Assembly (NCBI GenBank): GCA_000004985.1
Contig: GG738874.1
Source of the DNA: Naegleria gruberi
Taxonomy: Eukaryota
Length of the DNA: 64,000 nucleotides
Reading direction: 5' to 3' (one strand)
Made by a program: the position numbers and the translations under genes. Every line of letters starts with the position of its first letter. Positions within the stretch are counted from its first letter, which is position 1. Positions 1 through 64,000 of the stretch are shown here, piece by piece. The notes under the pieces are model-generated. The model worked only from the letters and a program-made list of their open reading frames with translations, did no database searches and was not told where the DNA came from.

Positions 1-659
1 CTGTCGAACTTGTAACTGGATGTACTCTTGACGCCATTTGTTTTTAAACTGATAAATTGACTAGATTGAGTTTTGCACCCTTACTTCATAAGTTATTTAA
101 TGTCGTACTGTCTTTTCTTATTATCTTGTGATTGTCCAATGGTATATTTATCAAATAAGGACACTAAGATTCTGATTTAAAGCGAATGTTTCGAGCTTTT
201 TTGGTATGATGGTTCCGAAGGGAGATATGCATCATGATAATTTGTTGTGAAGTGTTGTTACATGGCCACAATATTGAATTGTAAAAAGCTAGATCGTATG
301 AAGTGAATCTAGCTTGTCAACACTTGTTCATTTTGTTTGGAAGGTATGGCTTTTAATTTATAATAATTGATGATTCATGATGTATTGTCTTCCGATCAAT
401 GGTTTACTGATTTCCAATTTCTGATCAGACTTGTTTTTGCCTTTTTACTATTTAATACCACACTACTTTTTGATATCTTTGTTCGCAATATTTCTTACTT
501 CATCAACTTAAGAAGAAAACCCATGATTTAACCACAAACAAAGAACTCATAATTTTGTTTTTTTTGAATCATGCTTTTAAAAGTAACGGATGGTTGGCGG
601 GAAATAACAAGCAAAAATAATTGTTGTCCACACAAATTGCAATCTTTCATATTAAAAAA

Positions 660-2105
660 ATGGTAAACAAGAAACTGGCGTTTAGTTTGATAATTTTACT
701 CCTGTCACTGATCACGGTTTCATGTACAACTGCAATTTTCAATCTTCCATACACTACCATATCAACATCAAATTCCTTTTCGTTTCCTAAAGCAACCGAT
801 TCTTGTTCTTTAATTGTTTCATTTAATAGAACTTTATCCGAAGCTTTACTTTTCACAATGAACAAATATTCAACTTTTGATTATAAGAATCTTCTTCCTG
901 ACTCTTCATTTTCCTTGCTGGGTGTTTATGAAATTATATTGAGAGCTGATTATTTGGATTTTGAAGAACTTTCGTTTGACTTGAGTTGTCAAAATGGAAT
1001 TACGAACGTTAGCCCACAGAATATGCGTATTTATACACTAGAGTCTGGTAATATCTTTAAAGATACAAATTCCTATGCTTCTATTCCAACAAATATTGTT
1101 TACTCAACCAGTTTTCAATCAAATTCAAGTTATTCAAAAATTATTGGATTTGCTGGAAAAGTTGATAGTGGAATTGCAATTATTGGATATGTTAGTAATT
1201 TCTTTGGACCTTATGAATTTAAATATCGATTAAAAATTGATTCAAATGTTCAAACAGTTGAAGCACTAACTCTTTCCTTACCAAATATTCCTCCACAATT
1301 GATACCTTATGGACTCTTACTTGATTATACTGGATTTTATTATGATTCTAATGGATATACTTCACTGTATGCATTTAGTGTTAGTAGCAGTGGTGTTACT
1401 CTTCCTAATTTTAAAGGGGCTACTTTACAATATTCATTCCAAGATGGAAATACTTTTAGAGATGTGAAAGGAAATGCAATTCAAATTTTAAAGAGTTCTC
1501 TTGCATGTTTTATCTCAGCTGATGGATATTCCTTTACAAAGATAGTTTCTACTGTTACATCTACAGCATTGACATGTAGTGGCTTTTCAAATGTTCAATA
1601 TATTGCAATCGCTGCTACACCAGCAGTTGCAGGTGCTAGTAGTAGTTCAGGATCAAAGGGTTCAGCCATTCAAATGTACAGTGGAAATTATGTCTATACC
1701 AATACGATTTATTCGAAAGTTTATTACGAAATTAATGTGGAATCAGGAAAGACTTTGACATTGAGTAGTATTTCATTAAATACAAAATCTAATGGAAATG
1801 CATACATTACCATTGATTCAGGAGGAGATAGTAGCACTATGGAATTTATTTTCTCAACAACACAACTTTTCAGCTTGACTTATACGAATTACAACAGTTA
1901 TTCGAAAACAATTTATGTTTCAGTTGAACCTTCTTCCAGTTCAACTAACATTTCATTTTTACCTTACATTTCAGATTATTACAATGTTTGGTCCTATCGA
2001 CTACCTGTTATCATTACTGTTTTGGTAATTATTCCATGTTTCACCTTATTTACCATCATTACTGTCATGATAACCATCAAGAAAAATTCACGTCAATCAC
2101 AGTGA
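660..2105 (+). CDS. Ser/Thr/Asn-rich putative type I membrane glycoprotein (N-terminal signal peptide, single C-terminal TM helix); function unknown
   Basis: Single long ORF in the frame of the 621..2105 track entry; the first true ATG is at 660 (MVNKKLAFSLIILLLSLITVSC, a hydrophobic signal-like stretch). The body is a long S/T/N-rich low-complexity region with many N-x-S/T sites. The C-terminus is a hydrophobic helix (LPVIITVLVIIPCFTLFTIITVMITI) followed by a basic KKNSRQSQ stop. No family recognised. Confidence 0.5.
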   Translation: MVNKKLAFSLIILLLSLITVSCTTAIFNLPYTTISTSNSFSFPKATDSCSLIVSFNRTLSEALLFTMNKYSTFDYKNLLPDSSFSLLGVYEIILRADYLDFEELSFDLSCQNGITNVSPQNMRIYTLESGNIFKDTNSYASIPTNIVYSTSFQSNSSYSKIIGFAGKVDSGIAIIGYVSNFFGPYEFKYRLKIDSNVQTVEALTLSLPNIPPQLIPYGLLLDYTGFYYDSNGYTSLYAFSVSSSGVTLPNFKGATLQYSFQDGNTFRDVKGNAIQILKSSLACFISADGYSFTKIVSTVTSTALTCSGFSNVQYIAIAATPAVAGASSSSGSKGSAIQMYSGNYVYTNTIYSKVYYEINVESGKTLTLSSISLNTKSNGNAYITIDSGGDSSTMEFIFSTTQLFSLTYTNYNSYSKTIYVSVEPSSSSTNISFLPYISDYYNVWSYRLPVIITVLVIIPCFTLFTIITVMITIKKNSRQSQ

Positions 2106-2190
2106 AATCAACTAAACTTTACAATTATCTAAAAATAAATACAGGTTCAGTTGACTATCTCGTTGTTTTAAATGAAAAGACATAAAAAAA

Positions 2191-3617
2191 ATGTTTGCAA
2201 AATTAAGCTCAGGATCTTTTAATTCAGTTAATTTTAGAGAGGTTTTGAATTCTGGGAAACTACCATCTAGTTCTTCAATTACATATGAAGGAATTATGAA
2301 GGAATATTTCTATCGGACAGGAATGAAAGTTTCGGATCAATTATTGGAAAGCGCCTATTCGGTTGCCATTGATCATGATCCAATTACTTTGGAAAAACAA
2401 ATTCATTTGGCTTTAGGTCTTCACAGTTGTAAAGATGGAAAGAATGAAAGAAAGGATTTAAATTTGGTGGTATGTGAAATATATTTAATATTTATTTTAT
2501 AATATTTTACAAAATATTAAAGATTGTTTTGGATATCAGTGGATCCATGTCAAGTTCCATGTCTGGAAAGGGTTCAGAATCAAAAATGAAAGTTGCCAAC
2601 AAAGTAATTTGTGAAATAATTGATAATTTGAAAGATTTTGAAAGATTGGGAATTGTTTTATTTGATGATAAGGCAGAAACTTTTTTACCATTAACTATAG
2701 TTCAAGATTTAGAAAAGAAATCACTTAAAGAGAGGGTAATGAAGATTACTGAGAAGGGATCAACAAATTTTGAAGCTGGAATGAAAAGAGGAATTGATCT
2801 TTTTTCTACAATGGATTCGTCTGATTTATCCAATTCGAATAGAATTATTTACTTGACAGATGCTTGCCCAAATGTTGGAGGAACAGACAGTCTTGATGTT
2901 CTCACAAAAGATGCTAACAGTGGACCTTATGGAATTCTTTCAACTTTTATTGGAATTGGTTTAGATTTCAATTCTGAAATTGTTGAAGAATTGACCAAAG
3001 TTCGTGGTTGTAATTATTTCTCAGTTAAATCCTCTGAAGAATTTAAAAAGATTTTGAATGAAGATTTCAATTATATTGTAACACCAATTTGTTACAATGT
3101 CAAATTGACACTTGAATCAAAAGATTATGAAATTGAGAAATGTTTTGGAACCAATATGGCTGAGCAAGCAACAGGTGAGATTATGAAATTAGATTCATGC
3201 TCAGCTGGTCAATTGGATGAAAGAGGTGTTAAAGGTGGGATTGTTTTATTGAGATTGAAACAAAAAAGTCAACCAATTGAGGATTCTATCATTAAATTGA
3301 CACTTTCATATGAAAATGAGGAGGGAAAGAAATTTAGACAAGAAAAACAAGTCACAATTAAAACTGATCTTGATGGAAACTTGTATGAAACCAATGGAAT
3401 TAGAAAGGCTGTAGCCTTGGTGAGATATGTAGAAATTGTGAAGGATTATTTGGACAAGAAGGGAAACCAACACTCAAAATCAAATACATCTCCAGAATGG
3501 AATTCTAAATTTTTACAATTATCAGAAATTTTTACCAATGAAATGAATGAAATAGGAGATGAACTAATGAAGCAAGAGCTTGAAGTTATCAACAAACTAA
3601 TTTACTATTCCAAGTGA
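2191..3617 (+). CDS. von Willebrand factor type A (vWA) domain protein; 2 exons 2191..2469 and 2523..3617, 53-nt intron GTATGT...TTAAAG
   Basis: ATG at 2191 sits in an AAAAAAAATG context. Exon 1 ends NLVV in phase 0 before gtatgt at 2470; the acceptor is aag at 2520-2522. The spliced join reads ...NLVV|IVLDISGSMSS, the canonical MIDAS start of a vWA domain (DxSxS). Downstream come the GSTNFEAGMKRG and YLTDACPNVGG motifs. Stop TGA at 3615-3617. Predicted about 457 aa. Confidence 0.75.
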
Positions 3618-4292
3618 TTGTTTCAATAAATTCCATCGAGTTTAAATTATGACTGATGCTGCCAATAGACCTCATCTTCCAGTAATTGACATCTGGATCG
3701 ATTTCATCCTCAATGGTAACTATTATGCTTCACTTAATATTTTCATCTATGTGAAGATATTTCAGATTTCCTCATAGATATTCCTCCACAATAAAGTTTC
3801 AATGCTCGGTTTTATCACCTCTAACTAATTCCCCAGAACATGACACTTTCATATGAAAACTTTGCAAACATCTTTCACTAAATAAGGAAATATCAGGTAG
3901 CATATATTTCAATTTTGATGGGAAAGGAATTAATTCCTTCAATAATAATAAATAAATTAATCCAAATGTGTCCTCCACTCGTAGATCATTCTTGAATAAT
4001 TCCCAATCATGATTGCTTTTAGAATTTCAATTTTTTGTTTCATAGAAAATTCCTCAGATGGTGCATTCGAGTGGAAAGAAACTTTCTCCTGGTGAAAGCA
4101 TAACAATCTTCTCATCAAAATTGCATGTTGTACTTTCGGTAGAAATGTTAGACGAAAGAAGAACTAAAATTGTCAAAAATGTGGTGAGTTGTTTTTGCAT
4201 TTTTTTAAAGAACACAAAATTTTGTTGGACTTTGAAATAAATAACAAAAATACTTGTTATCACTAACAAATTACAGCAAAAAAAAACCAACA

Positions 4293-5207
4293 ATGACCAT
4301 TGGAAAGAATAACCGCGTTTCAGAAGATGGCTCCTTTCACTCCAAACCATTATCCCCATCTTCATCCTCCTCTTCTTCATCTACCATTAAAACATCAAAG
4401 ACATCAAAAAAAGACAAGCAACAATCAAAGGCCAGGAAAATTGGTAAATATAAAAGTTTGGCTTTAAAAATCAAATCAGATTGGGAACCACTTCTTCATA
4501 AAGTGATAGAGTCTTTCTGTCAAGACGACTCTTCTTTAACAAATTACGGTGCACCAAGTTGTTTCTATGCTCAATTTAGTTTGTTCAGTGCTCAAGATAA
4601 GAGTAATAACAGTGATCAAATTTTCATCTTGAACAGGAGAAGTAAATCGAAAATATATGCCCCATCAGCAGAAAAATGTTGGTTTTTCCTTGTGAGAGGC
4701 AATGAACTCGACAAACCCTACGAATGCACGCAAGATAAGACAGTTGGACATTATTTTGTTCAAGATGAATGGATACAGCATGGTACTGGTGAAGAGTGTA
4801 AATTAGGATTTGTGGTTAAATATCAAAACGATTTGTACATACATGTGGTGAGTGAGCTAACTTTCATGGGAGTGATTGAGAATATTGGTAAGGTGAGAGA
4901 AAATACAAACTATTGTAATGTTAAAGAGTATGAACCTGATGAAATGTTAAATCTAAAACAGAAACCAACTATGAATGAATTATACCCCTCTCTGAAATAT
5001 TGCAATGCTGAAGAATTGACACAGGAAGATGTAAATGAGAGTCAGCTTGATAAACATATTCAAGGTTTCATAGATCACTTTTGGAAAGGTCGACAAATCA
5101 AACCTTCATTTGAATTATTTAAGAAGGAGATTAAATCCTTGGCCAACTCAATGCTAGAGAAGGATTCAGAGAAAGAGTCTGGCTACGAAACTGAGGATCA
5201 AGATTGA
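4293..5207 (+). CDS. hypothetical protein, Ser-rich N-terminus, no recognisable domain
   Basis: ORF 4254..5207; the first ATG at 4293 (MTIGKNN) sits in a CAAAAAAAAACCAACAATG context. A candidate upstream exon (4058..4183, donor GTGAGT at 4184, acceptor TTACAG at 4271-4276) is out of phase with this ATG and is more likely a 5'-UTR intron. The 5' end is therefore uncertain. Confidence 0.45.
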   Translation: MTIGKNNRVSEDGSFHSKPLSPSSSSSSSSTIKTSKTSKKDKQQSKARKIGKYKSLALKIKSDWEPLLHKVIESFCQDDSSLTNYGAPSCFYAQFSLFSAQDKSNNSDQIFILNRRSKSKIYAPSAEKCWFFLVRGNELDKPYECTQDKTVGHYFVQDEWIQHGTGEECKLGFVVKYQNDLYIHVVSELTFMGVIENIGKVRENTNYCNVKEYEPDEMLNLKQKPTMNELYPSLKYCNAEELTQEDVNESQLDKHIQGFIDHFWKGRQIKPSFELFKKEIKSLANSMLEKDSEKESGYETEDQD

Positions 5208-6219
5208 ATCATAATCCCGAATCTCTCAATAGATGAGTAAATAATAATTTACTATTCATGAATAATATTAAAACTTTATTAAATAGAGATGGTTGTAATG
5301 TTTGGAGTGTCCAATTTGTTAGAATTTCTATTCAATGAAGATCACACATTAAAATGGTGCAACTACTAATAAAAACTCCAACAATGGGACACTCAAACAT
5401 GACAGCCATCGAGTGTGTTTGTTCTTTTTTCAAAATCAAGAGTGAATTGGTCTCAATACAACTCTTTTTTGGTCTCAAAATAAAATTCCTTTTTGAGCAC
5501 TTTTTAACACAACACTGGAAATACTCATCCATCTCATATTTGATCTAGATTAAGATAAAAACTCAGATAAATTTGATTAACAAAAGGTTGACTGAGAGTT
5601 TACAATTTTAAATGTACTCAGCAAGGCATCCACTTTCAAAGTTGTCAAAAAAGACATTTGACTTGCAGGTCCATACCTCAATAGAGATATCGATCTCATC
5701 ATTTGGTCACCACACCACCAACCTCAATCCACTCTAGTTCTCCACCTTCATTCTTGTTATCTTCCCACTCACGAACCATCACAAAACGTGAGGAAGGAAA
5801 TGCCGTATTCGTTTTTGGCGGCAATTTTTCTCACGCTTGAATCAAAACAAGCTAAAAATAAAACAAAACATTTAAATCAGAGTTTCATCATCAGAACAAA
5901 ATTCACAAACAAACAGCAACGGATTGTTACGTTTATTTTAGATCAAGAAACAGCAGCAACAATAGAAAAGATTTTGATCAGTTAATTTAAAAGATTTTTA
6001 ATTATCATCATCAAATAGGAGGATTTAATTATTAAACAATAATATATACACGTGGAAGTATTAATTTGCCTTGACTATTACTACCGACGATATTTATTAA
6101 AATCATTATCATTGAGACTTGTTTTGGTTTGATTGTTGATAAGGACAAGTTCAAGGCACTCTTCATCATCACAACTACTTGTGAATATTCTCTTGTAAAA
6201 GAATCAACATAATAACAAA

Positions 6220-7780
6220 ATGCTTACATTACCAGTAGAGCCGGGCTATAGCATGGGAAGTTTTAGGATTGGAATGCCCATTTCCGAAGCTATTCAGCAT
6301 TTGAAACAGTATGTGGATCAAATGGTCAAGTTTTTCCAAAACAAACAAGCTGCCAGTGAATTGGTAATGATTCAAAGTAATTCTTCATCATCAAATAATG
6401 CTGAGGTAAATGTTCCTTCATATTCTATAGTGAGTTTGGATGATAAACCAAATGCTGTGGAAATTTTGTACAATGAAAAGGATCCTCTGAATAATGATAC
6501 TATTGTGAAAATTGTTGAGGAAGATATTGTATTATATTTCGAGTCAAAAACACAACGATTGAAGTTAATTCAAATCAATAACGTTAAAAAAGTTAAATTA
6601 TCATATGGTGCTAGCATATTTAGTGGTCCGAATGTTGATGCTAGTTTTGTAAAGTAAGTACTATTCACAATTTATTAACAAAATTCTCATCAATATCTTT
6701 CTATTTAAATAATATTTCTTTAATAATAACAATAGTATTTATAATGTATTCGGTCCAACTTATCCAGGCGAGTTTGACACAAAATCAAACACGTACAAGT
6801 TGACTTATCCTGGTCTGACTTTTGTATTCCCAATCCCTCCAATGTTTTCTCATTTGTACTCAGATGGTAAAGAGTTACCAATTGAATTCCCAAATAATAC
6901 CACTCCAATAGCCACCACCATTTATCTTTTCCATGGTCATGATCTTGCAAAACCCAAACTACCTCCTGTAAAATCAGAATGTACTACCAACATTACAAAT
7001 GGATCAAATTCTAAAAATAAGGAAGAAAATAGGAAGAGAATTGATTCAGCTACTCCTGACAGTTATTACGAGCCAATTATTGTCAATCTTGGAAGGGGCA
7101 TTGAATTATCTTACTCAAAGAAGAAAATCAAATTTGGTTATTCAACTCAAGATGTTTTAATGATTCTTGGAGCTCCAGATAAGATTTATTACAAGAGGAA
7201 TGACAAGTTGAGAATTCACGCTATAGGAGCAGGCCAATCTGTAAATGGACGTTTACTCTCTGAAAAGGAAGAAGTTGCCCAACCAACAGAGCACACTAAT
7301 GGATACGAAAGAGTTCTTCAACGTGACAACTCCCTTAATACCATATTGGCACCATCAACTAATAATAGATCCAAGCAAACTGTTGGAAATGACTATTTTT
7401 ATAATTATTTTAGTATGGGCTTTGACATTATGTTTGGAGGAAATACACACACAGTACAAAAGATAATGCTTCACACTAACTTCCCTGGCAGTGTTGATTT
7501 TAATACGTACTCTAAATGTAACTTCTCCATTCCAGTGTCACAATTCGAATTTCAAGAGAAGAGGGAAAATCAATTTATTGGTCCAGATGAAAAGTTTTCC
7601 AATGTTCAAAAGATACTTGATGGCACTCCTTGTAGCAAACCAATTGTTCATGACCACACCAAAGCTAATAATCCATTTGGAGGAACCAAATTCTTTGCTT
7701 TTAGAAATTGTATATTTGAAGTGATTAGTAGAAATGATCATATTAATTCATTGACCTTATTTAAGGATGAAAACAGCTAG
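6220..7780 (+). CDS. PHAF1: UPF0183 family protein, homolog of PHAF1 (phagosome assembly factor 1 / C16orf70); 2 exons 6220..6653 and 6736..7780, 82-nt intron
   Basis: The N-terminus MLTLPVEPGYSMGSFRIGMPISEAIQHLKQ matches the UPF0183 N-terminus (MLDLEVVPERSLGN..LGMPLAQAV). Exon 1 ends in phase 2 before GTAAGT at 6654; the acceptor AATAG ends at 6735. The spliced protein contains GPTYPGEFD, NYFSMGFDIMFGGNTHTVQKIMLHTNFPG and the C-terminal NPFGGTKFFAFRNCIFEVISRNDHINSLTLF. All are colinear with the conserved blocks of the human protein. Stop TAG at 7778-7780. About 492 aa. Confidence 0.85.
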
Positions 7781-7791
7781 CAATAAACTGT

Positions 7792-9060
7792 TTAGTAACC
7801 AAAATCATCCATTCCATCATCGTCTTCTTCCTCTTCTTCATCATCCCATTCTTCTTCTTCATCATCTGGGTAGCCATAAATATCATTGTAATTGTAGTTA
7901 TTTTGTCTGTGGTGTTCATCCTCTCCTTCTTCACTGTCTTCATCATCTGGATACTCATTGTTTGGATTGCCAGATGCATTGGAATCTTCAGAATCATATT
8001 CATCATCTTGAGCAAAACCATACTCATCCTCCAAATTACTTTCAAGCCATAATTGATCATCAAATCTTTCAAATCTCAATACATTTTGTTGATCTTCATA
8101 ATTTTCAGAGTCAATATCATCCATCTTTGTACATGTTTCAACAGTATAGTAATCAACTTCAAATTCATTATCACAAATATTTTGCATTGATTCAGTGGCT
8201 CCCTTTCCATAAATTTCATCCAACATGGAAGCATAATTTGACAAGTCAACCTTTTCTTCCTTTTTCTCTGTTTGTTCTCCAGATAAAACTTGCAATTCCA
8301 CAATTTGCTTATTTCCTTCATTTCTCATCTCACTAATTCTCAACATTCTCTTCTTCTTCATGTCACTTTCATGAGCTTTAGTTCTCTCAGTAGTTTTAGC
8401 TTTAATATTTGTGACTTGTTTGAGTGAAGATTGTTCCGAAAGCTTTGTCTTTTCTTCCACCACTTTCTTTTCACTCTTCACAATGGTAAATTTATAGAGT
8501 GAGAATGATGGCTCCAGAGAAAAGGATGAAGAATCCTTCTTCTTATTCAATGAAGTAGAAGCAAATTGCTTCTCCAAATCAGACATTTTAGTCTTTTTCG
8601 ATTGTTGAATAGATGGAATGTAAAATGTTTCCAAAGGTTCTTCATTTCTCTTTCTCTTGACACAAAACACCTTTGTTGCAGATGCACTCTTACTCTTTTC
8701 ATCAATTTCTTCAATGAGAGGTTGATCCTTCTTCTTAGTTGCTTTAGCCTTGATTGATGGCTTCTTTTGTTGAGGAACAGAGAAGGGTGTTGGTTGAGCA
8801 TAATTAATCTCCTCTCTATATTTCAACCAGAAGGACATATCATCAAGTGTGAGTCCTTTAGGTAAATTGGTAAATGTCTTTTGTTCCGATGGTTTTGTTG
8901 ATGCGGTAACTCCCAATGATTTGTCCATGTCATCAAATTGATTATTTAAAGCCTTTGCTTTTTGTTCAAAATTACTAGTACTTGATGGAGCATCTGATGA
9001 TGATGATGGTGCACTATTAGAATTGATACCCGAAGATTGTGCTGATGATGAAGGTAACAT
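7792..9060 (-). CDS. hypothetical protein with strongly acidic (D/E-rich) C-terminal tail
   Basis: Continuous 422-codon ORF with its ATG in an AAAAAAAATG context (plus 9058-9060). The N-terminus is Ser-rich, the middle is Lys-rich, and the C-terminal roughly 90 aa are Asp/Glu/Tyr-rich (DDEEEEWDDEEEEEDDDGMDDFGY). No family recognised. The stop at 7792-7794 lies 11 nt from the convergent PHAF1 stop. Confidence 0.5.
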   Translation of the reverse strand: MLPSSSAQSSGINSNSAPSSSSDAPSSTSNFEQKAKALNNQFDDMDKSLGVTASTKPSEQKTFTNLPKGLTLDDMSFWLKYREEINYAQPTPFSVPQQKKPSIKAKATKKKDQPLIEEIDEKSKSASATKVFCVKRKRNEEPLETFYIPSIQQSKKTKMSDLEKQFASTSLNKKKDSSSFSLEPSFSLYKFTIVKSEKKVVEEKTKLSEQSSLKQVTNIKAKTTERTKAHESDMKKKRMLRISEMRNEGNKQIVELQVLSGEQTEKKEEKVDLSNYASMLDEIYGKGATESMQNICDNEFEVDYYTVETCTKMDDIDSENYEDQQNVLRFERFDDQLWLESNLEDEYGFAQDDEYDSEDSNASGNPNNEYPDDEDSEEGEDEHHRQNNYNYNDIYGYPDDEEEEWDDEEEEEDDDGMDDFGY

Positions 9061-9381
9061 TTTTTTTGAATTTATAAAAATTAAATTACTTCACATACTT
9101 CATCTAGTTTAATAAATTAAGTTTAATTGAACATGAAGAAGAGTGGGAATGAGTTTAAAAAATGTATTTTTAATAAGCATTTTCAAAAAGGTTCACAATT
9201 AAAGGTGTGAACCAATTTGATTATAAGAAGAATATCAGTTGTGGTGTTGAGATGGTTTTTCATCTAGAATATTGTCAACCACGCAAATTTGTTGGACATT
9301 ATCATGCTTGTTATGTCTGTAATATTTTGAATGATATTCAAATGTGATTTCTATGGATACAGTGCAGATCAAATTGTGTCA

Positions 9382-11865
9382 CTAATCAAATAAGTTGAAT
9401 GTGTTTGATGCTCCATTGTCATTCTTCTTTCTATCTCTGAATGGGAATGGAATAAATCCAGGAGATTGATCACCAGCCAAGTGTGGAGAAGTGTGAGATG
9501 GAGGAGAGTGATGATTTGGAGTTTGTTGTGGTGGAGAATACATTGAATTACTAGTTGGATATCCAACTGGAGAAAAACCAAACGGATTATAAACAACATT
9601 AGGATTTGGCATTTGAGCAAATCCTCCCAAGAATGGCGTTCCTGGAGCAGTTCCCCAATTGGCCTGTGGATTAGAGGAAATTCCACCATTATGCCAATTT
9701 CCAAATACACTGTCATAAACAGATGGAGCATTGGATTGTTTTTGTGGTGGTGAGCTTAATAACTTGCTCATCAAATTTGACTTTTCTATTGGTGAACTTA
9801 GTCCATTATTTACAGGAGTTGAAATTCTCTGGTTGAATAATTGATCATTGATGAATGGTGAATCTACATTGTTTCTCATGAATGGCTTTTCGATATAGTC
9901 GTTTCCAGCTTGGCTTGAAATGTTAAGCTTGGAAAGTGATGAAGGACTATCATTTTTCATTTCTGGAAGGGATGTGCTGTCAGTCTTCCAAATATTACTG
10001 CCTCCTGCAGGAGTAATGAAGCCATTGGTGCTTGTTGTAGCATTGTTAGGAAGAGCAGTAAAACTCTTTGGTTCAATATGTTGATGGTCCAAAGTCATAC
10101 TGTCACTAATGTCATCCACAATAATTTCATCATTAATATCATCCAACAAGTCTCCGTTAATTACAATACTCTCGTCATCAATTTTATCGTCATCTTCAAT
10201 ATCATCTTCAAAGCTTGCTGTTGAGAAGGCTCTGTCATATTCTCTGTAATAAAAACTGATAATCTTGTCATTGATGAGTTCATTCATTTGCTTTTGGAAT
10301 ATCTTGTTCAATGATTGTTTCACATTGGAGTTTTCATTTCTAGTTGAAAAGGTTCCAAGATTACCATTCAATGGATTGTATCCTAGAATGTCGTGATAAA
10401 ATCCATTTTCTCCATCATCAGCAAGTCTTTGATCATCGACAATTTTAGCATATAAGAAGCAAAGGTTATTGCACAATGCTTCATTATCATAGAGGTAGAT
10501 TTTTCTATTTTGAAGGAAATATTCAATGTAGAGTACCAATGAATTGTAAATATCAAAATTCCTAATAGAATCAGATTCATAAAGATCTGAATAGTGGGAG
10601 ATGAGCTTGGCAAAGAAAGCTTCGTTGAAAATCTTACTATAATTATTGGAATTTTGTTGATCCACAAACAAGTTCATGATTGTTGCTTTGAAAAAGTAGG
10701 AGCTGTCATTTTCAGGAACTTCTGCAAAAATTTCCTCAATAATATTCAAATTATCATCATCCAATTCTTCAATAGTAGATTGAGATTGGAATAACTTTCC
10801 ATGGAGAGTTAAAAGTTTGAAACTAGGTTTTCCTTTCATCTTTGGAACGTTATTCTTGAAAAGAAGAATAATATTATCTCTAGCAGATTTGAATGGTCTG
10901 TGAATACAGCTCAAACTTCTATAATATCTATAGATGGCCAAAAAGTAGTCATTTTGATAGGTGGAAATTACAGCCAATTGATTCCAAGCATTGCCGAAAT
11001 TGTAAGATAATTGAACGGCTTTCTTGTAGTACTTTTCACTCTTTGAAAAGTCCATATTCTTAGCATTTAGCAAGGTTTTATATCTGAACAAGTCACCTCG
11101 TTGGAGAAGAACTTTTTCCTTCTGGAATAGTTCCGAAATCTTTTTATAAAACTCCTTATACTCCAAAATACTATCATTAAGAAACTTGATGTATAGATCC
11201 TTTCTCTCCTTCAATACAGGGTTTCTTCTGAATAATTCAATCAATTTGTAATAAAAAGTTTTCCAAATTTGCAAAATCAAATCATACTTCTTGTCATACT
11301 CTGTATCGGAGAGTGCAATATTTTGATATTGTTGAATACAAGTTGAACGAAGAGAACAAAAGTCTTGTGGTTCTCTTTCTCCGCTAAGACTTTTAATTAC
11401 ATTAGGGATCTTTCCTTCATCTGAGAGGAATGCCAAGTATTGTTCCTCATGTTTTTTAACTAGGGAGCATTGAAGTTTAGTTGATTTTTCATTGCTTGGT
11501 TTCGGAGTTGGATTTGATGGATTTTTCAATAACTGTGGAACAGCAGTTACATTGTTTGTTCTAGTTGATGATGTTGTTGTAGTTACATTATTAGGTATCA
11601 TCATAATATTTCCGCGTTGTTGCTGTTGATTATTTGTACTAGATGATGTTGCTCTACCGTTTGATGGATGACCACTAGTGGTTGTTGTTGTTGCTGGTTT
11701 TTCTTGTTGTTGGGCAGTTGTTTTTAGGGTGAGAGGATTTTTGTAGAATCCTTTTCCTTCCACTCCTTGTTGTATTTGTTGTGGTTTTTGCCCACCATTA
11801 TTAATACCACCATTGTTTTGCTTGTTGTTGATCATCGAACGAGGTGGATTCGTTGAGGATGACAT
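9382..11865 (-). CDS. EST1/SMG5-SMG6-SMG7 family protein (14-3-3-like TPR domain), probable nonsense-mediated-decay / telomerase-associated factor, with long Gln/Asn/Thr/Pro-rich low-complexity ends
   Basis: 827-codon continuous ORF; ATG in a TAAAAAATG context (plus 11863-11865). The central block ...KYYKKAVQLSYNFGNAWNQLAVISTYQNDYFLAIYRYYRSLSCIHRPFKSARDNI matches the EST1/SMG7 signature (G.PYNQLAIL......YYY.RSL.V..PF..A..N). The assignment rests on this motif only. Confidence 0.6.
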   Translation of the reverse strand: MSSSTNPPRSMINNKQNNGGINNGGQKPQQIQQGVEGKGFYKNPLTLKTTAQQQEKPATTTTTSGHPSNGRATSSSTNNQQQQRGNIMMIPNNVTTTTSSTRTNNVTAVPQLLKNPSNPTPKPSNEKSTKLQCSLVKKHEEQYLAFLSDEGKIPNVIKSLSGEREPQDFCSLRSTCIQQYQNIALSDTEYDKKYDLILQIWKTFYYKLIELFRRNPVLKERKDLYIKFLNDSILEYKEFYKKISELFQKEKVLLQRGDLFRYKTLLNAKNMDFSKSEKYYKKAVQLSYNFGNAWNQLAVISTYQNDYFLAIYRYYRSLSCIHRPFKSARDNIILLFKNNVPKMKGKPSFKLLTLHGKLFQSQSTIEELDDDNLNIIEEIFAEVPENDSSYFFKATIMNLFVDQQNSNNYSKIFNEAFFAKLISHYSDLYESDSIRNFDIYNSLVLYIEYFLQNRKIYLYDNEALCNNLCFLYAKIVDDQRLADDGENGFYHDILGYNPLNGNLGTFSTRNENSNVKQSLNKIFQKQMNELINDKIISFYYREYDRAFSTASFEDDIEDDDKIDDESIVINGDLLDDINDEIIVDDISDSMTLDHQHIEPKSFTALPNNATTSTNGFITPAGGSNIWKTDSTSLPEMKNDSPSSLSKLNISSQAGNDYIEKPFMRNNVDSPFINDQLFNQRISTPVNNGLSSPIEKSNLMSKLLSSPPQKQSNAPSVYDSVFGNWHNGGISSNPQANWGTAPGTPFLGGFAQMPNPNVVYNPFGFSPVGYPTSNSMYSPPQQTPNHHSPPSHTSPHLAGDQSPGFIPFPFRDRKKNDNGASNTFNLFD

Positions 11866-11982
11866 TTTTTAATCAAATCAGCAACTTTATTAATAGAACG
11901 AAACTGCGTTAACTTTTAAGTTGTATTGTAATTTGCACACAATACCAATTTTGTTTAACACAAACATTTTACCTTGCGATTT

Positions 11983-14583
11983 TTATTTCGTTGTTTCAAT
12001 TAGGGAATGAATAACTTCTTCACAAACCAGTATCCACTCTAATTGTTCAGTTTCAGTTTGTGTCTTCATTACCAAATCTCCACGGCTGGTCTGTGTGATT
12101 GTAAAGCTCAGTTCCGTGTCTGATTTCTTAACATTTGATTTGGCTGTAAATTTAATTTCTTCTGGGTTGATAGATTTGATTGTCTTGTACACTTTCAAGT
12201 GAGGATCCATACTTCCCAACACTATCCAACGTTTTTTCCAAACATCCTTGCTTGCTTTCTGTAATTGAAAAGTTAAAATACTTGAACTAAAAAAACACTT
12301 ACCTCACTTCTGGTCATGACAAGTACATTTCCACACTTGATCATTTCGTTGGTGAGACTATCCTCTTCTTCCTCTTCATCCAGAGAGTCATTAAGATTTT
12401 GTTGATGTTTCTTGAACCCTCCCTTGATTGGAACGACAAGCTTTCCTCCTGTTTTTTGTCCTATTCCTTTAACAGTTTGATTTTGTGAGAGTTGATTCAA
12501 AATACTACCCTCCTCAAATTTAACCTCCTTGTTGTTTGTTAGGAAAACATCCAACTCATCCTTAATCATCTTACTTTGGTTTTCCAACATTTGTACATAA
12601 TCTTTCAACTCTTGAGTGGTGAAATTCATTTCCAACTCACTAACATCCTTCTCTGAAATATTAGAAAGAGACTCACTAGATGAAACAGTATCGGCTGCTT
12701 GAGATTGTTTTGGTTGCTCTGTGGATGTAGGATTTGTAATGAGTTGGTCCATATAGTCTCTAATTTCATTAGATGCAGTCTCCACTATTCCCTTAATTTC
12801 CGATCTATCTTTTTTAATTTTCATCAGCTCGTCAATTACTGTTGTCACTGCACTAGAGTACTGTCCATGGTCTTGCAAGAGTTCATCCTCAGTATTTTCA
12901 TTACTAGCTACCTGAGTGGAGAGCTTCAACTTGAGGTGTTCATTATTATTTTGTAGTTCCGTGCATTGTCTCTTATATTCAACCAGTTCTGAAATGAGAG
13001 AGGAAGTTTTTTCTCCCATTGTAATATTCAGCTGGTTTTCTCTTCCTTTCAAAATTTCCACTTCAAGTCTCAATCTCTGAATTTCATTTTCCTTGTCTTG
13101 TATCAGTTTATCCTTTTGTTGAACTTGCTTTAACAGTAAAGAGTTTGCATAGCTGAGCTTTTCATTATTATTTTTGGAAGCTTTAAATGCAGACAATTCC
13201 GATTCCAAAGACAAGTTTTGTGCTCTCAAGTCGTTAATTTCTTGCTTGGCAACTGCTAGTTGCTTTCTATATTCAGAGTCACTAGTTTCCAAATTGACTT
13301 TTGGTTTGTTTTTAATATTTTTAGCACTGTGACCAAATCTTAGGGATGAAATTGTTTCTTCCTCGTTAATTGTACTCGGTGAGCAATTGACCATGAGTGT
13401 GGTTCTTGCATTTCCTCCAAGGGCATCTTGTAAAAGTTTAGTTAGTTTACTTTCTCTGTAAGGTACGTGGGTGCTCTGCAAACGTTGTCACACCATTATA
13501 ATAAGAAAACTTACATTCTTCTCAGTTAAGGCGTTAATAACCTTAGCTAGAGTGGCAAGACTCTTATTGATTGTCTTGGCTTCCTCTAATCTCAACCCTG
13601 TGGCTTCAGTCTTGGAAACTTTTTCCTGAAAAAATATGAGAATGAGTTTTAAAAGAAATCAAAAACATACACTTCCCGCAAGATCTACAATATACAATTT
13701 GGAAACTATTTTCTGACCTTTTCTAGTGTCATGTTGTGTGACAGTTATTGAGAAGATGGTGTGACTTCTACTACTGTCTCTATTCATTTCTGATAATTGA
13801 TGATTAGATTTACAACAATAATTCAAAACTTACTAGTTGAGGAAATTTTCTTATTCTTATTACCAATTTTCATCAATCTCAATACTTCCTCCTCGCTAGA
13901 CACGTACAACTCTGAGAGATCTTCCACATAAAAGTTCTTTTCGTTAGTGTCTTCCTTTACATTTAAATTTTGTTTTGAAGCTATCATACAGAGATTATTT
14001 AATCACAATCTCACTAAACTTACGTTCGAATAAATCATACAATTTTTCCATGTAAACCTCAAAGAATGATACTTTGACTGTGAACTCTACATGGTCTGGT
14101 GACTGATCTATTGCCTCAAACAAACCACATACCATTCTTGGAGCGATACCTCTCTCATCCTAAATAATTAAATCAATGAATATCACATATGATGTATTAG
14201 AATCCACAATCCATCAATACTACAATACATACAAGTTTGTTCTTCTTCGGCAAATTCATCATGGTGTATGTTTTACCGGAACTAGTTTGACCATAAGCAA
14301 AAATCGTACAATTGTATCCCTTGATAATATCTTCAATGAGAGGTTTTCCGACCGATTCAAATACACTAGATTGACTTGCTGTAATTCCAAATACTTCATC
14401 AAAAGTAAAAGTAATACCCTTAGAGGGCAGAGTCACTGTCTCGTGATCATTAATTTCCATACAATGTCTTCCTCCTGCTTCCATCTCCAAAGTTGGTCTA
14501 AATCTACAAACAACTTGCACCCGACTCCTCGTAAAACTCTGACTCGAGGTAAGGGATGAAGAGCTAGAGCTGTGATGATACAT
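11983..14583 (-). CDS. kinesin motor protein with coiled-coil stalk and C-terminal PH domain; 7 exons (minus strand): 14233..14583, 14024..14159, 13834..13980, 13671..13789, 13515..13625, 12303..13475, 11983..12258
   Basis: The motor domain is split over exons 1-6. Motifs present: [10 protein letters not shown]; P-loop [11 protein letters not shown]; DERGIAPR; switch [12 protein letters not shown]; switch [18 protein letters not shown]; the neck [18 protein letters not shown]. All donors are GTAAGT or GTATGT, acceptors are CAG or TAG, and the phases are consistent: 0,1,1,0,0,0. Exon 6 carries about 300 aa of heptad-rich stalk. Exon 7 ([25 protein letters not shown]...[13 protein letters not shown]) has the PH-domain pattern, including the C-terminal helix Trp. 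Total 770 aa. Confidence 0.9.
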
Positions 14584-14756
14584 TTTTTCGAGTTTGATTT
14601 TTTTGATTTGTTAAGATGAGGCGCGTTTTGTTGTTTTTGCAGTTATATTGTTGGGTAATAAAAGTGATTCTCCATGATCATCACAATATGTAATTCAATG
14701 TGATATATCTCTGAAAGCATCTACGTAGATGTAGATTGGGTATTATCGGAATGTTG

Positions 14757-16757
14757 CTAGATAAAACTTGTCTTTTCTCTTTCCATGTTTTTAAGGTGAG
14801 AGGACCATTGTTTGGAGAGTCGTTCTTGCTGTTGATATTCTGAGGCAAGTCGATTGGCACGTTCCTCTTCACTCTCGAGGGAGGGCATTACTACAACAAA
14901 ATCAATGGATAGTATGAAACAGGCAGCTTCGGTGGCAGTTTGGAAAATGTTTCTCTTCACTCCACACGGTTCTAGAATGGTGGAGAAGGTTATCTTGTCA
15001 ATGTATTTCTTTCCATTGTTGCCACTGGTGTGATGTGGTGGCAGGAGACTCATGATGGAATTTCTTGAAAGATTGAGTCCACAATAGGTATTTCCACTTT
15101 CATGTTGTAAGGATAGTGTCTCAATAACTTTGGATGCATTGAGTCCAGCATTGTCACACAGAATGAAAACAATTTCCTCTAAAGATTTTCCAAATGATTT
15201 CATGCACTCGAGAATGGATAGGGCGTGGCTATTGGTGGTTTTGGTTGACTTGTCAAGACAATACTTGTGAAGGAGAGTTTTTAAATGCATTTCAGTGGCA
15301 CCTCCACCGAGATGGCAAATAGGTTCTCTGATAACATTTTCTAAAATACACAATGCATCGTGCATACTTCTCTTCGATTCTTCCAGAATATTTTCCTCTC
15401 CTCTGAGTACGATGGTCATTGTTTCATCATGGCCTGACTTTTTAAATCCAGACAAGATACAGTAAAAATCCTCTCCAACAGTTTTCTCCTCAAACATGGA
15501 ACATGTTCCATACAATTGTTCATTCTCATACATGGTAGAAAGATCTTCAATGGAGGAGAATATCTGACCACCCAATGACTTGACAATTGATTCAATGGTT
15601 TTAGAATCCATCTTTCCAAGTGAGGTGATTCCATTTTGTGTAAACCACTGAGTGGCAATATCTCCAGTAGTTTGTAAATTAAGAATAAGATCACACTTTG
15701 TGTTGGTAATGACGTCCAGTTGTCTCTTTAGCAAATTCCACTCTGTTTCAATAAAATTCTGATATTGGATTGGATTATTAATAACAATTCTAGCAAATTC
15801 TTTCTGGTGCTTGAGTTCCAATTCATGATTGAGGATGAGGATTTTTGGATTTTCAATTTTCTTTTGTTGTTGTTCATATCCTGCATAGTAAAAAGGTCTC
15901 CTGAAACAAATTCCCTCAATTACGAAAGAATCTTGTATTGAAGAACCAGGAATTGGGCAAAATTGAATATTCTCAATAGAGAATGCATCTCCTATTTGAG
16001 AGTTTCTTTCTTGTTGAACTGTTCTCAATTTATAGTATGAATCCACCAGTAGTGAGGCAAAAAAGGATGAATGATTTTTCAAAATCTTACTATTGAAAGG
16101 TACTCTCACAAGTTCAATCAAAATATTTCTAGTACTTTCATTCCAATCCTCCAGATTAAGATGCAGCTCAATTTCCTTCAATTCCTTCTCTACAAGTTGA
16201 TGTGCCAGCTGAAAATCAATATTAATTTCTCTCAAATTCCAAGAAAACAAACCTTATAGCTCTGTATAATAGTATGAACATTGTATCCAAGATTCAGTAA
16301 ATGTTTAGCTTGCCTCAACAAGGCACAAGCCAACAATACCACACTTGTTGTTCCTTTCACATGTCAATAAAAAATCAAGCAATGACAACCTACCATCACC
16401 CACTTGTTCATCCTGTGTCTGGCTAATATTCACCAATAATTCAATTACAGGTTCCGTACTAAATGCCCATTTGATACTCTCAACTTTTGATTGTTGTTTA
16501 TCATTTGGTCCTTTTTTAATTTTCCTTTTCAAATATTGAAGAATGGTGGCTCCATCGTTGGTGATTGTGATTTTACCACTCTCCCTCTCACAAAACAATT
16601 TATCTCTTCCGAATGGTCCATAGGTAGTTTTCAGAATGGATCCGATTTTAAGAGCAGCCTCTATATTATCTAAAACAACTTCTAATCCATTCCTTCCTCC
16701 TGCAATGGAAGATGAAGAAGCAGAAGAAGAATTTTCGGAAGTTATTGTTCTTTGCAT
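14757..16757 (-). CDS. group II chaperonin, T-complex protein 1 (CCT/TRiC) subunit, divergent; 3 exons (minus): 16394..16757, 16253..16353, 14757..16208
   Basis: ATG in an AAAAATG context. Exon 1 contains the ITNDGATIL and LGPFGRDKL motifs and ends in phase 1 inside ...EQVGD|G. The spliced join restores the canonical VGDGTTSVVLLA motif (intron 16354..16393, GTAGGT...AAAG). Intron 2 (16209..16252, GTTTGT...TTTTCAG) joins ...IQSYK|LAHQLV. Exon 3 holds the GGGATEMHL motif. At 638 aa the protein is unusually long, with Ser-rich N-terminal and charged C-terminal extensions. Which CCT subunit it is cannot be told from sequence alone. Confidence 0.85.
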
Positions 16758-16932
16758 TTTTATTAATAATTAGAAATGAAGCACACAATATTCATAGCAA
16801 CACAAGAGTTTGTGCTTTGTTAATTTCTTCCACATTTTCATTCAACAATATAGACAACATTAGACAGTTGTAACAAAACTTGAATAATTGATGATCAAAG
16901 CCTTAATGGAAAGAAGACAAACGTTTAAAAAA
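16758..16932. promoter_or_regulatory. compact divergent intergenic region shared by the CCT gene (minus) and the Sec8 gene (plus)
   Basis: Only about 175 bp separate the two divergently oriented start codons. The call is inferred from gene arrangement alone; no motif was identified. Confidence 0.35.
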
Positions 16933-19900
16933 ATGCCTTACAGAGAAGATAGTGATGACGATGATGAAGATATTGAGGAATATGAAGATGAGGATGATAG
17001 AGAGGAAGAAGAATATCATCGTCGTAAGGAAAGAGAAGAAGAGGAGGAAGAAGAACAAGATCCAATAGTTGAGGAGGACGAAGAAGAAGAGGAAGAGGAA
17101 GAGCCCGAGGAGGAAGAAGAAGAGCACCAAGAAGAGGAGGAACATGAAGAAGAAGAGCATGATGAGGAAGAGGAACATGAAGAGCATGATGAGGATGAAC
17201 ATTACGATGATGAGGAAGAGGAAGAACATAGAAGAAGAGGAGGATGAAACCCTAGAAGAATTGATCAGGTTGGAAGAAGCAGTGCAAGAGGTACTACAAG
17301 GTATTCCCGAATGTTACACTAAGGGTACACATGTTTCTATTGTTGGACAATCATTGAAAAATGTTTCCTACATTGAAGATTTGGAAAATTTGAATGAACA
17401 TCATGAAAAGCTTTCTGAAGCACTCTCGGAAATGGTCTCTTTTAATTATGAGGAATTTAACAAATCTATTAGGAACTTTTCAGATATTCTTCAAGAGTTG
17501 AACGGATCACAGCAGAAGATACAAAAGTTGCGAGATAATGTGAAAAAGACAAAAGTTTGCCTCAAATCACACGCAACAGATCTTTCAACACTGTATACAA
17601 ATTATCTTCAACATTCAGAATATTTGAGAATTTTGAATATTGTAAATGAGGTCAAGCAAGTTCCCGATAGAATCTCTGTACTTATTGAAAAGAAACACTA
17701 CTCATCTGCTATTAGACTTTCCAAAAAGTGTCACCAATATTTGAAGAATAGCCCCGAATTGAAACACATTAAGGGATTGGAGGATATAAGAAATCAATTG
17801 AAAAATTTTGAAAAACAGTTACCTGACAAGATGATTGATGCTCTCACCACACATTTGTATAGCCTTGATGTGGAAAAATGTACAATACCAAAAGAGCAAT
17901 TGCCAAAATCACCAATGCACGCGAGACCAATCTCGATCACAGAGGAAAGTATCAAGAAGAAAATTCAAAACGAGCGTATGAACACCAAAAAGCAAGGTTT
18001 TCAATCTGTCCATGAAAGAGCCTTTGCTATGGTACAACAAAAGAATACAGACTCTTTTGATTTGGCAGATAATACTGATTTAACATTCGATCCAGAGCAA
18101 GACAGTAATTACTTTTTATCCATGATTATTGATGGACTTGATACGCTTGGTAAATTATCACTGCTTCAATCTAGAATGGTTCACAGTTTAAAATATGATG
18201 TGAGGTCACTTATTGAAAAGCAAATTCTTGAATTTGTTAACAATTTAGAAGAGCAAGGTGCTGATTTTACATGGAATATTTCTCAATCCATGCTAAAAGA
18301 GAGTAAGTCAGCAACCTCTATCCAACAGGGTGCAATTTTGAAAAAGCTCTTTAACAGAATTTTCTCAAACATTGCCCAATTATTGGAAAAGTATAAATTC
18401 ATGATTGGGATTATGGAACTGAGAGCTGCCAGTTTAGATTTCAGCTCATTGACTAACACATCAGAGGATACGATGGTTGCTACACCGGTTGACATTAAAT
18501 TGACCAAACCAGTTATTGAAAAAATTAAGAAGGCTATTAATGAGAAAATCGACCATCTAAAGATCAATTTGAAGACAAAAGAGCCTAGTAATTACATGTC
18601 ACTGTTATCAGATCATTCATCAAAAACCAAGGAAGCTAATAATCTTTACTTGTCATTACTGACAGACCTTTCAAACAACTTTTTCAAGAAAAATATGGAA
18701 GAAGATTTGAGGGTTAGAGATGTCATTTCTTTCTTTGAAGGCCAATTAAGCTTGAAAATCACAAAGCAAACAGCCATGACAGATTCTATCAAGGAAAAGT
18801 TCTCCTCTCTCATCACAACCAGTGTTTCCGATTCAACTACCCCTCATACTTTTACAGCCACATATGTATGGAAGACAGCCCAAGAGGAAATCAAGAATGT
18901 TCTTAAGGATATTCTTGGATTAACAAATCTATCTAGTCTAGTTGAAACATTAGGAAGCAAGTCTTCTACTGAAGCGCTAAAGAATATTATCGATACGGGA
19001 GCTCCTTCCTCACACGACGACTACAAGATTACATTTAAATATTCATTCAATGTTGACTACTACGAGCAATCAAATGAAAAGAGTTCAGATTCAGATGTCT
19101 CTCCTATTATTTCACATTTCTCGAAATACTTTTTGCTCTCTCCATACAACATGCTTTGGGTTTACAAGGAAGTGTCAACTTTTATTGATCAGTGTAAGAC
19201 TATTGTTGTGGATGAAATTGGAAAAAATGATTCAAACGAATATCAAAGCCTTAAGGTGTTTTGTGATGATATTGTTAGGCACTATTTACTTTCTGTTGTG
19301 AAAACAGATTACAGAACAAAAATGAATGAACTATTAAGAAAGGACTCTACTGCCTTCAATTGTGTAAATAGCAAAGATTTTGCAAGTTTGCTGCCTAACT
19401 CAAATAGAGAAATTTATAATCAAAAAGAAATCTTTCTGGGATCTATTAGTTGTATGAGATGGATTAGCGAAATTATAGTTATAGCTAAAACTATTCCAAT
19501 AATCAAATATGAATTTTATAGTACCATAGAATTAGTTTTGAAGAGATACCTTGATGAATGTTATACCTTCTTTGATTTGGCCCTTTCTTCTAGCTATTGT
19601 CAACAAATTTTGAAACAGAGTAGAGATTATAGTTCTGTACTTGTAAATGAACCCCTTTTCCAAAAAGCACAAAAGTGGAAACCTCTCAATTTGAAACGTA
19701 AGGCTGTGGATCCAGAGGAAATTAGAAAGATTTTCGAACAATTAGTGGACAAACCAATCAGTAATATTACCTATGATTCTTCAAGAAAAACCCATGTCAT
19801 TGATAGAACATCTGGGTTCATGTCTCTTTCTGCTTTAAATGGTACTTTGGAATGGGTTTTGGAGAATATTTACTTGTGGCACTTTGATATCATCTCACTA

Positions 19901-20764
19901 ACAGCCAAACAAAACACCTCAATGACTGACTTCCATCACGCCTCAAAAGACAAGCTTTTCAAGCACACCAATAGATCAACATCTCTTTTGCTAAACTCAA
20001 GCTTTCAAGTTGTTAGACAATTGGAAGATTATTATGAAAAATTTGTAGAGTTATATAATGACTGTTTGTTGGCTATTAAGATTGATTTGAGAATTCGTTG
20101 CCTTTTCTCCGTAAAGAAAAATTTGGTACAAAATTTAATAGATTCCGACCATCCATATAGTAGTGAAGAGTTGACTGAACAGCCAGAATCATTTGTGGAG
20201 GAATTTAATAAGGATCTATTAATGATTTATCGCTCATTGAGCACATGTACATCAGAAGAAAAACTCAATTATGTTTTTTCAGGCATTGGAAAATTCATTT
20301 CTGGTCTACTAATCAATTCTCTGGTTACAGCAAGTAAATCAAGCTCTCCTAAATTCTCAATTGAAGGTATACAAAGAATGAAACGTAATATCACAGCTCT
20401 CCAACAACAAATCAGCTATGTAACATCAAAACAGGAATTATCCTTCAATTCTGTCATTCAATATTATGAACTTTTACTTTTGGACGAGATTGGTCTGATT
20501 GAGCATGCCAGAAATATTCACACCTTCACTCGAGAACAATATCTTTCCATCTTTAAATGTACAACACCAAAACAAAGTATTGACAAGAAAAAGTTCGAAA
20601 GGGACTTGGATGGAGCAATTCATAAAAGTAAGCTCATCAAGAAATCCGCATCCTCAGCTACACTTAGCCAATCCTCAATACCTACCACACCAACTCTCAA
20701 ACATTCCACAACTGCTACTTCTACACTCTCCACTTCCTCATCAAAACAACAACTCAATAATTAA
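16933..20764 (+). CDS. EXOC4: exocyst complex component Sec8 (EXOC4) homolog, preceded by an acidic poly-Glu N-terminal region; apparent reading-frame discontinuity near 17200-17250
   Basis: The long ORF 17069..20764 contains ...FNYEEFNKSIRNFSDILQEL...LRILNIVNEVKQVPDRISVLIEKKHYSSAIRLSKKCHQYL, colinear with the Sec8 N-terminal region ([34 protein letters not shown]). The best start is ATG 16933 (TTTAAAAAAATGCC), in the frame of the acidic ORF 16888..17247. That frame stops at 17245, 1 nt out of frame with the Sec8 body. The alternative K/R-rich reading of the same repeat in the Sec8 frame uses many rare AGG codons. See finding. Confidence 0.75.
16960..17250 (+). repeat. (GAR)n polypurine trinucleotide repeat, about 290 bp, within the Sec8 5' coding region
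   Basis: Runs of gaagag/gaggaa triplets with almost no pyrimidines. It reads as poly-Glu/Asp in one frame, poly-Lys/Arg in the second and poly-Arg/Gly in the third. Confidence 0.8.
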
Positions 20765-20926
20765 TTCCTATTTATAAAATTTGTTTTGCTCACAATGATT
20801 GCAACGTACTATAAGATTGGAAGCTCAACAACAATTGGCAAGACAACCACTAATCAACTCTTTTTCTTCTTCACCATAATTTTTTCTAAATCCTTATTGT
20901 TTCTCAATAAAGGAATATTGTTATTA

Positions 20927-22259
20927 TTATATCTTGATCGATTCTTCTGAAACAATTGAAACCTCTGGAGCTTGATGAATGGATTGATTCTTATTGGACT
21001 TTTTAGAAGAATGTTTGGAATTAAGCTGAGATGAATGCTTGGAAGACTGTTTGTTACTGAATTCATTTGCAACATTCTTATTGAGATCTGACAGTACCTT
21101 AGTTGTATCTGTAAAAATAGGATGATACAATGCAATGGCAACACATGCAAAAAGAATAATCCCCACATTATTAAAAATCGAATAGAATAATGTCAAATAA
21201 ACCCAATCAAATAGAGCAATAGCAAAAGCCATTGAAACTATTTGGAGCAATGCACAGAGAACGAGAAATATTTCAAGAATAATCACCTTAATAATTGGTT
21301 TTCTTGATTTCTTTCTATTTTCATTGGAAGCTGTTTTTGTAATAATTTTCAAAAGTGAAGCTGCTGACAACTATTAAATACAATAAATCTTATTCACTTG
21401 AAAAAGAACTTACATTGGAAACTATTGTTTGAATCAAAATTTGAGAGACAAATACTATATATCCAGCAATGAAAAAATAATTCTGATACTCCTCAACAAT
21501 ATCCAAACGATTCAAGATTAGAATAATGCAAGTCAATGCAATAATCATACTCAAAGTAATGGAGAATAGAATTGTTATAGTATTTACAATTATGGTAGCT
21601 CTCTGAACACCTTTCGAATAAATCAATCCACTCGTTATTCGAACAGTATTTAAAAATACATTATCCACAAAACACATTATCAACATCATGACTACACAAT
21701 TCATCAATGCACAAAACAATTCCAAAGCTCCAAAAACATGCATTGCAACATATCTTCCTTGTGAAATTCCAGCTTGTTCAATATTCGAAAGGAAACTATT
21801 ATTATACATATAGGTAACATCAAATCCCCTCTCCACAATCACACTTTCATTGAAATTCGAATAGACATACGAATGAATTTGAGTAACCATTGACAAATTC
21901 AATGAATCATACAAAGTCCTACACACCAAAGACGAAACCTGAACTAGACACAATAAAATAACACTCCCAATCATGACATGTTGATTTCTCTTCATACTCT
22001 CCCTAACACTCCTCATCATTAAAAAGAAAACTATAAACAATATCAAACCAATCAACAAAAGCATAAAGAATGAATTCAATGGAATGCTAATACTACTTGT
22101 GATGATTGGTTCCAAATCAATGACTTGTGCTTTTGTTGAATTGGTAGTGTCAAAGGTCTGTTGTTGAATAGTCATGATGTCAATGGAGGAGAAGGTTGTT
22201 TCGTATGGTGAGCTAGGCATCATCGAGTTTCGAACATTATTTCGAATAAATTTCATCAT
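20927..22259 (-). CDS. seven-transmembrane-helix membrane protein, unknown family (possible receptor-like); 2 exons (minus): 21414..22259, 20927..21370
   Basis: Exon 1 ends ...VSN in phase 0 before GTAAGT (plus 21408-21413); the acceptor is TTTAATAG (intron 21371..21413). The spliced roughly 430-aa product has an N-glycosylation-rich N-terminus and seven hydrophobic segments: FFMLLLIGLILFIVFFLMM, VMIGSVILLCLVQVSSLV, VAMHVFGALELFCALMNCVVMMLIM, ATIIVNTITILFSITLSMIIALTCIILIL, YFFIAGYIVFVSQILIQTIV, IIKVIILEIFLVLCALLQIVSMAFAIALF, VYLTLFYSIFNNVGIILFACVAIALY. The tail is Ser/Lys-rich. Confidence 0.55.
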
Positions 22260-22734
22260 GGTTTCTCTCTTGTTTTATAGGGAAATACGAAAGTAATACT
22301 TGGGTATTGCTGATGTAGTAACAGAGGGTGAGAGTGTTTGGAATTTTCTTTTTAACTTTTGAAAACCGTTATCACCTTCGCACTGAAGGAATATTTATTC
22401 AGAGTTGAGTAGTGACAGATTGCTACTGATAAGAGAGGGTGATGTGGATTTGGAAAAAGTTTACTTTTATGAAACATTTGGAAGAAATATTCCATAAATG
22501 AGATGTCGTTATTTCTCATATGGAATTTACAATAAAAAAATTTACAAATTACATTTTAAATTTTGATTAAATGAAAATTTTGATTATGAATACAAATTTA
22601 ATTTCAAAAAAGAAATATTTATAAATTCAATATTAAATATTTTTGTAATCTTCTTCAATTATCATTCATTTTGGAACGCACTTGGAGGGAATGGACTTTC
22701 TATCGCACCATTAAAAAAAACAAAATCAAAAAAA

Positions 22735-23871
22735 ATGGCGCCACCCAAACTCTCCACCGAAGAGGAAGAACGAAGAAGACACCTCGAACAAGAAGTAACC
22801 TCATCTTTGCCTTTTCATAAGGAACTGGGAGAGGTGATTATTAATGCGAAGGGAATTTATAAACATTATAATATTGCTGGGAGAACGGAATCGGTTCGGG
22901 CTTTGGAAGAAATTAATGTGAATGATGAATCAGAGTTTTATGGGATTAGGAGAGGTGAATTTGTGATGATCAGAGGACCATCAGGAGGAGGTTTGTATTG
23001 TGATGATGATGATTTTATTGATTGTTTTTTGTCATCTAATATATTTAAATAATCTATTTATTACTATAATGGATAATGGTCATCTATTTAATAACTATTT
23101 AATTTATTATTATTATTATTATGGATAATGATGATCATAGGTAAAACAACCTTGTTGAATATAATTGGAACAATTGATAAACCTAGTGGAGGTACTTTGG
23201 AAATATTGGGAGAACCAATTACATCAAAATCGAGTGATAATTATTTAGCTGATTTGAGATTGAGAAGAATTGGATTTGTTTTTCAAACATTCAACTTGAT
23301 TGCCACAATGAGCGCCTTTGAAAATGTTGAACTGCCCATGACACTGTTAGGTAAATTGAACAAGAAGGAGAGAAGAAAGAGAGCTAAAGAATTATTGAGA
23401 TTGGTTGGTTTGGAAGACAGAATGGCTCACTTGCCATCTGAGTTGAGTGGTGGTGAACAACAACGTGTCACTATTGCTCGTGCTCTTGCCAATGAACCTG
23501 AAATTTTGTTATTGGACGAACCAACGTATGTACATTTTGATGATTTAACAATTTTAACATTTATGACGATTGATGATCGGACAAAATGTGGATTAACTTT
23601 TCATCATGATAACAATAATTTGATACGGTATGGAATAATAATTAGAGGTGACTTGGATACAAAGAATACAGTAGAAATTATGGATTTGTTATTGAGAATT
23701 AATTTAAATAAGAAGACAACCTGTGTCATGGTTACTCACAATCCCGATGTAGAAACCTATGCTGATCGTGTTTTATTTGTGAGTGATGGAAGATTTGTTG
23801 AGCAAGCTCTCAATGAAATCCAAGTTCCTTTAATTTTCGAAAACTATTCAAACTTTTTGAAATCAAAATAA
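22735..23871 (+). CDS. ABC transporter ATP-binding protein, MacB/LolD/FtsE-like (ABCH-type, ATPase domain only); 3 exons 22735..22990, 23141..23525, 23646..23871
   Basis: ATG in an AAAAAAAATG context. Splicing restores Walker A as GPSGG|GKTTLLNIIG (intron 1, 22991..23140, GTTTGT...CATAG; it contains a (TTA)n microsatellite). Also present are a Q-loop, the signature LSGGEQQRVTIARAL, and Walker B ILLLDEPT. Intron 2 (23526..23645, GTATGT...ATTAG) joins ...LDEPT|GDLDTKNT (D-loop). The H-motif is VTHNPD. There are 288 aa with no transmembrane domain. Confidence 0.85.
23104..23121. repeat. (TTA)6 microsatellite inside ABC intron 1
   Basis: The sequence ttattattattattatta is visible directly. Confidence 0.8.
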
Positions 23872-23983
23872 TTTATTTGTAAATATTGTCAGATTGTACA
23901 TGTAATAGTTGCCAAATCAATTTTTGGCGCCCAAAATCTACAAAAATAAAAAACCTCAACTGATTTTCTCAATAAGAAAAAAA

Positions 23984-24196
23984 ATGATGCAAAATGACCC
24001 TGTCTTGACTAAGCGAGAGAAGGTCAAACAACGAATGGACAATGAAATGTATTTGAGACAACATCCCGAACTTAATAAATTAATTTCAAAAGCAGTGGAA
24101 CACATTCTCGTCAAGAAACCAGAAGCTAGTGACTTGCATGAAGAATTGTGCAACTTTTTCAAACAACCAAATGTGAGAGATCTTTGCAAGGAATAA
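23984..24196 (+). CDS. small protein (about 70 aa) with RIIa/Dpy-30-like dimerisation motif; hypothetical
   Basis: ORF 23909..24196; the first ATG at 23984 sits in an AAAAAAAATGATG context. The segment YLRQHPELNKLISKAVEHILVKKPEASDLHEELCNFF resembles the RIIa/Dpy-30 helix-turn-helix pattern. The call rests on this weak motif only. Confidence 0.4.
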   Translation: MMQNDPVLTKREKVKQRMDNEMYLRQHPELNKLISKAVEHILVKKPEASDLHEELCNFFKQPNVRDLCKE

Positions 24197-24229
24197 AGTT
24201 AATAGAGTTTTTATGTACATAATATATTC

Positions 24230-25970
24230 TTAATCAAAATAGTCTTCACTATATTCTTCTTCTTGGTCATTGGTTGTTTTAGCTGTTTGCTTGAAAACAG
24301 TGGAAAAGTAAGTTGGAAGGGCTTTTTGTTGGAGTTTCTCGCATTCATCTGTAAAGAAGTGGAATTGTTCCAGAATTTCTTGTTTGAGGGTACCTCTTGG
24401 AATGGAAAGGGAGAAGAATTTATGTTTGAGCAATTCACTTGCTTTTGGACGATCAGCTGGATTACTATATTTGTATAATAATAAAGGTGTAAATATATAT
24501 TAATATGAATAAAAAAACAACTGTACTTACACTTTGAGACAATTCGTAATAAGATCTTTCAATTCTTCTGAAACTTGCAATTCTGGTATGACCTTTGTTG
24601 GTAATGTATCTAAATTCTTCACAATAAAATCAGTCAATCTATATTCGCTGTAAAGTGCTTCTGGATCAGAATCTGAATTTTCAGAATGTCCAGTTGATGA
24701 TAAAATACTCTTTCTAAATTCTCGTTCCCAAATATTGTATCCGAAAATCATTTCCAAAATACACATACCCAAACTCCAAATATCAGGTGCATGAGATCGT
24801 TTATAGGATGGATCTCCCTTTAACATTTCTGGACTACAGAATGTTAATGTTCCCACAACAGAGTTACGAGTTTGTGATAATGTTTGTCCTTTCTGTATAA
24901 CCTTTGCTTCGCCAAAGTCAGCAAGTTTGATTAAACCACCAGCTAACAAGAAATTGTCACATTTCAAGTCACGATGGTAAACATGTGTAGGTATCTCCTC
25001 GTGTATATATACTAAAGCTGATATAATTTGTTTAAGATAATCTTGAATTAAATCTTCAGTAAGACCTTTTCCAATACGTTTCAATACACTTTTCAGTGAT
25101 CCACCAAGCATTAATTCCATCATAATGTAGAAAAATTCTCCATTTTCATGATATCCAAAACATTTTACAATATTTGGATGTTCCAACGATTGCATTACCT
25201 GAATTTCCTTTTCAATTTTTTCCTTGTATTCCTTTTGCTATATACAAGTTAAAGATCAACAATTTTCAAATAGCAATACTTACTCCTTTAGAGACGTGTA
25301 TCTTTTTAACGGCCATTGTCTTGGAGTGAATCTTATCATAGACCATTTTAACTTCTCCGAATGCACCAGAACCCAACAATTTCATCTCAATCCAACCCAT
25401 CTGTTCTTCAAAACTAACGAGTGGTTTGTTGAGTTCTAAACGTAATTTGATAGGTTTAGAAGATAACTTTTCTTTACATGATTTGATTTGATTCATAGTC
25501 TCTGCAACAACATAAACCTCCACTTTCGGATCATAGACATCCAATCTAACACTTGTTGATTCATCAATATTGAATATTTGTTTACAGATTTGCATAGCAT
25601 CCTCTACACTTCCTCTCATGTTAATATTAGCAAATTTGTTTGCTTCCCCAAAGGACACTAGACACTTTTTCTCTTTCGGTGGCTTATTACTACTTTGACT
25701 CTTCTCATCAGGATCATCTATAATTTTAATTGTATCAAAAACCTTCTCGATTTCTCTTTCCGTTAAAATTGGTGTTGTTGGAGTTTGCTTTTTTAATGAA
25801 GGCGATCTAGCCGAAGGTGAAGAGCCTGACAAATTATTAGAGCTTCCTCCCAACACAGTATCCCTCTGTGGTATTCTAATATCAACTTCATCGGCCTCAG
25901 CTGATTTACTCTGCAGAGTGAGCGTCTTGTTACTACTGCTAATATTGATAAAATTTAGGAGGCGAACCAT
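24230..25970 (-). CDS. Ser/Thr protein kinase with about 200-aa N-terminal regulatory region; 3 exons (minus): 25284..25970, 24531..25237, 24230..24464
   Basis: Exon 1 is MVRLLN... ending in the Gly-loop LGSGAFGEV and AVKKI (VAIK-like), in phase 0 before GTAAGT. Exon 2 is QKEYKEKIEKEIQVMQSLEHPNIV...HRDLKCDNFLL...DFGEA...GTLTFCSPE...DIWSLG, ending in phase 2 (...LKV). Exon 3 is NPADRPKASELLKHKFF.... Introns are 25238..25283 and 24465..24530. About 542 aa. The DFG+1 (DFGEA) and the SPE-for-APE motif are atypical. Confidence 0.85.
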
Positions 25971-26313
25971 TTTTTTCTTCTCTTTGTGGTGGTAGCGGAA
26001 AAAGAGAGTTTGTGTTTTCCTTTTTTTTAGCTATGAAAAATGTTGATGTGTGGTATTGCGATATCTTCATCATCATTCGATCGGAAGGGAAAGGAAATGA
26101 TCTCTCTTGTTGTTGAAGAGGAAAATCAGGTTGAGAGAATAATTGTTAGAGGTGCTTGTTTGATATTTACACTTGATGGTCAAGTTGTAGTTGCTGGATT
26201 TATAAATTTAGATGAGAAATTGTTGGAAACGTTGATTGCATCAATATTAATTATTATTTAATAATTTTGTAATTACAGAGATATTACTAAGAATAGAGAT
26301 TGACATAATCTTG

Positions 26314-27519
26314 TTATTGTTGATTCAATTCGTTCAATTCCTTTGGATAAATCAATCCATGAACAGATCTGATTTCATCCATAATTTCCATAACAGAGAT
26401 GGTTTCACTGAGTGGCATAATTGGACTCTCAATGTTACCTTGTTGGATCATTTCCAAAATGTGTTTAATTTCATAGAAAAATCCAGTACCTTCCTGATAA
26501 TCAACACCCTTTCCAGAAAATTCAAAAGTTTCAGATGTAGATTTGATGAGGGAGAAACTGACAGGTCTGTGGAATGAATTATTCACCACAATCATTCCAT
26601 CAGTTCCAGAAATTTCCAAAGTTCTTGTACATTCATTGACAAAGGTAGAATTGAAGGTACCAAAGATTGGTTTTCCATTTTCGTGTTGGAATTCAATTAA
26701 TCCACTACACTGATCGTCTGTCTTGGTTTCTGGATTAATGTGCATGCTTGATTGGACTTTGGAGAGTTTGTAACCAAGAGAGGATGTAATCATTGAGATG
26801 GCAGAAATACAGTACACTCCACAATCCAAAAGAGCTCCACCTCCCAGGTCAATATTATACAATCGATGATTCTTATCTGAATTACGTTTCTCTCCAACAA
26901 ATCCCAAACTCACATTGATATTTCTCACTTGTCCAATCTTGCCCTCTTGAATGAGTTGTATAATCCTTCTTGAGACTGGGAAGAATCTTGTCCACTGTTA
27001 TTTTCCAAGTGGTTGAATCAAAAGAAGAGGTCATTTTTACAATGAGATAATCAAAAACTAACAACCTACCATTCCTTCCATCAAAAAGACATTATTTTTC
27101 CTTGCCAACTCAACCAATTCCTTTGCCTCTTTTGCATTAATTGTAAATGCCTTTTCACACAAGACATGCTTTTTAGCTCTTAACTGGTTCGAAATCAAAT
27201 TCAATATGTGTAAAACCTACTCTAAAGCCATTTTACAATGTTCATAGTGAAAGTAGTGAGGTGATGCCACGTAGACAATATCAACATTTTCATCAGAGAA
27301 AAATTCATCATAGGACGCATAAACTTTCATATCACCATCCTCTTGCTTGAGTTTTTCACCAAATTGTTTTCCTCTCTCCAAATCTCTCGATACAACTGCC
27401 ACTACTTGGACCGAATAATTTGGGCCATAATCATTCTTCAGCAATGATTCACAAAAAGTCATGGCAATAGCTCCGGTTGAAAGTATCCCGAATCGGAGTG
27501 TGAATGGCGTTTGAGACAT
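26314..27519 (-). CDS. Gfo/Idh/MocA family NAD(P)-dependent oxidoreductase (dihydrodiol-dehydrogenase-like); 3 exons (minus): 27221..27519, 27070..27178, 26314..26994
   Basis: The N-terminal Rossmann fold reads FGILSTGAIA...VVAVVSRDLERGKQF...VDIVYVASPHYFHYEHCKMAL. Splicing (GTAGGT donors; TTAAG and AATAACAG acceptors) gives ...MALE|AKKHVLCEKAF...VFLMEGM|WTRFFPV..., the family hallmark EKP/W.RF. The C-terminal domain is ...NIDLGGGALLDCGVYCISA. Phases are 2,0. 362 aa. Confidence 0.85.
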
Positions 27520-27632
27520 TTTTTTTTCTATTGTAATTGCTATGAGTATTTTCTTTGTAAAACAGAATCATCTCTAAACCTTTAATGAAAAGATTTCGTT
27601 CCACTAATTGTTATTTATCATATATGGAGTTA

Positions 27633-29810
27633 CTACTTCTTAATCATTGAAGAAATAGTCTTTTGTACAATGCCAGATCCAGAAATGTTGACTTTCGATG
27701 GGAACAGACTATCAAGGAATGGGATTAGTTGCAAATTGGCAAAGAATCTATAGTTTTCAACTGGTAATATGTCTGACAAGCTCTGTGAAAAGGAAGAGCA
27801 CACCTCTTTGAATTCTTGTTCCACTTCATTCAAATTCTTTGGTATTGTCTTATCGAAAATGCATTGTAGCATGGAGAGCATTGTTTCGAACATGTGCAGG
27901 CAAGCATAATTGGCATTGTTTCCAACTGGGCACTCTTCAGACAGATTTCGCATGAATTCCAGTGAATGCTTCAATAGGGGAATAAGTTGTTCAGTTGGTG
28001 GAATACCTTCGTAGGAGAGAATTGTATCTTTAGAAAGTAATTGATAATTAGTAACCTGAGTCAAAATGAGTAAAAACATCTTCTTGAAGAGGTCTCTCAC
28101 AGCTTGAGACATGTTGAAAAATGGTTTGGATTTAACGAATTGAGAAAAGCAAGGTGGGAAATAGTGCTTGGTAGTCTGAAGAAGTGAGTGATGAGTAACT
28201 TGATTCAAATCTAGGGAAGGAACATTAGTAAAGAAACCAAATTTATCCAGCACCATTTCTACAACGGTGTTGATATTGGTAGGATTGAGTGAAGACTTCA
28301 TACAATTGTTAAAATCTCTCAGGAGGGAATTGCTAAACAAGTAATTTGAAAGAGAAGAATCAAAGATTTCCTTCAATTCTTGGGATATCTGTACAGAGGA
28401 TGGATTGAAAATGTTTCCTTGAATGTATTGAACCATACTTTGAGGAACACATCTATTCATACAAATAAATAAGGTAATGAGAAATACTGAAATGTCGTTG
28501 CATGGTTGTTTGAGTTGGAATTGAATCATCTTCTTGATGAGGAAGGAAATTGTCTTGGAATTGGTTTGAAGAACATTGTAGAGTGGTACAATTTCCTCAG
28601 GACAAATCACTTCAAACTTTTGATTTTGTTTGGTGAGGTTGACTCCAAACTCGTCGAGCAGTTCCTGGAACTCTTCCACGGAGGAGAACTTTGTGAAAAG
28701 TAAACTTGAGGCTTCTGTTTGTTCAGCAGTCAATTTGTGTGATACATTTCTGGAGATGTGTTTGTAATTTTCAACAGAGAATTGGCTGTATTGCTCAACC
28801 TTTTGTGAGAGACTTTCAAATGATTCTCCATTCTTGAATTCTCTTCTCAATACTTTTGCAATATCGAAAATGTAAAATCTTTGAATTTCCTCTGGTAAGG
28901 TAGTATAGAGATAGACCTTTAGGAAATCTTCATTAGATTCTTGAGAATCAAGAATTGAAACATCAATATCAGTGATACCTTCATCTTCCAACATCTTTTT
29001 CATACTCTCCATCTTTTGCTTATTCGTAGGAGTTTGTTGTTCCTTTTCCAATTGTCTCTTAGTTGATTCTTCCTCGAGTTGTCTAATTTGTTCATTCAAT
29101 TCCTTGTTAATTTGTTGAATTTTGAAACTTTCAGCCACTTCCCTTTTATGTTCTTCAAGTAATCTCTTCTCAGCCTCATAATCAAAGGACATGACATTGC
29201 CAAATGAAAAATCAATGACAGGCTTGTTTTCTGAAGGCTTACAAAACTGTGCATAACAATCATCATTGAATAAATCCATGCTATCTTCAGTATTTACAGG
29301 TGAAAGCTTGTTAGAGGTTTGTGACATTTCAATCATTACTTCATCCACAACTTGTGCTTCTGAATAAGATTCGGAAGGCTTGATCACTTCCTCAATATTC
29401 TTCTCATTGCTTCGATCATCAGCTCTAGATTCCAAAGATGATGAAGATGACAAAGATAATGATAAGGAAGTTGTCGAATCAGAGGACAATTCGTCCATAA
29501 TAATGACATTCTGTTGTATGTTGAGTGGTACTGGCGATTCAACAGATGATTCATCATCCAATACAACTTCTTCAATAGGAGGAGGAGCAGAGAAGGCTTC
29601 CACAACAATAGCCTTTGTTTCTTCAACTTCAATCTTTCTCACTTTTGGTTTGGAGAAGAAGGTGTCGAGCCTGAGTTGTTTAGTGTCGTCCTTCTTGGGA
29701 GTGTTGGATCGGGAGGGTGAGACAAGGCTTGATTTTCTCTTCTTGTTGTTTGCAGTGGGCGATTTGAGTGCAGACTTTGGTGGCATTTTTTTTGATGTAA
29801 TTTGAAACAT
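27633..29810 (-). CDS. hypothetical 700+ aa protein with N-terminal PIP-box-like motif (QLRLDTFF); no recognised domains
   Basis: Continuous ORF. There are two candidate ATGs (29810 MFQITSKK..., 29786 MPPKS...); the second has an AAAAAAAATG context. Residues about 40-47 read KQLRLDTFFSKPK, which matches Q-x-x-[LIM]-x-x-[FY]-[FY] followed by basic residues. The N-terminal half is Ser/Lys-rich and disordered; the C-terminal roughly 450 aa look helical. Confidence 0.55.
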   Translation of the reverse strand: MFQITSKKMPPKSALKSPTANNKKRKSSLVSPSRSNTPKKDDTKQLRLDTFFSKPKVRKIEVEETKAIVVEAFSAPPPIEEVVLDDESSVESPVPLNIQQNVIIMDELSSDSTTSLSLSLSSSSSLESRADDRSNEKNIEEVIKPSESYSEAQVVDEVMIEMSQTSNKLSPVNTEDSMDLFNDDCYAQFCKPSENKPVIDFSFGNVMSFDYEAEKRLLEEHKREVAESFKIQQINKELNEQIRQLEEESTKRQLEKEQQTPTNKQKMESMKKMLEDEGITDIDVSILDSQESNEDFLKVYLYTTLPEEIQRFYIFDIAKVLRREFKNGESFESLSQKVEQYSQFSVENYKHISRNVSHKLTAEQTEASSLLFTKFSSVEEFQELLDEFGVNLTKQNQKFEVICPEEIVPLYNVLQTNSKTISFLIKKMIQFQLKQPCNDISVFLITLFICMNRCVPQSMVQYIQGNIFNPSSVQISQELKEIFDSSLSNYLFSNSLLRDFNNCMKSSLNPTNINTVVEMVLDKFGFFTNVPSLDLNQVTHHSLLQTTKHYFPPCFSQFVKSKPFFNMSQAVRDLFKKMFLLILTQVTNYQLLSKDTILSYEGIPPTEQLIPLLKHSLEFMRNLSEECPVGNNANYACLHMFETMLSMLQCIFDKTIPKNLNEVEQEFKEVCSSFSQSLSDILPVENYRFFANLQLIPFLDSLFPSKVNISGSGIVQKTISSMIKK

Positions 29811-30544
29811 TTTTCATTTATTTAAAATTTTAAATGTAACGGTCAGATTTTTGAAACTGCCAAAATTCAGCAAGCCAAGATAACAACAAGATCATGTGAG
29901 GAGTTCTCAACTCTAAACTTGACTTTCCACAATTTAATCCAACAATTCCCTTTCAAATTATCTACACCGATATTATCGAATTCCAAAAAGGAAGGCCACC
30001 AATCGATTCTCGTCCAAAACAGCAAATTTTTTAAGCAATTACTCCACTCTACTTCCATCAAGTTAAAAAGAACGAACTCAATTTCCAACTCTCTGATAAC
30101 ATTAAATAAAAACAATTGAAACTCATAGAAGAAAACAAGCTAACCTCAAACAAGCAGAAAGAGAGTTTATGAGTTTCGTATTAGCAAACTAAAGAGAATT
30201 GTATTATTATTAGGGTAAGTTATCAAGTCAGTAATCTCTGAGCAAAACAACAAACTTCGTCATCATATTCAATTTGGAAATTTTATTTCAATATTAATAA
30301 CAATTAACCGCGCCGTCACTTATCTTTCGTATTTCTTCTACTTTGACTACTCTCAATTTGAATATCAAATAATGTCAACTGATGTTTTTTTGATGGAATG
30401 TGTATTGAAATATAATGTATCAAAACGGTATCATCTCTAGTCATTTGTGAATCTACTCACCCAACTATTAATGTCTGCATTGGAAGAAACTCTTTCGAAT
30501 ATCTCTTCATTCAACTAAAAAACAAATAAGCAACAACAATAAGA

Positions 30545-32174
30545 ATGACCAACAACACTCAGACTTCGCCACCACCTGAGGCTGGTTCTCCAGAATCTAA
30601 TAGACCTTCATCGCCAATGAATTCTTCCACCACTACTTCTTCATATTTAAATGACAATAATTCATCACCACCTTTGGAAGGAGCAACTAATCAAACTAAG
30701 AACACAACGACTGCATCTTCGCCTCCTATTCATATCTCAACAACAGATACATCCTATTGGAAACAAAACAAATGTTTCGTCTAATGTTTCCATTAAGAAA
30801 GTAGTAACCATTGCATCACCTTCTTCAGTAAACAAACCACCAGCTCAATCACAAGCTGGTATTGTCAATCAGAGCGAAAGTGGTAGATCAGGAGGTTCTT
30901 TCAGTCACAGTAAAATCACCGTACGAACATGTTGTGGTGTGGTTGAGTTGACTTCAATGAAATTAGCTTGTTTACTTGGTATGATGGTTACAGTAATTGG
31001 TTTATTAGTTTTGGCAGCTGTTGCCATTGCTGCCTTTGTTACTGCTAGCTCAAAAGCAACCGACATTTTGATTGCTGTTGGTAAAGCTACAACTATATTC
31101 GAAAGTTCAAATTCAATGGTTCTGAAATATACCTATACTGGATATTCATATGATGGTCAGAATATTGTCGTTCAGGAACAGTATAAGAATTCATCAACAA
31201 CTATGAAAATACTCCTTCAATCAATTTTTAAGAATTTGGACGATTCTACCATTCAAACCATGTTCAATTCGACTGTTATTGAATCTTCCAATTCATTGGA
31301 TTCACAGAATTCTCAAATTTTATTAATGATTGGTTACAATCAACAGAGTGATGCCATTACAAGAATTAATTCAGATACCTATTCCACTATTTTGTCAACT
31401 TTCCAAGATGGTTTGGATAAGTTGGTGACATTTGTGCAACAATCTGAAAAGAACAAAGACACGAGTGTGTTGGCAATTACTTTGGTTCAATTGATTGTCA
31501 TTGCTATTTCATTATTTGTCATTTTGCCAATCATTGTGTTTGTCTTTACTTATGCCATCAATCGTGACTCTTTGTATTTGGAGAAGATTCGTCGTGCCAA
31601 TGCCATCATGTTGATGGACACTATGGAGGATGATGGATTGAGAACATTATTTAAGATACATTGTGAAAAGGAAAAGTCAACTGAAAACTTTTTACTTTTG
31701 GAAAAGATTCAATATTATAGATCATTGTGTGAACGTTCATTGGATTTACAAATGAGATTATTTGGTGATGCCAATATGTTGAGTGATGTTTCGAGTGATA
31801 TTTCAGCAGAATCTGCTCATTCTACAAAGAAGAGGAGGGAATCTCCACTCGAAAAGGAATACACAGAAATTGAAGCTAAAAAGTATGAAGTTGCTTTTGA
31901 GATATTTACTGAATTTTTGGAAGTTACTGGTGATATGGCTGTCAATATTTCTCATGTTCTAACTGATTCTGTTAAGGATAAGCTTGATAAGTATAACGAC
32001 AAGCAAATTGAAACACTTCCCGATGATATGTTCAATATTTTGGAGAAGGAAACTTGTTTGGTAATGATGGATACTCACCACAGGTTTAAGCAATCACTTG
32101 CTTTCCAACGTGAAATGAAGATTGATAAGATTAAGATTGACAAACTGAAAAAGAAGAGAAATGTAGATTTTTAA
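30545..32174 (+). CDS. membrane-anchored RGS (regulator of G-protein signalling) domain protein, paralog 1; frame discontinuity near 30770-30790
   Basis: The N-terminal S/T/N-rich ORF (30545..30784, ATG 30545) is +1 out of frame with the main ORF (30651..32174). The main ORF has CCGVVELTSMKLACLLGMMVTVIGLLVLAAVAIAAF (a TM anchor), an extracellular/luminal S/T-rich stretch, and a second TM (LVQLIVIAISLFVILPIIVFVFTY). The RGS core is FKIHCEKEKSTENFLLLEKIQYYRSL (compare FxxFLxSEFSEENLEFWLA). It shares 60-80% identity over long blocks with the gene at 59303..60889. Confidence 0.75.
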
Positions 32175-32324
32175 TATAAAGCAAATAAAAACTTTTAGTG
32201 ATAATTAGTGGGCATTCCCAAGTTTAAACATCTACAGCCTACAAATGTACTTACATCTCAATCTGGCCATTTCAATCTTCCAATCTAAATCCAAACACAA
32301 TATTTTCTCACGTTAGAATTTGGT

Positions 32325-34364
32325 TTATTTACAAAAACATGTTAGGTCAGTGAATTTACAGGTTATATCTTGGTTAGAATCAGAACAGAAACGAAAGAGA
32401 TTCTCTCTCATTCGTTTAGTGTACTTGCAGGTGAGTCCATCTATTTGTTCTTCATTGCTCAGGTAGGAATAATAGTCCAAAGATTCAATAGTTCTTTGAA
32501 CTTCGTCCTCTTTGAGTTCAATATCAATACTATTATCATAGTAATTGGGAATGAGGGAGAGGAAACAACGTTGTTGTCCTCTCACTAGATAAATCAATCT
32601 ATCAGATGTTGCTCTTTCCATTGCCATGTTCAAAATTCGTTTGAAAAGTACTTCAACTTGTTCAACAAATTTTTCCTCAGAAAGCAGGAAGAACCTATAA
32701 CATAGGAGATAGAATTTTTCATTCATACTCTTAAAGATTGAAAAATTGTTAGGGTGTAATGAGATTGCTCTAGAGAAGAGTGTTTCAGATCGCTTATCCT
32801 CACCATCCTTATAGAGACAATAGCCAAGTATTGAGAGGAGAACTGGATTGAATTTACCTTCCACTGGGAATAATCTCATTACTTTGGTAAGATTATTTGC
32901 TACAAGGTTGGATTCACCCAGAGCACACTCAATCGATCCACAGAAAGATCCACGTCCATTCAGTAGAAATGAGTCCTGAAAGTATTGTTCAGGGAGGGAA
33001 ATTCTCTTATTGGATAGGTTAATGACCTCTCTTGGAGATTTAATCTTGGCAAAAATGTTGGCTTCTTTGAGAGATTTGAGTGATATCTGGTTCATCTTTT
33101 TGAGAGTATGGCCACCACTATCATGGAATACCAAATCGTGAATTTTGGCTCTCAACATGAGTTCTTCATCAGATGAAGTGCAGTTTGGTTGTTGGGGATG
33201 GTAATTTGAAACTGAGGATGAAGTATTGGTCAACTGTTCTAAAGTGTGACAAACGAGTGCAATTTGACACAGTACTCTCGATGGAATCAAATTACCAAAG
33301 GCCATACTCTTACACAGATATCTATATTGCATACGGAGTTGATCTGGTGGTACTGTTTCTGTGGAGACTTGTTGGCAATTCGATGCAATATATTGTAATC
33401 GCCACAATTCTCCCATTGTAACATCTCTATGGTGTTGGTAAATGAAATTAATATCCTTCTCGAAGTTATGTTGAAAGATGTGTTGCTGGTTGTGGTCTTT
33501 CATTTTACGAAGTGAGACAAAATCCAAATGAGAATGTTGTGAATGATTCAATGTTGAAGAATGATTTCTAGTATTTGTTCTGTGGTGATGTCGAGAACAA
33601 TTAAGCTTGGAGTAAACTTCCTCTCCAAGAGCTATTCCCTTTGAGGATGTCTTTTTCATTTCCTCAAAGTTTCCACAAATGTAATACTCTACTGAATCAA
33701 TCCATAATTCAATCCTCTTCAATATACTCTCCTGTGTTTGTTGTTGGACTTTTAGTGGAGAGAAGTGTATTACTGTTCCTTCCTCTTGATGGTTCTCTTT
33801 TGAATTCTGATACGATAGTGCAACCAATTTCATTTGTTTCAAATAATCTCTGGCAATTTCTATATAGTGCAGTGCTTCTTTTAATCTTTCTCTACACGGA
33901 CTCAACAATTCATTTCTCAGAGTTTCATCATGAATTGTATCTCCCAAAATCTGAGCATACAATAAGGGAGCAAGAAAATGTTTCTCCTCCTCTTTCGAAT
34001 ATTTACAAGTGGCTTGCTTTAAACATCCCAATGCAGATTCAATTTCCAACCTTTCGTATTGAATAATTGCTTCATCAATTAGTTTCCTATACTCCTCAAT
34101 CATTAAATTCCTCTTCTTCTTTCCATCAAATGCATTGATTGTATTACTGGTACAAACAGCAGTATTATGATGTATTGAATGATTAGAATGTTTCGTTAGG
34201 AGACAAGCAGAAGAAGAAGAAGAACCATAACATTGAAACAGAATTAAAAGAGGATCATCATGTGGACAACAATTACAATGATTTTTCGTAAAATCAAAAT
34301 AGAAAGGATTCAAATAGTGTTGGGATAGAATAACTCGAGAGGGTGAAGTAGGCGTTCTTCTCAT
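32325..34364 (-). CDS. hypothetical 679-aa protein, Cys/His-rich N-terminus, no recognised family
   Basis: Continuous ORF with ATG at plus 34362-34364. The N-terminus is NHCNCCPHDDP...; there are several His-rich stretches; the C-terminal half looks helical. Sequence alone gives no homology handle. Confidence 0.5.
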   Translation of the reverse strand: MRRTPTSPSRVILSQHYLNPFYFDFTKNHCNCCPHDDPLLILFQCYGSSSSSACLLTKHSNHSIHHNTAVCTSNTINAFDGKKKRNLMIEEYRKLIDEAIIQYERLEIESALGCLKQATCKYSKEEEKHFLAPLLYAQILGDTIHDETLRNELLSPCRERLKEALHYIEIARDYLKQMKLVALSYQNSKENHQEEGTVIHFSPLKVQQQTQESILKRIELWIDSVEYYICGNFEEMKKTSSKGIALGEEVYSKLNCSRHHHRTNTRNHSSTLNHSQHSHLDFVSLRKMKDHNQQHIFQHNFEKDINFIYQHHRDVTMGELWRLQYIASNCQQVSTETVPPDQLRMQYRYLCKSMAFGNLIPSRVLCQIALVCHTLEQLTNTSSSVSNYHPQQPNCTSSDEELMLRAKIHDLVFHDSGGHTLKKMNQISLKSLKEANIFAKIKSPREVINLSNKRISLPEQYFQDSFLLNGRGSFCGSIECALGESNLVANNLTKVMRLFPVEGKFNPVLLSILGYCLYKDGEDKRSETLFSRAISLHPNNFSIFKSMNEKFYLLCYRFFLLSEEKFVEQVEVLFKRILNMAMERATSDRLIYLVRGQQRCFLSLIPNYYDNSIDIELKEDEVQRTIESLDYYSYLSNEEQIDGLTCKYTKRMRENLFRFCSDSNQDITCKFTDLTCFCK

Positions 34365-34960
34365 CTCTATGGCTCTTCAATATTTAAATCTTCTCGATCC
34401 GAAATGCTCTTTGATGTTCAAATCATCAAGAATCAAACTTTACCGCGCAGAGTTTTCGTTACGTAAAAGGCAGCAGTTTGAGAGTTTTCTTTTTTTCTTT
34501 TGAGGTTCTTGTTGTAGTTTTTGGTAGAAATGCATTTTGAGAAACGTGATAGGAAGGAATGAGACCAATTTATCTCTCTTGTTTAATGTCTCACTTTGTA
34601 AGATGATTTTTAATCAGCATCAGCATCATAGGAATGAAAAATAATAAAAATCAATGATGAAGAATTAGATTTGTTCCGATGTAGAAGAATATGTAATAAT
34701 TAGTGAAGGAAGAATATTGTTCTTCTTTTTAGAATAACATGTAAGAGTAGGAAGAAATAACTGATAGATTATGCACCCGCTTAAGAGGAGAAATTATCTT
34801 CAATTATTTTTAGAGTTGACCAATCGCGTAGATTTAAAATGTGGGTCCTAAATTCATTTGTTCATCTCAATTCATCAAAAAAAACATCAACACGACATCT
34901 TTGTCATCTTTGTATTAAACCAATCATCTTTAAAAATCATTTAAAAATACAACCACAACA

Positions 34961-36091
34961 ATGAGATCATCAAGAAAATTACTCAAACTTGCTCCATTAT
35001 TTGCTGTAGCTTCGTATGGAGTTATATCAATGAAGGATACAGATCTTGTCTCTAAATTTTTTAATTATGATCGTAAACAGTTCTATCATCAATTCATGCC
35101 AAATCATCACTTTCTAGTTCAGGCCGAGGAAGAAACTTTGAAACCACAATCTGGTGTGGTGACTGGTAACTTCCCACAAATGGCAATTATCAGCATTAAA
35201 TTGAAAGATTACAAGAATTATGAAAAGGTTTTGAAAGCAGTTTCTCTTGTTCCTTCAATTGTTGAGGAATTGACAGGAGATAAACAAGTCGATGCAGAAG
35301 ATGAATTTGCATTGCCACCTGTCATGATTAATGTTGCACTGAGTACTAGATTTTGGAACTTTTTAAATTCAAAAGATGGAGCTACCTTCAAAAAGCCAGA
35401 AGGTTACACTAAGGATTATGAAACTAAAACAGGAGAGTTTGGTTCAATGCCATATAAGGAAACTGAAATTGTCTTGCATGTAAAGGCAGAGAATACCTCA
35501 ATTTGTTATCAAGCCATTGATCAATTTTTGTCCAATCTCCCAAAGGATGCACTTGAATCAGTGAATGAACATTACGGATTCCAATATCAAGATTCAAGAG
35601 ATTTGAGCAAATTCATTGATGGTATCAATAATCCATCCGGAAATGATGATCGTTCAGTAGCTGCTCTCAATTCACAAAAGGGAAGTTTCCTCATTCATCA
35701 AAAGTGGGTCCATCACCACCATTTAGATTCCAAATTTTCAGTTAAGGATCAGGAGGCATTCGTTGGAAGGGAGAGAGTTTCTGGAGCCGAATTACCAACT
35801 CTACCACCCTCTTCACACGTTGCCAGAATGAGACGACCAAATGGTGATATCATTCCAATTGTGAGACAGAGTTTCCCTTATGGTACAGTGAGTGGAGAAC
35901 ATGGATTATTGTTCATTGCTTACAGTAATAACATTGAAAAGTATGAAACTCTATTGGATGCCATGGTTGGTAAAGTGCACGGCAAACATAATGATGCCAT
36001 CATGAAATTCTCCAATTGCCACTACTCTAATTATTATTACGTTCCATCCATCAATGAATTGAATTCTATCAAGACAAAATTTAATAAATAA
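34961..36091 (+). CDS. DyP-type (dye-decolorising) haem peroxidase with about 50-aa N-terminal hydrophobic/basic extension
   Basis: Single exon, ATG in an ACAACAATG context. It carries the DyP hallmark GxxDG-type motif KFIDGINNPSGND, a proximal His region SSHVARMRRPNGD, and the C-terminal LLFIAYSNNIEKYETLLDAMVG. The N-terminus MRSSRKLLKLAPLFAVASYGVIS looks like a signal or transit peptide. Confidence 0.8.
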   Translation: MRSSRKLLKLAPLFAVASYGVISMKDTDLVSKFFNYDRKQFYHQFMPNHHFLVQAEEETLKPQSGVVTGNFPQMAIISIKLKDYKNYEKVLKAVSLVPSIVEELTGDKQVDAEDEFALPPVMINVALSTRFWNFLNSKDGATFKKPEGYTKDYETKTGEFGSMPYKETEIVLHVKAENTSICYQAIDQFLSNLPKDALESVNEHYGFQYQDSRDLSKFIDGINNPSGNDDRSVAALNSQKGSFLIHQKWVHHHHLDSKFSVKDQEAFVGRERVSGAELPTLPPSSHVARMRRPNGDIIPIVRQSFPYGTVSGEHGLLFIAYSNNIEKYETLLDAMVGKVHGKHNDAIMKFSNCHYSNYYYVPSINELNSIKTKFNK

Positions 36092-36422
36092 TGAATACTT
36101 ATAATAAAGTGAAATAAGTAGCTATTCACAAGCCCTTAATCAGTAATTGATGGATAACCTTGTTGCTTCTACAGTTCATCGGTTATGAACCAGTCACAAG
36201 GCCATACAAGTTAAAGGACGAGCAAATCTCCTTAACGCCCGTAATCTCTACTACTGTAAAATCCAAAGTGCATTTTCTTATCTTTAAAAAAACGGCAAGT
36301 TTGTTCATCTGTTGCTGCTTAACAGAACCCTACCACTAGGCTAACTAAGAATAAGGGTCCTTCCTTATATTCTTCTACACACACTGAATAGATCAGATTA
36401 CGCGGTAGTTAACAAGAACACT

Positions 36423-39400
36423 ATGCTTAAAAATTCAAGAGCTGGTCTTTTGACCCTATTGTTGTTTATCGCATGCTTGATAATTAGCATGGAGGAGCAA
36501 CATGTTGAGGCTCGTGGTGGTAGATATTACAGATCACTTGTACAGGTAAATAATATTATAATATTTTATTGTATTAACATGAATAATAACAATAGAAATG
36601 TACATCTTGGGGAGATCCACACATTCGCAAGTTTGGGCGAGGTGGCTTTGACTATTATTCCATCAGTGAATATACACTGGCAGAGACTTCTGACAAGGCT
36701 TTTATTATGCAGGTCAGAACTGGTCGTCTTGTCAGTGTTAGTGGTAATACTGCATTTGTTATTAAATTTGATGGAGAAACAACTATTGAACTAATTGCTC
36801 AATGCAATTGTTTCAGATTGAATGGAGAACCTATTGATATTGCTCTCAACAAACCATTACAATTGACATCAAAGGGATCTACTCTCACGAGACCAAGTGA
36901 ATTTTTCGGTATTTTCAAATCAGCAAATGGTGCTACCATCATGTACTCATTCTTTTCGAGGGGAGAAACTCGTTATCTTGATTTCAGTATTGATGCACCA
37001 ACTAACCTTAATTTCTCACATGGTTTTTGTGTTAGTTCTGCTAAGGGAGCCATTAATGACAATCTCTTCTACAAGCCTCTTGAAAAGACTAGAACCATCA
37101 AGGCATCAAGTGTAAATAATAAGCTTTTCGATAAGGTAACCGATACCCAACAACAAAAAGCTGAGAATACTTGTAAGAAGGCAGGAATAGACCCTAAGAA
37201 ACATCCAAATGACTATAGTTCTTGTGTAATTGATGCTTTGATTGATCCAAAGAATGCCAAACAGATTGCCAAAGGAATGGTCAAGAATCAAAAGAGGGAA
37301 GAAAAAGCAGCTATTTCTGTCGCTAAGGATACTATTCGAACAATGGATAAGAAGGATCTGGTAAAATTTATTTCCAAAATAGTTGTTTCTGAGGAAAAGA
37401 AGAAGGCTGCTGTTCAAGAAACAAAAACTCCAAGTGCAAAAACTGTTTCCAAGACTTTGAAGGCATTGTCTGTTGATAACTTGATCAATACATTGGATAA
37501 GATTATTGACAATAAGAAGGTTACCGTAAAAACCATTAATTCTACAAAGAAGAAACAAGAAAAGGAACAACATAAGGCTAAAAACAATTCCGAAATGAAA
37601 CAAACTCAAGGTGTTTCTCCAAAAGTTACTGAAAACAAATTTAAACAAGAAGTTCAAAAAATTACTGAAGGAAAGAGTCCAGTCAAGAGATTGATTAAAA
37701 CCAAGTCAATTGATGACAAGCCAATAACAGTTGAAAAAAAGATTAAATCAAAGGTTGCTCAAGAGTCTCTCGTACCAAAGAAGAATGTTGAAAAGAGGAC
37801 ACAACAAACTTCAAAGATCAACTTTGGAAAGAATGACACCACCTTTAGAAAGAGAAAGAAGCAGACTTCTACAGCAACAAAGAAAGAAGCCAAACCAAAG
37901 AAGAAGTCAACCAAGGTTGAATCTGATTTCACTCAATCTTTTGATTCCAAACCAGTTGTCGAAAAGAAGAAGCCAAAAACTTTAAATATTGAATCTCAAT
38001 CTGTTTCAACTAAAAAGCCAGCAACCTCTCAAAAAATTACTGAGGGAAAGAGTCCTGTTAAGATATTGATTAAAACCAAGTCAGTTGATGACAAGTCAAT
38101 AACAGTTGAAAAAAAGATTAAATCAAAGGTTGCTCAAAAGTCTCTCGAACCAAAGAAGAATGTTGAAAAGAGGACACAACAAACTTCAAAGATCAAGTTT
38201 GGAAAGAGAAAGAAGCAGACTTCTCCTTCCACAAAGAAAGAAGCTAAATCAAAGAAAGCTGATGATGAAGAAATGAAACCAAAGAAGAATTCAACCAAGG
38301 TTGAATCCACTCAATCTTTTGATTCCAAACCAGTTGTCGAAAAAAAGATTAGTCCAGTTACGAGATTTATTACAACCAAGGCGGTTTCTACAAAGAGTGA
38401 TCAAGAAACTAAACCAAAGAAGAAAAAAGAGGTTGAAGCGCCAAAGAAGAACTCAAAAACTACTTCAGAAAAGTCCAAGAAACAATCAAAGAAATCAAAG
38501 AAGCAAGTTGAGCAAACATCTGAAAAATCAGGAAAGAAAAATACAAAGAAAGTTTCCAAGAAGACAACTGAAATCAGTGATTCTTCAAAGAAGACATCTG
38601 ACATCAAAGAAACTAAACCAAAGAAGGGTAAGAAGTTGGTCAAGGATAGCTCTGAAAAGAAGGTTAGTAAATCAGTGAAATCATCAATGAAGACAAAATC
38701 AAAGAAGGAAGTTGATTCTCAACAAGATATACCAAAGAAGACCTCTGAAGGCAAGGAAACAAAACCAAAGAAATCTGCCATTTCAAGTAAATCTGTCGAT
38801 TCATCTCCAACCATTAAGCAAGAAACAAAACCAAAGAAAGGGTCTTCTGGAAAGAATGGTAATGTTTCAAATGAAACACCACAGAAATCAAAGAAGGAGG
38901 ACTCCAAGATTTCTTATCAAGAAAAGAAGCAAAAAAAGAAGGTAAAAAAGGTAAAGAAGGGAGCTTCAACATCTAGCAAAAAATCAACCTCTGAAACAAG
39001 TGCTAAATCAAAGAAGGATAGTTCTCGAAATGAAGATGAAATTTCAATTCCTTCCAAGAAATCAAAGGGTGGAAAGAAAAAGGATTTAACTAGTTCAGTT
39101 GATGCTGCAAAAAAGCAAAAGAGCAAGAAGGAACAAGTTCAAAGTAATGATGAATCCACAACCATTCAAAACAAAAAGAAAAAGAGAAAGGACACAAGCA
39201 CTTCTAACTCTTCTGTCGAAACTCCAAAGAAGGACAAGGCTTCCAAGAAGAACGCTAATTCTGAAGATGAAGCACCAAAGCTTAGAATTCCAATTAGGAA
39301 ATCCAGACAAGCTCAAGGTAATGAAGAAACACCAATTCAATCAAAGAAATCAAAGGGTGGTAAGAAAAAGATTCCAAAGGTAGATAAATCCAACAAGTCG

Positions 39401-40426
39401 GAAAAATCACAAGATAAACCAAAGCTCAGAATTCCATCCAGAAAAACCAGTCCATCTCGAGATGATGAAGAAGTACCAAAACTTAGAATTCCAACTAGAG
39501 GTCAATCCAATTCTCCAAAGAATGCTCCAAAGCAAAGTGAAACTTCATCTCAACAAAGAATCGAATCAGGTATGATGACTATCAAGTCTGTTGATTCTGT
39601 TCCAGTTACTGTTGAAAGAACCCAAAAGAATACAATCTCTACACCAAAGGTTAGAATTCCAACCAAGAAAGGGAAAGATTCAAAGAAACAACCAAAGACT
39701 GAATCAATAAGTTCTTCTCAAAATGAAAGTGCAATTGACTTGGCTTCTGAGAGAGTGGAACCAACTCGTCGTCTTCGTGAAACAGCAACAACAGAATCAA
39801 GTGGTAAGAAGAAGAAGGAAACTGTTGAATCTGCTCAACAAATTCCTTCCGAAGAGGTTAGAGAAGTGAGCGAACCAGCCCTTTCTTCTGAAACATCAAA
39901 ACCAACATCCAAAGGTAAACCAAAGGAAAAGAAATCCAATAGAAGATCCAAGAGAACCTCTCACAATGTATCCCGTTATGTCCCAATTGAGAAAAGTCCA
40001 CAATCCAGAGCTGTAGAAAAACCAACATCTGTGAATCAATCTATTAAGACCATCATTAATGTTCCTACGCCTGCAGTTCCAAAACAAAAACAATGTAGAC
40101 CCTCCAAAGTACCATCCCCAGATAAGAAATTGATCTCACAATTGTCCAAGTTGAAGAGAAGAAACGAGAAATTAGCTCGTCATCTCAAGCAAGTTACTCG
40201 CTTCAATCAACAACAAACAGCTTGGAATAGAAAGATGTCCCAATCTCTTCGTTCTGAACATGAAAGTAAGGACAGATTAAAGCACTATCTCCAACGATTA
40301 AGACTTGAATTATCTGACCTAGAGAGAAGTAATCAATTTCAACAAAATCAACAACCAACTGCCGTTACAAATGATAACCAGCAATCTATCGTTCTCAATG
40401 TTGTAGGTTCACCAAATTTACAATAA
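36423..40426 (+). CDS. secreted giant polycationic Lys/Ser/Thr/Pro-rich repeat protein with N-terminal vWD-like (GDPH) domain, paralog A; exons 36423..36545 and 36596..40426
   Basis: Exon 1 encodes a signal peptide (MLKNSRAGLLTLLLFIACLIISM...) and ends in phase 0 before GTAAAT. The 50-nt intron ends AATAG at 36595. Exon 2 starts KCTSWGDPHIRKFGRGGFDYYSISEYTLAE, the von Willebrand D-domain opening C.SWGDPHY.TFDG..Y.F.G.Y.L. About 1100 aa of KK/PKK/SKK-rich repeats follow, including two near-identical copies of about 180 bp at 37661..37842 and 38036..38217. The tail is a Q-rich coiled coil. About 1317 aa. Confidence 0.7.
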
Positions 40427-40908
40427 ACAGTAATTTACAACGGCGTATAATATACTTCCTACTGTTCCCATGAAGGGCGAGGATTTTTATTGTATTAATA
40501 AATAGAAAATATATCTAGTCCATCTCTTACATCACAATTAATTGGATTCACCACCACATAATGTGATCAAGAATATGATGAACTCCAGTTACCTTAAAAT
40601 TCCTTAGCTTTGAAGAATTACCTGTGTTGCTTATCCCGCAAAATCCTTATACACGTAACTCCCACAAAGCTAGAGATGGCTCAATATGGCAATTGAATGA
40701 TATTACTAGACCAAAAGAGGCTATTGAGGATTCACTTCAGCAGTTTGGTGTGCTATTTAGCAGCGAAAAACAAGTGAGCGAGATTCTAGATGTACAGTAA
40801 ATTGTTATCCGAACTCACAGTATAAATTCACTTTGTACATCTAAATTACCGTTCACTTTGTGATTCATCCTTATCATCTATAAAAAAACAACATAAAGCC
40901 ATACTAAG

Positions 40909-43900
40909 ATGTCATCGAGAGATTTATCCTATTCATTCTTGATTGTTTCCTTGTTGTTACTTGGCATGTTGCTGGGAGTACATGCTGCTGGTCCTGCAGT
41001 TATTAATGCTAAATCAGTCATCAATGCTGTTGTTAAGGTAAGTGTTGATAGTTGAAATTCTGTCGGTTGATATCGTGTTTTTATCTCATTCAACCTTACT
41101 CCTCATTAAATTCCATCCTTAATGTTTCCATTCAATGCCAATAGAAATGTGTTTCTTCAGGCGACCCTCACTTGAGAACATTTAGTGGTACAAGATTTGA
41201 CTATTATTCTGTTGGTGAATATGTCTTGGCTGAAGCTGCCGACAAATCCATCATGATTCATGCTCGTACTGGTAAATTGAATGCTGTTTCTGGTAACATT
41301 GCTGTTGCTTTAGCACTGGACCAGGAAACAGTTTTGGAATATCATGCTAACGGTGCTTACTTTGTTATTGATGGTAAGAACGCTACCATTAAATCTGGTG
41401 AAACTGTTTCATTGGGAACTAAGGGAGCATCTGTAACATATAACAAAGGAAACGTTGCTGTTAAGAGTAGTTCAGGAGCTTCTGTTGACTTGTATGGTTG
41501 GTCCGTCCCAAACCAACTCTCATATTTTGACATTTCCTTTGAAGCTCCAACCACACTTGATATTAATTATGGTTATTGTGTCAGTCAATCAATGGGTACT
41601 CAAAAGGATGGAAGTTACTTTAACAAGCCAATTAAGAGAGTTGCATTGATCAAGACTGCTAGTATTAATGCTGAGCTCAAGGAAGCAACTCCAGAAGAAA
41701 AGAAACAAGCTCGTGCAGCATGTTCTAAGATTTCTGAAAAGGACCATCCAAATGATTTCAAATCGTGTTACACTGATGCCTTGCTCAACCCAGAACTTGC
41801 TTCAAAGTTTGCTAAGGGTATTGTTGGTATGCAAAACATGCAAAAGGTATCAATGAAGGAAGTTGCTAAGGATGCCCTTTCACAAATGGATAAGAAGGAT
41901 ATTGTCAAGCTTGTAGCTAAGGCTACTGTTTCAGAAGCTAAGAAGAATGAAGTTCCAACCGCTTCCACTCAAAAGATTACTTCTGCTTTGAACACCTTGT
42001 CAACTGACAAGTTACTTTCAACATTGGATAAGGTTATTGATAATAAGGCTACTGTAAAGATTGATCCAAAGGCCACCAAACCAGTCGAAAAGAAGATTAC
42101 TCCAGCAAAGGTTGCCGTCAAGTCTGTTGATGCTAAGGTTCCAGTTGTCATGTCTTCCACCACTCAATCTTTAAAGCCAATTAAATTGGTGGAAACTCAA
42201 AAGGTTGTTGAAAAGAAGGTTGAACAAGTTGAAAAGAAGACTGAAACCCCAAAGGTTGTCGAAAAGAAGGTTAAAACTAAGGCTGAAAAAGTTGAAACAA
42301 AACCAGTAGAGAAGAAGACCAAGCCAGTCGAAACTCCAAAGGTTGTTGAAAAGAAAACAGTTGAATCCAAGCTAGTTTCTTCACCAAAGAATTCTACTCA
42401 AACTGTTTCCAAACCAGTTTCTACTGTTAAACCAACTAGTCAGCCAAAGAAACCAGCTACCAAGCCAAGTACTAAGAATGAACAACCAAAGAAGGTACAA
42501 CCAAAGATCAGTAAGCCTGCAGCAAAGACTTCAACCTCTCCAAAAGTTGCTGCCAAGTCTGTTAACTCCAAGCCAGTTTCCGCTCAACCAAAGAAGCCAA
42601 CTTCTTCTAAGCCAATTACCAAGCCAACAATTCCAGTTATTGAAAAGAAGAATACAGCTGTTCCAAAGACAAATTCTACTCAAACTGTAAAGACTGAAAC
42701 CAAGCCAGTCTCAGAAATTAAGATTTCTTCTGTTCAATTCAAGTCAGTCAAATCACCAAAGGTTGTTTCCAAGAGTACTGAAACTATCAAACCAATTAAA
42801 CAGAAGTCTGAAAAAACGAAACTAGTAACAAAGATCGTTTCTGCTCAACCAAAGCCAACAACCAAAATATCCAAACCAGCCTCTAAAACAGAAACTCCCA
42901 AGCCTGCTGCTAAGAGTTCATCCTCTACAAAGGTTGCTGTGAAGTCTGTTAAATCAGTTGCTCCAAAGAATGCTCCTGTCAAGTCAGTTTCTCCAAAGTC
43001 TTCAACCAAGAAGCCAGTTACTGAAAAGAAGGCAACCACTTCTAAGCCTACTATCAAGACTTCAACTTCTCCAAAGGTTTCTGTAAAGTCTGTAAAATCA
43101 GTTCCAGTTAAAAAGGCTCAACCAAAGAAGTCAACCTCTTCAAAGCCGGCTACTTCTAAACCTATTACCAAACCAGTTTCTACTAAATCAACTAGTCAAC
43201 AAAAGAAGCCAACTGCTACCAAGACAAGCACTAAGAATGAACAACCAAAGAAGTCTTCAACAACTCCAAAGGTTGAGACAAAATATTTTGAAAAGAAGTC
43301 TGAAACTTCACCTATTAAGGTTGCCTCTGTTTCATCACCAAATGTTGTCAAGTCAGTTGCTGAAAAGAAGCCAGTTACTAAACCAGCTACTCCAAAGAAG
43401 ACAACTACTTCTAAGCCAGCTACAAAGACCTCTCCAAAGGTTTCTGTAAAGTCTGTAAAATCAGTTCCAGTTAAGAAGGCTCAACCAAAGAAGTCAACCT
43501 CTTCAAAGCCAGCTACTTCTAAACGTGTTACCAAACCAATTTCTACTAAACCAAGTAGTCAAGCAAAGAAGCCAACTGCTACCAAGAGTTCATCCTCTCC
43601 AAAGGTTGTTAAATCAGTTCCAGTTAAGAAGGCCCAACCAAAGATCAGTAAGCCTGCAACAACGACTTCAACCTCTCCAAAAGTTGCTGCCAAGCCAGTT
43701 TCCGCTCAACCAAAGAAGTCAACAACCTCCAAGTCTTCTGCTTCTAAATCTGCTACCAAGACTTCATCTCCAAAGGTTGCTGTAAAGTCTATCAAGTCAG
43801 TTCCAGTTAAGAAGGTTGAAGATTCAATTAAGGTTGCTTCTGTTTCATCACCAAAGATTGCTGTAAAATCTGTAAAGCCAGCTTCTCCAAAGAAACCAAC

Positions 43901-45434
43901 CAAGAAGTCAGTTGCTTCAAAGCTTGTTAAGTCAAAGACTGCTGAAAAGCTAGTTTCTCCAAAGAAGTCAACTACTAAAACAGATACTCCAAAGAAGGCC
44001 CAACCAAAGAAGTCAACCTCTTCAAAGCCGGCTACTTCTAAACCTGTTTCCAAACCAGTTTCACCAAAATCAACTAGTCAACAAAAGAAGCCAGCTACCA
44101 AGCCAAGCACTAAGAATGAACAACCAAAGAAGTCTTCAACAACTCCAAAGGTTGAGACAAAATATTTTGAAAAGAAGTCTGAAACTTCACCTATTAAGGT
44201 TGCCTCTGTTTCATCACCAAATATTGTCAAGTCAGTTGCTGAAAAGAAGCCAGTTACTAAACCAGCTACTCCAAAGAAGTCAACATATTCTAAGCCTGCT
44301 ACAAAGACTTCATCCTCTCCAAAGGTTACTGTAAAGTCTGTCAAAACCGTTGCTCCAAAGAAAGCTACTCCAAAGAAGTCAGAAAAGAAATTAGAGGAAA
44401 AGAAATCAAAGACTGTCTCAAACCCAAAGAAACAAGTTTCCAAGACTGAAAAGCCAAAAGCTAAACCAACTTCTCAACAAAAAAAGCAAGATACCAAACC
44501 AAAGAAAAGTTCAACAACTCCAAAGGTAGAAACAAAACCATTTGAAAAGAAGTCTGAAACTTCATCAATTAAGGTTGCTTCTGTCTCCTCATCAAAGCTT
44601 GCTGTAAAGTCTGTTTCTACTAAACCAAAGATTGCTGTTTCTCCAAAGAAACCAACCAAGAAGCGAGTTGTTGAAAAGAAGTCAACTACTAAGAAGGCTC
44701 AACCAAAGATCACTTCTCCTAAATCTGCTACCAAGACTTCCTCTCCAAAGGTTGCTGTTAAACCTCAATCAGTTACTCCTAAGTTTGCTGTAAAGCCTGT
44801 TGCTTCCAAATCAAAGATTGCTGTCAAGCCAGTTTCTCCAAAGAAACCAACCAAGAAGCCAGTTATTACAAAGCCTACTGCTCCAAAGATTTCAGGTAAA
44901 TCAAAAGTAACTCCAATGCAATCAGGTGTCAAGATTCCAATTCACAATGCTCCAATGCAAGTTGTAAAGAAGCCAGCTGGAACAGTCAAGAAGTCAAACA
45001 AGAAGTCACCAAAGAAGCCACACAAGAAGTCACAAAAGAAGAGAGATGCCAAGAAGAGTTCACAAGCCAAGCCTGCCAGACCATCTTCTCAAAATGTTAA
45101 CACTCAACAAGTTAATGCTTCTCCAGTAGTCAACGTTCCAGTCTCTGTTCAATTGCCAGCTCAACCAATTTTGGAACAACAAGAAAGATTCAACAAAAGA
45201 CAATCTTCTTGGAATCAATATGTTCAAAACACTTTCAGAAATGAAGCATCTATCAAGGGACAAATTAAGAATTATTTGCTTAAATTGAAGCAAGATGTTG
45301 AACAATTAAGAAGAGATAACACTGCTCAAAAGGAAGCTCTTCAAAGATTGAGAGCCCAACAAAGTGTTAGACCAAGTGGCGCCAACTTTAGTGAAAAGGT
45401 TCATGATTTGATTGGAGCCATCAAGAGTATTTAA
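40909..45434 (+). CDS. secreted giant polycationic Lys/Ser/Thr/Pro-rich repeat protein with N-terminal vWD-like (GDPH) domain, paralog B; exons 40909..41037 and 41145..45434
   Basis: Exon 1 has ATG 40909 and a signal peptide (MSSRDLSYSFLIVSLLLLGMLLGVHA); it ends phase 0 before GTAAGT at 41038. The 107-nt intron ends CAATAG at 41144. Exon 2 starts KCVSSGDPHLRTFSGTRFDYYSVGEYVLAE. The gene is colinear with paralog A through the vWD-like domain, the PNDxxSC...LDKxIDNK block and the C-terminal coiled coil. The repeats are SPKV/KSVKSVPVKKAQPKKSTSSKPATSKP-type. About 1472 aa. Confidence 0.7.
43116..44385 (+). repeat. internal direct repeats within paralog B: about 385-bp near-identical copies at 43116..43500 and 44001..44385 (period 885 bp), plus related partial copies
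   Basis: The DNA string aaggctcaaccaaagaagtcaacctcttcaaagccggctacttctaaacc ... aatgaacaaccaaagaagtcttcaacaactccaaaggttgagacaaaatattttgaaaagaagtctgaaacttcacctattaaggttgcctctgtttcatcaccaaat recurs with only a few substitutions. Confidence 0.8.
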
Positions 45435-45692
45435 ATAAATGTATTGTTTATTCTCTCATTGTTCTTTTTTGAGTGGCAATGTTGTTGATATTTTAAATTT
45501 TTGATTCTGATTGAATAATCAATCCATAAATGTTAAAATTATCCAAACTCCAAGGCAGTGTTATGGTATTAAGGGTATTAAGTAATCTCTCCAAATGCAG
45601 GTGATTTCACAATATCCAAGGTTTCATCAGTTTGCAATAGAACTATTATGTAAACTTTGATTAATTTAAAATAAGGGTACTCTCAACCTTTT

Positions 45693-47408
45693 TCAGTCAA
45701 CTGAATGTCGGATTCTGTAAAAGCTGTACTCATCAAGAAGGTGTTTGATATTTGGTAACAGCTTAGCCTTATTGATCTTTTTACACCCATTGATATAAAT
45801 CTTTGAAATATTATTACATTTTTTAACAATACTATTAATTGTCTTCTCAGTAATTTCACAATACTGAAGATCTATTTCTTCTAGGTTAGGTAAATTGGAA
45901 AGAGTCATACCACTCTCATCATGTATTTGATCTTGACTCAAATTTAAAAGGAAAACCTTTTTCAAACTTGTTATCATTGAAATATGCTTTGTTCCGATAT
46001 CTCCACAAGTTGAGCTTTGTGTAACAGATAATAGCTCAAGGTTAGGGAGGTTCTTAAGGTATTTGAAATCATCTCTTTCATGTCCACGTGTACAATCAAG
46101 ATACAGACTTTTAAGAGACACTAATTCTGAAATACCTTCAAACAATTGTGAATTAATCTTTGTGTGTTCTAAATCAAGGAAAGTAAGCGTTGAAGGTAGT
46201 CTATTAAAGGTCGAAAGACAAATTGAGTCGTGTCGAACAGTCAGCTTTTCAATTTTCAAGTCGCTGAGAGCTTTTAAGAACTCTGTTTGTTCATCTCCTA
46301 TTGCTACTTCAATTGAGCGTGAGTAAGAAGATTGAATTGATACATTCACTTCCTTCAATTCTTGCCAGTTTCCAATAAAATTTCCACATTTTCCAATGGA
46401 GACAGAAGATTCAATTATTAGTTTTTGAAGTTTAGGGGTTGATTTGGAAATTTTCTCCATGCTTTCAACAGAAAAATAATCTCCCAAATAAGCAAATTCC
46501 TTCATGTTTTGAATTTTACAGATGGAATCAGAAGCCTCAGCCATGCTGAAAGATTTTTGATACATGTACCCTTTCGTAGGCATGTTGGTGTATCCAAGTC
46601 TTACTATTTCAAGGTTTGGAAAATTATTTGCTCCAAACTCAACAGCACTTTCAAAGGTCTCCAATCTTTGCAAATCAATTTTGGTTACCTTTTCACAAAG
46701 TGACTTATCCTTTTCAAAAACATTTGAAATATAGGTGAGTCTTTTGGAAATTCTTTCTTCTAAATCTGTTGGTGCTTTTCTTCTATCTACAATATTCAGC
46801 CAACACATCGTTCTAAAGTAGTCGTCAATTGGTAAATTAAGACTTGTCATTATTGTTAACAAGCGGTGATATTCAGTTGCAGAACGACGATCATCAATAG
46901 AAACTACTGCAGCTCTCTTGAAAATCAATTTTGGGGCAGTGTCTGTTCCTCTGTTTGTGAACTTTCCAAAATATTGCTTATAAAACAATGATTCATCAAA
47001 TTTCAATGAATTTAAATCTATTTCTCTAGTAGGAATCACTACAGGATTCAAACAAACTTTAAATCCTGGTCCAACATAATAATCTAAAATTTCTAAAACA
47101 ATTTCTGGAGGAAGAATACTCAACAACTCTTTATCCAAACCCTTCTTCACTGGCTTTTTTGTTTCCTTGTTTGCTTGATTAGTAGTACTTGCAGTTTTAG
47201 TAATCTTCTTTCTAACTACAACCGGATGTTTTTTAGATTGTTGAGGAAGTGGATTTGATGTACGTGAGGGTGAATTTACCTTACTTGATCCGCCATAAAT
47301 AGAGACTGCCTTCTTATGAGAAGTTTCTGGTTGAAAGTTTGGCTTTGAATCTCCATCTCTTGCCTTGATAAATTTATTGTTGGGTGATGGCTCTACAGTT
47401 TTTTTCAT
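45693..47408 (-). CDS. F-box / leucine-rich-repeat (FBXL-type) protein
   Basis: Continuous ORF. The likely start is the third in-frame ATG (plus 47406-47408, context CAAAAAAAATATG); the track start at 47489 is an upstream in-frame ATG. It has a basic S/T-rich N-terminus, then an F-box (LSILPPEIVLEILDYY), then repeated LxxLxxLxL units (NLPNLELLSV, LSNLPNLEEIDLQYCEITEKTINSIVKKCNNISKIYINGCKKI). Confidence 0.7.
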   Translation of the reverse strand: MKKTVEPSPNNKFIKARDGDSKPNFQPETSHKKAVSIYGGSSKVNSPSRTSNPLPQQSKKHPVVVRKKITKTASTTNQANKETKKPVKKGLDKELLSILPPEIVLEILDYYVGPGFKVCLNPVVIPTREIDLNSLKFDESLFYKQYFGKFTNRGTDTAPKLIFKRAAVVSIDDRRSATEYHRLLTIMTSLNLPIDDYFRTMCWLNIVDRRKAPTDLEERISKRLTYISNVFEKDKSLCEKVTKIDLQRLETFESAVEFGANNFPNLEIVRLGYTNMPTKGYMYQKSFSMAEASDSICKIQNMKEFAYLGDYFSVESMEKISKSTPKLQKLIIESSVSIGKCGNFIGNWQELKEVNVSIQSSYSRSIEVAIGDEQTEFLKALSDLKIEKLTVRHDSICLSTFNRLPSTLTFLDLEHTKINSQLFEGISELVSLKSLYLDCTRGHERDDFKYLKNLPNLELLSVTQSSTCGDIGTKHISMITSLKKVFLLNLSQDQIHDESGMTLSNLPNLEEIDLQYCEITEKTINSIVKKCNNISKIYINGCKKINKAKLLPNIKHLLDEYSFYRIRHSVD

Positions 47409-48230
47409 ATTTTTTTTGAGCATGAACTTGCCTTGATGTTTTAACTTGTGCGTTACGCAAAATAGGTTTAGAATGGTAATATCACACATCTACTCTACTG
47501 TGGGTATTATTAAATCATTATTTGATTCTACAGGAACGTTCAGGAGAAATTCTTGTCCTTTCAATCCTTTGGAAAAATCATTTTCTGAAATTTCTGATAA
47601 TTCCATAATTGGAGGAGATTAATTGTACCTTTGAAACCAAAAAAAAAGAAATAAAAATAAGGAAAATGAAGAATATTATCCTGCTATTGATTTGTAAAAA
47701 GAGTATTTTTTGTTGTAATAATATTAAACTTATATTCTTTCCAATTTTCAATTCTTAAAAAAAAAGCAAAACAATCCAAAGGCTTCCAATATCATCAAGC
47801 CTAACAAAAATTACAAAGCCTTTAAATTCCTCCAAACCATCAACAACTTCATCATCGACAACTATTGATAGTCGTGATGTAATTAAATTAATGTTACAAG
47901 TTTGTAGGGGAAATACCATGATTGAAGGTTATATTTGAATGGATAGAATTATCGGAAGGTTTTTAATGAATATTCATGTGATTTCTAATGATTTTAAGAG
48001 AGGAAGAACCTGCTAGATTTAAAAAGTTGGAACATGTTGTAAATAATGCAAAACATTTTGATAATTTAATTGCCTATGATATAAATATTATTGGAAACGC
48101 AATTCAATATCAAAAAGTTAAACAAGGGTGATGATTTTATTAGATCATACTATTAAGAATGTTAAAAAAGCATCGGAGAAGTCCATTATTACTCCACACC
48201 TGAAAACCTTTTCTCAAGAATTTTCACCAT

Positions 48231-48270
48231 TGTAGTGTAGCAGTTATTGTTGTAGTGTAGCAGTTGTTGT
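48231..48270. repeat. tandem duplication of a 20-mer (tgtagtgtagcagttRttgt x2) in the intergenic region upstream of gene C
   Basis: The sequence tgtagtgtagcagttattgt|tgtagtgtagcagttgttgt is visible directly, with one mismatch. Confidence 0.7.
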
Positions 48271-48402
48271 GTTTCCAGAAACCATTCTAATTTTGCTCTT
48301 TTGCAAACAACTAACATCTGACCTTCAGCATTTTAAAACGATCTCTTCCTATACTACAATACCCTTATTGTGTTCAATGCTCTCGTTAATGGCCCACTGT
48401 AA

Positions 48403-51400
48403 ATGCCACACCCCAAAGCAATGTTCAAAAAAAGAACACACACAACGTTTCTCTCTATAGTGTATGCAAAAATGATTAAGGCTAGAAGGAGTAACTTTTC
48501 ACTTTTAATTGGGGTTGTCTTGGTGTGCATGATTGCATTCTTGAGCATGTATGCACATGCCGGTAAGAGCTCATCAGCACCACCACGAACTGCTGCTCCG
48601 TCCGTGGCTAGAGCTCAACTACCTCCACAGCCAGTTTCAAGAGCACCTCCGATGGCACAACCAATTTCAAGACAGGCAACTCCACAACCTGTATCAAAAC
48701 CAACTCCAGTTTCTAAACCAGCTGCTGCTCAACCTATTGTTGCCAACGTTAATGAAAAGAAATCTTTCCCAAAGAAAGGAGATCCATCTTTTGTTGGACC
48801 TGTTCAACCAAAGAAACAATCATCAACACCAGCTACTTCTAAACCAGAAGTTCCAAAGGCAGGCGCCAAGAACAAGCCTGTCGTGGATATCAAGAAATCT
48901 AATGATGTTATAGTAGCAAATGTTAATGATAAGAAATCTGGTAGAAAGAAGGAAGAAACAAAACCTGAAAAGACTGTTGAACACAAGAAAGACAGTACAT
49001 CTAGCAAGATTGAAAAGAAATCTGAAGAATCAAAGCCAGACACCAAGGTGGAACACAAATTTGATGAAAAGAAACCTGATATCAAGTCAAAGACTGAAAA
49101 AAAGAAAGAAGAAAAGACATCTTCTCATAAGGATGATGTAAAGAATTCTGAAAAGAAGGCCCAGAAATCTGAACTTAAGGAAGATAAGAAATCTGAAAAT
49201 TATAATAAGATGACCAATGAGAAAAACAAGATGAATGATAAGAAATCTGATGTAAAGAAATCTTCAAAGAATTTAGAAGAAAATAAGAAGGAATCCGTTG
49301 AGCATAACAAGGCTAATAAGGATTCTGAAACTTCCAAACCAGATTCCAAAATGCAAGTCAAATCATCAGAAAAATCAAATTTAAAAAAGGATGAAAAAAA
49401 ATCCGAACATAAGGAGGATAAGAAATCTGATAAGAAATTTGATAAGAAAAAGAAATCTGATAACAAGAAGGATGAAAAGAAATCTGATGACAAGAAATCT
49501 ACCGAAATCAAATCTGATAAGACTGATCATAAGAAATCCAATAAGGATGATAAGAAATCAGAAAAGAAGGGTTCAACCGATAAGAAGAAGACTGATGGTG
49601 AAAAGTCAGATAAGAAGACTAAGGATGTAAAGTCTGATAATCCTGATTCTAAGAATACTAGTAAATCAAAGAAGTCTGTTGATAAGAAGAAGACTAACAC
49701 AAAGAAGGATAAGAAGACCAATAAGGAAGAAAAGAAATCTGTAGAAAAGAATGAAAAGAAAATAGGAAAGAAGTCTACAAATACAGCCACAAAGAAGGAT
49801 ACTACCAAGTCCACTAAGAAAACTGATAAGAAATCCTCTGAAAATAAGAAGACAAGTGGATCCAAAAAGGCCGAGCCTAAAAAGAAAACCAATTCAACCA
49901 AACCTGGAAAGAAATCTAGCACAAAGAAGCTCTCTAGTACGAAATCAAAATCTATTGGAAAGAAATCTGATATTAAGGAGGGTAACAAGAATGCTAAACC
50001 AAAGACCACTGATACCGGTAAGAAATCAGCTTCTGATAAGAAATCCAAGTCAGACAAGAAATCTGAAAAGAGCCCAACAAGTGTAAAAAAGGATAAGAAG
50101 AGTACCAAATCAAAAACTGAAAAAAAGTCAACAACTAGAATGAAATCCAAGGATGTTAAAAAGCCAGGAATGACACCAAAATCATTTGATAACATGTTTG
50201 CTCAACAAGCTAAAAAGTTGTCTCAACCAACAAGTCCAGTCAAACCAAACACAAAGTCTGACAAGAAGTCCAACAAGCCAAAGAAATCAAACACTGGTAA
50301 GAGGACCTATTCCAAGAAGAATGATAAGTCAAAAACTAGTTCCAAGAAACCTGGAAAGAAATCTAGCACAAAGAACCTAGCTGGTAAGAAATCAAAATCT
50401 ATTGAAAACAAATCTGATGTTAAATCCACAAAATCAGGAAAGAAGTCTTCAAAAAATACTGGCAAAAAATCTGGAAAGAAATCTACCAACAAGTCTGGAA
50501 AGAAATCAACTAAAAAGAGTAAGAACACTACTAAGTCTGGAAAGATATCCAATACTGGAAAGTCTGGAAAGAAATCAAAGAATGGTAATACGAAATCAGA
50601 TAAGAAGACCAAGAAATCAGAAACTGGTAAGAAATCAAAAAATTCCAAAGGAAAGAAGGATAGTAAGAAATCAAAGAAATCTACCAAAAAATCAGTAACG
50701 TCAACTAAAACAACTAGTAAGAAATCTAACAAGTCTGGAAAGAAGGCTTCTAAGAATACTGGCAAGAAATCAGGAAAGAAATCCAATAAGCCTGGAAAGT
50801 CAAAGAAGATACCCAAGAAATTAGGTAAGAAGGGTTCTAAAAAGGCTAACCAACCAAGCAAATCCAGTAACAAGTCTGGAAAGACCTTAAAGAATGGTAA
50901 ACCAAAGAAATCCAATACTGGAAAGACATTAAAGAATGACACATCAAAGAAATCAACTAAAAAGGGCAAGAACGGTACTAAGTCTGGAAAGAAATCAAAA
51001 TCTGGTAAGAAGACTAAGAAATCAGAAACTGGAAAGAATTCTGGAAAGAAATCAAATACTGGAGAGAAAAACAACAATTCTTCTAAGAATAATAAGAAAA
51101 AGAACTTGAATGGAAAGAAGGACAAGTCCAAAAACAAATCAACTAATTTAAAGAATAATAAGAACACCAATAAGAAGAGTGCAAACAAATCAAGGAATAA
51201 CAAGAACATGACTGAACAAAAGGAAGAATCTGAATCATCTTTTGGCACACCAGATTCTGAGGAGAGAGAAACTCCATATTCTGAAGATGGACCAATAATA
51301 TTATTAAGAGATGATAACATCTTATCTAATTCTTACAAACAAAGAGGAATTGAAATTGAAGATGAACCAGTTAAAGTAGTTGAAAAGAATAGTATGAAGG

Positions 51401-52608
51401 TCAAGCAAGTCGATAGTGAAATTGAACTATCTAGTGATCAAGATGAAGAAAGGCCACTCCAAATTTCTAAGAGGCAAGTTGAAAAGTCAATTCAAAGAAA
51501 CGATTTTGAAGACAATGAGGAACCAAAGGTCTCTAAATCTAAACAAGACGCTGAAAAATCCGAAGTTGAAAAGACCATTCAAAGAAAAGAGAAACACCAA
51601 GTTGAAGATGAAGAAGAAGCCCCTCAAAAGAAGTCTGTAAAAGGAAAGCATGATAAGAAATCTGGAAAGAAATTGAAGAATGAAAGATCAAAGAAGTCTG
51701 GAAAGTCTGTTGCTAAGAAAGGCAACAGGTCTGGAAAGAAATCAAATAATTCCACAGGAAAGAATGGCAATAAGAAATCAAAGAAATCTGGAAAGAACAC
51801 CAAAACAACAAGTAAGAAGTACGGAAAGAAGCTCACTAAAAAGAATACCAAGAAATTAGGTAGGAAGGGTTCTAAGAAATCTGTAATTAAACCAAAGAAA
51901 TCCAATCTTTCTTATGGTAAGGATTCTGGAAAGAAATCTTCCAAACAATCCAGAAAAGTGGAATATGAAGATGTTGAATATCCAATTCAAAGAAACCAAA
52001 AAAAAAGAAAACAACAAGTTGATGAAAAACCTCCTCAAAAGAAGTCTAGAAATATTTCAAAGAGACAGCAGCAAGATGAAGAAAGATTTATTCTACAATA
52101 TGAAAAGAAATCTGGACACAGAAAGGTTAATAAGAAATCATCCAAGCAAGAATTCGAAGAAAACCGAGCTCCAAAGAGGCAATATGTTGAATTTGATGAA
52201 GAAGTTCCTCAAGAGAATTCCAAATCTGGAATGGATATCTTGACCTATAGAACAAATCCAATCAATATCAATAACCATCAACCTCAAAAAAGAATGATCA
52301 ATAGAATTACCCCTCAAACAGTATCTCAATTAAGACCAATCGAATCAAATGCCCCAGCTATTACTAATCCACAAATTTATCATCCATTTGTTAGACCAAA
52401 TAACTTTGTTACCACTGCTCCACCAGCTATTGCTCGACCAAATAACTTTACTCCTCAAACACAATCTCATGATGAAACTATGAATCTGCAAAATATTGGT
52501 ATCAATCTTGTCACCAACAATCCAACTCCTACAGCTCCAAATCATAATGTTAACAGAGCCAGAGTTGTACAAGCTTTGAGAAAATTGATTGCCTCTATGA
52601 AGAAATAA
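48403..52608 (+). CDS. giant Lys/Ser-rich low-complexity protein with N-terminal signal-anchor and conserved C-terminal module (family C/D, member C)
   Basis: Single 1401-codon ORF; in-frame ATGs at 48403 and 48472 (the latter with an AAAAATG context, MIKARRSNFSLLIGVVLVCMIAFLSMYAHAG). After a Pro/Ala/Gln-rich stretch come about 1000 aa of KKS/DKKS/GKKS repeats. It ends in a roughly 110-aa non-repetitive module (...INRITPQTVSQLRP...NLQNIGINLVTNNPTPTAPNHNVNRARVVQALRKLIASMKK) shared with the next gene. Confidence 0.6.
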   Translation: MPHPKAMFKKRTHTTFLSIVYAKMIKARRSNFSLLIGVVLVCMIAFLSMYAHAGKSSSAPPRTAAPSVARAQLPPQPVSRAPPMAQPISRQATPQPVSKPTPVSKPAAAQPIVANVNEKKSFPKKGDPSFVGPVQPKKQSSTPATSKPEVPKAGAKNKPVVDIKKSNDVIVANVNDKKSGRKKEETKPEKTVEHKKDSTSSKIEKKSEESKPDTKVEHKFDEKKPDIKSKTEKKKEEKTSSHKDDVKNSEKKAQKSELKEDKKSENYNKMTNEKNKMNDKKSDVKKSSKNLEENKKESVEHNKANKDSETSKPDSKMQVKSSEKSNLKKDEKKSEHKEDKKSDKKFDKKKKSDNKKDEKKSDDKKSTEIKSDKTDHKKSNKDDKKSEKKGSTDKKKTDGEKSDKKTKDVKSDNPDSKNTSKSKKSVDKKKTNTKKDKKTNKEEKKSVEKNEKKIGKKSTNTATKKDTTKSTKKTDKKSSENKKTSGSKKAEPKKKTNSTKPGKKSSTKKLSSTKSKSIGKKSDIKEGNKNAKPKTTDTGKKSASDKKSKSDKKSEKSPTSVKKDKKSTKSKTEKKSTTRMKSKDVKKPGMTPKSFDNMFAQQAKKLSQPTSPVKPNTKSDKKSNKPKKSNTGKRTYSKKNDKSKTSSKKPGKKSSTKNLAGKKSKSIENKSDVKSTKSGKKSSKNTGKKSGKKSTNKSGKKSTKKSKNTTKSGKISNTGKSGKKSKNGNTKSDKKTKKSETGKKSKNSKGKKDSKKSKKSTKKSVTSTKTTSKKSNKSGKKASKNTGKKSGKKSNKPGKSKKIPKKLGKKGSKKANQPSKSSNKSGKTLKNGKPKKSNTGKTLKNDTSKKSTKKGKNGTKSGKKSKSGKKTKKSETGKNSGKKSNTGEKNNNSSKNNKKKNLNGKKDKSKNKSTNLKNNKNTNKKSANKSRNNKNMTEQKEESESSFGTPDSEERETPYSEDGPIILLRDDNILSNSYKQRGIEIEDEPVKVVEKNSMKVKQVDSEIELSSDQDEERPLQISKRQVEKSIQRNDFEDNEEPKVSKSKQDAEKSEVEKTIQRKEKHQVEDEEEAPQKKSVKGKHDKKSGKKLKNERSKKSGKSVAKKGNRSGKKSNNSTGKNGNKKSKKSGKNTKTTSKKYGKKLTKKNTKKLGRKGSKKSVIKPKKSNLSYGKDSGKKSSKQSRKVEYEDVEYPIQRNQKKRKQQVDEKPPQKKSRNISKRQQQDEERFILQYEKKSGHRKVNKKSSKQEFEENRAPKRQYVEFDEEVPQENSKSGMDILTYRTNPININNHQPQKRMINRITPQTVSQLRPIESNAPAITNPQIYHPFVRPNNFVTTAPPAIARPNNFTPQTQSHDETMNLQNIGINLVTNNPTPTAPNHNVNRARVVQALRKLIASMKK

Positions 52609-52714
52609 ACAATTAAGATTTGGTGTGTTTGAAAATTTAATTTTAACGGCTCTGGGAATATTTAAGAAAATTCACACAAGTGATTAATAATTAAGTTATG
52701 ATAAGAATTAGTGA

Positions 52715-54805
52715 ACGTTCATTACACATTCACTTGAATGGCTATCGTATCTTAAACCAGTAGCACAACCAACTGTTGAAAAGAAATCTGTTGCCAAGAC
52801 TGACAAGAGTCAAGTCAAATCAGCAACTGAAAAGAAGAAGGCCGATGTAACACCAAAAGAAATTGCTAAACCAACAAAGAAGCCAGTTGATACCAAGCCA
52901 GCTAAACCTGTTGTCGATACCAAGAAATCTGATGCCAAGAAGTCAACTGATAAATCTGGTAAGCCAAAGACTGGTGCCAAGAAAACTACTGGTAAGAACA
53001 CTGATGCCAAGAAGTCAACTAATAAGAAGACTGATGCAAAGACAGGAAAGTCTGCTACTGCCAAGAAGACTCCAGCTATGGCAACCAAGTCTGTTCAAAA
53101 TAAGACTATTGCCAAGAAATCTGATGCCAAGAAGTCAACTGATAAAACTGGAAAGCCAAAGACTGCTACCAAGAAGACTGCCAAGAAAACCATTGATAAG
53201 GCAAAGTCTGGTGTAAAGACTAATGCCAAGAAGACTGGTTTGAAGGGAAAGTCAACAAAGAAAGATGTCACCAAGTCAACTAAAAAGTCTGACAAGAAGC
53301 CATCTGCCAAGAAGGATAAGTCTGCCAAGAAGTCATCTGATAAGACTGTAAAATCAAAGAAATCATCTGAAAAGAAAACCGGTAAAAAATCCAAGAAAAC
53401 TGGTGTAAAGAAGACTGATAAGAAGGGAAAGAAGGATAAAAAGCCAACTAAAAAGACTCATAAGAAAACCAAGTTAAGTGCATTGACTAGAGCTAGAGGC
53501 CACGTCTTTAAGAAAAAGAAGAAGAATTTGACAACTGAAAACCCATCCCAATCATCCCAATCTCCAATTCTTGAACATATTCCAATGGAATCAGATGGTT
53601 TGTCAAGAAGACAAAGATATGAACGTTCACTTAAAGAAAAATCAAAGAAATCCGAAAACAATGAAGAGAATGTCCAAAAGGAATCTGAAGTTATTGCAAC
53701 TCCTAGTTCTGAAGACATTTCCTCACCAATTAATTCTGAAAGAGTAGCTACTTCTGAAGATTCACCGGTCCAAAACAATTCCGAAGAAAGATCTTCCTCA
53801 AACGATAACATCTCATCCAATTCTGTTAATCAAAGAGGACTTGAAATTGAAGATGATGTTAAAGTTGAAAAGAAACAACGTGTTGGAGTCAAGCAAGTTG
53901 ATGAAGAAATTGAATCTAAGGAAGAAATCAAGTCTGACGAAAAGAAATCTGCTAAGGTTTATGGAGAGTCTGATAAGAAACCTAGAAAGGATGAATCTGA
54001 AGAAGAATTGGAAGAGCCAACCTCTGTCCAAAAGAAATCCAAGAAGTCAACTAAGAAATCAAGAAATCTTACGAAGAAGACTGGTAAGAAGGGTGAGAAA
54101 TCAACCAAAAAGACTGCTCCAAAGAAGAATAGCAATAAGACAGGTAAGCAGACAGGTAAGAAGGGTAAGAAATCTGGAAACAAATCAAGAAAGGTTGTTA
54201 AGAAATCTGGAAACAAGTCAAACAAGAATGAAAAGAAACCAACCAAGAAGACTGATAAGAAGGGTAAGAAATCTGGAAACAAGTCTAACAAGGGTGCTAA
54301 GAGATCCACTAAGAAATCAGGAAAGGGTGAAAAGAAATCCATGAATACTCAAAATAGAAGAATCAATAGAATTGCTCCTCAATCAGTAACTCAATTCAAA
54401 CCAATGGAAATTGTTGATACTCCAGCTATCAGTAAGGCACAAATTTCCCAACCAGTTATCACTCAACAAGATGTCGAACCAACTACTGGTACTCAAAGAC
54501 AACTTCCAACTGGTGCAATGAATGTTCAAAACATTGACATTAATCTCATCACAAACAATCCAACTCCTACTGCTCCAGATAGTCCATCTCCATCCGAGAT
54601 TGCATTGGTCAGAAGATTTTTGGCTAATAGAAGAAGATTGGAAAAGAAGCAAGCTCCACAACAACCAAAGGAAGAACCAATGAATGTTTCTAATGTTGTC
54701 ACTGTTGGTATGCCTCAACCTGCTCAAAAGCCAACCAAACAAAATATTGATAGAGCTAAAGTTGCTGCTGCTTTGAGAAATTTGATTGCTTCTGTTAATA
54801 AATGA
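52715..54805 (+). CDS. Lys-rich low-complexity protein, member D of the C/D family; 5' end and start codon undefined (possible partial tandem duplicate)
   Basis: The frame is open from 52715 (after TGA) to TGA 54803-54805. There is no ATG before 53078 and no signal-peptide exon in the 107 bp separating it from gene C. The body is AKKSDAKKSTDKTGKPKT repeats. The C-terminal module (...INRIAPQSVTQFKP...NVQNIDINLITNNPTPTAPD...RAKVAAALRNLIASVNK) is homologous to that of gene C. Confidence 0.45.
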   Translation, partial: TFITHSLEWLSYLKPVAQPTVEKKSVAKTDKSQVKSATEKKKADVTPKEIAKPTKKPVDTKPAKPVVDTKKSDAKKSTDKSGKPKTGAKKTTGKNTDAKKSTNKKTDAKTGKSATAKKTPAMATKSVQNKTIAKKSDAKKSTDKTGKPKTATKKTAKKTIDKAKSGVKTNAKKTGLKGKSTKKDVTKSTKKSDKKPSAKKDKSAKKSSDKTVKSKKSSEKKTGKKSKKTGVKKTDKKGKKDKKPTKKTHKKTKLSALTRARGHVFKKKKKNLTTENPSQSSQSPILEHIPMESDGLSRRQRYERSLKEKSKKSENNEENVQKESEVIATPSSEDISSPINSERVATSEDSPVQNNSEERSSSNDNISSNSVNQRGLEIEDDVKVEKKQRVGVKQVDEEIESKEEIKSDEKKSAKVYGESDKKPRKDESEEELEEPTSVQKKSKKSTKKSRNLTKKTGKKGEKSTKKTAPKKNSNKTGKQTGKKGKKSGNKSRKVVKKSGNKSNKNEKKPTKKTDKKGKKSGNKSNKGAKRSTKKSGKGEKKSMNTQNRRINRIAPQSVTQFKPMEIVDTPAISKAQISQPVITQQDVEPTTGTQRQLPTGAMNVQNIDINLITNNPTPTAPDSPSPSEIALVRRFLANRRRLEKKQAPQQPKEEPMNVSNVVTVGMPQPAQKPTKQNIDRAKVAAALRNLIASVNK

Positions 54806-54810
54806 ATTCT

Positions 54811-55974
54811 TTAAAATTGACAATTTATCATTAAATCTGTTAGTTTCTGAGCTATCATTGATTGATAGCATCTTTTCAATGTTGTCTTCTCGAATAAACA
54901 ATTAGAAATATAGTGGTTATTTTTCTCGTTACTATTCACTACATATTTAACCACTTGTGAAATGTCAAAATCAGATATCGACTTGATAATGTGATATTCT
55001 GACACATTTCCATTACCTGTTCGTAAATAGTTAGATATAATTGTATTGACAACATCCCTCTCGTGATAATCGTTTACAATTTGTTCAAGTTCTGGCATTA
55101 ATTGAGCTTCAAAAGGTCTTTCAAATTTGATATAATTCCTCAACTTTTTCATCATTAAATCTGGTTTGGTAAAGAGAAGAATTATTCTCGTATTCGAATG
55201 ATTTCCAATCAATTCCTTGTAGAGTTTCAAACTTTCGTCCATTCTATTAACCTTCTCATCTCCATAACATGTTTGATTAAATTCTGAAAGAGAAACTACA
55301 TAAATCAAAACTGAAACTTGATTTTCCAAACAATATCTCCACTTTCGTCTTTCATGAATTTTTCCACCTGCTGTCACAAATGTCAATCTATTCTTATTAA
55401 AAATAACACTATAATCAATTATTCCAGAAGATCCTCCCTTAATATAAATATCTGGAATAAACCTCTCTCGATTCTTAATTTTTGACACAAAAATGTCAAC
55501 ATTCTCAAATAAATTCAATGTATCCTGATTAGTTCTATAAATCTTTCTAAATCTATCATCATTCCACAATGCAACAAGTGCATGATCATCAAAATTTCCA
55601 TTCGGTACCTTTTCATTAATAATAAACTCAACTGTCCTATCACTCGATGACGATGACGATGAGTACAAAATTTGTTGAATGATAATTCGTGAAATTGTAT
55701 TCGTATCGACGTGATAGAAAGAGTCGGAAGTTTTATCGATGGAAGTAAAATGTTCCTTCTTTCTATTTTCATATCGAATCATTTCACAGATGGTTGTCTT
55801 TCCACTTGATGTGTTTCCAAGGAGGACGAATCTCTTTTCTTCCACGTCGTCATTAGCAAGATTATTCGAATGGTTATTCGAAGGAGAAGACGAAATAAAC
55901 GTGTTTTGAATTGCGTTACTGTTAACGACGTTGGCGTGTTGCTGTTGTTGAAGTGTTGAGAGCTTCCCACCCAT
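54811..55974 (-). CDS. divergent heterotrimeric G-protein alpha-subunit-like protein with non-canonical catalytic residues
   Basis: ATG in an AAAAAAAAATG context. MGGKLST is an N-myristoylation consensus. The P-loop is LLGNTSSGKTT. The block PDIYIKGGSSGIIDYSVIFNKNRLTFVTAGGKIHERRKWRYCLENQVSVLIYVVSLSEF...VNRMDESLKLYKELI...ILLFTKPD is colinear with G-alpha switch I / switch II / NKxD regions (DVLRTRVKTTGI...DVGGQRSERKKWIHCF...NRMHESMKLF...ILFLNKKD). The switch-II Gln is Lys, the switch-I Arg is absent, and NKKD is TKPD. 387 aa. Confidence 0.75.
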   Translation of the reverse strand: MGGKLSTLQQQQHANVVNSNAIQNTFISSSPSNNHSNNLANDDVEEKRFVLLGNTSSGKTTICEMIRYENRKKEHFTSIDKTSDSFYHVDTNTISRIIIQQILYSSSSSSSDRTVEFIINEKVPNGNFDDHALVALWNDDRFRKIYRTNQDTLNLFENVDIFVSKIKNRERFIPDIYIKGGSSGIIDYSVIFNKNRLTFVTAGGKIHERRKWRYCLENQVSVLIYVVSLSEFNQTCYGDEKVNRMDESLKLYKELIGNHSNTRIILLFTKPDLMMKKLRNYIKFERPFEAQLMPELEQIVNDYHERDVVNTIISNYLRTGNGNVSEYHIIKSISDFDISQVVKYVVNSNEKNNHYISNCLFEKTTLKRCYQSMIAQKLTDLMINCQF

Positions 55975-56141
55975 TTTTTTTTATCTGATTCTTTTCGAAA
56001 GGTTTCACTAGTAATGCTCGAATTGGAAGGAAGAGTCCAAAGATGGTCTTCCAGCTGCTGTTGGAATCTGTAAATCTTTAGCTTAATATTTATTACTGTT
56101 CGATACCAGCTTGGCTAGACAGTAAATTTTATTATTAAAAA

Positions 56142-56486
56142 ATGGCGGGAAAAGCTGTGAACGAATGTTTCTTCCCCATTTCGTTCACTATTGAGCAAAA
56201 GGAACTGAAAAACTCGTCGACACCAGATGTGGTGGTGGCAAAAAAGCGCAGAAAAAAACGACACAAATATATATCAGGTGCATATCAAAGGTTGTTTGAT
56301 TTTGAAACCAACTTGTTCACTCGCTTTTTATCAATTGTCTTACCAAATGATGAAGATTTGAAAATAGTCCAGTGGTCATATATCCTTAGTGTCATTGTAT
56401 TCCATCTAGTCTTCCAATTTATTTTACCGTGTTACCTCGCTTGCAAAGTGGAAGAAAAAGATATTTTGCAAGGGAAGCTATTGTGA
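56142..56486 (+). CDS. small hypothetical protein (polybasic KKRRKKRHK tract plus C-terminal hydrophobic segment)
   Basis: 114-codon ORF with ATG in a TTAAAAAATGGCG context. No homology is recognisable. It could alternatively be a 5' exon or an upstream ORF of the adjacent 7-TM gene. Confidence 0.3.
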   Translation: MAGKAVNECFFPISFTIEQKELKNSSTPDVVVAKKRRKKRHKYISGAYQRLFDFETNLFTRFLSIVLPNDEDLKIVQWSYILSVIVFHLVFQFILPCYLACKVEEKDILQGKLL

Positions 56487-56728
56487 TTTTGTGTGGCTTG
56501 GTCAATTATTCACTAGAAGAAAAAAAGGTGATTGAAAGGGAAGAAAATATTTTCACGCTTTTTCTGTCCACGTGTGTTCATCATTAGAGAAGAGAACACT
56601 TTCAACATCACGTTCATCAATTTATAGAATATACTTCTTCCTTTTTGTGTGAGTATTCAGAAGTGTAACAACAAAAGAAAAAGAAGAATTTTAAACAATT
56701 TTGCCTACTACACTACTTCATCATCATT

Positions 56729-58698
56729 ATGTCCATCGGAAAGTTAATACAGTCATCAGCCTTGTTAAGTCAAGTTGCTGGACAGGCTAATCAATTGTTT
56801 GATTCAATACTTTCCTATTTATTAATTAATTTAGGTTCTTCATCATCTTTATCAACAACAACTATAGCACAACAAGATACAAACTTGTTGCACAATATCA
56901 TCAATAACAACAACAATATTATTGGATCATCCTTTGGAACAACAACCAATGATATAAATAATAGGACTGAAGAAATAATTTTGGTGAGAGGAGTAACACT
57001 TACAATGGATATTACCTTCTTGTTGGTTCCTTTAATAATCTCGATTGCCATTCCGATCCTCTATGAAATGCTTGTTGTTCGACAATTCCTGGATAAGATT
57101 AAAAAGAAGTTTAAAAGAAAGGCAAGAACACGTTCAACCTATTACGATAAGTTTGGTCAATATCAAGATAGTATTGAGGCATTTGCACTTCAAGATATTG
57201 AAAAGGAGGAGAATGCTAGAAGCACATTGTTTTGGAAATTGGTTTGCTTTTGTGGATGGAGAAATTTCAAAAACTTTTTCTTTACTACTCCATTAGGTGC
57301 AGATAATTCATTGGCAGCAATCAATGAGAATGGAAGCTTTGTAATGTATCATTCAACACCCTTTCAATTATTGGATAGAATGTGTTCCAGTTGCTGCACA
57401 ACTGTCAGTACATCATCCAGTGAAGATCTCGCACCACTCTTTCCATCAGAAAACAATGTGAAAATTCGATCTGTTACATCCAAAAGCGTTCATCAATATA
57501 ACATTTCATGCTGGATTTCTAGTTCAATACTCTTGCTAATACGTATTGGTAATTTCGTATTGGCAGTAGTGACAGCTGTCTACTTGGGAAAGGATGAAAT
57601 ATTCAAGAAGGGCAATCACAATCCTTGGTTCGAATATACCAAATATCTTACCAACAATACTTTCAATCTCTTCCTTGTCTATTCATCACTCGTGCTATTC
57701 TACCATATTATTCTAATGATGACTGCAGGTGTTCTTGTGATCAAGAAGAGAAAACCAACAAGTGGTAACACAGCTACAGTTACTTTTCCATATCATGACA
57801 TTATGCCAAGAAATTTGGAAAAAGTTTTAGAGGTAATTGGTAACATGTTGTGGTTCTTATCAGAGATGAACCTTGTAACTTCTGCTCTTGTTTCTATTGG
57901 GTATGTTATTATTGCTATTGTATAATATTTACCATTAACCTGAAAATTATTTTGAATAATTATTATAATTATTAATGAACTTGCTGAATGATTATCTTAA
58001 GTTTTTGGACAATCATCATACCAACAGGAAATTTCCCAACGGATAGAATTAACTTTATCATTATATCATCACATGGATTGACATTTATTGGAAGTTTTAT
58101 AGAGGCCTTCATGTCAGACTTTTATTTTAAATTCTGGCATGTCTTCATCATTGGCCTTTATTCACCAATTTATCTTCTCTATGTTATTGGATTGAAAGAA
58201 GGTGGATACATTACATCATTCCCATACGGAAATCTTCTCGATTATGACAAGGGAGATTTAGCTTTGGCTGGACATTTCACATTCATCATTGGCATTTATT
58301 TACTCTTCGCCTTGTTCTGGCTCGTCTTGACAGTTTTTAAAAAGTTGATGGTCATCAAGTTTTGTGCCAGTTATGCCTTCCCTTCAACACTTGGACATCG
58401 TTCTTCTATTCCTCATAGTGCATCATCAGGATCATTGGAAAGAAGAGCCAGTTCGACCCCATACTATCAATCCACTTTTAAAGTTGGTTCTCCCGATAGA
58501 ACAATTTCACCAACTCTTCTCCAACAACATGCTCGTTCCATCAGTTTATCGAGTAGTGGTTATGGTGATGAAGAGGAGGAACAATTTACATCACTCCCAG
58601 CCAATTCAACCCTACAAACAACACCTACTCCATCCTCTACAGCTCAGCATCACAAGAGAACCTTTTCTTATGGCAGTACAAGCCATAGCCAGCAATAA
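56729..58698 (+). CDS. seven-transmembrane-helix membrane protein, unknown family; 2 exons 56729..57900 and 58002..58698
   Basis: Exon 1 ends in phase 2 (...SIG) before GTATGT at 57901. The 101-nt intron ends CTTAAG at 58001; the join gives ...ALVSIG|GFWTIIIPTG. The roughly 622-aa product has an Asn-rich N-terminus. TM1 is about residues 95-117; a roughly 150-aa loop follows; then come six further hydrophobic helices. The C-terminal roughly 110 aa are S/T/P-rich. Confidence 0.6.
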
Positions 58699-59302
58699 TT
58701 TTACATCATCAGCCCACAGTACAATAATTTCAAGTGAAATTAGCCCAACAAAATAGAATGTGAGAAGGGCTTTAAAGTGTTAAAGGGTTGGCTAGAAACT
58801 GGACCATTCGAAGTTTGTGTGTCACTGCTTGTTGCTTTGTGATATCTTGTATTTGGAAAGACTTCTCTTCTGGAGCCGTGAGTGTTACGCGATGACAGTT
58901 TGGGTAATACAAATCTGTCAGAAAGGTGTAACAAATTCGAAACTTTTGCCAAGTTAACAACGCACGTTGCTGCATCAATGTTGCCAAAATGATCCAATGA
59001 AGTTATTCACCTCCTAATCGTTTCATGAATCTGCTTGTAACGATACTTTTCACATCTCTTGAGGTAACAAAACAATCATTTGTTGTCTCTTGTTGAGAAA
59101 GATGATTCACCATCATTTCAAAACAAATACCCCAACCAACAACAACTAGAGCAAATTACTCTTAGCCGAGTTGTAGCAGTAATTTGTAAATCTTCATTAA
59201 CAACAACAACAAGAATACCTTTCTTCTCTAAAATCATTAAAATTATTATTAACCAACTTTCGGTAGCTCTTTCTAACACTTTCTCACAACACCATTTTCT
59301 AA

Positions 59303-60889
59303 ATGTCAAGCGATAACACTAATGGTGGAACAACCTCAAGTGGTCCAGTTCTCTCCCAATCGGCAACTGATGTCTCATCTCCAACCGAAATTAAAGCCAA
59401 AAAGAAGGTTGTCATTAATGCTGAACCAACCCACGGTCCAATGTCAGTAGCTTCCAACACTACAAAAACCTCTGCCTCTGCTAAAGGAGCTCTCAAAGTC
59501 AATACATGTTGTGGTGTTGTTGAACTGACACCTATGAAATTAGCCTGTTTGATTGGTATGGCTATTACTGTCGTTGCCTTTGTTGCTTTGGGTGTTATTT
59601 CAATTACAAGCTTTGTTTATTCGAGCAGTAAGAAAATTGACCTTTTAATTACCTATGCAGATATCAGATATTACAGATCACAAGCTATGGCTGCTGTCAA
59701 GATGGCTGCTTATTCTAATGTATGTTTTATAATTATTTGATCAAACTGAACTGTTATTTCCACAAATTAACAATGTTGTCAACCTTTTAACAATGATGAC
59801 AACTAACATTAATTGATAACCAATAATTTAATGATGACAATTCAATAGGATTTTAATCAATACTATGATATCTACACTTCCAACAATAACAATTTAACAA
59901 ACCTCATCACGTCGATCAGAACAATTTTCCAAAATGATGCCACAGCCAATGCCCTCTTCACCAAGACCACTCTGACAGCAAAGAGTAAATTGGAAGGTTT
60001 TAATACCTATATCTTTGGTTTATTGAGACAAGGCAGTTATCAACAAGATGCTATTGACACAGTGAATAGTCAAGATTATAAGGACACTGATAATCTTTTC
60101 TATTCTGGTTTAACTTCCCTATTGAACTATGTCGTTACTTCGGAACAATCCAAAGACAATAGTGTCATTGCTTCCAACCTAGTTCAATTGGTAATTATTG
60201 TGATTGCCTTGGTGATTGTTTTGCCAGTTTTAGTATTCGTCTTTACTTATGCCATCAATCGTGACTCACTCTATTTGGAAAAGATTAGACGTGCCAATTC
60301 CATCATGTTATTGGATACAATTGCTGATAGTAATTTACGTTCTCTCTTCAAAGCTCATTGTGAAAAGGAAAAGTCAACTGAAAACTTTTTACTCTTAGAA
60401 AAGATTCACAACTATAAGGCCATGTGTGAAAGAGTCGACGATTTAAATATGAAATTATATGGAGATAGCACAATTTCTGATACTGCTAGTGCTTCTTCAA
60501 AGACTGATTCAACTGCCACTGCTGAGTCAGTTCCAAAACTCAAGAAGGAACAAGTTGCCAAGTATGAAAAAGAGCTCAATGAAATGGAAGGTAAAAAGTA
60601 TGAATTGGCCTTTGAAATTTACTCCTATCACTTGGATATCAACGGTGACATGGCTGCCAACGTAACCAAGAGCAAGTGTGACAAGGTTAAGGTTCAACTC
60701 GATAATTACAATACCAAACAAATCGAAAGTTTACCACTCGATTTATTCAAACAAATTGAAAAGGAAGTTTGTTTGACCATGATGGACACTCACAATAGAT
60801 TCAAATCATCCATTGCCTTCCAAAAGGAAATGAAAATTCACAAGCTTAACGTTGAAAAGATTAAGGCTAAGCATAAGAATAAGTTTTAA
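59303..60889 (+). CDS. membrane-anchored RGS domain protein, paralog 2; exons 59303..59719 and 59849..60889
   Basis: ATG at 59303. Exon 1 is MSSDNTNGG...CCGVVELTPMKLACLIGMAITVVAFVALGVISITSF (a TM anchor) and ends ...AYSN in phase 0 before GTATGT at 59720. The 129-nt intron ends CAATAG at 59848. Exon 2 has a second TM (LVQLVIIVIALVIVLPVLVFVFTY). The RGS core is FKAHCEKEKSTENFLLLEKIHNYKAM. About 485 aa, and colinear with the gene at 30545..32174. Confidence 0.8.
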
Positions 60890-61267
60890 ATTTTTGAGAG
60901 GAGAGAAAAATAATTACCCACCAAGTAGAATATATCTGATACCTTGCTGCTGCTGTGTGTGTAATTAATATTGTATCATAATAATATTAAAATAATGAAT
61001 TTTTGTAAATTGTAATAGAACATCATATTCTCCTCGGGTTGCCTTTTTTGATCAAACTGAATCTGTAAAAAATGGCGTTAATCAAACCGCGGGAAATCGT
61101 TAGTTGATTTTAGAAGGCTTGTTGTTGTATGGAAAGTGCATGGAGATATTACCATAACTCTCATGATTGGAGAAATATTAAAGTGGAAAGGAAGGCTATT
61201 TTGAATGTGAAAATATTCCATCCGATAATTTTATTATTTAATATTATTTTTAAAATTTAAATTTAAT

Positions 61268-63985
61268 TTATTGGGTATTGGCAAAGAGGTTGGAAACACT
61301 TCTATTGTTTGAGTAGAGGAGTGGATTGTTTTTCAAGTGTCTGTGATGTTTGTCATTGAGCAAATAGGTCTTGACAATTCCCTTTCCTTTCACATCAACT
61401 TCTCTCTCTTCAAAATCATATCCCAAATCGAAAACTCTTTCATAAGTTGATCTGGAGATTTGAATTCGTCCATTCTTTGAAGTGGATTCCATTCGAGAAG
61501 CAATATTGATGGTATCACCCCATAAATCGTAGGCAAACTTTTTCATTCCAATCACTCCAGCAACAACTGATCCTGTATTAATTCCAACTCGAATATTGAT
61601 TTGTTGAGGTGGTGGAGAGGATGATTTCACCTTTAATTCATTATCTGTTTCCTTAACAACCTCCTCTTGTTCATTATTATCAACAGATTTGAGTCGATTT
61701 GAATTGAAATCATTTATCACTCCAAATGTTTCAATTGCAAATTTTAAAACTCTTTCAGGATGATCACTTGTTGCAGCTCCAGGTAATCCACCCACTGCAA
61801 AATAGGCATCTCCAATTGTTTTGATCTTTTCCAAATCATATTTTTCAGTCAACATGTCAAATCCATTCACAATTGAGTTCAACATCATTACTAAATCAGT
61901 GGCTTGCATATTACTACTTATGGCTGTAAATCCAACCATATCTGAAAAGAAACAAGTGATATCATCCAATTTTTCAGCAATGAATGTATGTCCACTTTTC
62001 AATCTTGAAGCAACACTTGTTGGTAAGATATTCTTCAAGAGATTATCCGATTTTTGTTTCTCTTCACTCAATAAGGCATTTTGTTTCTTTTCAGAAGTTA
62101 AATCTTTCATTGTGACAATCAGAATATTTCTCATTGAACCTCTTTCACCTTGAATTTTGACAGTGAAGAGTGTTATTTTGCAAGGGAATTTGGTTTGATT
62201 TCTTCTGATACAATCTAATTCAACAATTTCACATTTTCCATTTCCTTCTTCACTCTCCTTGCTGGATTGTTTCAATTGAACATCTTCATCATCTTGATCT
62301 TCATCCTTCTTATCAGAATCTTTTCCACTCTTTTTGAAAATATACTTGATACACTTGTTGAGTTCATCTTGGTGTGTTGATTCAACCAATTGTGAAATTG
62401 AAGTTCCCAAAACATCAATTGGTTTCATTCCAAACATTTTCAATGCAGAATAATTCAAAAATTCAATTTCATGATTCTCATTACAAATAATACTTCCTTC
62501 AACACTTGAATTGAAAACATTCTTCAAATCAGAAATGGATGAAGCGGAAGATGATGATGATTTGTCCTTCTTTTTCATTCTTGTACTCAATGAATTGGTA
62601 TTGTTATAGAGGATAAAGTTTCTCAATGTTTCATTCCTCTCTAAAACTTCAACTGGAATATATTGTGACATTAATCGAAGTGAATGTAATTGACCACAAT
62701 AATTGGAGTAGATGATATACATCAGAAAGAAGAAAACCATACACCCAACAATTTCCACACCTGCAAAGCTTATTACTACATCATAAGAGGGAGCTGTAGA
62801 GGAGGAAATGAATGCCTTGATGAAAATTGTGAACTTGTTACTCAATGCTAGTGCCATTCTCATAGCAAGGTTATGCCGTATCCCTAAATCAGCTATTGGA
62901 AGAAGAATACCTTTTGGAGTTGCTGCCTTTTGAAGAGAATTTTGCTTTCTGGAGTCAGTCAATAATTGAGGAACCAGGGTCATGTAATCATTCAAAAGTG
63001 TTTCCAAACCGATGCAGTACATCATATTTGTTTCTATTGTAAGAGTCATATTATTTTCTTGCAAATAGTCAGAGCAATTAGATGAAACGCCATGATTAAT
63101 AAGTGAGTCAACACCTGGATACATTCCTAAAATTGGTCTGGTACCAACAGAGGCATCCCCATAAATTAATCTTGACCACATACTACTAAGAGTTGGTAAT
63201 CTATTTGTTGCTCTGTCAAAGAGTACATTGAAATTTGTAACAGTATTGAATAATCTTGGATCACCATATGTAACATTTCTTTTGAAATTAACTGCCAATG
63301 GAGAAATATTGTTTGAAATTTCACTTGCAACAAAGTAGGTCATTACTTCACCTGTGTTAAATGCGATTCTCTGTACAGATGTTGCAGCTTGAATACTTAA
63401 TCTTACATTGTTCATCACTCTACCAGCAGTTTGGGCATTGAAGTCGCTTTCATAATAGAACATGGCAATACTTGCACATGTAAATAAGGTAATCAGCGAA
63501 ATCAAAATAATTGTTGAAATGTTTGATTTCATTTTGGCAAGTGAGAAAGTATTGTCAGCATTATTGGCAGTATCAGTTGTTTTGTTGTTGAGAGAGTGAA
63601 ATATTTTTCCAATCACATCTTTGCTCAAATGTTTTTCATATATTTTCACAATTTTTGTCATATGACTCATTTCAAATATCATATAACTCAAATAAGCAAT
63701 ACTGATCAAAAAGAATGCAACTAGAACTGCACCTGAATAATACACCAAATTTTGAGTTGTTAGATCTACTGCATCTGTTGATCTATCAAGATAACGGGCG
63801 CAAAAAGTATCAAAAGCCAGTGAAGCAGTTTCTCTATTCGCAAACAGGAACATGAAATTGTAATTCTTCAATGGGTGAAAGTACAAATCAGTTGCTGCAA
63901 TATTTAGCAATAGAGTTTGATAGGACGGATCATAGTTATGGCTTGAAATATTTGTCAACAAGTTAATTGGAAAGGTGTCAATCAT
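61268..63985 (-). CDS. receptor-type class III adenylyl cyclase: 2-TM-flanked extracellular sensor domain + third TM + PAS domain + cyclase catalytic domain (N-terminus may extend beyond the window)
   Basis: A continuous 905-codon ORF reaches the window edge; the upstream 15 nt remain in frame with no stop. Hydrophobic helices lie at about residues 85-105, 155-177 and 400-425, bracketing a roughly 220-aa hydrophilic domain. A PAS-like segment follows (...EGSIICNENHEIEFLNYSALKMFGMKPIDVLGTSISQLV). The cyclase core has FSDMVGFTAISS (the metal Asp) and EKIKTIGDAYFAVGGLPG / FAYDLWGDTINIASRMES. The substrate-specifying Lys and Asp predict ATP as substrate. Confidence 0.85.
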   Translation of the reverse strand: MIDTFPINLLTNISSHNYDPSYQTLLLNIAATDLYFHPLKNYNFMFLFANRETASLAFDTFCARYLDRSTDAVDLTTQNLVYYSGAVLVAFFLISIAYLSYMIFEMSHMTKIVKIYEKHLSKDVIGKIFHSLNNKTTDTANNADNTFSLAKMKSNISTIILISLITLFTCASIAMFYYESDFNAQTAGRVMNNVRLSIQAATSVQRIAFNTGEVMTYFVASEISNNISPLAVNFKRNVTYGDPRLFNTVTNFNVLFDRATNRLPTLSSMWSRLIYGDASVGTRPILGMYPGVDSLINHGVSSNCSDYLQENNMTLTIETNMMYCIGLETLLNDYMTLVPQLLTDSRKQNSLQKAATPKGILLPIADLGIRHNLAMRMALALSNKFTIFIKAFISSSTAPSYDVVISFAGVEIVGCMVFFFLMYIIYSNYCGQLHSLRLMSQYIPVEVLERNETLRNFILYNNTNSLSTRMKKKDKSSSSSASSISDLKNVFNSSVEGSIICNENHEIEFLNYSALKMFGMKPIDVLGTSISQLVESTHQDELNKCIKYIFKKSGKDSDKKDEDQDDEDVQLKQSSKESEEGNGKCEIVELDCIRRNQTKFPCKITLFTVKIQGERGSMRNILIVTMKDLTSEKKQNALLSEEKQKSDNLLKNILPTSVASRLKSGHTFIAEKLDDITCFFSDMVGFTAISSNMQATDLVMMLNSIVNGFDMLTEKYDLEKIKTIGDAYFAVGGLPGAATSDHPERVLKFAIETFGVINDFNSNRLKSVDNNEQEEVVKETDNELKVKSSSPPPQQINIRVGINTGSVVAGVIGMKKFAYDLWGDTINIASRMESTSKNGRIQISRSTYERVFDLGYDFEEREVDVKGKGIVKTYLLNDKHHRHLKNNPLLYSNNRSVSNLFANTQ

Positions 63986-64000
63986 ATTTTGGGTATACTT

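What the first reader, a model, noticed from the sequence alone, without database searches (positions are those of the whole stretch)
61268..63985. Adenylyl cyclase with a TM-flanked extracellular sensor domain and an intracellular PAS domain
The catalytic domain has the Lys (EKIKTIGDAY) and Asp (YDLWGDTINIASRM) pair that specifies ATP in class III cyclases, so it is predicted to make cAMP. Upstream there is a roughly 220-aa hydrophilic domain bracketed by hydrophobic helices (about 155-177 and about 400-425), plus an earlier helix, then a PAS-like fold. This topology resembles bacterial Cache/CHASE sensor cyclases and kinetoplastid receptor cyclases. It differs from the textbook 12-TM or single-TM CHASE cyclases of social amoebae. 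The N-terminus may continue beyond the window edge.
Basis: partly seen in the sequence, partly recalled or inferred. Interest (0 to 1): 0.6.

Follow-up and report, generated by a model that had tools for sequence, protein, structure and literature searches.

The report
Naegleria receptor-type adenylate cyclase, truncated
This is the last two-thirds of a membrane receptor enzyme from the amoeba Naegleria that very probably makes cAMP; the reading is largely correct, but the gene belongs to a large, already catalogued Naegleria family, and its outward-facing sensor is a helical bundle, not a Cache or CHASE domain.

Summary
The ORF is real. It lies on the minus strand from 61268 and is still open at the window edge (64000). 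It is 88% identical to residues 563-1470 of an annotated Naegleria gruberi 'adenylate/guanylate cyclase', without gaps, so about 562 N-terminal residues are missing.

Confirmed features:
- Class III cyclase domain (Pfam E=1.6e-52) with all six catalytic residues, including the ATP-specifying Lys and Asp.
- A PAS domain (E=1.5e-14).
- A conserved coiled-coil/transducer motif.
- Three hydrophobic helices flanking a 226-aa loop.

- The organism is a heterolobosean, not a social amoeba.
- The 'earlier helix' is TM2 of a four-TM core that carries two different outward loops.

The sensor module was found only in named Heterolobosea (Naegleria, Willaertia, Acrasis) and unnamed metagenome proteins.

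One unexplained point: outward loops and TM4 differ 26-46% from the N. gruberi protein, while cytosolic parts differ about 1%.

Verdict: an ordinary member of a catalogued but uncharacterised family.

The parts
61268..64000 (-). Whole visible part of the gene: 910 codons plus the stop codon (61268-61270). The reading frame is open at the window edge. About 562 N-terminal codons lie beyond base 64000.
   Evidence: gapless 88% identity to P0001 residues 563-1470.
63731..64000 (-). C-terminal 90 residues of outward loop 1 (ecto1), cut by the window edge.
   Evidence: Aligns to P0001 563-652, which lies between TM1 (403-421) and TM2 (653-671). Differs from P0001 at 26 of 90 positions.
63674..63730 (-). 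TM2 (AVLVAFFLISIAYLSYMIF).
   Evidence: Kyte-Doolittle mean 2.36. Identical to P0001 at all 19 positions.
63515..63673 (-). 53-residue cytosolic linker between TM2 and TM3. It carries a motif conserved across the family, K-L-x4-I-x-K-D-x2-G-K-I-Y/F-H-x-L (here IYEKHLSKDVIGKIFHSL, 63590-63643).
   Evidence: Family alignments A4 and A6: Gly invariant and Lys nearly invariant. No differences from P0001 in 53 positions.
63458..63514 (-). TM3 (TIILISLITLFTCASIAMF).
   Evidence: Kyte-Doolittle mean 2.31. In the AF2 model it continues into the first long helix of ecto2.
62780..63457 (-). Outward loop 2 (ecto2), 226 residues. Predicted all-helical bundle with two conserved Cys (codons 63074-63076 and 63014-63016) and four N-x-S/T sequons.
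62696..62779 (-). TM4, a long hydrophobic helix of 28 residues.
   Evidence: Kyte-Doolittle mean 2.43. Differs from P0001 at 13 of 28 positions.
62531..62695 (-). Cytosolic segment next to the membrane. It carries the family-conserved motif L-R-x-M-x-x-Y-x-P-x-E-x2-D/E-x-N-E-x-L-R-N-F (62606-62680). There is no HAMP domain here.
   Evidence: Consensus of alignment A4. Pfam at E<=1 lists no HAMP.
62096..62530 (-). PAS domain with a low-complexity acidic and Lys-rich insertion.
   Evidence: PAS_9 E=1.5e-14 and PAS fold E=3.9e-5. The nearest solved sequence is only weakly similar: the EcDOS heme-PAS domain, E=1e-3.
61979..62095 (-). Coiled-coil linker ending in a cyclase-transducer-type motif (EEKQKSDNLLKNILPTSVASRLKSG, 61991-62065).
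   Evidence: Weak match to the tail of HNOBA. The motif is conserved in 24 of 26 family members. Weak hit to the sGC beta1 coiled coil 3hls.
61355..61978 (-). Class III cyclase homology domain with a low-complexity insertion of about 35 residues. Catalytic residues: metal Asp at 61940-61942 and 61808-61810; Lys at 61820-61822; Asp at 61526-61528; Asn at 61505-61507; Arg at 61493-61495.
   Evidence: Guanylate_cyc E=1.6e-52. Alignment to AC9 C1 and C2. Residue conservation across the family. Coordinates.
61271..61354 (-). Short C-terminal tail.
   Evidence: The last 8 residues differ from the P0001 gene model.

Best explanation
The window holds the C-terminal 910 codons of a multi-pass receptor-type adenylate cyclase. 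The organism is a Naegleria close to, but not identical with, the sequenced N. gruberi.

Domain order, inferred from the 1470-aa N. gruberi protein and from paralogues: [N-terminal region with a TmcB-type TPR domain, preceded in some paralogues by several TM helices] - TM1 - ecto1 (about 230 aa) - TM2 - conserved 53-aa cytosolic linker - TM3 - ecto2 (226 aa) - TM4 - conserved segment next to the membrane - PAS - coiled coil with cyclase-transducer motif - class IIIa cyclase domain.

Shown here:
- The domains and their order.
- All six catalytic residues on one chain, including the Lys/Asp pair.
- A confident all-helical model of ecto2 whose first and last helices run on from TM3 and TM4.
- A confident model of the whole four-TM, two-loop module.

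Inferred:
- The enzyme works as a homodimer and makes cAMP.
- The two loops face the outside (or a lumen) and pack into one helical sensor head.
- A stimulus at this head shifts TM4, as in bacterial four-helix-bundle receptors.
- The shift passes through the juxtamembrane helix, the PAS domain and the coiled coil to change the register of the two catalytic domains, and so cAMP output.
- The PAS domain may add an intracellular input.

The ligand is unknown.
For: - Orthology and truncation.
- Domains. Across 26 family members TPR_TmcB occurs in 25, PAS_9 in 24 and Guanylate_cyc in 21.
- Catalytic residues: alignment to AC9 C1 and C2. Across the family, no substitution at the first four catalytic positions except one Val at the specificity Asp; one Ile at the Asn and one Lys at the Arg; the remaining rows are gaps from incomplete gene models.
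- Best solved relatives are class IIIa enzymes: AC9, AC8, AC5 and mycobacterial Cya.
- TM helices.
- Outward orientation: the cyclase domain needs cytosolic ATP and a single TM helix separates it from ecto2. Each loop has a conserved Cys pair and about 3.5 sequons on average, against 0.5 in the linker.
- Transducer motif conserved across the family.
Against: - No sequence homology links either loop to any known sensor family.
- The four-helix bundle is a generic fold. De novo designed bundles and talin score almost as high as the bacterial sensors.
- Foldseek finds no significant global match for the whole module.
- There is no HAMP domain, which bacterial receptors of this type usually have.
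- The positive-inside signal around the TM helices is weak.
- The models rest on 26-27 sequences, and I could not inspect coordinates or predicted aligned error.
- Nothing here shows ligand binding, plasma-membrane location, dimerisation or enzyme activity.
- The N-terminal third, which may matter for regulation, is outside the window.
Confidence: 0.72

Rival explanations
1. The PAS domain is the real sensor, for example of redox state, oxygen or a metabolite. The four-TM, two-loop module only anchors the enzyme, brings subunits together or targets it to a membrane such as the flagellum or contractile vacuole.
For: The PAS domain is present in 24 of 26 members and is well conserved. Its nearest solved relative is a heme-PAS oxygen sensor, though only weakly (E=1e-3). 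The loops have no recognisable ligand-binding family.
Against: - Two loops of about 200-230 residues with conserved Cys pairs and confident folds are kept in all members from Naegleria to Acrasis. That is costly for a plain anchor.
- The His in the window's PAS domain that could suggest heme binding is Gln in the N. gruberi protein.
- The helices of ecto2 run on from TM3 and TM4, as in signalling receptors.
Confidence: 0.2
2. The loops face the lumen of an internal compartment, or the topology is the reverse of what I assume, so this is not a cell-surface receptor.
For: Only hydropathy and modelling were available, and the positive-inside bias is weak. Location was not testable.
Against: The catalytic domain must be in the cytosol, with one TM helix between it and ecto2. 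Conserved Cys pairs and more sequons in the loops fit an exoplasmic or lumenal face. A lumenal face would still be topologically equivalent to the outside.
Confidence: 0.12
3. It is a guanylate cyclase, a dual-specificity cyclase, or a catalytically dead pseudo-enzyme.
For: The database name of the N. gruberi protein is the non-committal 'adenylate/guanylate cyclase'. A low-complexity insertion of about 35 residues interrupts the catalytic domain.
Against: Lys and Asp sit at the specificity positions rather than the Glu and Cys of guanylate cyclases (the Glu/Cys rule is from my own knowledge). Both metal-binding Asp and the Asn/Arg pair are present and conserved across the family. The ORF is intact, and its cytosolic part is about 99% identical to the N. 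gruberi protein, which points to strong constraint.
Confidence: 0.05

Closest known systems
Naegleria gruberi 'adenylate/guanylate cyclase' P0001 (1470 aa) and its heterolobosean paralogues (N. gruberi, N. lovaniensis, N. fowleri, Willaertia magna, Acrasis kona)
   Same: Collinear and gapless at 88% identity over all 908 aligned residues. Same order of TM helices, loops, PAS, transducer motif and cyclase domain.
   Different: Not identical. The outward loops and TM4 differ at 26-46% of positions, while the cytosolic parts differ at about 1%. The window lacks the N-terminal 562 residues.
Bacterial four-helix-bundle sensor receptors (Tar/Tsr, PcaY, PilJ, NarX/NarQ, TorS, and the NIT domain of NasR)
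   Different: - No sequence or profile similarity.
- No HAMP domain.
- Two different bundles, each with its own pair of TM helices, on one chain, instead of one bundle per subunit.
- Extra short helices and a disulfide-type Cys pair.
- Eukaryotic host, and a cyclase output rather than a kinase or chemotaxis output.
Class IIIa adenylate cyclases (mammalian AC5, AC8, AC9; mycobacterial Cya/Rv1625c type)
   Same: These are the best solved relatives of the catalytic domain (E down to 5e-64). The positions of the metal-binding, specificity and transition-state residues are identical, and there is a transducer motif in front of the domain.
   Different: All six catalytic residues sit on one chain, so a homodimer with two sites is expected, as in Rv1625c, rather than the mammalian C1/C2 pseudo-heterodimer. 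The membrane part is 4 TM helices plus two large loops instead of 6 or 2x6 TM helices. A PAS domain is inserted.
Soluble guanylate cyclase and PAS- or HNOBA-linked cyclases
   Same: The route from PAS through a coiled coil to the cyclase domain. Weak matches to the tail of HNOBA and to the sGC beta1 coiled coil.
   Different: It has ATP-type specificity residues, is membrane-bound, and has no H-NOX domain.
Dictyostelium TmcB family (reported to act in cAMP signalling during macrocyst development: PMC12750705, PMC8516963)
   Same: The N. gruberi protein and 25 of 26 family members carry the Pfam TPR_TmcB domain upstream of TM1.
   Different: That domain lies outside the window. No named Dictyostelium protein appeared among the 62 profile hits to the loop region. 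TmcB sequences could not be retrieved for comparison. That TmcB lacks a cyclase domain is from my own knowledge.
Kinetoplastid receptor adenylate cyclases (GRESAG4 type) and Dictyostelium ACG
   Same: The general idea of an outward sensor, a membrane span and a class III cyclase.
   Different: Those have a single TM helix and an alpha/beta ectodomain (my own knowledge). Here there are four TM helices, two helical loops and a PAS domain.

Membership tests
Class III nucleotidyl cyclase (Pfam Guanylate_cyc PF00211) | Match to the catalytic-domain profile above the curated cut-off | tested here: met
   178.2 bits against a cut-off of 21.9, E=1.6e-52, covering profile positions 3-182 of 183.
Class III nucleotidyl cyclase (Pfam Guanylate_cyc PF00211) | Two metal-binding Asp and the transition-state Asn and Arg | tested here: met
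   FFSDMVGFT and TIGDAY align with the AC9 C1 motifs. TINIASRME aligns with AC9 C2. Conserved across the family.
Adenylate-specific class III cyclase | Lys and Asp at the two substrate-specifying positions | tested here: met
   EKIKTIG and YDLWGD align with EKIKTIG and YDIWGD of AC9 C2. Lys in all 21 and Asp in 18 of 19 family members with residues at these positions.
Adenylate-specific class III cyclase | Measured cAMP synthesis by a dimer | not testable with these tools
   Needs an enzyme assay.
PAS domain | Profile match above the cut-off | tested here: met
   PAS_9 54.5 bits against 27; PAS 24.1 bits against 22.6.
PAS domain | Identifiable cofactor or ligand residues (heme His, LOV Cys) | tested here: not met
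   No NCRFLQ-type LOV motif is visible in the sequence. Similarity to EcDOS is weak, and the candidate His is Gln in the N. gruberi protein.
Cache or CHASE extracellular sensor | Profile match to a Cache or CHASE family | tested here: not met
   None at E<=1 in the window protein, none at E<=1e-3 in 26 full-length members, and none at E<=5 in the 26 sensor modules.
Cache or CHASE extracellular sensor | Alpha/beta fold like PAS | tested here: not met
   The AF2 model of ecto2 is all-helical.
Four-helix-bundle sensor domains (4HB_MCP, TarH, NIT, PilJ) | Sequence or profile membership | tested here: not met
   No such Pfam hit. A profile search of PDB sequences gave nothing relevant.
Four-helix-bundle sensor domains (4HB_MCP, TarH, NIT, PilJ) | Antiparallel helical bundle flanked by, and running on from, two TM helices | tested here: met
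   [not shown]
Four-helix-bundle sensor domains (4HB_MCP, TarH, NIT, PilJ) | Ligand binding that changes output | not testable with these tools
   Needs experiments.
Heterolobosean TmcB-TPR / 4-TM / PAS / cyclase family | Collinear match of the loop and TM module to the family profile | tested here: met
   An exhaustive profile search found 62 representatives at E<=1e-3. All 15 that carry an organism name are Heterolobosea; the others looked up come from unnamed metagenome assemblies.
Heterolobosean TmcB-TPR / 4-TM / PAS / cyclase family | TPR_TmcB domain and TM1 upstream | not testable with these tools
   This part lies beyond base 64000. It is present in the N. gruberi protein.
Kinetoplastid receptor cyclases | Single TM helix with an ectodomain like a periplasmic binding protein (definition from my own knowledge) | tested here: not met
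   Three TM helices in the window and four in the N. gruberi protein. The loops are helical.

The most novel reading that the evidence does not exclude
The four-TM module with two helical outward loops may be a receptor head specific to Heterolobosea. It has no sequence relative elsewhere, and its outward surfaces change very fast between close Naegleria lineages while the signalling core stays fixed. That would fit diversifying selection, or exchange of allelic cassettes, for recognising variable external cues such as prey, competitors or kin.

Its fusion to a TmcB-type N-terminal domain and a cyclase would also act as a 'Rosetta stone'. It would suggest that stand-alone TmcB proteins, reported to act in Dictyostelium cAMP signalling, work by controlling a cyclase.
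Probability: 0.2. Interest if true: 0.6.

Novelty: new member of a known kind. Interest (0 to 1): 0.33.

Why it matters
Naegleria genomes carry many membrane cyclases: at least 81 in the pangenome study (PMC9928731). A role for cAMP in encystation is suspected but has not been shown for this genus (PMC5055082, PMC4399386).

This work assigns a fold and a topology to the sensor part of one large cyclase subfamily, which had no annotation. It shows that the family is adenylate-specific throughout. It also defines clear domain boundaries for making chimeras and truncations. Together these make the subfamily usable for experiments, including its N. fowleri members.

The finding itself does not change the current picture. 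It is one more member of a catalogued family.

Tried and rejected
- Internal duplication: a profile-profile comparison of loop 1 with loop 2 gave no similarity (probability 0.2%). I do not claim that the two loops are repeats.
- Cache, CHASE, 4HB_MCP or NIT membership by sequence: rejected.
- HAMP domain between TM4 and PAS: none found.
- LOV or heme PAS: no motif support.
- A second copy of the gene, or the missing N-terminus, elsewhere in the window: tblastn found none.
- DNA of the N. gruberi gene, to compute dN/dS for each block: not on record. The metagenome scan gave only relatives at 27-41% identity.
- Baseline divergence of neighbouring genes from N. gruberi: exact look-ups of 5 ORFs failed.
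- Two word-indexed homology searches returned nothing: the sensor region alone and a concatenation of four neighbouring ORFs. The sensor search missed even P0001. I read these as failures of candidate selection, not as absence of homologues.
- The afdb50 fold library was not available.
- Foldseek of the whole sensor against the PDB gave no significant match. Tweety-homologue (TTYH) hits were not significant and are only a loose architectural analogy.
- The Fritz-Laylin 2010 genome paper could not be read.
Full report
**Observation**

The ORF listing gives a 905-codon ORF at 61268..63985 on the minus strand. Translating up to base 64000 shows no stop codon, so the frame is open at the window edge. 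The window is 31-39% G+C.

Pfam finds three things:
- A class III cyclase domain (Guanylate_cyc, E=1.6e-52, residues 670-877 counted from the Met).
- A PAS domain (PAS_9, E=1.5e-14, residues 496-630).
- A weak match to the last 30 positions of HNOBA, which is the coiled coil in front of cyclase domains.

A hydropathy scan finds three strong hydrophobic segments at 86-104, 158-176 and 403-430 in Met numbering.

**Identity and truncation**

The best database relative is P0001, a 1470-aa Naegleria gruberi protein named 'adenylate/guanylate cyclase'. It is 88% identical. The alignment has no gaps and runs from P0001 residue 563 to 1470. It includes the five codons before the supposed start Met. 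The true gene therefore continues for about 562 codons beyond the window.

In P0001 the missing part holds a TPR_TmcB domain (PF25474), TM1, and most of a first loop of about 230 residues. A paralogue, P0002, adds several more TM helices at its N-terminus. The first 85 residues of the ORF are the end of that first outward loop.

The window is not from the annotated NEG-M genome. No identical protein exists in the collection, and five neighbouring ORFs have no exact match.

**The family**

I built a profile from the window's loop and TM region plus P0001 and P0002, and ran it against 1.84 billion representative proteins. It found 62 proteins at E<=1e-3. All 15 that carry an organism name come from Heterolobosea: N. 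gruberi, N. lovaniensis, N. fowleri, Willaertia magna and Acrasis kona. The five others looked up come from unnamed metagenome assemblies.

Among 26 full-length members, TPR_TmcB occurs in 25, PAS_9 in 24 and Guanylate_cyc in 21. No Pfam family covers either loop.

**Catalytic domain**

The closest solved sequences are class IIIa adenylate cyclases: AC9, AC8, AC5 and mycobacterial Cya. In the printed alignments:
- FFSDMVGFT and TIGDAY match the two metal-binding Asp motifs of AC9 C1.
- EKIKTIG and YDLWGDTINIASRME match EKIKTIG and YDIWGDTVNIASRMD of AC9 C2.

So the specificity Lys and Asp, and the transition-state Asn and Arg, are correctly aligned. All six residues lie on one chain. From established knowledge of class III cyclases, this implies a homodimer with two active sites that uses ATP.

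The same residues are kept across the family. So is the motif E-E-K-K-K-S-E-x-L-L-x-N-I-L-P-x2-V-A-x-R-L-K-x-G just before the domain. I read that motif as the cyclase transducer element, from my own knowledge of class IIIa cyclases and guanylate cyclases.

**The sensor**

- Pfam scans of the window protein at E<=1, and of 26 sensor modules at E<=5, give no Cache, CHASE, 4HB_MCP, NIT or HAMP hit.
- A profile search of PDB sequences gives nothing relevant.
- AlphaFold2 on a 27-sequence alignment of TM3-ecto2-TM4, with the window sequence first, gives a confident model (pLDDT 85.8, pTM 0.75). It is entirely helical. TM3 runs on into a helix of about 65 residues, two more long helices follow, and the last long helix leads into TM4.
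- The whole module of the N. gruberi protein (TM1 to TM4, 614 residues) also models confidently (pLDDT 84.2, pTM 0.82). Loop 1 is helical with a beta hairpin.
- Foldseek finds no significant global match.
- The two loops show no detectable similarity to each other.
- Upadhyay et al. (PMC4822843) report that in Naegleria the Cache domain occurs in a single, bacterial-type adenylate cyclase. That agrees with this family not being Cache.

**Topology**

The cyclase domain must be cytosolic. One TM helix separates it from ecto2, so ecto2 faces away from the cytosol. By the same count the 53-residue linker is cytosolic and ecto1 faces outward. Three observations fit this:
- Each loop has a conserved Cys pair.
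- The loops carry about 3.5 N-x-S/T sequons on average, against 0.5 in the linker.
- The linker and the juxtamembrane segment carry strongly conserved motifs.

The positive-inside signal is weak. Whether the membrane is the cell surface was not testable.

**Mechanism (inferred)**

A stimulus at the helical head displaces TM4. The change passes through the conserved juxtamembrane helix, the PAS domain and the coiled coil with its transducer motif. It then alters the relative position of the two catalytic domains in the dimer, and so the rate of cAMP synthesis. The PAS domain may add an internal signal. Its nearest solved relative, the EcDOS heme-PAS domain, is only weakly similar, and the candidate His is not conserved.

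A role of cAMP in Naegleria encystation has been proposed but not shown (PMC5055082, PMC4399386).

**An unexplained pattern**

Differences between the window protein and P0001, by region:

| Region | Differences |
|---|---|
| ecto1 | 26 of 90 |
| TM2 + linker + TM3 | 0 of 91 |
| ecto2 | 58 of 226 |
| TM4 | 13 of 28 |
| Juxtamembrane segment | 1 of 55 |
| PAS | 4 of 146 |
| Coiled coil | 0 of 36 |
| Cyclase domain | 0 of 213 |

The three low-complexity linkers in the cytosolic part have no insertion or deletion.

When columns are grouped by how variable they are across the family, the loops still differ far more than cytosolic positions of the same class (Fisher p=1e-9, 2e-6 and 2e-4). Weaker constraint alone therefore does not explain the pattern.

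TM4 is as divergent as the loops, whereas TM2 and TM3 are identical. That points to a history in blocks, such as recombination or gene conversion, at least as much as to selection on exposed surfaces. No sampled paralogue is a plausible donor: the next best identity for ecto2 is 41%.

I could not obtain the N. gruberi DNA or a baseline from neighbouring genes, so this stays open.

**Comparison and novelty**

In function this is a receptor-type class IIIa adenylate cyclase.
- Its output half is like Rv1625c-type homodimeric cyclases.
- Its route from PAS through a coiled coil to the cyclase domain is like that of soluble guanylate cyclase.
- Its sensor half works most like bacterial four-helix-bundle receptors, without being a sequence member of them.

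It is not a Cache, CHASE or kinetoplastid-type receptor cyclase.

The TmcB-type domain in the N. gruberi protein links the family to Dictyostelium TmcB, which is reported to act in cAMP signalling during sexual development (PMC12750705, PMC8516963). That domain is outside the window.

The protein family is already in public databases with generic names, and the abundance of cyclases in Naegleria is known (PMC9928731). I found no paper describing this architecture or the fold of its loops.

I therefore file the finding as a new member of a known kind, with modest interest. The more novel reading is given separately in the report's novel-case field.

Noticed in passing
window 61268-64000, compared with protein P0001: Divergence from the N. 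gruberi protein falls in blocks. The outward loops and TM4 differ at 26-46% of positions. TM2, the linker, TM3 and the cytosolic part up to the last 23 residues differ at 0-3%, including the low-complexity linkers.
   Followed up: partly
window 54811-55974 (-): A 387-aa ORF is a G-protein alpha subunit (Pfam G-alpha, E=1.2e-43). It lies about 5 kb from the cyclase gene. Naegleria has many G-alpha and TM-RGS proteins (PMC9283941), so the proximity may be chance.
   Followed up: partly
window 59303-59740 and 59990-60889 (+): An ORF with a hydrophobic helix and an RGS domain (E=1.9e-5) lies directly next to the cyclase gene on the opposite strand. The two genes converge at their 3' ends. An upstream 145-aa ORF with another hydrophobic stretch may be an earlier exon of the same gene.
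   Followed up: partly
window 36707-40426 and 41172-45434 (+): Two neighbouring ORFs of 1239 and 1420 aa are 21% Lys and rich in Ser, Thr and Pro. They share an N-terminal domain of about 275 residues (38% identity, E=2.5e-53) and a short C-terminal coiled-coil segment. Function unknown.
   Followed up: partly
window 48403-52608 and 53078-54805 (+): Two more Lys-rich low-complexity ORFs (22-26% Lys) share only a C-terminal stretch of about 74 residues (38% identity, E=1.3e-7). The region has a strong AT skew (0.30-0.45).
   Followed up: partly
window 56729-57925 and 57988-58698 (+): Two adjacent ORFs encode multi-pass membrane segments, and the first has a weak CASP_dom hit (E=8e-5, below the cut-off). 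They may be exons of one gene.
   Followed up: no
window 45693-47489 (-): A 598-aa ORF with C-terminal leucine-rich repeats. All its Pfam hits are at or below the curated cut-offs.
   Followed up: no
[not shown]
   Followed up: no
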